The notes under the pieces are model-generated. The model was not told where the DNA came from, ran no database searches, and was given only the letters and a program-made list of their open reading frames with translations. Both the position numbers and the translations under genes were made by a program. 64,000 bases of DNA, from positions 1,054,001 to 1,118,000 of the forward strand of contig CM102285.1 in the NCBI GenBank assembly GCA_046563655.1, given 5' to 3'. Source of the DNA: Yuukianura sp. NJ FZ-2021 (Eukaryota). The number at the start of each line of letters is the position of its first letter. Within the stretch, counting starts at the first letter, position 1. Shown here piece by piece: positions 1 to 64,000 of this stretch.

Positions 1-53
1 ATGATTGATTACATAGTAGGGGTTAAGTCGAAAGAATTTAAATTTAATAGAAC

Positions 54-1076
54 TTATTTCCGTTTCCGTCGTTCTTTGAATTTTGCTTTCATTTCGTCAA
101 GTTTCGCTTGTAGAAGGGATTTGTTGAGATGATCCAATGATTCATGATTAAGTTCTCCATAGTGTTCAGCAACTGCTTTTTTGAAGGCGTCTCGGCCCTG
201 CATTGCTGCTAATTTGAAGGAATGTAATTTGTTGAGTTCTGTATAACCTCCTTTGTGTGCAAGATGGTCGGGCTGCTTGTGACTTGAGTCTGTGACTGGA
301 ATTTGCTGATGTTTGGTGGTGAGGGTGTTATGTTTCGTGGGAGCAGAATTTGGAAGATGAGAATCTGCGTGGGAAGCGAAAAACGTCTTCGATGACTTTC
401 TTGCTTCTTGTGGAGATGTGGAGTTTTGCTGAATGGCATCTTGATGTAAAATTTCGGATGTTGGAGACTTTGAAGGAGCGCCTGGGTTGGGGTCAAAGGT
501 TTCATGAAGGATTTGTGACTGGATGACCTGCTGCGGTTTGTCCACGAGAGAGGTGAGCTCTCCCTCTCCCGCTGGGGGAAACTCGGGTGGAGTACTTTTT
601 GTGGACATAGAATTTGTAGGTGAAACTGATACTTTCTCCACGTGCTTGGCATCTGAGTGGTCATTCTGGGACTTACTTTTCGTTCTCTGATGAGGTGGTA
701 AGTCATCGCTGATTCCGATTGTTGATCCCTTAAGCAAATGACATCGACTGAATAACTTTGCTTTTTCTGCATTTGACCTTAGTGACACGGAAATTGTTCT
801 CTTTTTCCCGAAGACACGGACGGAGTGAACTTGAATTTGGAGTTTTAAGTGTCCAAAAATCCATTCTGAAATGGTTGAAACAGAAACTCGCTCAATTTGT
901 AATCCGTGGATGATCACAGTGGGGTTGTCACAGGGTTTTTGTAATGACACTGTTTCCGAGAGTCGTTGGGCAAATTGGTCTTTTAACCGATTCAGGAGCA
1001 ATAAATCCGAATTTGAAAACTGGTTGCTTTGGAGCAAGGACGTTAGTGAATTGAAGCAAAACTTCGCAATTTCCAT
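54..1076 (-). mobile_element. LINE ORF1-like protein (RRM-type ORF1p) of a non-LTR retroelement; element continues beyond window start
   Basis: Intronless 340-aa ORF with the ORF1p pattern TVIIHGL...VRVFGK...ISVSLRS..EK..LF..CHLLKGSTIGISDDLPP, then a low-complexity tail; short tandem TTAGTTATT repeats upstream at ~1120-1175. Confidence 0.7.
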
Positions 1077-1195
1077 AGTGCGAGGCTGGACTGTATAAGT
1101 TAGGAATCGAATGGAATTTGTTAGTTATTTTAGATTTTTAAGATTTAGTTATTCTATCGGATTTAGTTATTTTAGAATCAAGAAAGTTAGAAACA

Positions 1196-2047
1196 TTGCT
1201 TGAATTTAGCGGATCCCAACCTGGGTATAAATTTCAAATAACATATAAGCCTCAGGAGCAAGTTCGTATTGCGCTTGTGGAAGGTAATGCTGCGAATGTA
1301 GTATGGCTGAGTATAAATGCTAAATCTCTACGAGAATTTTATGAGGCAAAAAAAATAAAAGACTTCAAAGACTGGAAAGTGGATAAAAGTGGAGCTCCAT
1401 GTTCTAGTCTTTCGTTGAGGGAAGTAGACATATCCTGCTCAAGATCTATGGACCAGCAATTTCGGTCACTGTTTGAATTTCATGGTTCACTTGGTTCTCC
1501 GTCAGGGCGAGACGCATATGTACCATTTTGCAATTTGTTTCTACCGGTAACTGACGAAAAATATTCCATTCTAAAAACTGACAACGGACCTGACAATTGC
1601 CAACAGGGTGACTTGACTGAAAACTGGACAGTGACAGTTATTGCTAAAAAGAGTTTAAAAAACCAGCACGCAGCATTAATTATTGAAGGAATTTTACATG
1701 CGGGCCACTTTGTCATTAGGGCGGAACTGATACTAGAAGACGAAGTAGTAAAAATCAAATGTGAATCATATAGAGGAAAATCACTGTATCAAGAAATTAT
1801 TGAGAAATATTACGGAAAGCAAATTCAGGTAAATCCCGAAATGGGAATGAAACTGTTGAAAAATATTTGGGTAGATACGTATAACCCACCACGGGATTAC
1901 AAGCGGCTCCACTACAATTGTAATACCTGGTGCAAGGAAAAACTAAAGGTATTGAATATTGCAAACAAATTTAAGAGTAAATTATATAACCTTTACGCTG
2001 ATCTTCCAAAAGACTTTGGATTGAAGGAATTTACATTTAGTAAATAA
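1196..2047 (+). CDS. Permuted papain-like (PPPDE/LRAT-type NlpC/P60) domain protein; probably a 3' exon or 5'-truncated
   Basis: 283-codon frame with no ATG at its start; QHAALIIEG (His ~1667) followed by YKRLHYNCNTWC (NC ~1916-1921), the His-before-Cys order of permuted NlpC/P60 enzymes. Confidence 0.5.
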   Translation: MLEFSGSQPGYKFQITYKPQEQVRIALVEGNAANVVWLSINAKSLREFYEAKKIKDFKDWKVDKSGAPCSSLSLREVDISCSRSMDQQFRSLFEFHGSLGSPSGRDAYVPFCNLFLPVTDEKYSILKTDNGPDNCQQGDLTENWTVTVIAKKSLKNQHAALIIEGILHAGHFVIRAELILEDEVVKIKCESYRGKSLYQEIIEKYYGKQIQVNPEMGMKLLKNIWVDTYNPPRDYKRLHYNCNTWCKEKLKVLNIANKFKSKLYNLYADLPKDFGLKEFTFSK

Positions 2048-2613
2048 ACTCACTCACAATGTAAAATGGTTACAGTATTTGGTAATAATATATATAGGAT
2101 GGATGTTTTTTGTGTATATGGTAGTTATGTATATGGTAGTTATGTATATGGTAGTTATGTATATATATTTTACATGAGCATTAGGTTACAAAAAATTTCA
2201 AGAGGTGACAACAGATAGTAAACTTAAAACGTGACGGAAGTTTTATTAAAAAGACTAAGCTTTATTTAAACATTTTTTTGGAATTGCTGTCCATAATTCT
2301 TAATTTTGAATCTACGCAAACCAAACAGGCTTTTATTAAAATCAACACCAAATTCTATGTAAATGGAAATCTGTTTTGCTCAAATACGTGAGAAATTTTT
2401 AATTTTGTGGAACAAGACACCTCAAAGGTTTCGCGATTCTCAAAAATGGCGCGAAATTTGAATTTTTTTTTTGAGTTTTTCCTCTGTTGAATGTAACTTT
2501 TTAGAATAAATAACTTTTCAGAGTTAAATTTTTTTAAGTGTTTTATGGTTGCTGTTGTTTTACTGCTTCTAAGTGCTGCGTTCTTTTTTTTTTGCTGCGT
2601 GTTGTGTTGCGTT

Positions 2614-5600
2614 TTATTTTATGCTGCGCATGCGGAAGATGACTAGAGTGAGTATCCAGTAGATAACAATGTAGATGGAGCTGGACACGAATCCAGGCCA
2701 CACCGAAGGATGGAAGAACCCCACGCCACGCCCAATGATTGAGCGTAGAGATTCTCCAGCCAAAGTGCAGGGCAGTACGTAGCTGAAGTTGCGCAGATAA
2801 AATGGCATTCCCTCCAGTGGCCACAACACGCCTGCGCAAACAGGTCAACAAAATTTAAACTTTATGCGCAGTAGCATTTCTTCAAGTAAAAAAAAATCTG
2901 ACCCGCCAAAATAAAGTTGGGCATAAACGTTCCAAAAGAGACCAAAAATACTTCCAACTCATCGCGGCAAATGGCACCCATTACGAATCCTAAAAATTTT
3001 AAAATTAACTAAAATTAAAACTTAGTAAAGAATAAATAATTCAATTATATTTTAATTATAATATTTACCCATGGAGATTCCAGAAATTCCGATGATGAGA
3101 CCAAGGAGATACGCTAGAAGGATTGAACCTTCCACTTTGATTTGGAATACAGAGATCATGATAACATACGAAAGAATCGACTGACAAACGAGCAACACAA
3201 ACTGGGTCAAAAAGTGAGAAATCATGACCTCAAAGTCAGTGACTCCTGCGACCTTCGTTCGCTCTAAAGCACCCGACCGCTTCTCCATCATGATAGACAC
3301 TCCAGCAGAGCAAAGTGGGAAGAAAAATATTATTCTGAAAATAATTTTTTAAAAATTCACAAACATTGCCAGTTTTTGATAAAAAAAATATAATCAATAA
3401 TTCATCTTTAAGTTCAGCAGATACAGAGACTTTGTTTGTTGATCAATTTCTCTGTGGACCAATTTGTTTGTAAAGAATTTAGTGGTTAGTCAAATTGTCT
3501 ACTAACGTATTTGTCCGTAGAGATTTTAGTCGTTGGTGAATTTATCTGTTGACAAACTTGTCTGTAGAGAGTTTTCACTTACGCCAGGAGAATCCCTGGA
3601 GCCAAGAAGTACGTAAAATTCGTCTCGTTCGTTCCGTACACCGGAGTTGGAAACTGGTGTTCATTTTTTAAATTTTGAACAAAATTTTTTAAAAATAAAT
3701 TTTTTGAGCATTTATTTTTTTTTGAAAAATGAATTTGAAATTGAAGTTTTGTTTTACGTTCAGCGGCGTGTCGAGCCCGTTGACGTCCACTTTGCAATCG
3801 GCGGCCAATTTGTACATAAAATCCTTCAGTGTTTGATACAAATTTTTCTTGATTTGGAGTCCCACTTGCATGTCTAAAGTTTAAAATACTTTTGTAGCAT
3901 TTCCAAAAAATTTCTAAATTTCAAAAAAGTCTAATTTTTATGAAAAGCTTACTGGACATGTCCAACTCAAAAGTAATTTGTGACCCTGCCAAGTTTTCTG
4001 GTCCAGTATAAACGCCGAACAAAAGTCGTTCTTTGAGGTGAAGTGTAAAATTATCCGCAAATTTCATCAGTCCCCAAATTTTAGTTTGTCTAACATCCTC
4101 TAAAGCCTCCTCTTCATCATCATAAGGGACCTGCATTTTCAAAATTTCAAAAACTCAAAATTTTAAAAAACTCAAACTTCCAAAAAAGTTAAAATTTCTC
4201 ATAAGTTAACTCGCCAAAGTAAAAACATTTCGATTCAATTCTGCAATGAATTGACAACTGGCATAGCCCGAGTATTTTGCAGCGGAGCCCATGATGCATC
4301 CCTGTTTTGGCGCCATTTTTAAACATTCAGTTTCGTCCACTTCGTTGTTCAAAACTCCAAGTTTGATGTCATGCGGGTCTATGCCAATGGCTAAGCATAC
4401 GAGCACAATTTGGAGCGCGGGAAGTCCAATTATAAACAGCACAAATCTGTTTTTCAAAAAAAGAAGTTCAAAATTTTGAATTTATAAAATTTGCTTTATC
4501 TAAAAGCTTACACGATGTTTCTGATAAGAACCAAAACATTTTTGTTCAACAAAGCGTAAATCCTGTTCAGTTTTTCTCGCATCTGAATTTTCAAACTGTA
4601 GTTTTTCGCGGTTGGATGATCAGCTGATGCTCTGTGCAGAATTTGACCAATGCTTAGCTTTTTCTTGGCTGGTGACTTCTTGACGTCACCGTCAACGTCA
4701 GGAGCTGACGTCATGTCAGGTCCATCCAGAAGATCCAGTGATGGACCAATCAGACGATTGGATTCGACGCTGACAATGGTCACTGATGATCGCAAACTTG
4801 CGTCTGCGCTGACCGGCTCACCGTGTTCTGCGTGTTCGTCATTTGAATTGTCCCGCAAGCAGAGTTGCACAACAATTTCCTCCAAAATGTAAGTGTTGAA
4901 GCGATTCATCAAATTTGTTGGCGAGTCCTCTGCCAACAACTTTCCATTTCGCATCAAACCAATCTTGAAAATTCCAAAATTTCAAAAAAAAAAAAATTAG
5001 AAAAAATTATTGTTTGAAAACAGTGAATTTGGAAGTTATCATGTGCAATAACGCGATAGCTCATGGGTTAGCACACTTTCCGGATTGAAGAGACGTGGGT
5101 TCGACTCCCACTTAATTCAAATATTTTTTTCACACTCTTTTTCATTCCGTTCTCAACCACTTGTGAGCCCTGGGTCTCATAGCTTCTTGATGTCTTTTTT
5201 TGTTTCCAAAGTTTGAAGTTTTCAAGTTTTTACTTAAAACGGAAATCGATTCAAAATACTTTCGATTTTGAATTGATTTCCTGCCGTTTAGTGACTACAT
5301 CGATTTGAACCAACTGGGCGTTAACCTAAATCGATTTGAATTAACAGCTTGTTTACGCTGAGCATTTATTGGAAAAAGGCGGGAAATGCATTTGACCTCG
5401 ACAAGATTCCGGGAAGTTTCGAAATGACACTTCAGTTTCGCGGGAACTTTTGAAAAGTTTGAATAATTAAACGGGAATTGATTCTTACACAATTGGAGTC
5501 TCTTGCTTCTTCAATGAAGTGAGTGGTGATTATCACAGTTGTTTTGGTTGTTGCCGCCAATTTTACTAGATGTGACCAGATACTGTAGATACAATACAAA

Positions 5601-6954
5601 AACAAATGTCAACATAACGGTAACCACCACTTACCACGTAACCACCTAATGGTAACCACCACTTACCATTAACCATCTAACGGTAACCACCAATTTTCAA
5701 ATAGTAACTAACAATTAAAAGTCTCTGACCTTTGCCTGAGAAGTGGATCGACGCCTACCGTCGGTTCGTCCAAAATGAGCAATTCCGGGTTATGGACCAA
5801 CGCAACTGCAAATGAAACACGCCTCTGCTGACCACCGCTAATTTTCAAAATTTCAAAAAAAAAAAAATTCAAATTCATGTTTTTAAAGCCGGTCAAAGGT
5901 CAACGTTCGTCAAAATTTCAACATTTGATAACAAGAAAAAGTTTATGGACGGTTATAGGATTTCGCAAACTTCAATCAACACGAATAAGCTTACGAAATT
6001 GTGTAAACTATGAAACGAAACTTTTGAATTTTTCACAAATTTTTGAGTGGAACTTTCGATTTTTTAAAATTTTCTTGGAAAAACTGACCTGAGTGAGTTG
6101 ATTCGACGGTTGACAGGCGGGAGTTTGAGAAAAGTGATGAGAAATTTAGTGTTTTCCTCAACTTCCCAGTATGGCATTCCGTATAGTCTTCCATAATAAT
6201 GTAGTACTTCTCCAATGCTAAACTCTCCGTACAGAGCAATTTCCTGCGGCATGTACCCAATTCTTCTGCCGGGTATTCCGCTACCCGGTTGACCCGGTTC
6301 CTTACCAAATGCTAGAATTGACCCACTGTCTACTTTTCTGAGTCCAACGACGCATGACAGCAGAGTCGTCTTACCACAACCACTTGATCCCAACAAACTA
6401 TAACTTTAAACAAAATTTTGAATTTTAAATTTTAAAATTTTTAAAAAGTGTGAAACTACTAATTTTGTCAATTTTGAGGCGTTGGAGTAAATTTGTGTTT
6501 CTTTTTTAAGTTATTTCTGAGCGCATTTGAGTCAATTCTGAAATAAACTTGAGCAAATTAAGTAAAATTTGAGCAAACGTGAATAAATTTGAGTGAGTTT
6601 GAGTAAATTTGTGTAAATATGTGTGAATTTGAGTGAATTTGTGTAAATTTGTGTGAATTTGTGTGAATTTGTGTAAATTTGAGATGGCGCTTACATGTGC
6701 CCTTTGACAACTGACATGCTGAAGTTGTTGAGAATCTGCGCAGAGTCTTTTTTAGACGAGTATTTCTTGTAAGCATTCCTAACCGACACTGCAAGTTGTT
6801 CCGATTGCTGCTTTTTTTCAGTTGTTGCAGAAAGGTTGAGATTGTTAGAGTTGCTGTGAAATACATTTAAATATATATTAATACATCAACAAATATAATA
6901 TATTATACTAAAACCAATAAATATTACGTACATTTCGTTTATAGAGCCCATCAT
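2614..6954 (-). CDS. ABC half-transporter, NBD-TMD (ABCH / ABCG23-like), multi-exon
   Basis: Walker [16 protein letters not shown], signature SGGQQRR, Walker [16 protein letters not shown]-2-type TM exons ([24 protein letters not shown]), stop after RMRSIK; start inferred from ATGATG...AT|GTAC exon at 6954-6932. Confidence 0.9.
5054..5112 (+). mobile_element. tRNA-derived SINE-like head (Pol III A and B boxes), intronic
   Basis: TAGCTCATGGG (A box) and GGTTCGACTCC (B box); no convincing cloverleaf; related copy at ~30070. Confidence 0.5.
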
Positions 6955-8016
6955 TTCCAGTTGTATTCAAAAAACAATACACAATTTTTGAAGAAATAAT
7001 TCCTTAACTCCCACTTTCCTAAATTTTGTTAGATTTTAATAGTGTACAAGGATGAAATTGTTACCTATACGACTAAGGACTACTTGAGGTGCTGAATTAG
7101 GTTAGTTTGAGTTACGTTATTAGGTTAACTAGGTTGGTGGTATGCCAGTTCCTTTTGATTTGGAATCTGAAATGGAACTAAGGTAAAAAGTCATATACCG
7201 ATCCAGTTTTGTTAAAATTTGTTAAAAAAGTTAGAAGGTTGATCGATTTCGTTTGAAATGGAGCTGAAATAGACTCCTATTATAACAATATTTAATTCAA
7301 GACTTTCCATTTTGACAAAATGAAAGCCTGTTATTAAACAAATAAGACCATACACCACTAATTATGTTTTTCTTTTGTCGTAAAACCCAAATTCGGTTAG
7401 TTAGCCTAACTAACCTATTCTGTTTCAAATTTAGGTTTAATTTTTGCCTCGTGTAAAGTAATTGGCTCAAAAGTAAGCGTGAAAGGTCATTCTCGACAGC
7501 ATTTGAAGAATACATGAGTTTTTAGTATACTGAATTATTAAACAACAATTCTGGAAAGTAGACGTTTTAAGTTTATGTTTCATGTAAAAAATTTTTTTGA
7601 CAGACAGACACCCTGATATGCCTAATTCATAAAAATTTAAAAAGCATAACATTTTTTGAAAAACAAAATGAGATTTTATGAAAAAGATCAGCTCAAGTGA
7701 GTTTAAAGAAGGTGAATTTTCTTCATGTTTAGGTTTTGTTGAAAGTGGCGTTAGTAGAGTAAATTTTTTGTGGTTAATTAAGTATAAATTTTTTGTAACA
7801 TATATTTTGTAAGGTCAATGTCACATGAGATAAATTTAAATTAAACTAATTTAAGTTTTTACTTCCAATTAACGTTAGTTAAGGTCGCTAATTAATACTT
7901 AATCACGGGTATAAAGACGTAATGTAAAAAAAAAGTTTTGTCGTTAGTGATTAGTTACAAACGAAAGTTGAAATTTTCAAATTTTGATTCCTATCGTCCA
8001 GATCAAAAGGTCCGTC

Positions 8017-9358
8017 ATGGTGAACTATAGAGTGGTAAATTTTGAAATGTTTCCGCAATTTTTTGTACTGTGTACGATATTTCACCAGATAGCGGCCGAC
8101 CCAACTTTAACTATAGAAGACGCCACTCTCAAGAACGGTATAACATCTATATGCTTTTTTTTTCAAAACACCATCACACCTTTTAACTTTGTAGCTTTTT
8201 AGTTTTGGAGAAAAAGTGTATTTTCAAAATTTAAGCAGAATTTTAAAAATTCCAAAATATTGTTTTTTCAAAACACCATCACACCTTGTAATTTTGTAGC
8301 TTTTTACTTTTGGAGAAAAAGTGTATTTTCAAAAGATAAGCAGAATTTTAAAAATTCCAAAATATTGTTTTTTCAAAACCCCATCACACCTTCTAACTTT
8401 GTAGCTTTTTACTTTTGGAGAAAAAGTGTATTTTCATAAATTAAGCAGAAGTTGAAAAATTCCAAAATAATAAAATACACATAATACAATAGCGTGTATA
8501 CTATATACATATTTGTATAATGTATACAATAATATAATATCGTGTAATATAGTAATACTATATACAACTATTTTACGTATTTGACTAAAATCACAAAGTT
8601 TTGATGATTTGCATTACAATATTTTAACACCCTTTTGCACTTTTAGATGAACTGGTTATGGGGAATTTCTTGACGGATTTTGGCGGAAAAGTTAAACTTC
8701 CTGCGAACCTTTTGCTTGACCAGATTTTGGAGAATGCGCAGAACACTTTGACTAACTACACGCGCATCTACCTGCCCAATTTCAAATACAGTAACTTCCT
8801 CGCCTCAATTGCCGTGAAGAACTCGTACTTCCAAGGGCTCCACACCTTCCACCGCGTAGGGGACTTGACCTTGGACGTCCACCCCCTGGGCAAGAACCAA
8901 TTGGAATTTGGAGTAGGATGGACAGAGGTCATTGCCCTCTTCCACGTAGAGGTCAAATTTTCAAAAGTCTAATGAAACTCTAAAGTATCATATCCTTGTC
9001 AAATTTTGAAAAGTGTATTGAAATTCTAAAATTTTATCAGGTCTACCCGTTCCAGTTTGGCATGAGTCTCATTCCAGACAAGGGCACTCTGACACTTAAG
9101 CTTACCAATGTCACCTCTGTCCAGTCACTTTCGATTGACCCCTTGAGAATGACCTTGGAAATTACAAAGTTTGAGCTCAGTTTGGGCTCAGCGGCGGTGG
9201 ATTTTGAAGGAATCAGCCCCACCGGGTCACTTGCGACGAAGACTTTGACGGCTTTTATCAACGAAAACAAGAACGGATTTCTGGGCGTTCTGAGTTTGGT
9301 GCTCAAAATACTTTTTAACGCATCCGTGCTTGGAGTAAAGGCGCTCGTTTTTCCTTGA
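8017..9358 (+). CDS. Secreted group-7 mite-allergen-like (TULIP-fold) protein, 3 exons
   Basis: Hydrophobic N-terminus (MFPQFFVLCTIFHQIAA), exons ~8017-8137, 8648-8951, 9041-9358; NLLLDQILEN and GLHTFHRVGDLTL resemble Grp7-allergen family motifs. Confidence 0.55.
8155..8470. repeat. Intronic tandem repeat, ~113-bp unit x ~3
   Basis: Unit TTTTCAAAACACCATCACACC...TTTTGGAGAAAAAGTGTATTTTC...AAAATTCCAAAAT repeated; related to the internal repeats of the MITE at 18127-18706. Confidence 0.85.
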
Positions 9359-9440
9359 ACTAAAACTCAGCAATAAACTCTCATTTGAAATTAAGTCTAT
9401 TTGCCAATATTCTTAGTCGGCTTCAAGCTTCCTTTCATTA

Positions 9441-9605
9441 GCGTGAAAACAATTAGCGGGAATTCCATGAGTCGGGAGAACTGGTCCTACATTGCCAATG
9501 AAACGTAACTCACCGTTTAAAAAAAAAAAAAACCTAACCTACGCCCCAACAAGGTTCATATCCGCTGTTGCCAACTTGGCGAATTCGCGATTATTGTTTT
9601 CACGC
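9441..9605. mobile_element. Small inverted-repeat element (MITE-like)
   Basis: GCGTGAAAACAATTAGCGGGAATTC ... GAATTCGCGATTATTGTTTTCACGC imperfect terminal inverted repeats. Confidence 0.5.
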
Positions 9606-10306
9606 GAATAACTTGCTACGGCCTGGAGAATCATTTAAACAAGTTTTAGAACGACGGTGAATCGTCAACAATATTGTATTCTTTCGGTAACTTCGTTAAC
9701 TTTGGCGTTTTTCCACTCTTTTCTGGTTGAAGTAGTTTCGGCGGGATTTTGTACAATGTAATCAGATTAAAAAAGCGACTTCCGAGGATTAGTGAGGCCG
9801 AAATTTTGCCTGTTTATGGTTGAAGCGAACTAGTCTTAAACCATATGTTACCACATAGTGTAACAACAACATTGTGGACACCAAAAAACAGTCGCTATTA
9901 GTTGTGCAAATAAACTAAAAGTTAAGCAAACGTTAAACCTAAACTACGAATTTCATTACCGCTGTCAGGTTTGTAAATGTACAAAAAAAATCACCTAATG
10001 GATAGAAAAAACATCTTCATCTCCCGGGATTGCCACATTGGTATATTCGTGGTAATGAAAAAGTGACTAATTCTCGGAATTGTACTGCTTACGCAACCAA
10101 GTGTAGGTTTCTGAGGAATAGTCGGTCGAGCTCGAGCTATAAACCTCGGTGTGTGAGCAATAGTACACTCGCAGTTACAATGTATACAGCTTTCGCTTCA
10201 GTCAACCTTCTTGTCTCCTCCAGTATCCCTTGCTGAGCAAGTTTTTAATTTTGTTTTGGTTTTTCCCGGATCTATACAAACTAATTAAATCAATTGATAA
10301 TTTGTA

Positions 10307-13300
10307 ATGATGGTTGTCGGCGACCAGGAGACACGGCCCAAATTAAAGGCAATACGACGGCGACTGCCACGACGACAGGAATACGAACGACTGTCTCGGA
10401 ATCTCATACCATCGCATTACGAAGTTTACATAGAACCGGATTATCCAGAATGTGACACCTTCAAGGGAATCACTACGATTAAGCTACAGGTCATTCTGAT
10501 ATACATTTCAACTGAATTTCTATCTTTAAACTGTGAAGTTGATCGTTGTCATTTTAAATCTTTTTGCAGGTTATGGATATAACTAGGGAAATGATCATAA
10601 ATGGAGTAGGATTGGAGATTCTTGAAGCGACATTTGAGTATGAAAAGAGTAAAGAGGTCAATAGAGCTGTTAATGCCCTTATGGATGATGAAAATGAGTT
10701 GATCACTATCGAATTCGATCGTGGCATTTTACCAGGAGAGGGAACCCTGTCTCTACTCTATGCTGGAACGATTTGCCCAAATATCAAGGGATTCTTCCAC
10801 ACCAATTACTCAACAGTACCTGGACTACCTCGACTGTCTTTCGGAACACATTTTGAACCTACATTTGCTCGACATACTTTTCCGTGCTTAGATGAACCTG
10901 ATTTCAAAGCAACATTTGACCTCTCCCTTGTCGTTCCTCCTAACAGACTTTCCATTTCTAACATGGTAAGGAATAACAACTTTAACTTTTTTCTCTGTTT
11001 CTAGTCTTGTTGCTTAAATGATCGGCATTTGTTTTTGATTTACAGCCGGTAAAGAAAGAAATAGACTTCGATCCAGCAGATCCAAAGGGCCTAAAAATTC
11101 TAACTTTTGAAACGACTCCAACGATGTCATCATATCTGCTGGCATTTGCCGTTGGAGAATGGGACGTTCTGGAAGGAACGACCAAAGACGGAGTGCCAGT
11201 CAAAGCATTTCTTCCGGTTGAGAAAAAGCAGCAAGGAGAATTCGGTCTTGCCATGGCCATCAACTGTGTCAACTATTTTAGTCAGTACTTTGGAACTCCA
11301 TTTCCACTTCCTAAACTTGATCTTGTCACTTTTCCAATACTGCCGGCAGGTAAGATCTGAAACAACCGTGACCTCGCATTTAACTCTTGTTTGTTATGTA
11401 GTTGTGGAATTTCCATGAGTGATTTTTTGCTTTACATTTTGTTCTCAAAGCAGGCGCGATGGAGAACTGGGGACTAATCACCTTCAGAGAAACTGTTTTT
11501 CTAGTTGACCCCACCGAGAGTTCGTTCATAACTAAGCAGTGGGCAGCCGTCGTCATTGCAAACAAAATTGCTCAACAGTGGTTCGGAAATCTTGTAAGTC
11601 TGCAATTTCATTTTTTCAGTCAGCCAAATCAGCTGATTACTCTGTCTTTACGTTGCATCATCTATTCCTTGTCCAACCTCACCAATAAGTGATGAATCAG
11701 CTGATTAGCGCAACACGATCAAAAAGGAGTTCGTTTCATGCAAGTTTTTTTCTGGCTGCGTAGGTCACGATGAACTGGTGGACCGACTTATGGCTCAAGG
11801 AAGGATTCGCTTCTTTCGTTTCTCATGGTGCCGTGAACGAATTCTTCCCCGAATTCCGGATATGGGATCAATTCGCCTGCTGTGATATGATTCCCGCCAT
11901 GGAATTTGATGCTCTCACGGCAAGTCATCCAGTACAAGTAGACATCCGTGACCCAGGAGACATTGGTCAAATCTTCGACTCCATCTCACTGTCCAAAGGA
12001 GCCGCTCTTTTTACCATGTTGGAGAAGTACATTGGACCAGAAGTTTTTCGCAGATCAGTTGTAACTTTCCTGGGTGCCTTTTCATACAAAACTGCCAAAA
12101 CTTGGCAAGTTTGGGAAACTTTTGAAGTGACAACTGGCCTTCCTGTGGTAAAAGTGATGAGGACATGGACTGAACAAATGGGATTTCCGTTAGTAAAAAT
12201 TGCTGATTTGGAACAGCGTAGAGAGGGACGGGCAATCACGCTCACTCAAGAGAAATTCACAGCTGATCCCAAATATGGCGGGAACAAAATCGAGTTTGGT
12301 GATTTGGTTTGGGTAAACATAACTTTTACGTTTTCAACTCTCATATTTACATTTCTACGTTTTACGGATTTACATTTTTACGGTGTATTTGCTTCAATGT
12401 TCAACAGGTTTTTCCTGTGGCTTTCACCAAGTCATCTGCTCCTCAAAGCCCAATTCACACTGTGCTAATGGACGGAACGGAAGGTTCGATTCTGGATTTT
12501 GTGATTCCAAATGTTGGTCCAAAGGAGTGGGTCAAGGTAACCAATCGCTTAAGCGCTTTGATGTGACCTTGACGTCCAAAGGCATGCTGTTGTTTTAACT
12601 TTTCTTTGACCTTAGGTGAATGGATGCATGAGTGGATTCTACCGAGTGCATTATCCGAAGGCAATCATGCGGGAGTATTTGTATTCAATTCGAAATCGAT
12701 CCATGGCTCCGCTGGACAGGCTCAACCTCCTGGACGACCTCTATGCTCTCGTACGCTGTGGAGAAGCACATACTGTCGAAGTAAGATCAACCAAAACTTA
12801 GACTTTCAAAAACGTATTTCAAAATTTCGAAACTCTAGTTTCAAGTGTTTTTGTTTTCAGGTTCTTCGTCTTCTAGAGGCTTATGTCAATGAAGACGACT
12901 ACATCGTATGGGAAGGGATGAACCGAGTGATTGGCGGGCTCAAAGAAATGCTCGAATTCACCGAATTGTCTTCAATGTTCTACGCTTATGTTATCAATCT
13001 CTTGAGGCCGCTCAAAACCAGGGTTGGATGGGATTGTGCACCAGACGAAGGTCAGTTATAAGCTAAGTTTACATAATAGCCTAACTAACCTAATCAGATC
13101 AGCTTTGTTAGGCTAACATTAGACTAATCTTGGTCTAATAACTCTAATTTTTTATTTTCAGATGGTCTCAAATCTATGTTTCGAAGTTCGGTACTAGTTC
13201 GTTTCATTTCGCTGGAAGACGAAGATACTATTGGAGAAGGAGGCTATCGATTTCTGGCTCATGCGCAGAAGGAAACCACTGTCTCACCTGATCTCCGCTC

Positions 13301-14068
13301 GGTTGTGTATCGAGCAGCACTGGCAACAGGAGAAATTGAAGTGTTCGAAACCCTACTAAATGTAAGTTCTTACGTTTACTGAAAATATAGATATGTAGGA
13401 ATAGAAATATAGAATATAGTGATATAGTGATATAGTGATATAGAAATATAGAAAATATAAATATAGATAGGACTGACAATTCGATAACCTCGATAACTTG
13501 ACTATGTTGTTTGTGTTGCCATAGATGTATCGTGAAACGGACTTTCTGGAAGAGAGAGTCCGGATTTTGCGAGCTCTGGGCTCATCCAAAGCACCCGAAC
13601 TGATAGATCGTGTTCTCGGTTTCTGTTTGAGTGAAGAAGTGAAGGCGGATGATTTGGTTCCAATTTTACTCAACATGGCTACTACAAACAGAGAGGGAAG
13701 GGAGAGGGCCTGGGACTTTTTCAAAACAAACTTTTCAGTTTTTCAACAAAAGTTTCCAGTAAGTTCGTTTTTCAATACTATGAATATTATGAATTTCCAA
13801 AGATCTTTGATTTCTTTTTCGTTTTTAGGCGGGGCCAATGCTGAGCTGTTTTTTGAAACACCTCTTACAAGGATTTTGTTCAGAAGAAATGGCTGTGGAG
13901 ATTGAAACTTTTTTTCAAGGGAATCCACTGCGTGGAACACAAAGAAGTTTAGAACAAATTTTAGAAACTATTCGAGGAAATGCCGAGTGGCGAAGGAGAG
14001 ACACGATTTCAATCCAGAACTTCCTCAATGCTCCACCAGCAGAAGTTGTAACGATTGATGATGACTGA
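10307..14068 (+). CDS. Puromycin-sensitive aminopeptidase-like M1 family protein with degenerate active site (pseudo-peptidase), multi-exon
   Basis: THFEPTFARHTFPCLDEPDFKATF, MSSYLLAF, GAMENWG, QWFGNLVTMNWW, ERAP1-like C-terminal exons; HEXXH reads NKIAQ. Confidence 0.9.
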
Positions 14069-14631
14069 ATCATGTATGTTCAAATTAATAACTCAGTTAA
14101 GGTTAGCTTTAACTCCCTTCAGTTTCTTAGCCTAATTAGCATAAATCACTTACTTAATTACTTTTGTTAAGTATTTTGTATTTTAGCTTTTTAGTTTTGG
14201 TTGAGATGATTTCTGAAGTCGGAATTTAAAAACATGACAGTTGAAATATATTTTGGAGTTTTTTCAAATTTCCCTCCACGCGCTGCTTTCTTTTCCTGCG
14301 TCACGCTTGACATTGTCGACGTAACTAGAGTTTAGGCAAGTAGTTGTGTTAGGTCAGAAGGAAAATGTTGTGCGCATGAGCAGTTGACCGAGTTTTTAGG
14401 TAAGAACGAGGAAAGTGACGCGTAGAAGTTATTTTGAGGTTGCTTAGCGCATCTGGGAATGATGACGGAAGTTGTGGTTGGTGGGTGAAGGTTTCCGGCT
14501 TGGAATTGATGTAAGTTTCATTGAAATTATTTCAGTTGTAACTTGGTTAGATTCAGGTGAAAGTTAAGTTTTACTTGAATCTGATTAAGTTAATTTAACA
14601 TTAACCAGAGTTACAACTACTGGAATTGCAA

Positions 14632-17600
14632 ATGGATGTGTTACTTGTGTGTAATTTTCTGCGTTCGGCTGAGACTTGGAGATACTGCCAAGGAAAAAGG
14701 CCGTTTCCGGTGATCCTGTCGTTTCGTAGAGAAACTTTTGAAGTCGTTGCGACAAGCGTGCGACCCACCAAGGCAACTCCAAATGAAATTGGTAAAGACA
14801 TAAACATAATGTTGATAAGCATAACTTACATTAACATAGTGTTGATAAGCATAACTTACATAAACATAATGTTAAGCATAATATGTAATGATGTTTCTGT
14901 TTCCAGTGCCTGTGAACGAGGTGAAGGAGATTCGAGCTGGAAAGAAGTGCAAGGACTTTGAAGGGCCGGACGGCAAGCGAGCTGATGCTGCAAAATGCTT
15001 CACAATTTTCTACGGATCAGAGTTCAAACTCAAAATGCTTTCAATTGAAAGTAAGACACTTAACACACCTTTTCAAAAAAAAATTCAAAAAAAGTTTTTG
15101 TTTTTTTTTGTGGAAAAAGTTGACATGTTTTGACTAACTTTTGTTTTGTAGCTAGCAGTAAGGAGGATTACGAAAATTGGTTCAACGGAATTTCGTTCAC
15201 TCTTCCGCATCCGCTTTCCTATGTCCAGAAAATTGATATTTGGGCTCACAGAACATTCGAAGCCATTGCGAACGGAGATCAGTAAGTGATTTTGACAAAG
15301 TCAAAATTTCTACTTTTTTTCGAATTTTGATTTTCACAATAAAAAATTTCAATTTTGTAGATTTACTCCAAAGCTATGCGTTCCTCTTACGATGCGGATC
15401 AATCGAAAAGTGACGAGTACGTCGCTCCAGGAAATTTTGCAGAGTTTAGGCGAAGGTTTTACCGGTGGGTTGGACGCAACTCGGTTCCTGGATCTTCTTC
15501 GTCACTTGCTCTACGATCCCAATCCCAAGATGCAGGCATGAAATTTCAAAATTTCAGAAAGTCCATTTCAAAAAAAAAGTTAAAAAAAATGTGATACTTT
15601 TTTGGTTTTTTAGATTTTCACAGACTGTTTCGGAGTATACGCGAGTGTGCAGAGTACGAAGCTGACTAGAGCAGGATTCAGTGAATTCTTGGTTCGTGAG
15701 CAGCATGAGAGTGGTGCCGTTGGAGCTGCATTGATGAATGAGTACTTCCGAGTTGGTCCAGCTCCAGGGGAAGTTTCCATGACGATAGAACGGGCAGTGG
15801 ACTACTTGTTTTCAGTTGAGAACCAAGTGTGGGACAGTGCCTATGACAAGGTCAACCAGGACATGACATTGCCATTGTCACACTACTGGATCGCATCTTC
15901 ACACAACACTTATCTGACTGGAGACCAGATTTCGTCAATGTCTTCCGTCGAAGCGTACGCGAGATGGTGAGACTAACTGAACACAAAATAATTTTGAAAT
16001 TTAAAAAAAAACTGACTTAAAAAATTGCAGTTTAAGACAAGGATGTCGATGTATCGAATTGGACGTTTTTGTAAGTTTTTGTAATTAAAGTTCAAAATTT
16101 TGTGTAAACTTGAACATTTTAAGTGAAATTTTTGTTTGCTGACGTTCAGGATGGCTCGGATGGACTTCCGATGATTTACCACCAATTTACCATTGTGACT
16201 AAAATTCCATTCATGGACGTTCTCTACTGCATTAGAGAAAACGCATTTGTCACTTCAGAGTAAGATTTGACTTGAACTAATTAATTACCGTATTTACTCG
16301 CTTATAACACGCGTGTTACCGGATTTCTTCGCGTATAAGACGCGTATTATCTGACAAATTTTGAAACAAATTTGGAACAAAAAATATTGTTTTGTCTCTA
16401 AAAACTGACAATTTTTGTGAAAGTTTGGTGACATTGGTTAAAAAACAACCCAGCAATAATTCACCTTTGACCTTTGACCTTGCTTTTCTGAACTAGATAC
16501 CCTGTGATCCTGAGCATCGAGAACCACTGTAGTGTCAAACAGCAAAAAGTGATGAGCAAGAAGTTTCAGGTTTTAAAACAAAATTTTAAAAAATGTTGAT
16601 TTTTTTTTTGTTTTTCTTCTCAAAATTCGAAAATTCCCACTTTTTGTTTTTATCTTCCCAAAATTTCAATTTTTCAGGAAGTTTTTGGTGAAATGTTGGT
16701 CACACGACGACTGAGTGAAAACGAAACACGACTCCCTTCACCTGAGCAGCTCAAGAGACGAATTATTTTGAAGGGGAAAGTTCCCCTGGAGGGGGTCAAG
16801 GTCGATGAACTTCCAGAAGACTACTCCCTTCAAAACGTACAGAAAACAGGAAAAATGTTTATTCAAAACAAGGAGGGGGAATGGAAACCGTACTTTTTTG
16901 CTCTCAAAGATCGAAAACTCAGTTACATCGAAATGGAACGAGAACAAAAGGAGGAGAATGTAATCCGAACGATTTTTTTTTCTAAAATCTAAATTTTTTA
17001 ACTTATCAAAAAATTTTCAGCTTGACCTTTGACCTTGACCTTCTGTTTTTTCATAGGCGGGAGGCGATGAACCACATTTGAGGAAAAAATGGTTTCACGG
17101 TGACGTTCCTGGAGGAGCAGCGGAGGGAACACGGCGTCTCATGGAAGTGGACCATGAAGGTTGCTTTCTCGTCCGCACCAGCAACGCCTTTCCTGGAGAG
17201 TATACCATTGATTTCCTGTAAATCACAACAAAACAACAACTTTTTTTCAAAACGATTTAGATTTTTTTTTTTTGCAAATATCTGAAAAACTTTGAAATTT
17301 TGAATTTCGTTTAGGTCGAAGCAAGAAGCTCACCATATCCGGATCGGATCGACGTATGACGACACTGGACGACGTTTGTTTTATTTAGATCCGACGACTA
17401 CTTTCGACAGTCTCTATGCTCTCATCACTTACTATAGGAAGCATCCTTACGAAACCGCGGTAAATTCAATTTTTTCAAACGTTTTCAAAAAGAAAACAGT
17501 TTCAAAAAGTCTGAAAAATTTTCGAAAAACTGCTGGAACATAATTTTTTTTCTTCAGAATTTCAGAATCGAGCGGTTCACAAAAGGAGTGCGAGCACCGA

Positions 17601-20600
17601 AGACGAAGGTGCATGAAAACGAAGTTTGGTTTTACAAAGACTTGGATCGTGCTGGAGCTGAAGCGATTCTGGAGAACATTCCAATCACTGGAGCGTATTT
17701 GGTGCGTTACACAACAGGTGGAACGCGATTTGTTATCTCTTTTCGCTATGAACAGACAATCAAGCACTGCGCAGTGCAAGAAGATGGTCGCCTATTGGTC
17801 GTTTCGTCCAAGTCGTTTGAAAGTATTACTGATTTGGTCAACTACTACAGAGTTAACACGTTCTACAAAGGAATCCACTTGGTCCAACCTGTCACGGATG
17901 AACTGTGCAGAAAAAGTCAGTCACTGCAGGTAAATATTTAAAAATTCTAAAATTAAGTTTTCCGGATTTTAACGTTTTACAAAGAGTCTTGCAATTTTTG
18001 TCTCATTTTGAAGTTTACTTCGTTTTTTAAAAAGTTTTCTTGATTTTTTTGTTTTAGAAACCTGGCGTACCGGTTTACACTCATGTTGGATACTACGAAA
18101 CGTCAAGTACGGTATGTGCCTGTCTACAGGGTGTGGCATGTAAAAGTAGACGCCTGAAGTTCGTTGCTATGGTCAACTTGACCCAGAACTGTTTACCATG
18201 TGGGGGGAAATCATACTCCCTAAACTGTGTCTTCCTCATTTCTGAAAATTTAAAAAATTCCACAATATTGATTTTTAAAAACTCCATCACACTTTCTAAC
18301 TTTCCACAGAAGGACTTTTGGAAAAAGTCAGGATTAGGCTAGCAAATTCACTGAAGTGCGTTTTCCTTTTTTATGGAAATTTAAAAAATTCCAATATATT
18401 GATTTTTAAAAACAGCATCACACCTTCTAACTTTCTACAGAAGGACTTTTGAAAAAAGTCAGGATTAGGCTAACAAATTCACTACAGTGCATTTTCCTTT
18501 TTTATGGAAATTTAAAAAATTCCAAAATATTGATTTTTCAAAACATCATCACACCTTCTAACTTTCTACAGTAGGACTTTTGGAAAAAGTCAGGATTAGG
18601 CTAAAATATTCCCCAAAGTGTTTATTTGCTATAGTTTTCCCCCATAATTCCTTAAATAAACAAATAAATTATTTTTCTAGCGTCTACTTTTACATACCAC
18701 ACCTTGTATATTTAAACAAAAATTCAATTACTTTTCAATTAGTCCAATTTCTAACTGTATTTCAACAGAACACGGTGACCGTGCGAGCTTTACATCCGTA
18801 CACGGCTGTGAAACCAATGCACGAACTGACGTTCAAAAAAGATGACTTGATTCTCAACGTACAAAAATATTCCGGTGGATGGTGGAAAGGCGACATCGGA
18901 GAGGAGCGCCAAAAGTGGTTTCCACGTGACTTTGTAGAGGAGCTGGAAGTACTGGAGTCACCATTTGGAGCTCTACAATCAGGTTAATTAAGTTTGAAGA
19001 CATGAAACTAGGGGGTAAATCCGGCACCGCTTTTTAGAAATCCGGATTTTGGATTTTGATTCAAAAATCCGGATTTAAATCCCAATTTCCCAAGAGAATT
19101 TTTTTAGTTTTTCAAAATTATGTAGAATGCTTGTTTTAAACCCCAATTACCATAAAACTCCGTCAAATCCGGAATCGATTTTTTTAAATCTGGATTTGGA
19201 AGAATCCGAATCCGTCAAAAATCCGGAAAAAAAAATCTGGATTTATTCCCTTACATGAAAACTAACTAACCTAATTTTAGGCTCAGTTGACCTTGGTCCG
19301 GTGGAGGTCGTGAAGAACGTGAAGGAGGGTCAAGCGGAGTGTCCCTACATCATCAACATTGGTCGTCCACTGCCATACAGAGTCGCTGTAGCATCAAAGA
19401 CTGAAGCAGAAGAGTGGGAAGCTGCAATTAACCAAACATTGGGTCTCACAGGCATGGAAAATGGGCGGGTAATTTCAAGTTTTTGAATTTTTGAAAGAGC
19501 TGGGAATTTTGATTTCTTGAATTTTATTTGTTCCCCTGCAGAAATCAAAAATTTTGTCTAGATATTTTTTTTTGGCAAAGGAGTCTCGGAGACCGACGAC
19601 TAGGAAGGAGAAGATGAAGATTGCCAAGGAGTTTGCGCAGTTGATTGTTTATGCACAGAGCTTGCCCAGGACAACGGCAGATCCGCATGACACGCCGCGT
19701 CTGCACTACGCTTTGTCCAGTTATGACGAAACTAAGGCTGACCGAATCATGGCGACAGATCCGTCCTTTTATGTCTCTCTCCACCAAGTAAGTTTTTGAC
19801 TTTTAACTCCCTGACCTTTGACCTTTTCACTTTTGTTGAGTTTTTACGTTTCTTGACATTTCGCGTTTTGGTTTTCTTGAACTTTGACCTTTCGAATTTT
19901 GGAGAACTTTGTCTTTGTGACTTGTGACTGACTATTTTTTAAGTTTTGCGTTTCTTATAATTCGACCTTTTGACGTTCTTTGAACCTAGACTTGCAGTTT
20001 GACTTTTTTCTTAGTTTGCTAGATCATAAACTTTTTTTGAAATTTGAAATTTCAACCTTTGTGGTGATTTGACATTTTGAGTTTTTTTTTTTTTTTTTTT
20101 TTTGTAATTTGGCCATTTGACTTTTCTTAAACTTTGCATTGCTGTCTTTTCATGATATTGACTTTTTTTTTTACTTTTCTTGAACTTTCATCTAATATTT
20201 TTTAGGTGCAATTGAGCCGCATTTATCCTGACGGAAAGCGGTGGAATTCCTCAAATTTCAATCCAGTTCCATTTTGGAATTATGGATGTCAAATGGTTGC
20301 TCTCAATTATCAAACGCCAGGTTAGTGGAAGTTTACCAAAAAACAAAAGAGGAAAGTAAATTACTTAATTGCAATGTTAGTGTTAATTACAATTAATAAT
20401 TAATTAGTAATTAATAATTTAGATAGATCACTTCAACTGAATGCTGCAAGGTTTCGACGAAACGGCTCATGCGGATACGTTCTCAAACCCAAATTTATGA
20501 CTGAAGGAACGTTCAACCCTAACGAAAGAAGTTCACTCGAATCAGCCAACATCCTGCCCATTACACTCAAACTCACCGTAAAAACTCACAAATATTGGAC

Positions 20601-21180
20601 AAAGTAATTCATGAACTACAAGTAATTACTTAATTGCAAAGTTCGTTGTTTTTTCGGTTTTAGGTAATTGCGGGTCGTCACTTCTACAAATGCGAAGGTC
20701 AAAGGAATTTTAAGGGCATTTTGAGCCCTTTGGTGGAAGTGGAAGTGGTGGGGGCTCCTTTCGATAACAGAAAACAAGAAACCGTGGCAAATTGTAAGAG
20801 ATTTTTCAAAAAAGTTCTGATATTTTGACAACTCTGATTTTTTTAGCTGAAAATGGTTTTACTCCTTACTGGAACAAAAAGTTTGAATTTGTGATTTGGA
20901 ATCCGGAGTTAGCTCTTATCCGGTTTGTGGTCAACCATGAAGACACTTTCGGAGATTCCGTTTTTGTATCTCAAGCTAGTTATCCTGTAAGTATTTATAC
21001 TGGATACTTGGCAAGTATTTTAGAAGTACTGCACAAGTATTGACGAAATCGGTGTCCAAATTTTGTCAGGTTCGATGCCTTCGTCCAGGATACCGCAGTG
21101 TACCACTTCGTAATGGATTTGGTGAGAAGCTGCTGTCAACTCTCCTCATCCATTTGGCCATCGATGTAGGCGGACTATGA
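14632..21180 (+). CDS. PLCG: Phospholipase C-gamma (PH, X, split PH, SH2-SH2-SH3, Y, C2), multi-exon
   Basis: [35 protein letters not shown], two SH2 exons ([20 protein letters not shown]), SH3 (ALHPY..ELTF..GGWWKG..WFP), [18 protein letters not shown]2 ending [10 protein letters not shown]...; stop 21178-21180. Confidence 0.92.
18127..18706. mobile_element. Tc1/mariner-type MITE in PLC-gamma intron, with internal ~130-bp tandem repeats
   Basis: 27-bp TIRs CAGGGTGTGGCATGTAAAAGTAGACGC / CAAGGTGTGGTATGTAAAAGTAGACGC, flanked by TA on both sides. Confidence 0.85.
19009..19253. mobile_element. hAT-like MITE in PLC-gamma intron
   Basis: Degenerate TIRs TAGGGGGTAAATCCGG / TAAGGAATAAATCCAG, 8-bp TSD CATGAAAC/CATGAAAA, many internal AATCCGG motifs. 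Confidence 0.65.
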
Positions 21181-21623
21181 TGACCAATTAACTTCTCCAG
21201 TTTGTTTCTAATTACAGTTACTCTAATTACGAACTACTTATTCAGTCTAATTACTTTGTCTTTACGGAATTTTTTTTTGCAATCGTCAATTTTATGCCAT
21301 GTTTTATGACCTGCATGGGGTCACCCCATGCAGATCATACGTCAAGTAACCTTTTGAATAAGCAAACTGTTTTAAAATAAACTAAAATGTAGTCATTTAA
21401 ATTTCGAAAAAGTATAAATAGCACTTTAAAAGAAGTGAGATACTAAAATTTGTCAATGTTTGTCAAAAGTGAATGATCAAAGTTGTTAGTTTCAAAAATC
21501 CTGCCGAATATGTCCATAAATGAAGAAGTTTTGGAAATGCTGGAAAATAAGTCAGCTTTAGGATTAGTAAAACTAGCTTCTAACACTATGTTTAAGTACA
21601 CAACTATTTTTAACTCTATTTAA

Positions 21624-24159
21624 CTACACTACTTTTTCATCATCGTCAGCCACCGTAATCCACCAGTCGACTTTGCAGTACTGTTGAAGCTGTTCAACGT
21701 TTTGAATTTCACGTTTCTAAATTCAAATTTACATGTAGAGGGTAAAGCTCAATTTAAACAATTTAGGTTAAACGTTGAAAAAATCTTATATAAAAGATTT
21801 GATATAATCAGCTCACCTTTACCTCGTTCCGAAATTCTTCAGCATTGAGCTGTGTATCTAAATTGAGCAAAATACATGTAACAATGTATGTAACTATGTT
21901 TATATTATACATTTATAATGCAAATATAATACATTATATACTAAGGAATATGTACACTCGCTTACTCATGGCTTGATCATCCGTGAAAGGATATGTTCGT
22001 ATCAAGTGCCAAAAACGAGCGCCCTTCAAACTCGTCAAAAAAGAGGATTTTGCACTGGAAACCAATGTAGAAAAAACTTCTTCACTTCCATTCATACCCC
22101 TGTACTCCAGCCGCTCCAACTCTGCAGAGAGATATATGTTATACCTGATGTATGCATATCTAATACTGCTATATTATATAACAATATTTTAATAAATAAT
22201 ATTATAATTGTTAGTTAGAATGGAAACCAACTTACTGTTGAATGAGACGACGTGCGGCTTAGCTCCACACTCAAGCTCAAAGTCGTGTTCTTCCTTATTG
22301 TAAAACCTACGTCCATAAGACATTACGAGACACCGGACATGCTCGAAGTGGTTGAACAAACCAATCAGATTGCGCGTAACTTCGCTGTCTAACTCAAGTT
22401 TAGTGACATTTGGGAAGAGTTTGTAGTAGGGCAGAGGTGTGTATGTCCGTTCAGGGTTTGTGTGTACTCTCAGGAAGAAGTGTACAACATTTGGGTAGAC
22501 ACAGGACAGTTCAACTGGAAAATCCTGCGCAGTTACTGTACTAGCATGTACATAGACACGTTTGAGTTGCGGGAGTTTCGTTGGACTAAAAACCTTTAAC
22601 GGATTTTCCAACCACGTCACTGAGAGAGTCCCCAGTGCGCGAACACGCGGAAAAACGCCCAACAATGCATCGTGGGGTGGTGCTAATGCGTCGATGGCTA
22701 CCATATTTTTGCTCTGATCCTTCAATATGCGCTGATATGGCTCGTCATCTACAACAGCATAGCGTAATATTAACATGACAAAATGACATGACTACATCAG
22801 ACAGCATGGCAACATTGCATGACGGGATCTCTGTACCGAGTCTCGAGAAGTCCCAAGCGCCGAACTCAAGTTGGAGTCTCCGTGCGTTTGCGTCGAACCA
22901 CCTTTTCGAATATTCTTGAATTTTGCTCCTCTCTGGATCGTAGTCAAGGTCTTGGAGATTCGCTCCAAAGTCACGCAGCATGGCGTCGCGTATATGCCAA
23001 CGCTCTATTGTAATAAATTCTAATACAGGAGCATTCTTCACAAGGGCCTTAACCCATTCGAAAATGCTGAAAATATAAAATAAATAAGTAGTAAGAAATA
23101 AATTATGCCAGAGAACAGAGGTTTTGGAGTAAAGAATTCCAATAGGTTCGTATTTATAAAAAAAAACATATTTAAAAAATATTTTCTTTTTCCAAATATA
23201 TTTATAAAAAATTAATATTGAAAATATTGAAAAGAAATATTTCTGACATATCCAGCTTATTGGACATTTCATATTCCTCTTACCTACCGCTAGGCAATAG
23301 CAATCGGATCAGTAGTTGCTGAGATAATAATTTCGAACCGACAGACAGACGGACAGACAAACCACTTTTATCATAATAGCTTCGCTATTGTAATACTCGA
23401 ATATTGACGCTTTAAGTCCAAATTTAACATCATTAAACTTTGAGCTTACCCGCCGCATTTCACTTCAAGGATGGACAGCCTCGGAAGCAACGGAACTGAA
23501 ATTAATTCCGGCGGAAGTTCTCCGCTCCACCTGAACGAGGAAAATACATTAATTTGGAGTACTTCCAGCGAGTGGCCCACTTTGTGTAGAAGAGTTCTGA
23601 TTCGTTCCAGTCCTTTCTCCTTTCCAATATAGGGTTGTAGCGGATCGTCGTTCCACTCCAGCAAGTCGTCACTATTGGAATCGCTTATGCACAATTCCAC
23701 GATGCAGTTTTCGTATAGCGTTGCAAAGGCATTGACCTGGGCATCAGTTCCAGCATTGACATTCCACAGAAATCGCTGGAATGGAATTGGAACTTCAGCT
23801 CTACCGAATGTGGACAGGAACAGTTCCATTTGCTCGTCTGTTTCAAGAGGAACGTAGTGGAGGGACTTTATGAAATTTGAATTTGAAAATTCCATTTTCC
23901 ACAGAAACATTTGGTTCCAATGGCAGCAAACCAGTCGAGTGGAACACAAGTCTTGAACGTTGAGGTATTCAAAAATATGCTCCAAAACCTGCATTATGAA
24001 AATTTTAAGTACCGCCAAACGTTAGAAGTTTATAATGATACAAGTTCATGTTGAAAATATTTTATATCTTTATTATATAATCTTATTACTTTTTATTGTA
24101 TTGGATATTTACTCGAAACTAAGATAAGATTAAATTACCAATTGTGGAAGACGGTTCAT
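21624..24159 (-). CDS. F-box protein with LRR-like C-terminus, multi-exon
   Basis: Spliced N-terminus MNRLPQL|VLEHIFEYLNVQDLCSTRLVCCHWN is an F-box; downstream LxxLxL repeats (LPRLSILEV, LPQLKRVYV, FPNVTKLEL); last exon ends ...DDDEKVV*. Confidence 0.8.
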
Positions 24160-24183
24160 GTCAGTACCAAGGTGGGTAAACAA

Positions 24184-24787
24184 CAGGCCATTTTCGATTA
24201 CACAAAAAAAGTAATCGATTACAGATTACTTGATTACATTTGAAATTCTGTAATCGATTACTGTCTTCGAATACGATTACTTAAGGCTGTAATCGTATTC
24301 GAAAATTAGTAATCTGTAATCTGTAATCGTAATCTTACTGCTAATTCGATTACATTTTTCGATTACAAACAAACTCAAAAGTTGAAGAAATTTTCCTTAT
24401 TTCCTAAGGCAAAAGTTGAATTTTGTTAATATCAGTACTCTTACACTATTTTATTGAGCTTCTGGATCTGGCATTGTCGGAAGAAACTAATGCTTGTTGT
24501 CTGTCTGGCTCTCGTATTTACATGGAATGTAGCAAGAAATGGACATGTGGGGTTTTTCATGGAACAATATCCAGGGTTGGGCTTATTTTGGAAAAAATGG
24601 TAGTAATCGAAATATTTTGATGAAGAGTTCGATTACGATTACCATTACTCAGTCGAAAATTTTGTAATCGATTACACTGTCGATTACGATTACAGTACCC
24701 GTTTCGATTACAGATTACAGATTAGTAATCTGTAATCGTATTCTGTGTAATCGTGTAATCGAACCCCCTGTAATCGAACATGGCCTG
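24184..24787. mobile_element. hAT-type MITE, 604 bp
   Basis: 19-bp TIRs CAGGCCAT(T/G)TTCGATTACA, perfect 8-bp TSD GTAAACAA (24176-24183 and 24788-24795), dense subterminal GATTAC/GTAATC motifs. Confidence 0.92.
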
Positions 24788-24837
24788 GTAAACAATAATT
24801 AAAGCTACATTAAAGCTTGTAGATTAATTGCAAATTG

Positions 24838-24851
24838 GTTGCTATAGCAAC
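24838..24851. promoter_or_regulatory. Perfect palindromic X-box (RFX-type site)
   Basis: GTTGCTATAGCAAC; identical copy at 59961-59974. Confidence 0.45.
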
Positions 24852-25243
24852 CTTGGTCAGTACAGAGTGCAACGGATTTTGAAATCAAGAATTGAAGGTG
24901 TGGTAGCACTGTGTGTGTCTTCGCAGTACAATTTGGAAACTGTTTTTCTGAACATGAAAATGGAATTTTGAAAAGGAGAGCTTAGCGTCCCAAAATTATT
25001 GTTAGTCATTTTTATTTTAAGACCCGCCAGAAGGTAAAACACAAAATGAGAAACGAAATCGTAAACTGTGAGGGAAAAAGTCAGACAAACCATCCAAGAC
25101 AGTTTCAAAATCATAGGCCTTTCGAAATCTCATTTTACAAGAAGAAATGGATGAAACTTTGCGTTCTCAACTTCCTCATGTAAACTTAATGCAAAGTTAT
25201 TTTTGTGTAGAACTAAAGTTTTTCCAACAATTGGCTAGCATAC

Positions 25244-26522
25244 TGATTAGCGATAAAAAAGGAGTTCGATTTGAGATCCTGACGGAGACAGTCGCATAGT
25301 AATGCTACTCTCCTTAATCACAGTTGCTAAATAATTGCATATTAGTTGAGTTGAGATTGTGACAATAGCGAAAATGTCAAAGTTGCTTCGCTCTCCGACC
25401 CTCAACCCATACAACTCCTCTTCAAGCCCAAGATCAAGTCTATCTTCGTCAAACCCGAATGTAGCACAGTCCTCTTCATTAAAACGACCAGCTTGTTCAC
25501 CACTGACCAATGACGACAAGAAAAACAAGGACTTAATCCAACGCTGTGACCCTCTCTCTGGCACTTTAGAAGACCAAATGCGTTTCTTGGTGCAACAATT
25601 CCTAGAATGGCAACCGATGTGGGAAAAATTAAAGGGCATTGACACCATTGACCCCATTGCAGTGGGAAGCCGCTTTACCGCCATCGATGAGGAACTGAAT
25701 CAAGTCAATAGGAAACTGGTTGCTACAAATGTCATCATCGCCGGACTCGAAGAAGAAAATGAGGAATCATTTGAGGGCCTATACCAAACCGTTAGAACAG
25801 TTTTTCAACAATTGAACCTTCCATCGCTGGACTTTAGTCAATGTCGAAGATTAGGGAGGAAGACCACAAGACCCAGACTTGTTCAAGTAAAGTTACTGCG
25901 GGAACGAGACAAGTATACCATTTTGGAACGAAAGTCGCAACAACGTAACGATCCGTTTATGAAGAAAATTTTTATTAACCCGGAAAGAACAAAAATGGAC
26001 CGTCAAAAAGAAGGAATTTTGAGAGCAGCCAGGAAACAGCTAAGAAGCGATCATCCCGGGGCCAGGTTTGAGATCCGCCAAGGAAAGATGACCATGATTA
26101 ATGGAAAGTCAATCAAAACTTTCACCGTGGACCCTGATGGTGCCGTCCTCCAAGCCTAAATTTTCAATTTTGATTTTTTGTTTTTGTTTAAATTTTTCCT
26201 TTATAGATCTAACTTTCCAACAGTGTAACCTTAACTTAAGCTGAAAAAAATTGAACTTTGTACTTGACTTCTGACACTAACATTAGTACCAGAACCCGAT
26301 CATCGCAACACTCATCACATTCTTGAACTCAACAGTCATCACTTACTTAGAAATATGACCCTAATTTAGCCTTACTGAGCAGATTCTATTTCAACCAATT
26401 CTCTTTACATCTGATACTGTCATTCGAACTCCTTGTGACCCCGTTTGAGGCAATTGATTTTGGCTCCATGGGCTTCGAGCCCGCAGGGAGCGGCTTTTAC
26501 AAATAAAAAAAAAAAAAAAAAA
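25244..26522 (+). mobile_element. Non-autonomous ORF1-only LINE-like retroelement (ORF 25374-26159, 261 aa) with 3' stem-loop and poly(A)
   Basis: ORF1p motifs NVIIAGLEE, RRLGRK..RPRLVQVKL, KIFINPERT; no ORF2; hairpin 26463-26491; AATAAA merging into an A18 tail (26505-26522); 5' end estimated from imperfect TSD TAGCATAC/TAGCAATAC. Confidence 0.8.
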
Positions 26523-26676
26523 TAGCAATACGGGTACGGGAACTAAATATTTTTGGCATGTTTAATCATAACCAAACTCGCAATATTTAATTTTTAAACT
26601 AGAAAACTGAAGTGTAATAACATTCCTATGCAGGACACTTTCAGCAAATAAACTTAAATTGTTCTTAATCAAACAG

Positions 26677-28340
26677 AAATGCTCTACCGTAAACGACTGT
26701 GAGCAAGTTCTTACGAAAAAAGATAAAAAGAATCCAGCCATATTCGGTACTTGTACCAAAGTAGAGGTTCCTGGGACGTGTATCATTTCTTATCTTCTTG
26801 TAAATTTTCAAAATAAAAATTATTTAAGTTTTTATTCGTTATGGAAAGCTTTTAAATTTTTAAAATATATAGGACCCAAGCGCTGGTTTCAATGAAAAGA
26901 TCAAAGATTCTGTTGGTCCTAATTGTACGAAACTGAATTCTTCACCGAACAAACAATGCGAGAAAGCCATTTCTGAACTTTCAGCGGATTACCCAACATT
27001 TACCCACAAACTGGGTAAACCATTTTCGTGTAACGTTAATTCTACGCGGGGTACCAAACTTACGTATCTCGTGTGCACCTCACAAGGAACTCAAAGCAAA
27101 GAATTAGAAAAGGCGTTGGGAGGGGAGACTAAGGTCAGTTTTTCAAGTTTTTTGTAAATCGTCGTTTTCAGTTAAGAACTTTAAATAAACAGGACACACA
27201 TAAGGAAAGCATAACGCTTACTTTTTTTTAGTGGTAAATTTTGTATATAGGTAAATTCCGGTTGTACTAAAGCGGACGACTGTGAAAAGATCCTGAAGGA
27301 GGAAGATCAAATGAACCGTGCCATAATTAAAGTCTGTTACCAAGTTAATACAGATTGCAAGGACAAATGCGACTATGCCTGTGGTTTTCTGTTTTCAAAG
27401 GTCTGTAGCTCTTTAAAACTTTTTTTTAGCTCTTAAGGACGTGTGCTATGCGTCTAATTAACAGCAGTTGTTAAATTTAGTTACCACGATAACCGAACTT
27501 GTGTTGTTAGTAAAAGTTGCAGACATCGACAAAAAGAAACACTCATCTGAAAAACGATCAGTGCAAAGATGGTCAAAAAAGTATGAACTTTCAAACAAAC
27601 AAAATACTGACTCAAGTTCGGTTGCCGTCGTTTGGGTTTTGTAAATAAGTTTTCTGAAACTGCGACATTGAAAATGAAAAATCGTGGGGATCGGCGTAGA
27701 AAGGCCGCACAATGACCCACAATATATCAAACTTTAGGAAAAGACTTGATCTAGTTTCTCGCTGAAAAAAAATTACAAAATTTTAATTGTAACTGTAAAA
27801 AAAATGGACCCAAACATTCCACCTACATATTTACATAGATGGAACTAAAACTTTGTAATTTTTTTCAGCGAGAAACTAGATCAAGTCTTTTCCTAAAGTT
27901 TGATATATTGGGGGGCATTGTACGACCTTTCTACGATGTCCGAGATCATTTTTCATTTCATGTGTTACAGCGGCATTTTGACCCCCAGTTTCCAGGGTGT
28001 CCGCACACCTTAACTCTTTAAAGCTCTTTTTAACTTTAAAAACAGTAATTGCTTTTATATTCATAACCAAGTTAAAAATACAAAAAAAAAAATATAGGAA
28101 GACGATGTGAATACGGTTGCTCGAAATCCAAATCCTTCGAAATGTAAAACTCCAAACCGTAATAAAATGGAAAAGGTTAAGAATGCTTGTGCAAAAGGCT
28201 TAGACGATGTGAACGCAATTCATCAACATACCAACAATACGTTATTCGGTTCACCAGGGTTCATCTGCGGTCCGAAAAACTATATAACATGTATAGTGCA
28301 AATTACACTTAAAGATGGTAACAAGAAAACGAAAGGATAA
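26677..28340 (+). CDS. Exons of an uncharacterised cysteine-rich repeat protein (intactness uncertain)
   Basis: AG-flanked open segments encode CSTVNDCEQVL..NPAIFGTCTKV and CTKADDCEKIL..NRAIIKVCYQV, plus other Cys-containing segments at ~26872-27014 and 28098-28340. Confidence 0.4.
27437..28009. mobile_element. TTAA-flanked fold-back element (Kolobok/piggyBac-like MITE)
   Basis: TTAA at 27433-27436 and 28010-28013 with GG...CC termini; internal ~110-bp inverted repeat with a ~52-bp perfect core (27720-27771 / 27859-27910). Confidence 0.65.
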
Positions 28341-28708
28341 ACTCAAAAAAAAAAAAACAACGCTTGCGGAATAATTTTGATTTGAAAAAAAAAAAAAACA
28401 ACAACAAATTTTAGAAAATGCTAGCCTTACGATTTCTCCCATTATCCGTGATTTTTTCTTAACTAAAATTGCACGAAACAGCTTAAAAATTAATCATTTT
28501 ATTAACTTTTCAACTAATTATCCTAAATTTATCCGTTTAACTTTAAAAATGCAATCTACAGTTATTTAGTAACAGAAACAGGAACAACATAGTTTCGACA
28601 CCTTATGTTTTTGTTCCAAATTTTTGTCAATTGCCGACATTAAAATTTGACACTTGCTGATTGCTGATGACAATTGCTGACACATTTTTTGTTTTTGTTT
28701 TTAAAAAT

Positions 28709-31235
28709 TTATGTTTTTGGAGTTGGAGAGATTTGGATGAGGGGTTTGGCCATGCCAAGCTTTCCGTCAGCAAACAGAGCAAAAGCCTCGTTGATGGAAT
28801 CTACCGGAAAAGATTTTGATGGAATCGTTCTGAAGGCGCCAGATTCAAATTTCGGAACAAGTTCGCGCCAAATCTCCGTCATTTGACCTTTAGCCTCTGT
28901 GCTAAAGTTCAAGACAGAGTAAGTTACGTCTGGACGCAAAGAGTGGACGTAGTCTTGTGTCCAGTGTCCAGCTGGAGCAATGTCCACGAACATTCCATTC
29001 TCAGCGCACAAATTCAAACTTGGTTTTTTAAGATACTCAACTTCGAAGTTGTTAACGACGACAGTTAGACCTTGGCCCTTGGTGTCCCGCATTATTTCCG
29101 AAGCAAAGTCCATGCAACTAGTGAGGTCATAGATATGTTTGACCCCAGCTGATCTCAGATACTCCGTGCGTTCTTGACTACCCGACAGCGCGAACACTTC
29201 GGCTCCAAAAAGGCGGGAAATTTCAATCAGCGGAATTCCAATCCATCCTCGGCTGAGATTGACTAAGATTCGAGCTGGTTCGGCCCCACCGGAATGTTTG
29301 AGTCCCGCCAAACCCACGAGAGCGTGCCACGCAATGGTGTAAGAAAGTGGAACAGAAGCTGCGGTGGGGAGACTTAAAGTTGGTGGTACTTTGGCCAGCA
29401 TTTGTTGCGATACTTTCAGACGAGACGCCAGTGCTCCGCCGTCCAAGCACATTCCATAGACACGGTCTTCGGGCAACACCGTAGTTACAGCAGAACCAAC
29501 ATTTCGAACGATCCCGCTGAAATCAAATCCGAGTTTCCCGCCGTTTCCGGCATCCAGAATTCCTTTGTCTTTGTAGTTCAGTGAACAGAACGTTATGTCC
29601 ACCTCCACTTCTCCAGAATCTAGAGCTTCCATATCGCTGCAATATTTAAAAAAAACTTGTGAAGTTCAAAGTTAAGTTAATAACTGTAATCGTTAATTGT
29701 AATTGGTTGAATTACTTTTGAATTTCCCGCGATAACTTTCCCGGTGACGAAGCTTGGAAGTAGAAGTTAGCTGGACCGTGGCCAGTGTTAGCCAGAAGCC
29801 AAGCGTTCCAGTTGACCTTTAACCCCTCAACGCTGAGCAATTTCAGACAATTTAGCAGCGATTCTACTTCGTCCACTGATTCCTCCGTGAAGTAAAACAC
29901 TTTCGGTGGATTAGCTTCAAAATTCCTTGCAATAAGGTTCTTCAGTCGCGGTGTTGGCCCAATTTCAATCAAAATCCGGTTTTTCTAGAGAAAAAAAACA
30001 AAGAAAAAAAGTAAAAAACTTATGTCTAAGTTACAGGGTCGGATTTAAGCACAAAAGGTGCTGTAACATGGTAGCTCAATGGCGACAAGCCTATCCCGGA
30101 ATTGTACTGCTATGAGTTCGAGTCCCACTCCAAGCACGTATTATTCCTCACTCTTTCTTGTAATATACAATCGGTGAAAACCTACTGTGCATCGATTTCA
30201 ATTTGAAGCAAATTTGATTTGAAAAATTCAAAAAAGTTGGAATTTTTCAAAGTTCAAAATTTTTAGTTCCAACCTGCGCCACTAGGTGGATGGCCTTCGC
30301 AAAGTGAATCCGATTTCGCGTAAGTGCTGCCCAGTACTTTGGTGTGACCTCCACCATCTTTTCGCCAGTAGAACTCGAAATGTACGTCAGTTTTGGTGTG
30401 AAATGCGGTACTGTTGCAGCTATAGTGTCCAAGTCTTCCAAAATGGGATCCATGTGACTCATATGATAAGCATATGGAACGGAACCTTTTAAGCGTAAGT
30501 ACTGAACTCCGGTAGAAGCACAGTACCGCTCGAAAGCTTCTATCCGTTCAAACGTATCTCCGACACCGACACTCTCCGGGGCATTGATCACTGCAATTTC
30601 AGGCCCGCTTCCAGCTCCATTCAACTTTTCAAAATCAGCGATCAGCTGGGTCACTTTTTCAAAATTTGCCTTCAGCGCGGTGAAACATCCTCTGACGACT
30701 TTGGATTTTAATAACTTGGCTCTCTCCACAACGAGTTTCATTCCTCCTTCAACTGATAGAACTCCAGAAGTCACCGCTGCGGCATACTCACCTTGAAAAA
30801 AAGTGTGCCAAAAGTCGCCAAAATTTCAAAAATATGTTTAATTTACATTTAGTTTTGAAACTTACCGAAAGAGTGTCCGAGGACAACGGAAGGCTGGATG
30901 CCAAATTCTTTCAAAAGCTGAACCATGGCTACTTGGATACCGAAAATTCCTGGACAGCTGATTTCCGGATCTTCGAATACAGCTGACGGGTCCCACATCA
31001 TCGCTTGAAGCGATTTGCCAGTCAACTTGTGATGGATTTCTTCAACAGTATCCAACGCTGCTGCAAATGCTGGAATAGTTTCGTACAACCTCTTGCCCAT
31101 TCCATGATACTGAGATGCTTGCGGACTAAAAAGAAATACCACCTCCAAATCTAAACAAAAAATGAAATAATTTTAAAAATTCAAAAAATTCTAACGAAAA
31201 TTTTCGTAAAATTTTGGTTTTGACTAACCTTCCAT
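28709..31235 (-). CDS. Stand-alone PKS/FAS-type acyltransferase + MDR enoylreductase didomain protein, ~5 exons
   Basis: ME(D)LEVVFLFSPQASQYHGMG, GHSFG|EYAAA, PYAYH, IEIGP (AT domain); then EVEVDITFCSLNYKD, GFDFSGIV, AASVPLSYTIAWHAL, TKGQGLTVVVN (ER domain); no KS/ACP/KR exons on either side. Confidence 0.85.
30070..30129 (+). mobile_element. tRNA-derived SINE-like head, intronic
   Basis: GGTAGCTCAATGG (A box) and GAGTTCGAGTCCCACT (B box); flanks resemble the 5054 copy (GTGC..TAAC before, CACTCTTT after). Confidence 0.5.
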
Positions 31236-31859
31236 GATGTTTGACCTCTCTCCTGCAACGATAACAACAAAAAGCATTGGAAACGAATGAAGCTTTTTGT
31301 TCCCCAAAGTGATTGTCATTTCGTTAATGATTTCCAAATTACTTTCAACTATTAACATTAAAACACAATTAGGACAGGAGAAGCTGAGGTCACATCGCCA
31401 CTGAAATCACAAAAACGTACAGAAGAATTAACCTTGTTCATGACCTTGTCACCTTGAAATTTTAATTACTCCATCACTAATTACAAATTCATTTCCCATT
31501 GTAGTTAACATTTTGTGATTTGTAACTTGGTTAAATTTTTGTGTATTTCTATCTTTAAATTTACATAAATGAAAGTACTGCCCAACATTTTACACATCAA
31601 CTACTATATTTACCTTATATTTAAAAATTTTAGTCCACAAGTCACTTACGACCAAAAACGAAAGTAAGGCGAACGTCAACGGTCCCACAATTGAAGTTAA
31701 TGGGTGGAAAAAAAACTATTTGTGTCAATCTGATGTCAACTTATAAACTTAAAAACAAATAATAGTGAACGTACCTGAAAATACAAAAACGGATAAACTG
31801 AAATTTGAAATTATAGTCAAAGGTTATGATTTTACCAAACTAAAAATGATTTTGAATCC

Positions 31860-34800
31860 TTAGGAATTGAGAGTTGGATTTTGTTCCGGTTGGCCCAGCA
31901 TTGGAGCGACCTTGAGCCCCTCAATGGCTGTTCCAACATCAACCGTTTGCACTTTAGATCGACTCCGCTTCACTTTCTTGCGTCGAGTTCCAAACCTCTT
32001 CGTTGCGTCAGGCTGGAAGTGACGACGCATGTGCTTAGTAGCTCTGCTGAGCAGTGGTGTCGTGTAGATCTTACAAGTTGGGCACTTGAAACATCCAGTC
32101 TCATCTGCATGTTCGCTATTGACATGTTTGATGTAAGTCTTCTGATTATTAAAAACGGTGTAGCAGTAGAGACAGGTCATCGTCCTGCCTTCCTTCGGAG
32201 CTTCCCTGTCCTTGGCCACTTCTCTAGTGACTCTGACGACTCTCGTACGCTTTTCGGGGCTGGCGGGTCTCGGAGTTCGGTGGTGGTGCTCCGTCATGTG
32301 CCGATCCACCTCTTCCTGCGTTCGGAACCACTTGACAGGATCACACGCTCGACATTTATGAAGAGGCATTTGAAGTGGCAAAGTTGGTGGCGAACCGCTG
32401 GGGGAACGCGATTTGTGGACTTCACCGTTGACCCCGCTGACCTCGGTCTCAACTCTGGTCGGCCTTGGTTTATCAACGACTTGTGTCGGGCTAAAAGTTA
32501 AAAAAAAGTTATAAAAGCTTTACTTTTCCAAATAGGACAAATTCAAAATTTTGAAAATTTTAGAACTTCTTACTTAGGTTGTTGCTGTTGTTGTGGAAAA
32601 TGTGTCCGTTGATGAACCATAAGTTTTTCTTTCGTTTCGACCAAAATGAAACAAGCTTTGCATTGAAACCATTTTCTGTTGTTTCTGCTCGAATCAGTGG
32701 AAGCGGAACTTTCAGTTCGTTCGGATCGTGTAGGAGAACTTTCAGTTTTCGCAACTTCTGGTGCAGTGTCTACCTTGTCCACTTCCATTTTACTGTCCTC
32801 TGCTATTTCAACCTTGGATGTTTCTTTTTCTGGTTGGCCAGTCTCTTCCTGCTGCTCGTGCTTCGTTTCAACTTGAGCCGTTGCTGGACCAGCAGTATTT
32901 TGGTTGACCATTTTTGAAAGAGTTGGCATAGTCTGAGAAACTCCAATTTTTGCTTTCTTCATCAATGCTGGATGGGTTTTTCTCTTCATATGTTCATTGA
33001 TCTTCTTCAGAGTAGTTGGATTTAGTTCTGGACAAATTGGACAGGAGTAGAATCCGTCTCGATTCATATGCAGTTGACGCATATGCCGGCTGTAAATCAA
33101 AATAAACAATGATAAATCAATTAATTGATAATCGATTAATGTAAGAAGTTAAGTGAAGTTGGAACTTTACCTGTAGAGTTTCACAGACTGAAAGCTGAGT
33201 CCATCCGGAACGCAGTAGAAACAGGCATATGATTTCTGCATGTAACTAGTTCCAGTGAGGTGGTACCTCCTGCGTCGTGTGACGCCGACCAATCCTGCAC
33301 GCTTCCTTTTAGCAGCCAACCTTGAAGTTCTGGGAAGTGGCGGTGCTGATAGCGAAGCTGATGAAGCTGTTACTGATGTTGAAGCTGATGACGATGAAGC
33401 TGATTGAGCTGGTAGCTCCGCCCTTTCAGGGCGATGAACCATCGGAGGTGGTCGTTGCATCGTCTGTGCCACTCCAGCCACTTTACGAATCTGGTCTAAC
33501 CTGGAAGGTGGCTGGAGCATCTCGTGTCGTCTCTTGACATGCTCATTGAATCTGTTGAGTGTTGGATATGGCAAGTAGCAGTACGGACAGTTGAAGTTTC
33601 CATTGACATCCAGATGCTTCTTCATATGGTTAGAGTAGGAACTCACTTCACTCCAGTTCGTTCTACAGAATCGGCAAAAGTGCTTAGAAGAGCCAGGTGG
33701 GGGTGGTTGTGCTTGGGCCAATTCTGGTGGAACCAGGGCACGACGAAGTGCTGGCGGGGGAGGAGGGGGAAGTTCTGGAGCTGGAGGTGGAGTCGGTGGT
33801 TTTGTAATGCAGTGAACAATAAGGGCATGGTGGACAGTAGTTTCAAGTGAAGTTGCTCTGAAAGTACAGTGTGAGCAATACACTGCGTTGTCTCGGCAAT
33901 GATTCTGGAAGATGTGGTCAAAGTATTTTTCCAAGTTGGTGTGAGGAGTGGGTTCACTTTTTTCAAGACTGCACAGTGGACAATCTATTTCGTCCTTGGG
34001 TAGTGGAGGTGGCTGAAGGACGAGTGGATTCTTTGGACCACGATTCTGGTTCTGGATAGTGGGTACTTGAACAGTATGAGGAGGGGGAGGAGTGAATGGT
34101 GGAACATGGTAATCCATCTCCTCATCTTCATACTCCTCTTCATCCGGAAGATAATCATCAGCTGATCCTTGGTCCTCATGATCATCAACTTGCACAAATT
34201 CCTTTCGGTGGCTATCTGTACCATGTCTGTACTTGAAATGGCGAGCAATGAGTCGGATACTGTCACCAACAAAGTTGCAGTCAAAGCAATTGTAACGTCC
34301 CCGTGCATTTCGATGACGTAGGATCATATGGGATTCGTACTGCTTCCGAGACTCCCATGATTTGGAACAAAAGTAGCATAAAAACTGGCGATCGATTGGC
34401 AGAGTCGGTCGTCGTTGAAACTGACGAAAGTTGGAGACTGGACGAGGACGAGGTTTATTTCTAGGTGGAAATGCCTTGCCATAAACAGGGCCGCTGACGA
34501 ATGTCATTGTTTCTGGATGTGTCTTCTTAACGTGCTTGTTGAACAGCTGAAGTCCTGGTGTGGAGTAGTTACAGTATAAGCATTGATACGTTCCGTCCTC
34601 TTGCAAATGTTGGTCCCTCATGTGCTGCAAATCAAGAAAAAGTCAACAGTGTTTAGTCAACTCAACAATCAGATGCTAATTGGGGGTGTAAAGTAAGGTT
34701 AAAGTAGATTAATTGTAACCACGAAGCTCAGTATTTATCGATAATCAAAAGCTTACTACGGCGTATCTCGTTGATTGAAGCCATTTCGTTTTGGGTTTGC

Positions 34801-36452
34801 ACAAGTGACAAATGTATACGCGACCACGAGGTTGAATAGCAGCGGTATCCTCGTCATGTTCGTCAACGTGCTTCTCAAGGAACTGGACCGATCGTGTCCG
34901 AAATCCACATCCGGATTTTGAGCAATGAAACTGGCTGTCGCCCCGATGTTGAGTAAAGAGATGGTCAATGAACTCTGACCTTTTGCTTAACGTCAGATGC
35001 GGAGTACATAGTTTACATTTACGAGGCAAGTCTTCCACGACTTGAGAAGCATGCTGGTTCACTGTTATTGAAGTTGGGGCTCGGGTCAACCGCGGCATCG
35101 GCGGAAGACTGTCGTTGAGCTGCTCTGAGCTGTCTCCTTGGGTTGACCTCATGTCAAAGGTCACGTCGCTCCCTTCAATACGCGGAGTAAGAATGGTTGG
35201 AGAGAAAATGGTGACCCCGGCCTGTGTTAGCTGGTTTTCTAGACGGACTGGATCGTTATCACTGTCTTCTAGTGAAGCTGAAGAACCCTCGTGTAGTCGA
35301 ATGTGGAACAGAAATAGCATAGCATCCTCGAGGAGGACCGCACAGTACCTACACTGGTACCATAAGCTTCCCTGCACGCCGCCCCTAAAACCATACAAAA
35401 TACTAACGGTTAACTTCCTTAACAAAAAAGTTTACTTAAAACTGCGCCAGAAATGAAAATGTTTAAGAGCGGGGGCGTATCTTTACAATCAAAGTAATTC
35501 ATTTAGAAGTATTTCAAAAATTAGCGGATAATGACCATTGGGCAGCCCTTAGCCCATGACAGTTCCTCCAGATACAAGTCTTCGATTTCGTCAATTCATT
35601 TGACCTTGAGATAATGATAACCAGACACTAGTTGACCCAGATTGACCTCAACTATTGTATTGTTATTATGTTATGTAATGACCATACAGCTTGTGGTAGT
35701 ATTGGGTTAGTCACCCAAATTTACTGAACCGATTAATCGATAACTTATTAAAAAACGATCAGCTGATGAGATGCAGTGGCAAAAATCGTTAACGTAACGA
35801 TTAGTTGATTAAGTTAGATTTCATTCTTTCAAGTTACTTACTCTGGTTGAACCACGGTGTCCACGTTTGAATTTGCGCTCAATGTGACCTCTGGTTGCAG
35901 AATTGGAGGAGGAACGTCGTCAAAACATTGCCCATCATCCTCGTCACCGTCAATAGACGCGTGCACCTCCGCTTCCATGTGAAGCTCCAGATAATTACAA
36001 GCATCCGCATCTTCCAGCTCTGGCTCCACCTTCACCTTGCATTCTAACATCGGCGGTTCTGATTCCTCTGGCTCCACTTCAACGTCATTCTGCTCTGCTG
36101 AAACGTTAAATTTTCGTAAAAATTCGAAAATGTCTGACAATTGTAACAACTGAGATTCGATTTATTGTAGAAGATGCGGTAATGCAAAATAATTGAACCA
36201 TTTCATGATTTTTCATTTTAATTGTGTTAACCTGCCAAACCCAACCCAAGTGACATACCCGTGGCGGTGGAAACATAAAACGGGTTTGACATTTAATACT
36301 AATAATTTAAGCTGTTTTAAGCTAAAACAGCTAACCTGTAAAATCTTAAACATAGCGAGCATAGTTTAGTTTCATAAGCTTAAACTACTTTGAAATTCAT
36401 AATTATAATTCTTACGCTCTGTGTCTATACTCGGCTCGCCTTGAGTAGACAT
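31860..36452 (-). CDS. Large multi-C2H2 zinc-finger protein with proline-rich linkers, multi-exon
   Basis: Many CxxC...HxxxxH units, often paired (e.g. CYFC..HMILRH / CFDC..HFKYRH); acidic N-terminal exon; inferred first exon 36452-36416. Confidence 0.85.
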
Positions 36453-38678
36453 ATGATCAGCCGAAAGTTGACCACTCTATATGGTCTTCTGCTTGTGCTT
36501 TCGCTCTACTGAATGTGAACCTTGGCCGCCAAACCAAGTTAAATTGATTTTCTGTTTCGCAACAATCAATCGTTATATGTATCATAAGCTGTGCAGTTAA
36601 ATACCAAAGTTTAAAATTTATGTTCAACTATGAACGTTGGCCGGAGTTGAAAATGAAAGGAGCCTTGTCTCTTCGTTTCCCTTTATTTTTAGAAGAGTAA
36701 GTGTGAGGGTCTGCTGAGTGCTGAAGACAAACACAATACAATGAAGAGAAGATGATAGCAGGAATTTGGCAATTCCTATGGTCTCACAAGTGGCCACCAG
36801 CAGTGTGAAGCTGAAAAAATACAAAACCGCTAACCCGGTATGCTCAAAACTTATCATCTTTTGATTCCGACTACGAAATTGTAAAAAGAAATTCCAGAAT
36901 TACGAAAACTACATTTTTCATTTACACCATTACTTTTTATTTTCACAGATTTCTGTCTGTTAGTAATATGGACAGCTGCACACCGCATGAAAAATGTCCT
37001 TAACTTTCAAATTTCAAATTTGCGCAGTCTATTATCCAAAGAATTAAAATTCATGGAGGAATGCAGAGCTCAATGACATCATCCGCAGTTCTTAACTCTG
37101 TAGTTAGTGCGACGTTCACTAGTTTTGTCTCGCGCGAAAATTTGAATTGGAGATGCCAACTTTACCAGGTACAGCATGATTACAATAAGTGAGGTTGTTA
37201 ATTGCCATGTTCAAGTCTTTTGGTCACCTCAAAATCTCCCAGTTGAGGAGAGTTGAAAACTTGGTTTGATCCGGATGGAAAGATTTGATTCTTATGTTAA
37301 TTGACCTCCACTTGTTTCTCTTGTTTCCTTTTCACTTTAGTAAAAGTAGAAGACGTAAGTTGTTAAGTGCATAGACTTTTAGCACAAGAGACATCATTAT
37401 TGTATAACTGTCCTTATAGGGAGTTTACCTGTTCCCCAACTAATTAGGAAAACAGTGAACCAGGTAGTGCACAGGAGGTGCGGAAGGCGACGAGGTCAAG
37501 CACTTTTTGCGTCAACTGGAGTCTACATTATTCAGTTAGCTCCTGCATGGATTGTCGATTGTGTAATTACATAGAGTCTGCACGGCTATAAACATTTAGC
37601 ACTCCTTCCTAACACGTCAGACGTTGTCAGACTCTCGACATTCGACAGTGTCTGAATGTCATCACGTACCACTAACTTGTCAAAGTAGCCACTAACGTGT
37701 CAAAGTGTCCACTATCGTAAAAGTTGACTAAAATTTGTTGTTTGTTTGCTTACATCCGGGCTGATTTGGTCAAAACAACCGATTACAGACAAAGACGCAA
37801 AAACGGAGAGATTGAGGCCAAAAACGTTTTGAAAACGACTGGACGACAACATCGACGACATTTATCTGGGACAACCGGAAAAAAATTCAGCATTGTGAGC
37901 AATTGTAAACGAAATTTGAAAATTCCGCAAGCGCAAGTAACTTAACTTGAGTTAATTTGGAACCTTTGACAAATAATGATGTGTACTGGAGTTATGCACA
38001 AGTAAAGTACCGCATGGGAAACCCATCATCACGGGACACTTTAGGTTGGAATCTGAATAGCTTCTAGTATGAAGATAAGGTCAAGTGAGGTCATCGCTTT
38101 GTTACTAAACATAAACTGTGTCCACTTAATCCTCTTCACTGGACATTTAAGAACGTGATAAAACTCAATTTAAATCCACCACGTTCTGGACAGCCTTTTG
38201 TAGCCCAATATTGAGTTATTAAACCGACCTTGTGTGCTGTCCTCATATAGTTGATAGAGAAGTGTGAATTGTTTAGTTGTGGAATTTGGAGACTGTCAAA
38301 TTTGAAGTGATTAGTGATTGAGATTAAATGCTCCACTTCAAAGTCAATTCAAATAAACAGTTTCCAATTTAGTTTGGCAAAGACCTTCACCAATTAGGCT
38401 AATCTCACAATTAGTTCAATTCCAAGTTCATTAGTAACCACAACCACCTACGCAGTACTACTTCAATTTTGAATTTACAGGAGCAGTAAAAGTTAAGGAT
38501 CTGTACGGTACTACATTAACGTTTATGCTAAACGCGCGTTAATTTTTGAATTATTGTTGAATTTAGGTTTAGGGGTCAATGACCTTTGCCAAAGTATAAG
38601 ATTTTAACAATTTACTTTTGTGTAGAACCGGAAAGCGGACGACTTCGCGACTAACACCAACACGTCAGGAAAGACCAA

Positions 38679-41264
38679 ATGATTCGCAGGTTAGAAATTT
38701 TAAGATTTAAAGCAAGCTTTTTCAAAATTTTAAAAAGTTTAGAAAACGTTTCGCTGTAAAAGTTACAGCGAAATTTACAGCGAACTTTTCATGTTGCAAG
38801 AAAGTCTAACCAGAAGTTTTTTTTTCACCTTTTCAGGAAAATCACTCCAGGCTTGTCGTCAATTGGCAGGTAAGAGTCACAACTCAAGTCAGTGATCTTT
38901 TAGAGGTCAAGGGCAGTCCCAAGGTCATGACGTTGAAAACATAACAAGTTATGTCTTAACTGATTACAGTCCTGGTGGATACCAGAAGAAGAGCTTCTCA
39001 TCTGACTTTCCGCCGTCACCGATTCCCGCCTCCCCCGTGACCCCGACTTCACCAGTCAGTTTCCTCAGTTCATCAATTTCAAATGGTTCAGAAGGAAGTC
39101 CAGGCTTCAGAGATCAACTGTCACCCCAAAGTCCAAAGTCAGGGTCGTTGTCACCTCAAAGTCCAAAGTCAGGGTCAGTGTCACCCTTAAGTCCCCGAAG
39201 TCGAAAGTCAGGGTCAGTGTCACCCTTAATAAGTCCCCACAGTCTAACGTCAGGGTCATTGTCACCCCAAAGTCCTCACAGTCTAAAGTCATTGTCGCCG
39301 GAAGATGGATCAGGCAGAGTGTTCTTCGGTAGTAGGTGGCCCAACGACAAGCATTCCTACAGACTCGAAGATGTCATCGGTACTAAACCATGACACTAAG
39401 AGAAAAAAACGTTTTCAAAACGTTCCAAAATTTCAAAAACAAATTCAGTAATTCAATTATTTTATTAATACTTTTAGGATTTGGATCCTCGGCTGTCGTC
39501 CATTCGGGATTTTGTCTTCCCCGCGGTGAGAAGTGTGCCATCAAGAGAATCAATTTGGAGCAGAGCAAGGCCAGCATGGAGGAAATCCTGGTAAGGTCAA
39601 AGGTCAACATCTGAGATTTAAAACGTGGCGCGCAACATTTTGAAATTCAAAATTTGAATCTTCCAGAAAGAGATCCATGTCATGGTGACCTGCGCCCACC
39701 CAAATGTCGTGAGCTACTACACGTCATTTGTGGTAGAAGATGAGCTTTGGATTGTCATGAAACTTCATGAAGGTGGGTCTCTCCTGGACGTCATCAAGCA
39801 AACCATGAGATCACGTGATACCACTCACGGTGTCCTGGACGAAGAAACGATCGCCACTGTTGTAAGGGAAGTTCTTCAAGGACTCGCTTACCTACATAAA
39901 AGTGGACAAATTCATAGGTTAGTACTCAAAAAAGTTCAAAATTTTGATTTTATGTAACCTGTTTTTATCAGGATATTTGATTTTCCGGGAAAAACCAGTC
40001 AGCTGATTTCACATGAAAAACAATTTGGAATGTTATCGATTGACCTTGATTATTTTTAGAGACATCAAGGCTGGGAATATTTTGGTGGGAAAAGACGGTT
40101 CGGTTCAAATCGCTGATTTCGGAGTATCCGCTTGTCTCAGCGGTGTTGCCACACCCACTGATCGGGCCAGAAAGTTCACTTTCGTTGGAACGCCGTGCTG
40201 GATGTCACCTGAAGTTGTAGAAGTGAGTAAAAAAAACTTTTTTTTTATACTGTTGACCTTTGACATTTAAAGTTATGTACTGATGACCTTTGACCTACAA
40301 ATTTATGGAGAGAACGCCATTTCAGCGAATGAATTACAACGAAGCGAATTTCCCCGAAACCAATTAAAACGAAAGCTGAATTACTACGAAAGTGAATTTA
40401 CGTTTTATATAAAAAGCCGTCAGGTTACCAGTTTGATGTTCTTATTTCATTCATTGAATCCACTTACTATATTTTCGTTGTAAATCGACTTTCGTAGTAA
40501 ATTCGCTTCGTGGTAATTCAACTTTCGTTGTAATTGGTTTCGCGGAAATTCATTCGAGGAAATTTGCTTCGTTGTAATTCATTCGATAAAATGGCATGGA
40601 ACCAAAGTTATGTACTGATGAGGACCACTGGCATACGATAACCTTTGACCTACAAAATTATGCACTGATGAGATGACCTACCATGTTGTTTGCTTTGCTT
40701 TGTTTCAGAGTAATGGTGTTGGATACGACTTCAAAACTGACATTTGGTCACTGGGTATTACTGTCATCGAGATGGTCCGGGGAACGGCGCCTTATATGAA
40801 CTACCCGCCAATCAAAATCCTCATGCTCGTCATCCAGGTAAGTCCATTGCCATTAGTTAACTTTAATTCAATGTTAAAATTAAGCTTACTTGATATTTTT
40901 TGTGTTTGTGTCCCAGGATGAAAGTCCGAAACTTGAAACTGGCGCCAATTCGGCCGACGACTTCAAAAACTACGGCAAGAGCATCCGGAACTTCATTTCA
41001 CTTTGTCTCACCAAAGATCCCGCCAAACGTCCCACTGCTGCCCAGTTGCTCAAGCATCCGTTTCTCAAGAAAGCCCGTGACAAGGACTTCCTGCGGGCCA
41101 AGTTCGCCCAAGTAGCCAACACTCCAAATCCACCAAAAGTTCCAAGAAAACATGGACGGCGCACCACAGACGACCTTTCACCTACGACTGCGCAGTGGGA
41201 CTGGAACGCAGACGCTGAAACCATCGCAACAGAAGACAAAACACAAGAAAAGTCAGTCACTTAA
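38679..41264 (+). CDS. STE20-family Ser/Thr kinase, Fray/OSR1/SPAK-like
   Basis: [74 protein letters not shown]; first exons splice in frame from ATG 38679. Confidence 0.9.
39118..39300 (+). repeat. Coding minisatellite encoding SPxSPKSGS repeats
   Basis: ~30-39-nt units TCACCCCAAAGTCCAAAGTCAGGGTC repeated ~5-6 times. Confidence 0.85.
40307..40602. mobile_element. Fold-back (MULE-like) MITE in kinase intron
   Basis: Long imperfect inverted repeats GCCATTTCAGCGAATGAATTACAACGAAGC...; near-identical 9-bp flanks AAATTTATG/AAAGTTATG. Confidence 0.6.
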
Positions 41265-41812
41265 GTTTTATGTCAAGAAATTACTTGAACTTACTGCAAA
41301 AATTTTTAAAAACGTCACAATGGTATTGCTAATCTATAGTTTTCAAAAACCTAACAAATTTTTTAGAAAATACTATAACCAACCTAACATATAAAAAAAT
41401 TACCCTAGTCTAAAAATATTTTAAGTCTGCAAAATTCCGTTTGATTTAAGTTTCACCAGGAGTTGAACAAAATCCAACTAAAAAGTAATACTGATTTTGA
41501 TTTACAAAACTGAATGTCAAAATTCTAAAACTTGAAATACTAAACATGAGATTAACTTTTGATTTGTGCTGTTTACCTTATTGCAAATTGACCTTGTTGG
41601 TAAGTATACATGGTTGATATAAGGATAAGGAAAGGTCAAAGGTTAACATGAATTTCAGATTGACCTGATGTAGGATATGTTCTTGGTGATTTAGATTAGG
41701 AGAGATCCATTGTCTACCGGTTTAGGCTAGGTGAGGAAATGCCCAACGTTAGGTTAACGTTGTCGTAATGTTAACGTAACGTAAACGTTACGTTTAATGT
41801 CGAACCTAAACG

Positions 41813-44315
41813 TTATACTGACGTTTCCGAGCCAAGTCGAAGTGTGAACTTGTTGTTCTTGGGGTCAATGACCTGTTCAGTGATATTGAAATGCGGGAGA
41901 CTCGTAACAGCGATGTACAGCGTTTCGTCGCCTCCTCTCAACACAAAACTCGTGTCTCCGCTCAACGTAGATGACACGGAATGGTCAGAAATCAATGCCC
42001 AAGACGAAACGGCTCCACCACGCATAGTCTGTAACAAAAATAGCTGATCACTTAGTTAAAAATTAGCTTAGCTTAGTTAGAATTTTGAATTTAAACATCG
42101 AATTTTGAAAATGGTGTTTTTACGTGAAGGGGAGTTGGAGTGGTTGTGAATTTTTCCAAGAACGCTCTTGGGCCAAGTCCAAGTTTCAGTGAGGTTGCCA
42201 AATGCTTGAGAACGCTTTCGGCCGTGTGCCATCTCAGTTGTCTTGTGAGTCTCAAGTATTTTTGAAGCGGTCGAGCAAGTGCTGGAAACACGGCAGCAGC
42301 AGCTTCTATCGAATCAAGCCGTGTTCCGCCTCCTTGAAAATATTTTCAAAATTTTGAGCAAGAATTTACACATTTGTTTTTTCATTTTTCAAATTTTTTC
42401 CAAACAGCTGTCTAACCTTGTTCCTCACGACGTCGCTTGATATGCCGAAATGCCTCTTCCGTGGCTCCAATGAGTCTGGCTCGTCGCTTGCGTAGACGTC
42501 GCTCGAATTCTTGCTCTTCATAGAACCGCTCGTTGTGCGAATTCCCACGTTGAGGACGAAGCATGGACTTGAAAAGAATAAGATTTAAAATATTAAAAAT
42601 TTAAGAATAATCATTTATATTTGATTAATTTAAATATTTTGAAGTTCTTACTGCTCCTGAGGCGACTCCATCCAGTTCGTAGAACTTAAACGAAGGAGCA
42701 ATTGATGGTTGATGAGAAAGTGAGTTATGGCGTCTGCGTAGAGGAGGAAGTCTGTCCATATGTGGATTGTACGCTGGAAATTCAGCGTAGTAGCGCTGCA
42801 AAACGAAAACAGCTGCTCGCTGAATACTCAGTTTTCCAATGCAGTACCTCCGTTCTACTCCATCCGGTGAGCGAAGAACTGAAATCTGAAGAAAAACTGT
42901 TAGCTTGTTTCAAAAATTGAACAAACTAAATTTTGGTTTAAAAACTTCCGGTTAGGTTTCTCAGTTTCCAAGAATAATGAAATATTGGCAGTATTTATCA
43001 AATACTGGAAGTACCTGAAAAGTTGGTGAGAGATGTTGAACTTCCGTTAGTAAAACTCCCAAATAATGCACAGCCAAAAGTCCATCGGCCAAACCTCCTA
43101 CATGACCAAAAATACTTGCGAATTTAAAAATTTTAGTTTTAAAGTTAGTTAAAGAACAACATTTCAACGATTATGAGCAGCATTTTGCTTACCGGCGAAT
43201 GCAACTGCTCCAAGTGTTGACAGCTCCTCCTCTCCGCGAACCTTAGTCCAGAAAAAGTAAGTTTCCGATAACTTAATTCTGTTAATTGAGATCAATTAGT
43301 CATGGATTACTTACGATATAGAAGAGCCAGAACGTGAAGGTAGCGATAACAGCGAGCATGAGTGCAACTGACTTGTGGAAAAATATTCTTGGCATGGTGG
43401 CTGGCGGTTGACGACAAAAAATACACCAAACAGCTCCACCCAAAACGATCATCTTGAGAGCCAGACTTATGAGCAACGCTGAGCACTCCGTTCCACATTC
43501 ACGAAGTCCCACCGGCGGCGGAGCCCATGAGGGAAATCCAACCTTAGGCCCCACCACCATCACAATGGGGCTCAACAGAGACAGGATAAGCAGAAACCCA
43601 CTGAAACAGGAACCCAAGTACCTAAAAGCAACAACAAAGTTTAATTCAAAGCCTTGAAAAAAACTTTTGAAAACGTTTCGAAATCGCTAAAACTTACCTG
43701 TGAGCCCATGACAGCCGACCTCTGTCGTTGTCATTTTCGTCAGCTGCGAGCTGGGCCCACTTGAATTCTCCGTTTCCCGTCACCCCTGTGGCGGTTGTTG
43801 TGGTTAATGTTGGTGAGATGGACCTATCCGAATTGTTTCCATTTTCCCTCTCGGTCACTTGATGATGTTCCGCTTGTACGTTTTCCCATGGTGCTCCCTA
43901 TCGAATCAAAAAACCAATGAACTGTGTCAGATAAGTTGAATCTAACTTTGATCAATTAAATACAAGACTTACGGTTGTAAATGGAATATTTTGTTGTCTC
44001 TGATCGAATTCTGGAGAGTAATCGTTGATACCCAATCGACTGTTTCTGCCGCCTCCCATCTCTACCAATGCATCTTCCTCTGGTCCAGTACCCCGAGCAG
44101 ACCTACCGTCGGTTATCCAAAGTTATGTCAGTTATAGCACAATTTATGTGAAATAGAAAGCAGGAAGAGATGACCCCTGACCTGATGTTACTTGTGGAAT
44201 GATGATGTCTCCTTTGCAAGTGTTTTTTGGATACTGAACTGGACAAAGACAGAGCACTGCCGCTTCTGTCTCTGGTTCGCCTTCCCTGTTGCGGTGTCAC
44301 GGCCACAACGTCCAT
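41813..44315 (-). CDS. Vang: Van Gogh/Strabismus planar-cell-polarity protein
   Basis: TM exons ([16 protein letters not shown]), [39 protein letters not shown]-terminal PDZ ligand RLGSETSV*. Confidence 0.93.
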
Positions 44316-45713
44316 ATCACTTCGTACGCAGCTCAAAGCAATGTGTCATCTCATGTTACCGAAATCGATAAGAATACGTCAGTGACGAGGACGATCGAAG
44401 ATCTACGGAAGGCAAAAATACAACACAGCTGATTAGTAATCGTCTTTCTCACAATTTGCAAAACCGAATAAGAAAATGAAATAAAAAGGGAATGATTCAA
44501 ATATCGACCGGTATTCTCAGGGTAAAAATAAGAGTTAAGCTAAAGATGTGCGGATTATAAGGTTGATGAAGAGTTGGTTAATCGATTAGTACCGGTAATC
44601 TTATCGTTGTTGAGATCTTTGTTGTGGGCGTTGTTCGTCGGCGGATTATGCACGGGAAAACCGAAATTCCGAAGAACGGGGTATCCCTCACTCTCACCCC
44701 TCATCTCCTTTCACCCTCTTGATTTACTACAAAAAAAAACAATGCAACCGACAAGTTTGTACGGACCAAGGTTTCTTTTTTTAAAAAAATTTTTGAAAGT
44801 TTTTTTTTTTGGAAACTGTGTCGATTCTTGTAAGGAATGTTGAATGTATCGCTTGAGCCTTACAAATTCATCATGGGTTGAATTTAAAACAGAAATCGCT
44901 GCAGAGTTAAATTTAAAAAAAAACTACCCTTCAATTAAACTGGTGGAAATAAGGATTAACGACAGTTATTGTAGCCTTATAATGTTGCCACTCCGCCACT
45001 TTTATGGTTACAATAGGTGCATACACCTGAGTGGCAACATAACTTTAATCTAACAAGTGCATAAGTTGCTGCGTTGTGTTGCCACTAACAATGGTCAGCG
45101 TGGCAACACTTTCAGGCTACAATGACGCTCGCTAAATATTATAGCAATCCTTAGACTTTAATTACTTTTACGTTAATTGCGATTAGTCTTTTATTTAAAG
45201 TAAGAGTTAAATTAAAAGTTCATAAACACTTCCGCTACTTCCTATCTTAAGCGTTATCCTTGTTAAATGTTAAATCGGACTCGTGGTGCATATGTCTGAC
45301 GAATAACAGCTGGAATTCCCCACTAAATTTGTTTAAACCTCTTTTGTTTAAATTTTGACAGAATTTTAGTTCTAAAAATAAATCTCTTGACACTCCCCGG
45401 CAAGAGTTAGTTGAAGCGAGTCCTTGGGGAAGAGCCAACTTTTTTAGAAATTCTAAATTCTAAAATTAGGGTTGCTTTTTAGTCTTAGGAAGTGCAGAGG
45501 TCTGGACGACGTCGCGTGGTTAGCGGGGCAGTGGGGCACGAGGCACAAATTAAGAAAAAGTTTAAAAGCTTTTTTAATCTTTTGTCTTCTCCTGTTTTGC
45601 TTCCCCCGCCAACCAGCGACGAGGTAAAACTACTTAAGCTTACTTTCAAAAAACAAGATTTTTTTTTTCAAAATTTCAAATTTTTTTTTAGTTTGACCTT
45701 GACCTCTGACATC

Positions 45714-47325
45714 ATGGACTCATTTGGGGCAGACATTTCCTTAAGTCTGGGTGGTAAGGTGAAGTGGATCCCATCTAAATATCACTACGACGACATTGGA
45801 TCCAGGCTATTCCAGGACATCATGGCCTTGCCAGAGTACTATCCAACTCCATGCGAATTTCAAATCCTATCGACGCATGCGCCAGCGATCCTCAGTTTGC
45901 TTAACTTTGGACGCAACTTCAAGGTCGTCGAGCTGGGATGTGGCGATGGCCTCAAAACGCTGGAACTACTGCGAGCATTCTGCACCGCTCTGGCTGATTT
46001 TACATACGTTCCGGTTGATATCTGCGCAGAAGCGGTGGACAACGCAGAACGGCGCATGCGTGAAGACCTTCCGGCTCTGCGCATGGAGCCCTTAGTAGGT
46101 GACTACTTTGCCCTGTTGGACGAACTTCGACTGAAAGGGCAGGAGTGCCTATTCCTGTTCCTTGGCGGAAATATTGGAAATTTTACTTGGGAAGAAGCCA
46201 TGGACTTCCTGGGCAGAATTTGGAAGCGCATGGCAAGTGGAGACAAAATTCTAATTGGATTTGACCTTCAGAAAGACCCGGAAGTCATTTCAAAAGCTTA
46301 CAATGATTCTCAGGTAAACTCATATCAAAATCACGCACTTTGCGTGTTATCATGTTAAGTGTCGAAAAATAACAACAAGGTCAAAACGGGTTTTTCCAAA
46401 AACGTTTTTTTTACATGAATTGTTCCGTCGTAAAAACGTTTTTTGCTCGAAACTTCTCATGCCAAAACGTTTTTTGTAAAACAAGACTTATTTGTTCTTT
46501 TCGACAAAAAAAAACAAACACTGCAGCTGGAAGCGTGCTGGGGCTTCGCCGCAGATTACTGTCAATACTAGTATATTAATTAATTATTTTACATCTTCAC
46601 AAAATTTTAAAAAATTTTGAAATTTAGAAATTCTTATCAATGGTGTTCGAGTCATTAGTTTTGAACTTTTCGTTACAAGCTCTGCTGTGCAAAGCGTGTT
46701 GGAGCTTCGCCCAAAACCATTCCAAGCTTCTTTCTGCTGAATCTTCGACAAATGAGAAGTCTCACATTGCCCCCAAAATTTTATATAAAAATATTTGGCG
46801 GGAATGGAAATTTCGAAACTTAAAAATTTCATTAGTATTTACTGCAATAGGTAACACGCGAAAGCACGGACACATACCCATACCTTTCAAATAGTAATGG
46901 ATATGATGTTGTGTTGACAAAATTGTTGTTGACAAAGTTGTTATTAATATGTTGTTTATCTAATTCTTGTTGATCATTTTAACTAGGGTGTAACACGAGC
47001 CTTCAACATGAACCTGCTGGAGCGGATTCGTCAAGAACTAAAAGCAGACGTGAATTTGTCTCACTTTGACTTTTTGTCCAACTACAATCCAAATACCGGA
47101 GAAGTCCGAACGTACCTCGTCAGTCTCCGGCAACAAACGTTTCGAAGTGACGTTCTCAACCAAACTTTCAAATTTGAAAAAGACGAAAAAATTCAAGTCG
47201 AGTTGTCCAAAAAATATACTCTTTCAGAAATTGACTCTTTAGCTACCTCACTCCGATTCAACGTCCTCAACAACTTTCTGGACGACAAAAACTACTACAC
47301 AGTTTCACTGTGGGAAAAAAACTAA
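45714..47325 (+). CDS. egtD: EgtD-family (Methyltransf_33) L-histidine N-alpha-methyltransferase-like, 312 aa, exons 45714-46313 and 46987-47325
   Basis: KWIPSKYHYDDIGSRLFQDIMALPEYYPT, SAM motif VVELGCGDGLKT, YVPVDI, FLGGNIGN, GFDLQKD...AYNDSQ|GVTRAFNMNLLERI, VELSKKY; phase-0 GT-AG intron restores the frame. Confidence 0.92.
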
Positions 47326-48610
47326 ACAATAACAAGCAATTATTTAGTAGTTAAGAGAGGTCGTATGTCAAAAAGTTCAAAATTTAAAATTCAACAAAAA
47401 GTGTTTTGACGTCCAACCAAAACCCATTGACCTCTGACGTCAAATAGTCCATTGTTGTTTACAGCAGTACACAAATCATATAGTAAACTACTTATTACCA
47501 CAAAAAAACTATTTTAATGCGCAGATTACGTTACAAATGATCAAGTTGTGATCGTGATCAGGTTCAATAAAGATGTTGTTGTCTTACAACTGGACGAGAA
47601 ACATGCAATGTAACAAAAAAGTTTTGTTTTTCTTTAAAAAGTTCATAAAAACTTGTTTTTCTAAAGTAGCAGTTATTAATTTTCACAGACTTTTGACTTC
47701 TGGAAAATCCTTGCTTTTGAAAACCAGAAATAGATTGAGAACAAAAAGAGTTTTTAGTTACTAAGTAAACAATTTTGAAAACTTTTGTTGAGGAAGTTTT
47801 AAAGGTCAAAGGTCACGAGAAAAAATTTTGAACTTGGCCTTGTTCAAATTGGTTTCGGAAGTTTGGGAATTTACAAAGTTTAAAGAAAATTCCCTTACGA
47901 AGTTTTTTTTTGTGAAAAGTTTTAAGTTTTTGGTGAAAATTTCTCACCAATTTGAGGAAATTTTAACTTTTTAAAAGTTAAGTAAGAGCATGCGCAGGTT
48001 GCATGCCAGTTTTAGTGAAAATCTACGTCAATCTTCTCACATTCTCTTCAAAATTTTGGTTCAGACTAGTTTTTTGAAAAAAAAATTAGACCCATAGTTC
48101 CTAGTGCAGCAAAAAATGTGTTATGTAAAAATATTCGCGAATTTCCAGGAAAGGTTGTTTAGATGGATTAATTAAAATTAAAAAACAATTCTTTAAGAAA
48201 TGAAATCATTAAAAAACTGGAAAATTTAGTTTTCGAAGCAAATAGAAACTACTAAATTTCTCACGTACGTTAAAAGTCATAGTGTTGTTTGAGAACTACT
48301 TAGGACAACGTAACAAGTATTTTTAGTCAGTCAAACAGGTTTTTGAAAAATTCAAATTTCAAAAAGAAAAAAAATTGACGACTCGGAAAATCCATCAGTT
48401 TATTGCCTTATTTAATTACAAATTAAATCCTACTTACAACTACACTCAGAAATGACCATTTGATACAAAAAACAAATTACATGATGACCTATGCACATTA
48501 TCGCACATGCGCATTATACACGAACTTTATTCCAAAAACCTCTTTTGTGAATTTTTTTCTAAAGTTTTACGTTTCAGTTCAGTTTTAATACTTTTTTTTA
48601 GTTAAGCAGT

Positions 48611-50194
48611 TTAGCTTTTTCTTCTGTAAATCAAATCGAGTAGTTCTTTAACTGGTTTGCGCAGTGGTTCTGGCTGAATCACTTGAATTCTTTTCAAAAT
48701 CCTGTCGTACTCCTTCACTTCAAACCTTTGAAAAACACGCTTCATGTTCAGCGTTTTGTAAATCGCTTGGACTTTTTCAACATTTCCTTCCTTGGGTGAT
48801 CCGTAGCTCTCTTGCAGAATGGCTTTCTGTTCCAGTGTGGCTCTCTCCAGTGCTTCCACGATCATCCAACTGCACTTTCCATCTAGGATGTCCGTCCCCA
48901 CCTTCCCAGTGACCTTGGGGTCACCGTAAAGATCCAAATAGTCGTCCTGGATTTGGAACAAACGACCAATATCCACCAAAACGTCCTTCACCTTCTCATA
49001 TGTCGCTGTATCGCTGACTCCACCCTGCAACAAAAAAGAACGGGAAATGTTGAACAACGCCGTAAAAGTTAAAAAGTTAAAAGTTAGATAATTGAAAGAT
49101 AAAACAGTGAAAAAGTTACAAGCTAAAAAGTTGACAGTGAAAAGATGAAAAGTAAAAAAAGGACAAAAAGTTAAGTTAAAATTTAAAACGTTAAAAATTA
49201 AAAGTTGAAGAGTTAAAAGTTAGAAGCTAAAAGCTAAAAGCTAAAAGCTAAAAGTTGAAAGTTGAGAGCTAAAAGCTAAGGGCCAAAAGCTAAAAGTTAA
49301 AAGTTGACATGTTAAAAGATAAAGTTAAAACTTGGAAACGAGAGTTGAAAAAGTTTTCACTTACGAGGATCATGCCGAGGGCGACTGGGCAACAGAAGGA
49401 GTAGATGCTAGTTTTGTACTTGACAATTGTGTCGTATGTGGAACGAGTGAACCTGAAAGTTGATTTAAAAAGTTGACCTTTGACCTATGACTTTTGACCT
49501 TTGACCTGTGAAACTGACCTGGCAAAGTCTGGGAGGATGCTGAATCGCGTGTCCAGTGCTTGTCCAAGGATAGTGACGAGCATCGTATCTTGACACATGA
49601 CCATGAAACTTTCGTAGAACTCCGTGTCAAAGAAATACTTCCGAATCAAGCGCCACGCAATATTCTGCAGCAGCAAAACGTCGTTGATTGCCGACAAACC
49701 GACGTCTGCACGCATGTACCACGCCGGTTTCCCGCGGCGCACTGTAGATCCATCCATGATATCATCAGCAATGAGGGCAGAGGTGTGAAACTTTAGAATT
49801 TCAAAAAAAAACCTTCAAAATGTCCATTTGGTTCAAAATTTTGAAAAAGTTGAAAAATTAGACTCACAATTTCTGAAACCCAACCGGCGACGCAAACCAA
49901 GAAGTCCATTTCTGGTGAGCGCTCTTTTAGACTTCTGTATACGACCGTGATAGCAACAGCTCTGATGAAAAAATTTCAAAAAATGTTTAAAATTTTGAAA
50001 AATTTCAAATTTTTTTTGAAAACGAACCTGCTCTGTTTTCCAAACGGAACATTCAACTCCATCACGGTTTCCAACCAGCCCATGATTGCTCCCAATTCTG
50101 AAAATTGTTCGTCTGTTTTCAAATCAACCAAAATCTTTTTCCAAACCACCATCAACTCCTTCCGCATAGCGTCGGTATCTGTAAAATTACTCAT
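48611..50194 (-). CDS. FPPS-like trans-isoprenyl diphosphate synthase, copy 1 (5 exons, 344 aa)
   Basis: Exons 50194-50028, 49961-49868, 49790-49519, 49452-49365, 49024-48611; FARM DDIMD..RRGKPAWY, GQALD, KYKT, SARM QIQDDYLD, GKVGTDI.DGKCSW. Confidence 0.92.
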
Positions 50195-51357
50195 TTTTTT
50201 TCAAAATTCAAAATTTTCAAAAAAGAACTTTTTTTTTATTGAGGAAGTTTTAGTAAACACTTAATGTAAAGATTGTTGAGCAAGACTGAAGCGTCCGGTT
50301 GAACTGAGATCCAGTTTTATTCCGCATGGCCCATGGTCAACCTCTTAATGATTGGGGAATCCCACAAATTTAAAATGACCCGCGCATGCGCGGCAACACT
50401 AAAAATTATTGTCCACTGCTGGAACAAAACAAGAAAACATTCTCAAGAGAAGGGGAAAAACGACTTCACATGCAAATCCCCCCATATCATAATGAAAATC
50501 ACACACATAAAAACAAGTTTTTATAAAACAGGAAAAATTCTTTCCAAAATTTTATTTTCATTGGATTTTCTCGTTTTTAAAAAAAAACGACAGTGCTAAA
50601 CAGAAAGAAAAAGGCGTAACCTCACCCCGTCACTTCCTCTGAACGTCACTATTCATACAAACCCGGGATTTTGAAATTGACAGTTTTTCAAAAACATATA
50701 ATTTTTATAATTGTTACAAATGTGAAAATGTTAAAACCGTAAGAGAAGACGTACGATAAATTCTGAATAACAAGTTGAAAGTTGACGTCATTATGAATGA
50801 ACCAGTTCTCTTGCGTTTACAATGCTAAATTTTTCTTAGAAATTTATAAATGCGTAGGTTTCAAAAACTTCAAAAACATTTTTTTTACAAAACCATGAAT
50901 AAGAATACTTGCAGTAGAAAACTTAGCGGCAACTCTACTGCAGAGAAAGAATTGACCTCTGGTGACCGTTGACCTCTGGTGACCTTTGACCTCTGGTGAC
51001 CTAGTGTTGATATGCTTAGTAGACTCCGGTTTGTTTGTAAAATTTTTTAATTAATGTAAATTGACTACCGAACTAAATTAAAACTGAGTATAGAGATGAG
51101 TTAATTAATTGACCTAGCTAAATTTTAAATTATGGAAAGACTGGTCCACAAAATTGGTTATAAAATTTTATCGTGTGAACCTGCTGTGCTTGCCGAATTC
51201 CAGCAAATTCCCAAAAGCGAATTCGACAGCATGAGAATTTAAGCTCTAGCTAGTTGGTGATTTTGATTCCCAAGGGCTCTTTGTTGAAGTTTTTTCAAAA
51301 GTTTTTGGTTTTAGTTCAGTTTTACGACTTTTTAAATACCTTTTTTAGTTAAACTGT

Positions 51358-52734
51358 TTAACTTTTTCTTCTGTAAATCAAATCGAGTAGTTCTTTAACT
51401 GGTTTGCGCAGTGGTTCTGGCTGAATCACTTGAATTCTTTTTAAAATCCGATCGTACTCCTTCACTTCAAACCTTTGAAAAACACGCTTCATGTTCAGCG
51501 TCTTGTAAATCGCTTGCACTTTTTCGACATTTCCTTCTTTGGGTGATCCGTAGCTCTCTTGCAGAATGGCTTTCTGTTCCAGTGTGGCTCTCTCCAGTGC
51601 TTCCACGATCATCCAACTGCACTTTCCATCCAGGATGTCCGTCCCCACCTTCCCAGTGACCTTGGGATCACCGTAAAGATCCAAATAGTCGTCCTGGATT
51701 TGGAACAACCGACCAATATCCACCAAAACGTCCTTCACCTTCTCATAAGTCCCTGTGTCGCTTACTCCACCCTGCAACAACAAGAAGGGAAAATGTTGAA
51801 CAACGCCGTAAAAGTTAAAACTTAAAATGTTAAGAGTCAGAAACCTAAAATTTAAGAGTTACAAAGTTGAAAACGGGAGTTAAAACAGTTTTCACTTACG
51901 AGTATCATGCCGATGGCGACTGGGCAGCAGAAGGAGTAGATGCTAGTTTTGTATTTGACCAAGGTGTCGTATGTAGAACGAGTGAATCTGGAAGTTAGTT
52001 AAAAAAAGTTGACCTTTGACCTTTGACCTTTGACCTTTGACCAGTAAAACTAACCTGGAAATGTCAGGGATGATGCTGAATCGAGTGTCCAATGCTTGGC
52101 CAAGAATGGTGACGATCACCGTGTCCTGACACAAGACCATAAAACTTTCGTAGAATTCCGTGTCAAAGAAATACTTGCGAATCATGCGCCACGCAATATT
52201 CTGCAGCATCAAAACGTCGTTGATTGCTGACATGCCGACGTCTGCACGCATGTACCACGCCGGTTTCCCTCGGCGAACTGTGGATCCATCCATGATATCA
52301 TCAGCCATGAGGGCAGAGGTGTGAAACTTTAGAATTTCAAAAAAAAAAACTTCAAAATGTCCATTTGGTTCAAAATTTCGAAAAAGTTAAAGACTTGAAC
52401 TCACAATTTCTGCAATCCAACCGGCTACAGATACCAGAAAATCCATGTCGGGTGTACGCTCTTTGGCTAGACTTCTGTATACAACCGTGATTGCAATAGC
52501 TCTGATCCAAAAATTTCAAAAAATTTTAAAAATTTTGAAAAATTTCAATTTTTTTTTGAAAACGAACCTGCTTTGTTTTCCAAACGGAACGTTCAACTCC
52601 ATCACAGTTTCCAACCAGCCCATGATTGCTCCTAATTCAGATAATTGTTCGTCTGTTTTCAAATCAACTAAAATCTTTTTCCAAACCACCATCAACTCCT
52701 TCCGCATAGCGTCGGTATCCGTGAAATTACTCAT
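51358..52734 (-). CDS. FPPS-like trans-isoprenyl diphosphate synthase, copy 2 (tandem duplicate)
   Basis: Same exon structure and near-identical protein; HTSALMADDIMD, QIQDDYLD. Confidence 0.92.
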
Positions 52735-54093
52735 GTTGTTTTTTTTTCAAAATTGAAATTTCAAAAAAAAAATTTTGTTTGGTCGAGGAAGTTATAGTAA
52801 ACACGTAATGTAAGGCTTGTTGAGCAGGACTGAAGCGTGCGATTGAACCGAGATCCAGTTTTATTTCGCATGGTTCATGGTTAACCTCCTAAATTGCTGA
52901 GGAATCCCACGAAATTCAAACGCCAGCGTGATCCCCAGTACTTAATACGATTGTTGACTACTGGAATAAATAACGCATTCACTCGCGAAGGAATCCCCCA
53001 TATCTTCTTGAAAATCTCAGAAGTTTTGCTGCATGCTTAAATTGCCACTTCCAATGGATGTCCACTGGATGAAATGTGTTCCAAATGGACGAAAGTGTAA
53101 GTGGATGGAAGAAATAAAAGCTTTAGTGCGAAACTACAAATTTAAAATTCCCAAATAACATCAAAAAGCTTTTCTCTCATCGCACGTATAATTATTCAAA
53201 ACGTATTCAAAAACGATATATATTGAGTTTACAAACAACCAAAAGTGAGTAAAATTTAGTAACTAAAAAAGTACACCCAAAAATCAGTTCAGTAGTCTTT
53301 CCAACGTAAGAAATGTACAAATACAAAACAGTGGCAATTGCAAAACACTGGGATTAGCAAATTACCTGACATGGAGGTGCAATTGACATTGCAAAATGTC
53401 CCATTTGCTATTTCATGTTTCATTTTATCAATTTACCGCCAAGCTGAGCATGGGAGGGATCTGTTTTGTTTACATTCATGTTGTCAAAAATGGCGTATAA
53501 AGGAAAATATACTATGTATTTGGAAAATTACGGTAATACGGTTCAAGTTTTGCATTTCTCAATTGCCATTGTTTTGTACTTTGTACAATTTCTTAAGTTG
53601 GAGAGACTACTGTAATTTGTTTAATTTCGCAACTGAAAAGAAGGGAACACCAATGAAATAACGTGAGTTGCAAAAATTCCAGCATAAAAAGCTCCGCTCA
53701 TGTGGATTAATCCATTTCGTCCATTTCTTCCACTGGATATTCAGCCGTGGATGAAATGGCGAAACAGTGGATTATCCAAAAACAAATCGCACGTAAACAA
53801 CAAGTTTTTATAAACACGAAAAATTCTCTCCAAACTTTTTATTTTCAATGGAGCTCACTTTTTTGCTTTAGTAAAATAACATATAATTAAAATCCTAACC
53901 TAAGCAATCTGACAAAAATCTGCGTGTTAGAAGCAAAGAGAAGCTATTTTCCTTGAGATGCGCAAACGAGACCCGCCTTTGCTTGAGTTCTGTTGCGTCT
54001 GTGCAGTTTTTGTATTCGCTATTCGCAGCGGCAACTGCCATTGTTAGTGGATGTGTTTCTTCTTTCAAAATCAAAAAGTCAGGATTAGGCGTC

Positions 54094-54186
54094 GATCCAA
54101 ATAGTCGTCTGGATTTGGAACAACCGACCAATGTCTACCAACACGTCCTTCACTTTCTCATATGTCGCTGCGTCGCTCACTCCACC
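54094..54186 (-). pseudogene. Fragment of a third FPPS-like copy (start of last exon plus preceding intron repeats)
   Basis: Matches 48931-49024 with a 1-bp deletion at QDD; AAAAGTT intron repeats follow at ~54220-54300. Confidence 0.85.
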
Positions 54187-55391
54187 CTGGAACAAAAAAG
54201 AAAGGGAAATGATGAACAAAAAAAAGTTAAAAGTTGAAAAGCTAAAAAAGTTAAACAGAGTTAAGTCGAAACTTGGAATTTAAAAGTTAAATAGTTGAAA
54301 GATGATTTACAGTTAAGGTTGTTTTGTATATGGTTTGTTCAGACAAACCATAACCCAATATGCATTTTCTTCATAAGTTTAAGTTGATACGAAGAAGTGA
54401 AGAAGCTCTCACTTCTTTTTGATTGGTAAATTCGATTAATTAAAACAAATAATCATTTACATCAACTATCGATTCATTTTTGGCTACTCAATATTTGATT
54501 AACGGATTCGAACAGGCTGTTGAGTAGTCCATTTAGACAAGTTATCGATAATACAATAGCCATTATAATGAACTTTTTTGCAAACCGAAATATTTCAATC
54601 GTGTTCCCTTCATAGTTGCGAAATCAAACAAATAACTGGTTTTTGGTTGCACTCTTTTAGCTGGGTCTCGTACATCTGAAAATCTTTTTGGGGTACAAAT
54701 TATTGTGGTCGAAAGATATTACAGCTCGTATTCTTACTACTTTTATGTTATATGTTGGACAGTCAACAACAATCATAGTTTTTCAATTGCAACATAAAGT
54801 AATATATATGCAGATTTTTGAATATGCAGAAGATATGCAGAAAAAAATTTGCGCGGTAATTCAAAATTCACGAAACCTACCATGAAACTAACGTATGCTC
54901 GAACATAACTCCAAAAGAAGCACATAAAAACTTACATCGGTTTAAAACGTAAACCATTTGGCTCAAAACAAATTGGTTAAAAAATGTTAGTTCAGCGGTT
55001 GCATTTTTGTTTCTGGGGTCAGGCAACTTTTTCTGAAATTTTTCTAAGTTTTTTTTTCTTCGCCAAAAAATTAGTTTTAGGAAGTTGTCTTAGACAAAAA
55101 GCAAATAAGCTAACGTTAAACACTATTGGTTTTCCATTTTTTGTGTTAATTAAAAACCCATCTGACGTCATTTAAAAAAAAAACAAAAATTTGATTAAAC
55201 TTGATTAATTCCGAATTTTTGTTTTATAGGTTGTCGAGTTCGTGTGGGAGAAAGAAAAATTCTCTTCTCGCGTAATAGTGGCAGAGACGAATGGGATTTT
55301 TTTTTGCTTTAACGTAAATCTATATAAAGCATGCATCAATATATGCAGATTCAAATAAGACGAACAGTAGTTGGTTTAACTGTCTAACATT

Positions 55392-55940
55392 ATATGTTTG
55401 ACTCAATTGTTTAGGGGTATTCCTACAGTTATCCTAGACATCCTAGGATTTCTACTGTAAATTTTTTGTAGCAGTACCAATTTTGGTTTACCGACAAATT
55501 TTAGCTCGGACCCAGCCCCCTGCAAATGGCGCCCATAGCAACCAACGCAATTTTTGTTTGTGACGTCACCCGCTGAAAAAATACCGTAATCGTCAAATTG
55601 GAACCCGCTGGCATTTATGTAAACAAGATGTGTCTTACGGGTTTCTATAGGACACCACCAATAATTGGCAGAATTCCGGTATTTTCAGCGGGTGACGACT
55701 TTTTTTTTTCCACATGGCAACCAAACAAACTTTCCATTCGCACTACCTAGTAGTATTCTATTTACCTTGGCTCGGACCTAGTTTTGTTAAAAACTTTACA
55801 AAAGGGCAAAATTTTTACCCCCACAAAGGCAATACTTCCTTAGCTTCAAACGCCGCGAAGCATATAATAGCCTCCTCTGGTTTAAACGTTCTGGAAAATT
55901 GAACGTTGATTTAGTAAGATACAAATTCCGAACCGAACTT
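55392..55940 (+). pseudogene. 5' fragment of WS/DGAT-like gene (duplicate of 61114-61392), disrupted
   Basis: Clear nucleotide match; ATG changed to ATA, in-frame TAA, indels and a 257-bp insertion; upstream ~54750-55390 matches ~60248-61113. Confidence 0.88.
55513..55769 (+). mobile_element. 257-bp element with 9-bp TSD and no terminal inverted repeats, copy A
   Basis: TSD GCTCGGACC at 55504-55512 and 55770-55778; reverse-complement copy at 60302-60556. Confidence 0.85.
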
Positions 55941-56053
55941 TAGATTTGACATTTCTGGAAAAGGCTGCCCAAACCTCGAGAGTACACCAAAAATTTATTT
56001 ACAAAAATTTAAATTTTCGGAAAACCTAAAACTTTTGAACACACAAAAAAAAG

Positions 56054-57793
56054 ATGAGCAACACTAAAACTACGGAGTGTGTGCCGCGGAAAAGGTGAGC
56101 TTTTTTTAAACTACAGATAATACATATTTCTAACCATAATTTTTTGAACTTTGGTTTCGGAGCTCTATTTGCAGTTTGTGTGTACAAAATTTTCCAAAAA
56201 AAAAATGTTTCTAGATTAATTGAATTTGCTCCGCTTTGGATTCCTTTGTCAAGGCGCTTGGAAACTGTAATGAAAATAGTTTATGTAATTTAAAACTATA
56301 TATTTATATAAATTTATTATAATAATTATTACAACTAATTCCAGTTTGGCGTTGCGTGGTTGCCGTTAATTTGGTTTCTTCCTGTTCTTGGTCCTCTTCT
56401 GCTTATTTACGTACTACTGTACACCAGCTACTGGTGTTTCGGACTTGCCTACATCATTTGGATGATTTATGATAGTAACATTGCGAAACTGGGTGGACGG
56501 AAGTACAAAACATTTTTAAAATTTTGAATTTTTTTTTTGAAAAAGGTAAAAAAAATTTTTTTTTTGTTTGAAAGGTTTTACTTTTTGCGGAACTTGATAC
56601 TGTGGAAATGGTACTGCAATTACTTTCCAATTCGGTTAGTGAAAACGGCGGAATTAGACCCATCCAGGAACTACGTCCTGACGTGCCACCCCCATGGAAT
56701 GTTTTGTTCCGGCAAGAGCACCTTTTTTTTTTGAAAATCTTGTAAAATTTTGAAATTTTTGGGACCTAACCTAATTTCTGTAAAATGTAAAAGGTATGCA
56801 CGGAAATTTTTCTTCCGAGGGTACCAACGTCAGTCAAGTTTTCCCTGGAATCAAAATAACCTTTCTAGCGCTTGACTTATTTTTTCGAATTCCAGTATTT
56901 CGTGATGTCGTACTAGCGTGTGGTACCATTAAATTTCAAGTTCAAATCAAATCTTAATATAAAGATAACTTTTGAAATTCACTATTTGCAGGTGGATGTT
57001 CCGTATCGCGGGAAGGTATAAATTTTCTGTTGAGTAAAAACGGCGTCGGAAATGGTGTGTTAATTGTACCTGGGGGAGCTCGTGAAAGTTAGTAACTGCA
57101 ACTTTGAAAAAATCTTCTAAAACCTTTTCCAAAATTTTGTTTTCTAAGATATTTAAAAATTCTAAGACTACCTACGACTTTTTTAAACTTAAGTTTTGTA
57201 ACATGTCTATGTAGTGCTTTACTCTTCTCCCGGAACAGACATCGTTTACCTGAAAAAACGAAAAGGATTTATCAAGGTCGCTATTCAACATGGGTACGTT
57301 AGCCAAATGAAAGTTTTTGAAAATTTGAACATTCTAAAAGTTCCTGCAAGACCCAAAATCAAAATCTTGAATTTCAGAGCTCCACTAGTACCAATTTACA
57401 GTTTTGGTGAAACCGACATTTACTCCCAACCGCATAACCCGAAGAGATCTTGGCTTAGGAATTTCCAGGATAAATGCACAGATCTGTTCGGGGGAGCGCC
57501 ACCTTTGGTTTTAGGCAGAGGAATTTTTCAGTATTCATTTGGATTTCTTCCAAGACGTTGTCCAATTACTTCAGTCGGTAGGATTTTCGGAAAATATAAT
57601 CAAAATTTTGAAAAATCATATTCAAAATTTCCATTTTTCAGTCGGTGCACCAATCCCTGTGGAGCTGCAAGCCAATCCGAACCAAGAATATATTGACGAA
57701 GTTCATGCCAAGTACATGTCTGCACTCACAGATTTGTTCTACGCCTATCGTGGCAAATACGGCCATGCAGACTCAGAGCTCGTCATCATTTGA
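56054..57793 (+). CDS. DGAT2/MOGAT-family acyltransferase, multi-exon
   Basis: [74 protein letters not shown]; one GC-AG intron at ~56712. Confidence 0.92.
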
Positions 57794-58162
57794 AGTTTCT
57801 AATTTTAAATTTGACGTTTTGTTCAAACTAGAGCTTATTCTTAAAATGTATACCATCAAATCAATTTGAAGCAAGCTCGAAGCGCTATCTCTTGATAGAT
57901 TGTCTAAGTGTGACTAAAAAAAGCAGCGATTTACATTTTCAAAGTTCTGTTTAAACTTGCTCGTTATTTTTGTCGTAAAACTATGCATGTGCGGACAAAT
58001 TTCCGCAAAATAAATATTAGAACGTGAGCAAAAATTTCATAAAAAAAAGATAAATTTTCAAAAAAATTATCAATATAAAATTTAAAAAAACAACCTTCTA
58101 CACCATTATGTTTTCACGCAATATCTCTTCCCAATATATCTCAGAGATATCTAATAGGTTGT

Positions 58163-59130
58163 GAAAAGGTTGCAAGACGCACTACTCTGCATCCAAAGCC
58201 ATTTGGCAGCAAACCGACAACCGGCGACAAACTTTCAAAATGGCACTACGAAAACCTTGTGCAAAAAGATGGGTTCCGAACTGAATCGTACCGTCGGCGT
58301 ATTGACTGGAAGGACTGCAAATACAATTCAGACCTTTACTATCACTTATATGCATCAGAAAAGGAACTTGAATTGCGACGGTCAGAAGAAAGCTACTACT
58401 TGTACAGAATTGCTTCGTTGATTGGCACAACGTCGTTTTCCCTCCAAAAAATGTTTCACTCAAACTGTATGACGCTCACGATGGATCCATATACCAAAAA
58501 TTTGTCGCTTATGCTAGATTCACATTACAAAGCAACTCGCAGACTTTATGCTAGTTGCATGTTGTCACAGTTTTCTGCTTTTTGCGAGTTGCGTGTTCAC
58601 ACTGGGCCTTTTCTCGAGGCCCGAATGATAAGGAAAGTCGCGGGCAGACGGTTCAAAGGACGCACATCAAAAGTCGCCTTCATATGTGAACGCTTTCACT
58701 TCGGGAATAGGGGAAGACATGCAGTTTCTGCCTTTCAGCTTCGTTTGACGAAGCTCACAAAATCTTGTCTGCGCAACCCTTTTGGAGCAGATTTTCTGCC
58801 GCAGTTTTGTGAGTGTGAACAGCAGCCACAACTCCTTTCGGCAGAAAAAGCTGCCCGCAACTTTTGATAAAATTTTCTGCACATTCCAATCTCTAGTGTG
58901 AACGCGCATCAGCAAAGACCACCCAGAATTCGAGCAGAAATCTGCGAGTTGCGGTGTGATGTGAATCCAGGATTATGTCAACAACAGTCAATGTCACGCT
59001 GACGTCAGTCTCAATGTTGTCCGTGGATATCGTAAACGGTAATGGAATGCGAAAGGGCTTTGACATAACCAACCGAATGTTCCTTTGGCATGGAACAAAA
59101 CGCAGAAACATAGCGAAAATACTGAATTCA
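58163..59130 (+). pseudogene. PARP/ART catalytic-domain-like pseudogene fragment interrupted by a MITE
   Basis: Removing 58512-58972 plus one TTA joins ORF 58259 to ORF 58975 in frame, giving NRMFLWHGTKRRNIAKIL (PARP HG motif); truncated after ~59130. Confidence 0.6.
58512..58972. mobile_element. PIF/Harbinger (Tourist-like) MITE, 461 bp
   Basis: TIRs TGCTAGATTCACATTACAAAGCAACTCGCAGA / TCCTGGATTCACATCACACCGCAACTCGCAGA; TTA TSD at 58509-58511 and 58973-58975. Confidence 0.82.
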
Positions 59131-59144
59131 CAAACTTTTTATTC

Positions 59145-60133
59145 ACGAGTTTTAGTAAACACTAAATGTACATAGTGTTGAATAGGACTGTAGCCTCCGG
59201 TTGAATTGCGGTCCAGCTTTATTGCGCATGGCCCTTGGTCAACCTCTTAATGTTCGGGAAATGAATCCCACGAAATTCAAACCACTGGCGCAGGCTCGCC
59301 TGACCTAAAGTCTCCTCAACAAAACATTCAAAAAGGAAGTGGGAAAATGACTCGCAAATATTTCACCTAGCACAATGAGAATCACAAGTGTTGCTGCAAG
59401 CTTTAACCTCCAGTGGCTTCACCGCGACTTCCAATGGACATCCACTGGAAGAAATGTGCCCTCAAATGGACAAAACTGTTAGTGGATAGAAGACATAAAA
59501 GATGTAACGGGAAATTCAAAAAAAAACATTCATTTAAAAAATATCAATTTAAAATTACTAAATGATATCAAAAAATCTTTCTTTCACCGTGAACATTAAC
59601 TAATTATTTAAAACTTATTTAAAAACGTATATATTTCGTTTTTTAATATATTTTCATTCTTCTCAGCCGATTGTATTTAAATAATTTATTGTCCGCGGGC
59701 AAAGCTCTGCTTCTTTGGATTCATCTGTTGGTCCTATTTCTTTTACTGTACACCCAACTGAGGATGAAATGTCGTAAAAGTGGATATCCAGCAACATTGA
59801 AAATCACACATACGTAAGTTTGGTAAAAAAAAAAAGGAAAAAAAAACTCTCCTAAATTTTATCTTCATTGCATCTCATTTTCTACAACGAAAAAATGACT
59901 GCCCCGCGTGCGCAGGTACACAGTTGGTAAGATAAATTTTAGATAACAAAGTTAAACAAGGTTGCTATAGCAACGGAATTGTTTTGCTTTAATGTTGAAG
60001 AAAAACTATTTTATTGTTTACAAACCTTGAAAGTTGAAAGTTGACGTAATTTGAAGGAAAAAGTTCTTGCGACAGCAGGAAAAGACGTAAACTACCCCGT
60101 CACTTCCCTCGAACGTCAGAATTCACACAAACC
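59145..60133 (-). repeat. Orphan third copy of the FPPS-like gene upstream region
   Basis: TAGTAAACAC..CCAGCTTTATTGCGCATGG..GGTCAACCTCTTAATG..AATCCCACGAAATTC matches 50250-50400 and 52785-52930; CCCCGTCACTTCC block matches ~50625. Confidence 0.8.
59961..59974. promoter_or_regulatory. Perfect palindromic X-box (RFX-type site)
   Basis: GTTGCTATAGCAAC. Confidence 0.4.
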
Positions 60134-60301
60134 TAGTCCATTCAAGTTCGCACAATTTAAAATAGTTCGAGCTCCGAATGTTGGCGAAACCAAGTTTCGT
60201 AAGTTTGAGCCCGTTCAAACTTCGAACTCAATATATCAATACATCAATATGTTGGACAGTCAACAACAATCATACGTTTTTATTCTACCATAAGGTATAT
60301 G

Positions 60302-60556
60302 CAAGGTAAATAGAATACTACTAGGTAGTGCGAATGGACACTTTGTTTGGTTGCCATTTGAAAAAAAAATGACGTCACTCGCTGAAAAATACCGGAATTC
60401 TGCCCATTAATGATCGTATCCTATAGAAACCCGTAGACACATCTTGTTTACATAAATGCCAACGGGTTCCAATTTCACGATTACGGTATTTCTCAGCGGG
60501 TGTCGTCACAAACAAAAATTGCGTTGGTTGCTATGGGCGCCATTTGCAGGGGGCTG
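60302..60556 (-). mobile_element. 255-bp element with 9-bp TSD, copy B
   Basis: TSD AGGTATATG at 60293-60301 and 60557-60565; inverted relative to copy A. Confidence 0.85.
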
Positions 60557-61113
60557 AGGTATATGCAGGTTTTCAAAAACTTTCGCGGTAATTCAATATT
60601 CATAAGTTTCCTCCCATGAAACCAACGTATGCGCAAACATAGGTCCAAAAGAAGCTCACAAATACTTACATCGGCTTAAAATGTAAACCAATTGGTTCAA
60701 GACAAAATGGTTAAAAAATGTTAGTTTAGCTGTTGCATTTTTGTTGGGGTCAGGCAACTTTTTCTGAAATTTTTCTAAGTTTTTTTTTCGCCAAATTAGT
60801 TTTAAGAAGTTGTCTTGGTAGACGAAAAGCTAAAATCGAACGTTAAACACATGTGTTTTCCACATTTTTTGTTAATTAAAAACCTAACTGACGTCATTTA
60901 AAAAAAAACAAGAATTTTAACTTGATTAATTTTGAATTTTCGTTTTATAGTTTGTCGAATTCCTGTGGGAGAAAGAAAAATTTCCTTCTCTCGTAATAGC
61001 GTCAGAGAAGTATGGCAATTTTTTTTTGCTTTAACGTAAATCTATATAAAGCATGCATCAATATATGAAGATTCAAATAAGACCAATAATTGGTTTGTTA
61101 ACTGTCTTTCATT

Positions 61114-62804
61114 ATGTGTCTGAATCACTTTTTTAGGAGTATTCTAACAGTTATCCTAGGCATACTAGGATTTCTACTGTTAATTTTTGTAGCAGTACCA
61201 ATTTTGGTTTACCGACAAATTTTAGCCAATGTCGCACCTTGTTTTGTGAAAAACTTAGGCAAAATTTTACCCCCACAAAGCCAATACTTCCTTAGTTTCA
61301 AACGCCGCGAAACATATAATATCCTCATCTGGTTTAAACTTTCTGGAAAATTGAACGTTGATTTAGTAAGAGACAAATTCCGAACCGAACTTCTTTTCGT
61401 CCGGAATGACTCGGGTGACTTCGTTTATTCCGAATTGCAGCAATATCCAACTATGTTTGGTGGATATGCCTTCTGGAAGTGGGAGGAGTCATTCGACCTG
61501 GACAAACACATTCACCACATGACTTTGGACCAAGAGGCTGACGCTCATGCGCAGTTTGAGCGGATGCTCCAGACTCCTCTTCCTGAAAAAATGAGTCCGT
61601 GGGAAACGACATTTTTGGAGTTTGGCGATAACCCAGATTGTCATTTCATTTGTTTCAAATTTCACCACAGTTTGTGTGATGGTGAAGCAATTTTTGATGC
61701 TCTGATGCGTATGACGGACTCAGAGCCTCATCGACTACAGTTTCCAAAAGAACCACGAGGTTCATGTTTTGGTTTTTTCTGCACCATTTTTTATTTCATC
61801 AGTTCATATTTCAATAAAATTTACGATTTCACTGACACAGCGCCAATGATTTTCGACGGTTCAAATCTTACCGGAGTAAGACGTTTTCCAATGTCAAGGT
61901 CATTTTACCTGCGTCAAGCGAAACAGTTGAGGTCAAAGGTCACCGTGTCCGTGTCCATGACGATGCTGGGAGTTCTCACAGGAGCCATTCGAAGAAAACT
62001 TGAAAATGAGGGAAAGTCAATTCCAAAGCTCATGCGCTGCCTGATTCCAATTTCGGCGCCAAGCCACCCGAAAAAATTGACGAACAAAGTGTACCTAAGT
62101 TCAAATTCTGATACAAAATTTGAAACTTTATTTTTTATTGTAACTTTAAATATTTTATCACACTTTTATTTTTTAGGTTGATGGTTGACTTGGCGCTACC
62201 AGTTGACGCTGCGAGTGGGTACCAACGTTTGGCGTTGCTCGAACGCCAAGCACAGAAGGAACGCATTGTCAAGTCGAGTTTGGTGACATATTTGTTATTT
62301 CTTCTGAATGCTTCCATGCCAAAATGCTGGATGGTTCCAGTTCTTCCAGTAAACACAATACTTGCAAGTATATTTCCCGGACCAACAGAGCAATTTTATG
62401 TTGGTGGAAACCCTGTGGAGGATATGGCGTACGCTTTGAATGGTGGAACTCATGGTACATATTTTTATAATGCATGCATTTTTATTAAAGCATCTAACCT
62501 AAAATAGTAAAAGGGTTAGGTTATGTAATTATTATGTATATATATAGTGTCATGTCTAAGCGATATAACAACAATATATAACATGTACCAGAATATATAT
62601 AACTAGAGCATATCTAAAGAATCAGAAATACTTTGTTTAATAGCACTGATTGTGAACATTTGTTCGTACAATGGAAACTTTCGATACTGGCTGGGAGTCG
62701 ATGCTAAAATTTCCTCAACAGAACAAAACGCAGAGGAATTTGTTCAATACCTTGGCGATGAACTTCATGAGCTAATCAAATCAGAGTCTAATGTGACTGT
62801 TTAA
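61114..62804 (+). CDS. Wax-ester synthase/DGAT-like (HHxxxDG) O-acyltransferase, 3 exons
   Basis: N-terminal TM segment, FDLDKHIH, PEKMSPWE, FKFHHSLCDG, LTNK, SIFPGP; last exon 62644-62804 (..ICSYNGNFR..). Confidence 0.82.
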
Positions 62805-63362
62805 CTTTCATGAAACAAATCATGATTATTAATAAATTAATTAATTCATTAAAGATAAATTAACTCAAAACAACATGGGACAAAAAAACTCAACCTAAAA
62901 TGTTTTTTGAATCAAGTTCTTGAAACAATTTTGAACTAAATGGCTTTCTTCCTTTCCATGTTGCGGCATAAATAAAAACTAGTGTTGGTGGATGCTTAAA
63001 CGTCCAGTGAATTAATTGCCACTTCCACTGGATATACACTGGAAGAAATGCACCCGAAATTGGTGAAACTTTTAACGAATAGAAGAAATTAAGAGTTTAT
63101 CGCGAAATTCAAAAAAATTCAAATTGAAAATTACAAAATGATATGCAAAGAGTTTCTTTCATCATTAAAATTAATTATTTTTTTTAAAAGTCATATAAAA
63201 ACGATATTTCCTTCGTTTTTGTACGGTATTTTGAATTCGTTTAAGCTTTATGTATTTAATTAATTCAAACCCCGCGGGCAAAGCTCCGCCCCCTTCGGTT
63301 CATCCATTTCGTCCATTTCTTCTACTGGATATCCAGCCGTGGATGAAATGTCGGAAAAGTAA

Positions 63363-63428
63363 ATCCGACGGCAACGTTTTTATCAGTGTTGATGGATGTC
63401 AACACTGATAAAAACGTTGCCGTCGGAT
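63363..63428. repeat. Perfect 30-bp inverted repeat with 6-nt loop
   Basis: ATCCGACGGCAACGTTTTTATCAGTGTTGA-TGGATG-TCAACACTGATAAAAACGTTGCCGTCGGAT. Confidence 0.95.
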
Positions 63429-64000
63429 GCATACGAACTTTCCAACTTTCAAATCCTGCTCACAATGGGTTGAAGCATGTCGCGACGATGTCCAGATTTG
63501 TTTTCAAACGTTTTGTTTTCAAACGTCAAACGTTTGTTTTATCGAGTGGGTATTGGCGGATAAGTGTGGTAGCAATTTTTAGTACTTTGCCAATGTTTTG
63601 CTGAGTATTTTCAACGGCAACTTTCCGCTTCTCAACCGCCCAAACAAATTCTACTGGTTGAGGTCACAGTTGTATGGAGTAAGCCTAACGACCTCATGTC
63701 CGTTGGCTCTAATTGAGTTATCCACGCCGTAGTGATTTTCTTTTGTTTTAGTTTTTTACCATATCCCACAGGACATCACGTCGAGTTTCTGTCAAAGTTC
63801 CGAGGTGACAAAAAAAGATGACTTTGACCTTTGACCCTTTTAGACGTCACTCAACGTCATCAAAATCGGATCCCCGCAGACCCATTCCGAGTCTGCTATC
63901 CGTTTCCGTAATGTAAATGGGGCATAGCCTAGACCTTTGACACCATTGTAGATAACTTGAGGTGAATCCAAAAACTAATTTTTAGTTATCTGGTCAGTAG

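Follow-up and report, generated by a model that had tools for sequence, protein, structure and literature searches.

Mycobacterial EgtD is the characterised L-histidine N-alpha-trimethyltransferase, and fungal Egt1/EgtA consists of a Methyltransf_33 domain fused to a sulfoxide synthase, with hercynine being made as the first step. In mycobacteria, egtD is described as a member of the five-gene egtA-E cluster (PMC6154287), and within the opisthokonts the Methyltransf_33 domain is reported to be present in Egt1 of fungi (PMC8433421). Animals are described in reviews as organisms that do not synthesise ergothioneine and that rely on diet and a dedicated transporter (PMC7653990, PMC9816654, PMC11722985); two of these reviews refer to the compound as strictly diet-derived in animals (PMC7653990, PMC11722985). 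As PMC8433421 recounts (Gerdol et al. 2019), OvoA has been transferred into bdelloid rotifers, and Hydrozoa have received an OvoB-like domain from Bacteroidetes. The transfer proposed below resembles these cases, which likewise run from bacterium to animal and concern the synthesis of histidine-derived antioxidants, one of them with Bacteroidota as the proposed donor. It differs in that they belong to the ovothiol branch (sulfoxide synthase, lyase), whereas the gene studied here would encode the N-alpha-methyltransferase with which the ergothioneine branch begins. No report on the transfer of an EgtD-type methyltransferase into an animal was found in our literature search. Moreover, ergothioneine, histidine, methyltransferase and EgtD are not mentioned in the main text of a compendium of metazoan horizontal gene transfer (PMC13342648), the tables of which may still list such a gene.

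The EgtD-like gene occupies positions 45714-47325 of a 64-kb window, i.e., the whole stretch of 64,000 nucleotides that was analysed. Compared with the Bacteroidota egtB-egtD operons of Flavobacterium suaedae (L025) and Dyadobacter frigoris (L021), the encoded protein is alike in length, colinear over residues 1-311 and at most 54% identical. Where mycobacterial EgtD has Met252, the Bacteroidota enzymes and the window protein alike have a small hydroxyl residue, and they also share the LG(S/G)NIGN loop and the Glu/Ser substrate motif. In contrast to Bacteroidota egtD, the window gene resides at an animal locus, is interrupted by two introns and has no adjoining egtB; furthermore, in the window protein and its orthologue on a 3-kb metagenome contig (L001), the Ser of Bacteroidota EgtD at the Met252 position has given way to Thr and the Asn of column 215 to Arg, and both proteins sit on a long stem. 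In 86 of the 98 bacterial loci, egtD is immediately preceded by an EgtB-like gene, and in both loci scanned this upstream gene was identified as TIGR03440 EgtB (523 and 519 bits; cutoff 360). The search for an EgtB/OvoA-type sequence, which had been proposed in the first-pass annotation, was run within the 64-kb window and yielded none there (tblastn with the L025 EgtB, best E 0.43); the same query gave no EgtB-like match in the L001 contig. Mycobacterial EgtD (4PIM, 4UY6, 7SCF) represents a distant family member (exon 1 E 3e-26, exon 2 E 1e-4), and its residues Met252 and Thr163 are replaced in the window protein by Thr and Asn, residues that equal or approach the Bacteroidota type. Fungal Egt1 is a fusion in which Methyltransf_33 is followed by DinB_2/FGE-sulfatase, whereas the window protein is stand-alone and ends at 312 aa.

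Coding exon 1 (45714-46313, plus strand, ATG at 45714) comprises 600 nt corresponding to 200 codons, and the subsequent spliceosomal intron (46314-46986, plus strand; 673 nt, GT..AG, 33% G+C) is therefore of phase 0. Coding exon 2 (46987-47325, plus strand) contributes 112 codons and the stop codon TAA (47323-47325), and an in-frame stop is encountered at 46358 when the frame of exon 1 is read on into the intron. The product of the joined exons is a 312-aa Methyltransf_33 protein, a class I SAM-dependent methyltransferase. External family scans were conducted exon by exon and not on the joined protein. The PF10017 profile, for which the gathering score is 23 bits, was matched by exon 1 with 200.9 bits (E 3.2e-59, profile 2-194) and by exon 2 with 93.1 bits (E 2.1e-26, profile 195-303 of 304), so that both exons score above the threshold and together span the whole profile. 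Since the profile ends 194 and 195 adjoin, nothing has been lost or duplicated between the two coding exons, and residues 1-311 of the spliced protein are colinear with unbroken bacterial ORFs of 310-320 aa (best identity 54%). The Rossmann part, which binds SAM and includes both the GxGxG motif and the LGGNIGN loop, is encoded by exon 1, and the substrate-lid part with Thr203, Thr242, Glu272 and Ser274 by exon 2. Positions -3 and +4 around the start codon at 45714 are A and G, respectively. The spliced leader was examined over 166 nt, in which no ATG is present, and a pattern scan located a candidate polyadenylation signal AATAAA at 47566-47571 (plus strand), approximately 240 nt past the stop codon. 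The coding intron harbours repeats which, as judged from depth spikes in the DNA run X1 only, are multi-copy elsewhere in the genome; no second copy of them was found within the 64-kb window. Rfam and tRNA scans of the 64-kb window gave no matches. A complete, stand-alone Methyltransf_33 protein of 312 aa with one phase-0 intron had been described in the first-pass annotation, and the coordinates, the PF10017 coverage and the colinearity with bacterial ORFs agree with this description; the gene structure at 45714-47325 is confirmed far beyond chance.

The L001 contig carries an orthologue in which 216 of 312 residues (69%) are identical. Its intron (882-1399) matches that of the window gene in position and phase 0, with intron sequences that cannot be aligned, and outside the gene no similarity of the contig to the window was detected. 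Comparison of the two genes, both of which have intact frames, resulted in a dN of 0.21-0.22, a saturated dS (ML 2.38) and a dN/dS of about 0.09, which shows purifying selection on the EgtD-like gene. The similarity of a further protein, P0002, ends just after the residue at which the coding intron of the window gene sits. P0123, P0124 and P0172 were considered as extra intron-bearing lineages and rejected: their similarity ends at three differing places, and they are otherwise of the bacterial type.

Transcription was followed in two RNA contigs, X5 and X7, which originate from environmental metatranscriptomes of two different studies and not from RNA of the identified animal. X5 matches 45690-46096 with 0 differences and starts beside the end of the 5'-UTR intron. 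X7 matches 45690-45822 and 46025-46239 and, in addition, joins 45623 directly to 45692, the 68-nt spliceosomal intron at 45624-45691 (plus strand, GT..AG, 18% G+C) having been spliced out. On the upstream side of this junction, 18 letters of X7 match 45604-45621 with one mismatch; no other position in the window matches in this way, and 0 such matches would be expected by chance. The 3' end of the non-coding first exon was thus placed by X7 at 45604-45623 (plus strand); the second exon of the transcript (45692-46313, plus strand; X5 and X7) consists of a 22-nt leader followed by coding exon 1. The gene is transcribed and its 5'-UTR intron, which the first-pass annotation had listed as possible, is spliced. 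As to the spliced transcript on which that annotation had made its proposal depend, it was obtained for the 5'-UTR intron; X5 and X7 end at 46096 and 46239, short of the coding junction 46313/46987. For the coding intron 46314-46986, we infer splicing from the continuity of the profile and the conserved intron position.

A decaying or silent transfer relic without function would be compatible with the coding junction unseen in the RNA contigs and with the absence of a partner gene nearby. It is nevertheless highly improbable, given the intact frames in the window and in L001, the low dN/dS, the transcripts from two metatranscriptome studies, of which one transcript is spliced, and the retention by the window protein of 64 of the 70 columns that show conservation of 95% or more across the 94 bacterial rows (6 of 70 differ).

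Exons of a Strabismus/Van Gogh-like gene (Vang) are located at 42415-43686 on the minus strand (exons 42625-42909 and 43300-43686; PF06638, E 1.1e-25 and 5.8e-23), and residues 216-520 of the 522-aa Vang protein P0121 were mapped by tblastn to 43563-42415. Vang and the EgtD-like gene are arranged head to head and transcribed apart; the ATG lies about 2 kb beyond the mapped Vang exons, and the remaining 5' exons of Vang must be located between 43686 and about 45400. Downstream, two tandem copies of an FPPS-like polyprenyl synthetase gene (PF00348) were identified on the minus strand at 48611-49814 and 51358-52386. These copies are 88-92% identical in DNA, and the nearest begins 1.3 kb past the EgtD-like stop codon. 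Both animal neighbours had been recognised in the first-pass annotation, as the PF06638 and PF00348 matches bear out, and the linkage of the EgtD-like gene to them is taken from the window assembly alone. Searched against longer proteins, a Vang exon retrieved just two matches, neither of them with an organism name, and an Atlas search placed Vang in Eukaryota, with Chordata as the commonest group. For an aminopeptidase exon, the best named matches came from molluscs (43-45%) and a flatworm (40%); this is not strong enough for naming a phylum but hints at a protostome host, perhaps a spiralian, that lacks close relatives among annotated species. The EgtD-like coding sequence has a G+C content of 46% and a GC3 of 51%, compared with 43-50% and 33-57%, respectively, in ten neighbouring exon pieces; its base composition is host-like and matches that of the adjacent animal exons. 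Furthermore, a DNA contig of run X1 covers 45400-46398 without a break and thereby connects the non-coding DNA upstream with exon 1 and the beginning of the intron, and DNA contigs of a second organism (X6) span the exon 1/intron boundary and exon 2 with approximately 96-97% identity.

These data also bear on the question whether bacterial contamination or a chimeric assembly placed a gene here that is outside the animal genome. Such an origin could be suspected from the closest named relatives, which are bacteria, and from the Vang linkage, which is seen in the window assembly only. It has next to no probability in view of the two GT..AG introns, one of them shown to be spliced in RNA, the host-like composition, the continuity of the X1 contig, the identical intron position in L001 and a best identity to any bacterium of just 54%.

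Among the 120 listed relatives, the two best are metagenome proteins with 74% and 63% identity, and the organism-named rows belong without exception to Bacteroidota (27/27, 48-53% identity). In a library of 1.84 billion representatives, one close cluster was detected (330 bits), the next one reaching only 200 bits, and an Atlas search with the methyltransferase returned bacterial clusters. The best 150 of 6025 representative matches measure 161-423 aa and include none of fungal-fusion size, which indicates that the fused fungal forms are more distant. Phylogenetic trees were calculated in which no fungal or other eukaryotic Methyltransf_33 sequences were taken in. In these trees, the window protein and L001 grouped with support 100. 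The pair was placed within a 55-row Bacteroidota-dominated clade in the 107-row tree (SH-aLRT 97) and within a 29-row Bacteroidota clade in the 53-row subset tree (UFBoot/SH-aLRT 100/99), where five Flavobacterium-group rows represent its sister (90/89). Its stem is long in both trees, with 0.98-1.16 changes per site. A bacterial ancestry of the gene, nested within a Bacteroidota clade, is shown, in line with the bacterial origin assumed in the first-pass annotation.

The Methyltransf_33 domain carried by fungal Egt1 could also point to an old eukaryotic gene that was inherited vertically and is shared with fungi, no transfer being needed. This explanation is scarcely credible: the pair is nested in the Bacteroidota clade at 100/99, the protein is unfused with a stop codon after 312 aa, and all of the best 150 of 6025 representative matches are no longer than 423 aa, the latter being a ranking and not a joint tree with fungi. 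Moreover, a widespread metazoan clade had been named in the first-pass annotation as speaking against a transfer, and only two close relatives were found in the protein libraries among the matches listed.

Roles of the EgtD site residues are described in PMC8593015 and PMC9103826. Site residues were mapped by hand from the exon alignments to mycobacterial EgtD (structure 4PIM for exon 2), and nine residues of the histidine site were found to be retained in the window protein, namely Tyr25, Phe33, Tyr42, Gly151, Asn156, Tyr196, Thr203, Glu272 and Ser274, which correspond in this order to Tyr39, Phe47, Tyr56, Gly161, Asn166, Tyr206, Thr213, Glu282 and Ser284 of the mycobacterial enzyme. All nine are likewise present in L001, and in the bacterial rows Thr203 is found in 93 of 94 and each of the other eight in 94 of 94. 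The Glu in VELSKKY, for which a role in histidine binding had been suspected, is Glu272 and hence the equivalent of mycobacterial Glu282. The residue Met252 of mycobacterial EgtD, which we take to line the imidazole pocket, is represented by Thr242 in the window protein, by Thr in L001 and by Ser in 94 of 94 bacterial relatives. Accordingly, Met is no hallmark of this egtB-linked clade, and the earlier reading that EVRTYL in place of the EM motif is unusual and leaves the substrate open did not hold, the position being Ser in all of these mostly egtB-adjacent relatives. Judged from the alignment, the change from Ser to Thr common to the window protein and L001 is a conservative one from the donor state. 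In column 215, Asn is replaced by Arg in both proteins; this column, like the Ser at the Met252 position, is otherwise invariant in bacteria.

Scored exon by exon, the NCBIfam equivalog TIGR03438 (EgtD) gave 177.9 and 80.3 bits, summing to 258.2 bits against a whole-protein cutoff of 290.9. Two egtB-adjacent bacterial homologues reached 296.1 and, for the one from Dyadobacter, 281.1 bits, the latter being below the cutoff. These two scores straddle 290.9, and the cutoff therefore does not split this clade cleanly. The EasF model TIGR03439 scored 104.3 and 34.6 bits exon-wise, far under its cutoff of 205.55.

The transferred enzyme might have switched its job and methylate an aromatic amino acid, yielding a betaine, or another amine instead of histidine. 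The long stem of the eukaryote clade, the alteration of two bacterially invariant columns, one of them (Ser to Thr at the Met252 position) in the imidazole pocket, the absence of a sulfoxide synthase partner from the locus and the exon-wise TIGR03438 sum below 290.9 would fit such a change, and a Met252/Glu282 double mutant of EgtD reportedly switches to tryptophan. However, both eukaryote proteins retain Glu272 together with the eight other site residues, the replacement of Ser by Thr is conservative and the EasF model stays far under its cutoff; a changed substrate is accordingly regarded as unlikely. From the conserved site we infer that histidine is the substrate and hercynine the product.

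Based on gene structure, ancestry and transcription, it is probable that a Bacteroidota egtD was horizontally transferred into the germ line of an animal and is now a working host gene, most likely encoding a hercynine synthase. The donor would have been a Bacteroidota bacterium with egtD directly behind egtB in an ergothioneine operon. From there, egtD would have reached an animal lineage by way of its germ line, egtD alone being present at this locus. The gene would then have acquired a spliceosomal intron in the 5' UTR, a second one of phase 0 in the coding region and a host-like base composition, in its position head to head with Vang. In the predicted enzyme, L-histidine may be bound by Tyr42, Tyr196 and Ser274 holding the carboxylate, Asn156 and Gly151 holding the alpha-amino group, and Thr203 and Glu272 holding the imidazole (window numbering). 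Three SAM-dependent methylations of the alpha-amino group would then lead to hercynine. Hercynine may either represent the end product, acting as a betaine or antioxidant, or be converted to ergothioneine through sulfurisation by a sulfoxide synthase of the OvoA or EgtB type whose gene lies elsewhere in the genome. OvoA is described as widespread in invertebrates and as able to accept hercynine (PMC8433421). Production of ergothioneine or another hercynine-derived thiol by the animal lineage itself, through EgtD together with native OvoA or a separately acquired EgtB encoded elsewhere, is a tentative and rather doubtful possibility.

By sequence, the enzyme is an ordinary EgtD with a predicted product, and transfers into small invertebrates are not rare. 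The finding would add the ergothioneine branch to the transferred thiol-histidine genes known from animals, namely OvoA and the OvoB-like domain. Moreover, it would provide a natural case of operon splitting, in which egtD was retained without egtB, and would raise the question whether hercynine serves an independent role or a host OvoA has been recruited. With the committed first step encoded by a selected and transcribed animal gene, the non-producer rule would become directly testable in one lineage. If the ergothioneine reading is true, production of a compound held to be strictly diet-derived in animals would be known from an animal for the first time.

The coding sequence of the methyltransferase gene lies on the forward strand and comprises a first exon of 200 codons starting with the ATG at 45714 (45714-46313), a GT..AG intron (46314-46986) and a second exon of 112 codons plus TAA ending at 47325. 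If exon 1 is read on into the intron, an in-frame stop is encountered at 46358. Exon 1 matched Pfam PF10017 (Methyltransf_33) over profile positions 2-194 (E 3.2e-59) and exon 2 over positions 195-303 of 304 (E 2.1e-26), so that both exons fit together without gap or overlap. After joining of the exons by script, the deduced 312-aa protein was colinear over residues 1-311 with unbroken bacterial open reading frames of approximately 310-320 aa, with a top identity of 54%. The start codon is flanked by A at -3 and G at +4, and no upstream ATG was present in the 166 nt of spliced leader examined. The ATG, intron and exon ends proposed in the first-pass annotation were borne out by this reading of the sequence.

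Transcription is indicated by contigs of the gene in two metatranscriptome runs from different studies (X5 and X7). The match of the X7 RNA contig begins at 45690 and is preceded by 18 further letters, which correspond to 45604-45621 except for a single mismatch; no other such place exists in the window, and none was expected by chance. Since AG occurs at both 45622-45623 and 45690-45691, the splice junction is 45623|45692, exactly where a 5'-UTR intron (45624-45691) had previously been suspected. The X5 RNA contig covers 45690-46096 with 0 differences and shares the start of the X7 match. No RNA contig from X5 or X7 reached the coding junction.

The gene resides in an animal locus. Upstream, exons of a Strabismus/Van Gogh-like (Vang) gene were identified on the reverse strand (PF06638, E 1.1e-25 and 5.8e-23). 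Residues 216-520 of the 522-aa Vang protein map to 43563-42415, and therefore the Vang 5' exons must be located between 43686 and the methyltransferase leader, the two genes being arranged head to head. Vang is not known outside animals, and its nearest Atlas clusters were 100% Eukaryota. For an aminopeptidase exon of the window, the top named matches were molluscs (43-45%) and a flatworm (40%). Downstream, domain matches revealed two tandem FPPS-like (polyprenyl synthetase) genes on the reverse strand (48611-49814 and 51358-52386). Protein kinase, DAGAT, WS/DGAT, SH2, F-box and acyltransferase/enoyl-reductase pieces are located farther from the gene.

The FPPS-like pair directly behind the methyltransferase gene has a DNA identity of 88-92%, suggesting that the duplication is relatively young. 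A WS/DGAT piece at 61102-62507 (+), with catalytic PF03007 (E 1.6e-9) and C-terminal PF06974 (E 3.3e-4), is adjoined by a DGAT2-type acyltransferase (PF03982) at 57202-57793 (+). The WS/DGAT type is mostly bacterial and plant, and this piece could represent a second foreign-looking lipid gene in the window. Acyl transferase and zinc-type enoyl-reductase domain pieces follow one another at 28709-31172 (-), arranged as in type I fatty acid/polyketide synthases. A run of long open frames with many Cys/His pairs at 31860-35431 (-), where the G+C content of the window peaks (0.44-0.46), looks in translation like C2H2 zinc fingers. Four further long frames of 262-356 aa (54-1124 (-), 1142-2047 (+), 25350-26159 (+) and 58079-58867 (+)), the latter three without any Pfam match, could be genes specific to the lineage or remnants of mobile elements.

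Several observations mark the methyltransferase gene as a host gene and not a contaminant. An orthologue on the 3082-bp metagenome contig L001 (ATG at 279, GT..AG intron 882-1399, second exon to 1740) carries its coding intron after the residue that also precedes the window intron, and positions 156-246 of this contig likely constitute a 5'-UTR intron as judged from the sequence. DNA alignment between window and L001 was confined to the exons. In P0002, a metagenome protein and the second closest relative, family resemblance ends right after the residue preceding the window intron. Moreover, the composition of the coding sequence (46% G+C, 51% GC3) falls within the values of ten exon pieces from the neighbourhood (G+C 43-50%, GC3 33-57%); among the four nearest bacterial genes examined, G+C amounts to 31-37% in three and 47% in the other. 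In the DNA run X6, representing a second organism, contigs matched 46243-46411, spanning the exon/intron boundary, with 5 differences and 47075-47334 with 10 differences. A contig of DNA run X1 was unbroken over 45400-46398; X1 may be the source sample, and the contig is therefore not independent support.

X1 depth over 46362-46960 (intron 2), 45622-45695 and 47324-47471 was several times the flanking value of 205, with one bin above 2000, and many partly fitting contigs were recorded there; these stretches therefore contain repeats present in many copies elsewhere in the genome. Within the 64-kb window, intron 2 occurs only once. Two X1 contigs over 47109-47256 (148 bases; 0 vs 6 differences, depths 105 and 61) fit two haplotypes or close copies approximately 4% apart.

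Searching exon 1 against 5.8 billion clustered proteins (110-350 aa) yielded 1282 relatives among 1400 candidates. Among the 120 listed, the top two were metagenome proteins (74% and 63% identity), the remaining 118 showed 48-53% identity, and all 27 organism-named rows were Bacteroidota (Dyadobacter, Flavobacterium, Winogradskyella, Arundinibacter, Telluribacter, Cyclobacteriaceae). An exhaustive search of 1.84 billion representatives returned 6025 matches at E <=0.001, with a single close cluster at 330 bits and the next at 200 bits; the best 150 of these were 161-423 aa long and hence included no fungal-size fusions. When each prokaryote species was represented by a single genome, at least 597 relatives were recovered among 600 matched stretches; the 80 top-ranking named loci were retained, and most of these belonged to Bacteroidota and Acidobacteriota. 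In a 107-row tree (L019, L075 and L084 left out as truncated or over-long, ten representatives added), window and L001 paired with support 100 within a 55-row clade of Flavobacteriales, Dyadobacter-type Cytophagales and Sphingobacteriales (SH-aLRT 97), with Hymenobacter and Acidobacteriota outside. In a hand-picked 53-row subset, the pair (100/100) fell within a 29-row Bacteroidota clade (100/99) as sister to five Flavobacterium-group rows (90/89). The immediate sister varied between these trees, which were built without fungal or other eukaryotic sequences, and the Bacteroidota placement was constant.

The window protein and its L001 orthologue are identical at 216 of 312 residues, with dN of 0.21-0.22 and dN/dS of approximately 0.09, dS being saturated (NG86 undefined, ML 2.38). 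Of 70 columns conserved at >=95% in 94 bacterial rows, 64 are kept in the window and 65 in L001.

For evaluation of the histidine site, the solved mycobacterial EgtD was mapped onto the window by hand from alignments (chain index - 2 = published numbering, consistent for ten residues). All nine equivalents of Tyr39, Phe47, Tyr56, Gly161, Asn166, Tyr206, Thr213, Glu282 and Ser284 are kept; EgtD site residues bind the histidine carboxylate, alpha-amino group and imidazole, according to passages in PMC8593015 and PMC9103826. The Thr163 position is Asn in the window, L001 and 93 of 94 bacterial rows. The EM-motif stretch, regarded as unusual in the first-pass annotation, did not prove so: the Met252 position is Thr in window and L001 and Ser in 94/94 bacterial rows, and the stretch therefore represents the normal state of the donor lineage plus one conservative change. 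Exon-wise scores against the TIGR EgtD equivalog sum to 258 bits (cutoff 290.9), and a Dyadobacter homologue also remained below (281.1). The gene most likely encodes a hercynine synthase.

In 86 of 98 bacterial loci, egtD is immediately preceded by an EgtB-like gene, and those in the two loci scanned were TIGR03440 EgtB (523 and 519 bits, cutoff 360); based on these neighbours, the ancestors of the gene made hercynine for ergothioneine. Three of the 12 loci without upstream EgtB-like gene have <200 nt of upstream flank. Unlike most Bacteroidota relatives, three Sphingobacteriales loci (L056, L060, L062) have no EgtB-like gene within approximately 6 kb on either side, and therefore stand-alone egtD occurs in bacteria too. 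At the animal locus, no EgtB-like partner was detected by tblastn in the 64-kb window (best E 0.43).

Full-text literature searches, as far as listings, abstracts and searched passages extend, revealed no report of an animal-encoded EgtD, and animals do not make ergothioneine according to the abstracts of reviews (PMC7653990, PMC9816654, PMC11722985). As described in passages of PMC8433421, the sulfoxide synthase OvoA is common across invertebrates, with nematodes, arthropods and vertebrates showing losses; bdelloid rotifers gained OvoA by transfer, and Hydrozoa acquired an OvoB-like domain from Bacteroidetes. The methyltransferase gene is a genuine animal gene that derives from Bacteroidota, is transcribed and is maintained by selection.

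What the first reader, a model, noticed from the sequence alone, without database searches (positions are those of the whole stretch)
48611..52734. Tandem FPPS-like genes with both chain-length aromatics replaced (SALxADDIMD)
Seen: both copies read FHTSAL(I/M)ADDIMD, so positions -5/-4 before the first Asp-rich motif are Ser/Ala; both DDxxD motifs, RRG and KT are intact; no N-terminal extension. Known: in animal FPPS these positions are aromatic (FFLVADD) and stop elongation at C15; small residues give longer products, and insect IDS-derived terpene synthases also often lose them. Inference: not housekeeping FPPS, but long-chain prenyl synthases or neofunctionalised terpene synthases for cuticular or defensive terpenes. 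Differences between the copies fall mostly in exons 2-4.
Basis: partly seen in the sequence, partly recalled or inferred. Interest (0 to 1): 0.75.

Follow-up and report, generated by a model that had tools for sequence, protein, structure and literature searches.

The report
Springtail long-chain prenyl synthase candidates
Two intact neighbouring genes in what looks like a springtail genome encode relatives of the standard 15-carbon isoprenoid-building enzyme whose size-limiting pocket has been opened, so they probably build longer chains and are candidates for the still unidentified enzymes that supply springtails' unusual long terpenes.

Summary
Observation confirmed. Two intact 5-exon FPPS-family genes (345 and 344 aa, 94% identical, dN/dS 0.09) carry Ser/Ala at -5/-4 before the first DDxxD. 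They are not the housekeeping FPPS. The springtail-like genome holds three canonical FPPS genes and two further divergent paralogues. The pair lies in a separate clade of mostly small-residue FPPS paralogues that includes Folsomia, Orchesella and unnamed soil sequences. 14 of 15 IPP-contact residues are kept (characterised insect terpene synthases keep 3-4), which favours a chain-elongating enzyme over a terpene synthase. Precedents (chicken F112A/F113S, stink-bug FF to MS, Eucommia Cys-Ala) point to products of C20 or longer. A leaf-beetle enzyme with Ser/Leu makes only C10/C15, and a 68%-identical orthologue has Phe at -5, so chain length is not fixed by this motif. A bacterial-type cis-prenyltransferase lies 11.8 kb upstream. 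Springtails have a GFPP-selective cyclase and C35-C45 cuticular terpenes whose precursor synthases I did not find described. No activity or expression is shown. A word search of the scan's earlier notes did not find this before.

The parts
51358..52734 (-). Copy A, FPPS-family gene, 345 aa; exons 52734-52568, 52501-52405, 52326-52055, 51987-51900, 51771-51358
   Evidence: three of the four intron positions are shared with the orthologue L044, which reads through the exon 3-4 junction without an intron
48611..50194 (-). Copy B, FPPS-family gene, 344 aa; exons 50194-50028, 49961-49868, 49790-49519, 49452-49365, 49024-48611
   Evidence: 93.9% identical to A
52312..52317 (-). Copy A Ser/Ala codons at -5/-4 before the first DDxxD (which starts at 52302); Phe at -8 and His at -7
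49776..49781 (-). Copy B Ser/Ala codons at -5/-4 before the first DDxxD (which starts at 49766)
51679..51693 (-). Copy A second Asp-rich motif, intact
48932..48946 (-). Copy B second Asp-rich motif, intact
50233..50392 (-). About 160-bp conserved non-coding element upstream of B, with a counterpart upstream of A (from about 52790); promoter or 5' UTR by inference
   Evidence: a shared 10-mer occurs 3 times in the window against 0.29 expected, but it was picked from these copies
59136..59298 (-). Third copy of the upstream element (80% to B's), not followed by an FPPS exon 1; remnant of a decayed third copy by inference
54094..54300 (-). Broken third copy: end of intron 4 and first about 30 codons of exon 5, frameshifted at the second Asp-rich motif and cut off
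53890..54065 (-). Duplicated 3' end of the Ras-family gene that lies beyond the window (87% to window-equivalent 66440-66608); marks a tandem-duplication junction

Best explanation
The two genes encode cytosolic trans-isoprenyl diphosphate synthases derived from FPPS that still condense IPP with an allylic diphosphate but elongate past C15. Shown: intact genes under purifying selection; both metal-binding motifs and 14 of 15 IPP contacts kept; the aromatic floor at -5/-4 replaced by Ser/Ala; canonical FPPS, GGPPS-like and PDSS1-like genes present elsewhere; membership of an old springtail-like paralogue clade in which these two positions vary (SA, CA, SY, AC, AA, FA). Inferred: the allylic pocket is deeper, the product is C20 or longer (my split: C20-C25 about 0.35, C30 or longer about 0.25), and it feeds specialised terpenes made by the genome's microbial-type terpene synthases or the neighbouring cis-prenyltransferase rather than core metabolism. 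The different -5/-4 pairs among paralogues would tune different chain lengths.
For: IPP contacts 14 of 15; the one change (Gln to His) also occurs in proteins named FPPS from Anopheles and Dendroctonus. LlTPS keeps 3 of 15 and PsTPS1 4 of 15 (PMC10962984). The chicken double mutant 1UBX has Ala/Ser at the same positions and the same Phe at -8 and makes longer chains, below C50 (PMC7887238). Stink-bug FPPS F95M/F96S became a GGPP synthase (PMC6140472). Eucommia FPPS relatives with Cys-Ala make polyisoprene; paralogue L027 has Cys-Ala. dN/dS between copies 0.089. Clade support 100/98 for 9 rows and 99/97 for 14 rows under LG+G4; 98 and 86 under C20. Demand exists: springtail ScTC3 accepts only GFPP (PMC13638087), and 16 of 23 species carry higher terpenes such as [7]-[9]-terpenes (PMC11321324).
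Against: No assay, structure or expression data. PcIDS1 has Ser/Leu at -5/-4 and makes only GPP/FPP (PMC10396970), although it has Met at -1 and Leu at -4 where A and B have Ala and Ala. The orthologue L044 (67-68% identical) has Phe at -5 and Met at -8: the double replacement is not conserved in the orthogroup, and the window's Phe at -8 may be a relocated floor that caps length. A and B match only 3 of 8 full motif expressions against 5-6 of 8 for the genome's canonical FPPS. The Cys after RRG, invariant in 47 of 47 aromatic-floor sequences, is Ala; changing it to Lys inactivated stink-bug FPPS. The genome already has GGPPS-like and PDSS1-like genes, so C20 and C45-C50 chains need no new enzyme. 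The clade's branches are long, so attraction may inflate its support.
Confidence: 0.6

Rival explanations
1. Short-chain specialist: a GPP/FPP synthase with altered regulation or double-bond geometry, like leaf-beetle PcIDS1 or the flea-beetle cis-IDS, supplying C10/C15 to the genome's terpene synthases.
For: PcIDS1 has Ser/Leu at -5/-4 and yields only C10/C15. A flea-beetle FPPS-family enzyme is a cis-IDS (PMC6140472 passage). The orthologue keeps one aromatic at -5, and A/B have Phe at -8.
Against: PcIDS1's cap depends on Leu at -4 and Met at -1; A and B have Ala at both. The chicken mutant lengthens its products despite Phe at -8. Three canonical FPPS genes already exist.
Confidence: 0.2
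2. IDS-type terpene synthase, or a bifunctional IDS/TPS, that ionises FPP, GGPP or GFPP and releases a hydrocarbon or alcohol.
For: Non-aromatic -5/-4 is typical of insect IDS-type TPS and needed for MhTPS activity. The Empoasca TPS keeps all but one consensus IPP residue (PMC10108439). A and B deviate at non-contact positions of IBM-1 to IBM-4 and at the Cys after RRG; long branch of 0.99.
Against: 14 of 15 contact residues kept against about 10% conservation in characterised insect TPS. Springtails have many microbial-type TPS genes for this job (277 genes in 21 of 26 genomes, PMC13638087).
Confidence: 0.12
3. Irregular-coupling enzyme (head-to-middle prenylation for branched terpenes such as viaticene or nitidane), or a subunit that works only in a heterodimer with another paralogue.
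For: Springtails make branched prenylated terpenes. FPPS-derived irregular-coupling enzymes exist in plants (recalled, no call). Four divergent paralogues coexist in the genome.
Against: No sequence feature seen here points to it; the IPP site and both metal motifs are complete.
Confidence: 0.08

Closest known systems
Canonical eukaryotic FPPS (chicken 1FPS; springtail proteins named FPPS, e.g. Folsomia P0003, Orchesella P0009)
   Same: PF00348 family, both DDxxD motifs, 14 of 15 IPP contacts, 38-41% identity to the genome's canonical FPPS, shared intron positions
   Different: Ser/Ala instead of aromatic residues at -5/-4; separate clade; a phase-2 intron in the GKxxR Arg codon that A, B, L027 and L028 have and the three canonical genes lack
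Engineered chicken FPPS F112A/F113S (PDB 1UBX) and stink-bug FPPS F95M/F96S
   Same: Small residues at the same two positions; 1UBX also has Phe at -8
   Different: These are laboratory mutants; the window genes are natural, about 40% identical to canonical FPPS, with further changes on helices E and F whose effect is unknown
Eucommia ulmoides EuTPT1/3/5 (FPPS-derived trans-polyisoprene synthases, Cys-Ala; PMC7887238)
   Same: Natural FPPS paralogues that lost both aromatics beside retained canonical FPPS and lack a targeting signal; paralogue L027 has the same Cys-Ala pair
   Different: Plant lineage, independent origin; its six-residue insertions and altered dimer were not examined here
Phaedon cochleariae PcIDS1 (GPP/FPP synthase, SLxxM; PMC10396970)
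   Same: Arthropod FPPS-family enzyme with Ser at -5 and intact IPP site
   Different: Leu at -4 and Met at -1 versus Ala and Ala; lies among insect FPPS in the tree, not in the springtail-like clade
Insect IDS-type terpene synthases (MhTPS, PsTPS1-4, LlTPS)
   Same: FPPS-derived paralogues with non-aromatic -5/-4
   Different: They lose most IPP contacts (3-4 of 15 kept in LlTPS and PsTPS1); A and B keep 14 of 15

Membership tests
Canonical FPPS (C15 product) | Two Asp-rich DDxxD motifs and FPPS-type sequence | tested here: met
Canonical FPPS (C15 product) | Aromatic residue(s) at -5/-4 before the first DDxxD | tested here: not met
   Ser/Ala in both copies
Canonical FPPS (C15 product) | Orthology with canonical springtail FPPS | tested here: not met
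   L024-L026 group with Folsomia, Orchesella and Allacma FPPS; A and B do not
Canonical FPPS (C15 product) | FPP as main product; rescue of yeast erg20 | not testable with these tools
   needs assay
Insect IDS-type terpene synthases | Non-aromatic residues at -5/-4 | tested here: met
   criterion from PMC6140472
Insect IDS-type terpene synthases | Substitution of IPP-contact residues in IBM-1 to IBM-5 and SARM | tested here: not met
   14 of 15 kept, and the His is allowed by the published expression. The set of 15 is my reading of Table 1 of PMC10108439, whose bold marks were not visible.
Insect IDS-type terpene synthases | Terpene hydrocarbon or alcohol formed from an allylic diphosphate | not testable with these tools
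   needs assay
PDSS/DPPS long-chain synthases of the ubiquinone pathway | Sequence membership of the PDSS subfamily | tested here: not met
   Copy A matches the PDSS1-like locus L023 over 29 aa only (E 7e-5) against E 4e-73 for FPPS locus L024; nested within FPPS. The PDSS1 label is my reading, from recall.
PDSS/DPPS long-chain synthases of the ubiquinone pathway | His at -7 and small residues at -5/-4 | tested here: met
   Same pattern in L023 and L022; convergent, given the tree
EuTPT-like FPPS-derived polyprenyl synthases | Small-small pair at -5/-4 in an FPPS paralogue | tested here: met
EuTPT-like FPPS-derived polyprenyl synthases | Six-residue insertions | not tested
   EuTPT sequences were not aligned
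EuTPT-like FPPS-derived polyprenyl synthases | TPT-type dimer with central tunnel; long product | not testable with these tools
   needs structure and assay

The most novel reading that the evidence does not exclude
Springtails built their C35-C45 cuticular terpene backbones ([7]-[9]-terpenes such as poduran and socialane) not from the ubiquinone pathway, as currently proposed, but from an ancient FPPS duplicate lineage whose members act as a set of chain-length rulers; and this locus is a small animal isoprenoid-lipid gene cluster in which the opened-pocket trans-synthases, a bacterial-type cis-prenyltransferase 11.8 kb upstream and two acyltransferases work on the same molecules.
Probability: 0.15. 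Interest if true: 0.82.

Novelty: new variant of a known kind. Interest (0 to 1): 0.58.

Why it matters
Springtails make C25 terpenes in vitro (a GFPP-only cyclase) and carry C35-C45 cuticular terpenes. The papers read assign the long ones to the ubiquinone pathway without naming an enzyme, and name no GFPP synthase in the parts read. This clade gives concrete candidates that standard assays can test, and offers a natural series (SA, CA, SY, AC, AA, FA at -5/-4) for how chain length evolves in an animal FPPS. A natural animal FPPS paralogue that makes medium or long chains would parallel Eucommia's rubber synthases.

Tried and rejected
Expression: no RNA holder listed; no evidence either way. 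Extra copies: depth over the genes was several times background, but the joints and loose ends sit at low-complexity intron repeats, and two genome searches (lower bounds) show no further FPPS-family locus, so I did not read it as copy number. Assembly artefact: rejected, since the copies differ at dS 0.30 and run X5 of a second study holds contigs over B's exons 3-5, B's upstream region and the spacer with A's end; no listed contig spans both copies. Gln to His as a terpene-synthase mark: rejected, it occurs in mosquito and bark-beetle proteins named FPPS. Phe at -8 as a new floor: left open; 21 of 400 aromatic-floor proteins and the chicken enzyme have it, yet it trades places with Phe at -5 in L044. 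Positive selection between the copies: not supported; exons 2-4 have pN about 0.05 against pS about 0.31, and exon 5 has fewer synonymous changes (Fisher p 0.016), which may be partial gene conversion. The full 66-row mixture-model tree did not finish (one search gave the quick tree; one search was killed); one search used LG+G4 and a 33-row subset chosen by me. The representative search (best 150 of 12474) gave nothing closer to A or B than 44%. The Atlas search with a clade relative returned only generic FPPS clusters. The paper search for position -8 gave one usable review. No database-wide protein search with A or B as query and no structure model of A or B was made, so relatives closer than L044 may exist and pocket depth is unmeasured.

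Full report
Observation. The minus strand holds two tandem genes: copy A (52734-51358, 345 aa) and copy B (50194-48611, 344 aa). Each has five exons, all 8 introns are GT-AG, and neither frame has a stop. They are 93.9% identical, with dS 0.30, dN 0.026 and dN/dS 0.089, so both are maintained by selection. Positions -5/-4 before the first DDxxD are Ser/Ala in both. The second DDxxD, RRG and KT are intact. In-frame stops lie 5 and 3 codons before the ATG. 18 of 20 substitutions fall in exons 2-4 (p 3e-5). Against the orthologue described below, 8 are derived in A, 5 in B and 7 cannot be polarised.

Host and gene family. The window lies on a 15.3-Mb contig of a 98.7-Mb genome. The best named hits of a canonical FPPS locus are Folsomia candida and Orchesella cincta, so the host is springtail-like (inference). 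A PF00348 search gave 21 matches (18 of 18 candidates scored), which resolve into nine other-or-own loci beside a bacterial-looking contig: A, B, five further FPPS-family genes, and a GGPPS-like and a PDSS1-like gene (my labels, from recalled motifs). Three of the five are canonical, with Tyr/Leu, Tyr/Phe and Tyr/Phe at -5/-4 (L024-L026). Two are divergent, with Cys/Ala (L027) and Ser/Tyr (L028). A second search with a divergent relative found no further locus.

A wider clade. A, B, L027 and L028 share a phase-2 intron in the Arg codon of GKxxR that the three canonical genes lack. In a 66-row tree (LG+G4; rows chosen by me from the 316 proteins then stored) they form a 9-row group with five unnamed proteins from 1.1-1.4 kb contigs (100/98). 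That group sits inside a 14-row group with four Orchesella proteins and one Folsomia protein (99/97), sister to the canonical springtail FPPS (96/94). Under a site-mixture model on 33 rows the two groups score 98 and 86. The branches are long, so the wider group is probable, not certain. Orchesella also shows an independent loss of the aromatics inside the canonical clade (P0010, P0124). A metagenome scan returned 38 loci from 234 pattern matches; its patterns select for small residues, so the counts are not frequencies. One locus, L044, is a clear orthologue of A and B: 67-68% identical, against 39-47% for the five other genes. It lacks the window's third intron and reads straight through that junction, which supports my exon model. 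It has His at -7 and Ala at -4 like A and B, but Phe at -5 and Met at -8, where A and B have Ser and Phe. The floor residues therefore vary even within the orthogroup.

Elongase or terpene synthase. Rebholz et al. (PMC10108439, parts 2-4 of 10 read) separate the two by IPP-contact residues: 98% conserved in insect IDS, 10% in TPS. The sandfly TPS keeps 3 of 15 and PsTPS1 4 of 15 (PMC10962984, passages). A and B keep 14 of 15. The exception, Gln to His, is allowed by the published expression and occurs in mosquito and bark-beetle proteins named FPPS. Against this reading: A and B match only 3 of 8 full expressions versus 5-6 for the canonical genes; the Cys after RRG (47 of 47 aromatic-floor rows) is Ala; and one leafhopper TPS keeps nearly all contacts. 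I put a terpene synthase at 0.12.

Which length. Three precedents point up. The chicken double mutant has Ala/Ser at these positions (1UBX) and makes chains below C50; Eucommia FPPS relatives with Cys-Ala make polyisoprene and do not rescue yeast FPS loss (PMC7887238, passages). Stink-bug FPPS F95M/F96S makes GGPP (PMC6140472, passages). One precedent points down: PcIDS1 has Ser/Leu and makes only GPP/FPP, capped by Leu at -4 and Met at -1 (PMC10396970, passages); A and B have Ala at both. Deeper residues on helices D, E and F set the limit beyond C20 (three-floor model for plant enzymes, PMC8553974, passages), and I could not measure them. My estimate: C20-C25 0.35, C30 or longer 0.25, C15 or shorter 0.2, terpene synthase 0.12, other 0.08.

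Why a springtail would need it. Microbial-type terpene synthases occur in 21 of 26 springtail genomes. ScTC3 accepts only GFPP, and the authors suggest an octaprenyl diphosphate precursor for poduran (PMC13638087, part 1 of 5 and passages; the word IDS occurs 0 times in the main text). [quoted passage not shown] PMC11665903 (passages) treats canonical TPS in springtails. Six searches of the open library aimed at springtail or arthropod prenyl synthases showed no description of this clade. Subscription papers, the 2025 Natural Product Reports review and all supplements were not seen; the supplement of PMC13638087 could list IDS genes.

Neighbourhood. A lead from an earlier scan note was checked. 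An intronless cis-prenyltransferase (PF01255, 276 aa) lies on the same strand at window-equivalent 65405-64575, 11.8 kb upstream of A. Between them are a DGAT2-type gene and a WS/DGAT gene. The genome has about six cis-prenyltransferase loci, three matching the family over its full length in one piece. A rough after-the-fact chance of such closeness is 0.002-0.009, which is suggestive only. A third FPPS copy has decayed: its upstream element is at 59136-59298 and a frameshifted piece of exon 5 at 54094-54300, abutting a duplicated 3' end of the Ras-family gene that lies beyond the cis-prenyltransferase. The array thus arose by tandem duplication of a segment next to that gene (inference). Nothing shows that these enzymes share substrates.

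Verdict. The feature is real. The genes are maintained, non-housekeeping FPPS paralogues of a springtail-like clade with an opened pocket and a complete IPP site, most likely synthases of C20 or longer prenyl diphosphates. FPPS-derived longer-chain synthases are known from mutants and from Eucommia, so this is a new variant of a known kind. It matters because it names testable candidates for a missing step in springtail terpene chemistry. Interest 0.58.

Noticed in passing
L030:1575-2405 (-), window-equivalent 64575-65405: Intronless cis-prenyltransferase (PF01255) with a possible N-terminal lipid-anchor motif (recalled), 11.8 kb upstream of copy A on the same strand.
   Followed up: partly
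window 45489-47325 (+): Intron-bearing EgtD-type histidine methyltransferase (PF10017) 1.3 kb downstream of copy B.
   Followed up: partly
window about 56300-57800 (+) and 61102-62507 (+): DGAT2-type gene (PF03982) and WS/DGAT gene (PF03007, PF06974); the 5' part of the WS/DGAT region is duplicated at 54843-55940 with an inverted insert at 55513-55769.
   Followed up: partly
window 58079-58867 (+): 262-codon open frame without a Pfam hit; high contig depth in run X5 over 58630-58970 suggests a repeat or mobile element.
   Followed up: no
L027:2959-4942 (-) and L028:3085-4500 (+): Two more divergent FPPS paralogues: Cys/Ala at -5/-4 (as in Eucommia TPT), with a 91%-identical intron-free relative P0209 that looks like a transcript; and Ser/Tyr.
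   Followed up: partly
L044: Metagenome orthologue of A and B with Met at -8 and Phe at -5 where the window genes have Phe and Ser: a possible one-turn shift of the aromatic floor.
   Followed up: partly
L036, L043, L045, L047-L050, L052, L054-L057, L064, L065: 14 of 38 metagenome loci share one dataset prefix and include many intron-bearing small-residue FPPS paralogues, hinting at large expansions in some soil arthropods; L067-L070 show several GK-type motifs per locus, possibly tandem copies.
   Followed up: no
P0010, P0121, P0124 (Orchesella cincta): Independent loss of the -5/-4 aromatics (one keeps Phe at -4) inside the canonical FPPS clade, with changes in the second Asp-rich motif; possible terpene-synthase candidates.
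   Followed up: no
L022 (G000 contig C15, 233 kb): Intronless, 47% GC stretch with a bacterial-type polyprenyl synthase and a peptidase-like ORF; probably a bacterial symbiont or contaminant contig.
   Followed up: no
L025:6467-7999 (+): 511-codon open frame next to a canonical FPPS gene with an SNTX MACPF/CDC-like domain (PF24674).
   Followed up: no
window 28709-31172 (-): Acyltransferase and enoyl-reductase-like domains of a fatty-acid or polyketide synthase-like gene.
   Followed up: no
L032:7489-8931: Long tandem array of a short unit giving open frames on the minus strand.
   Followed up: no
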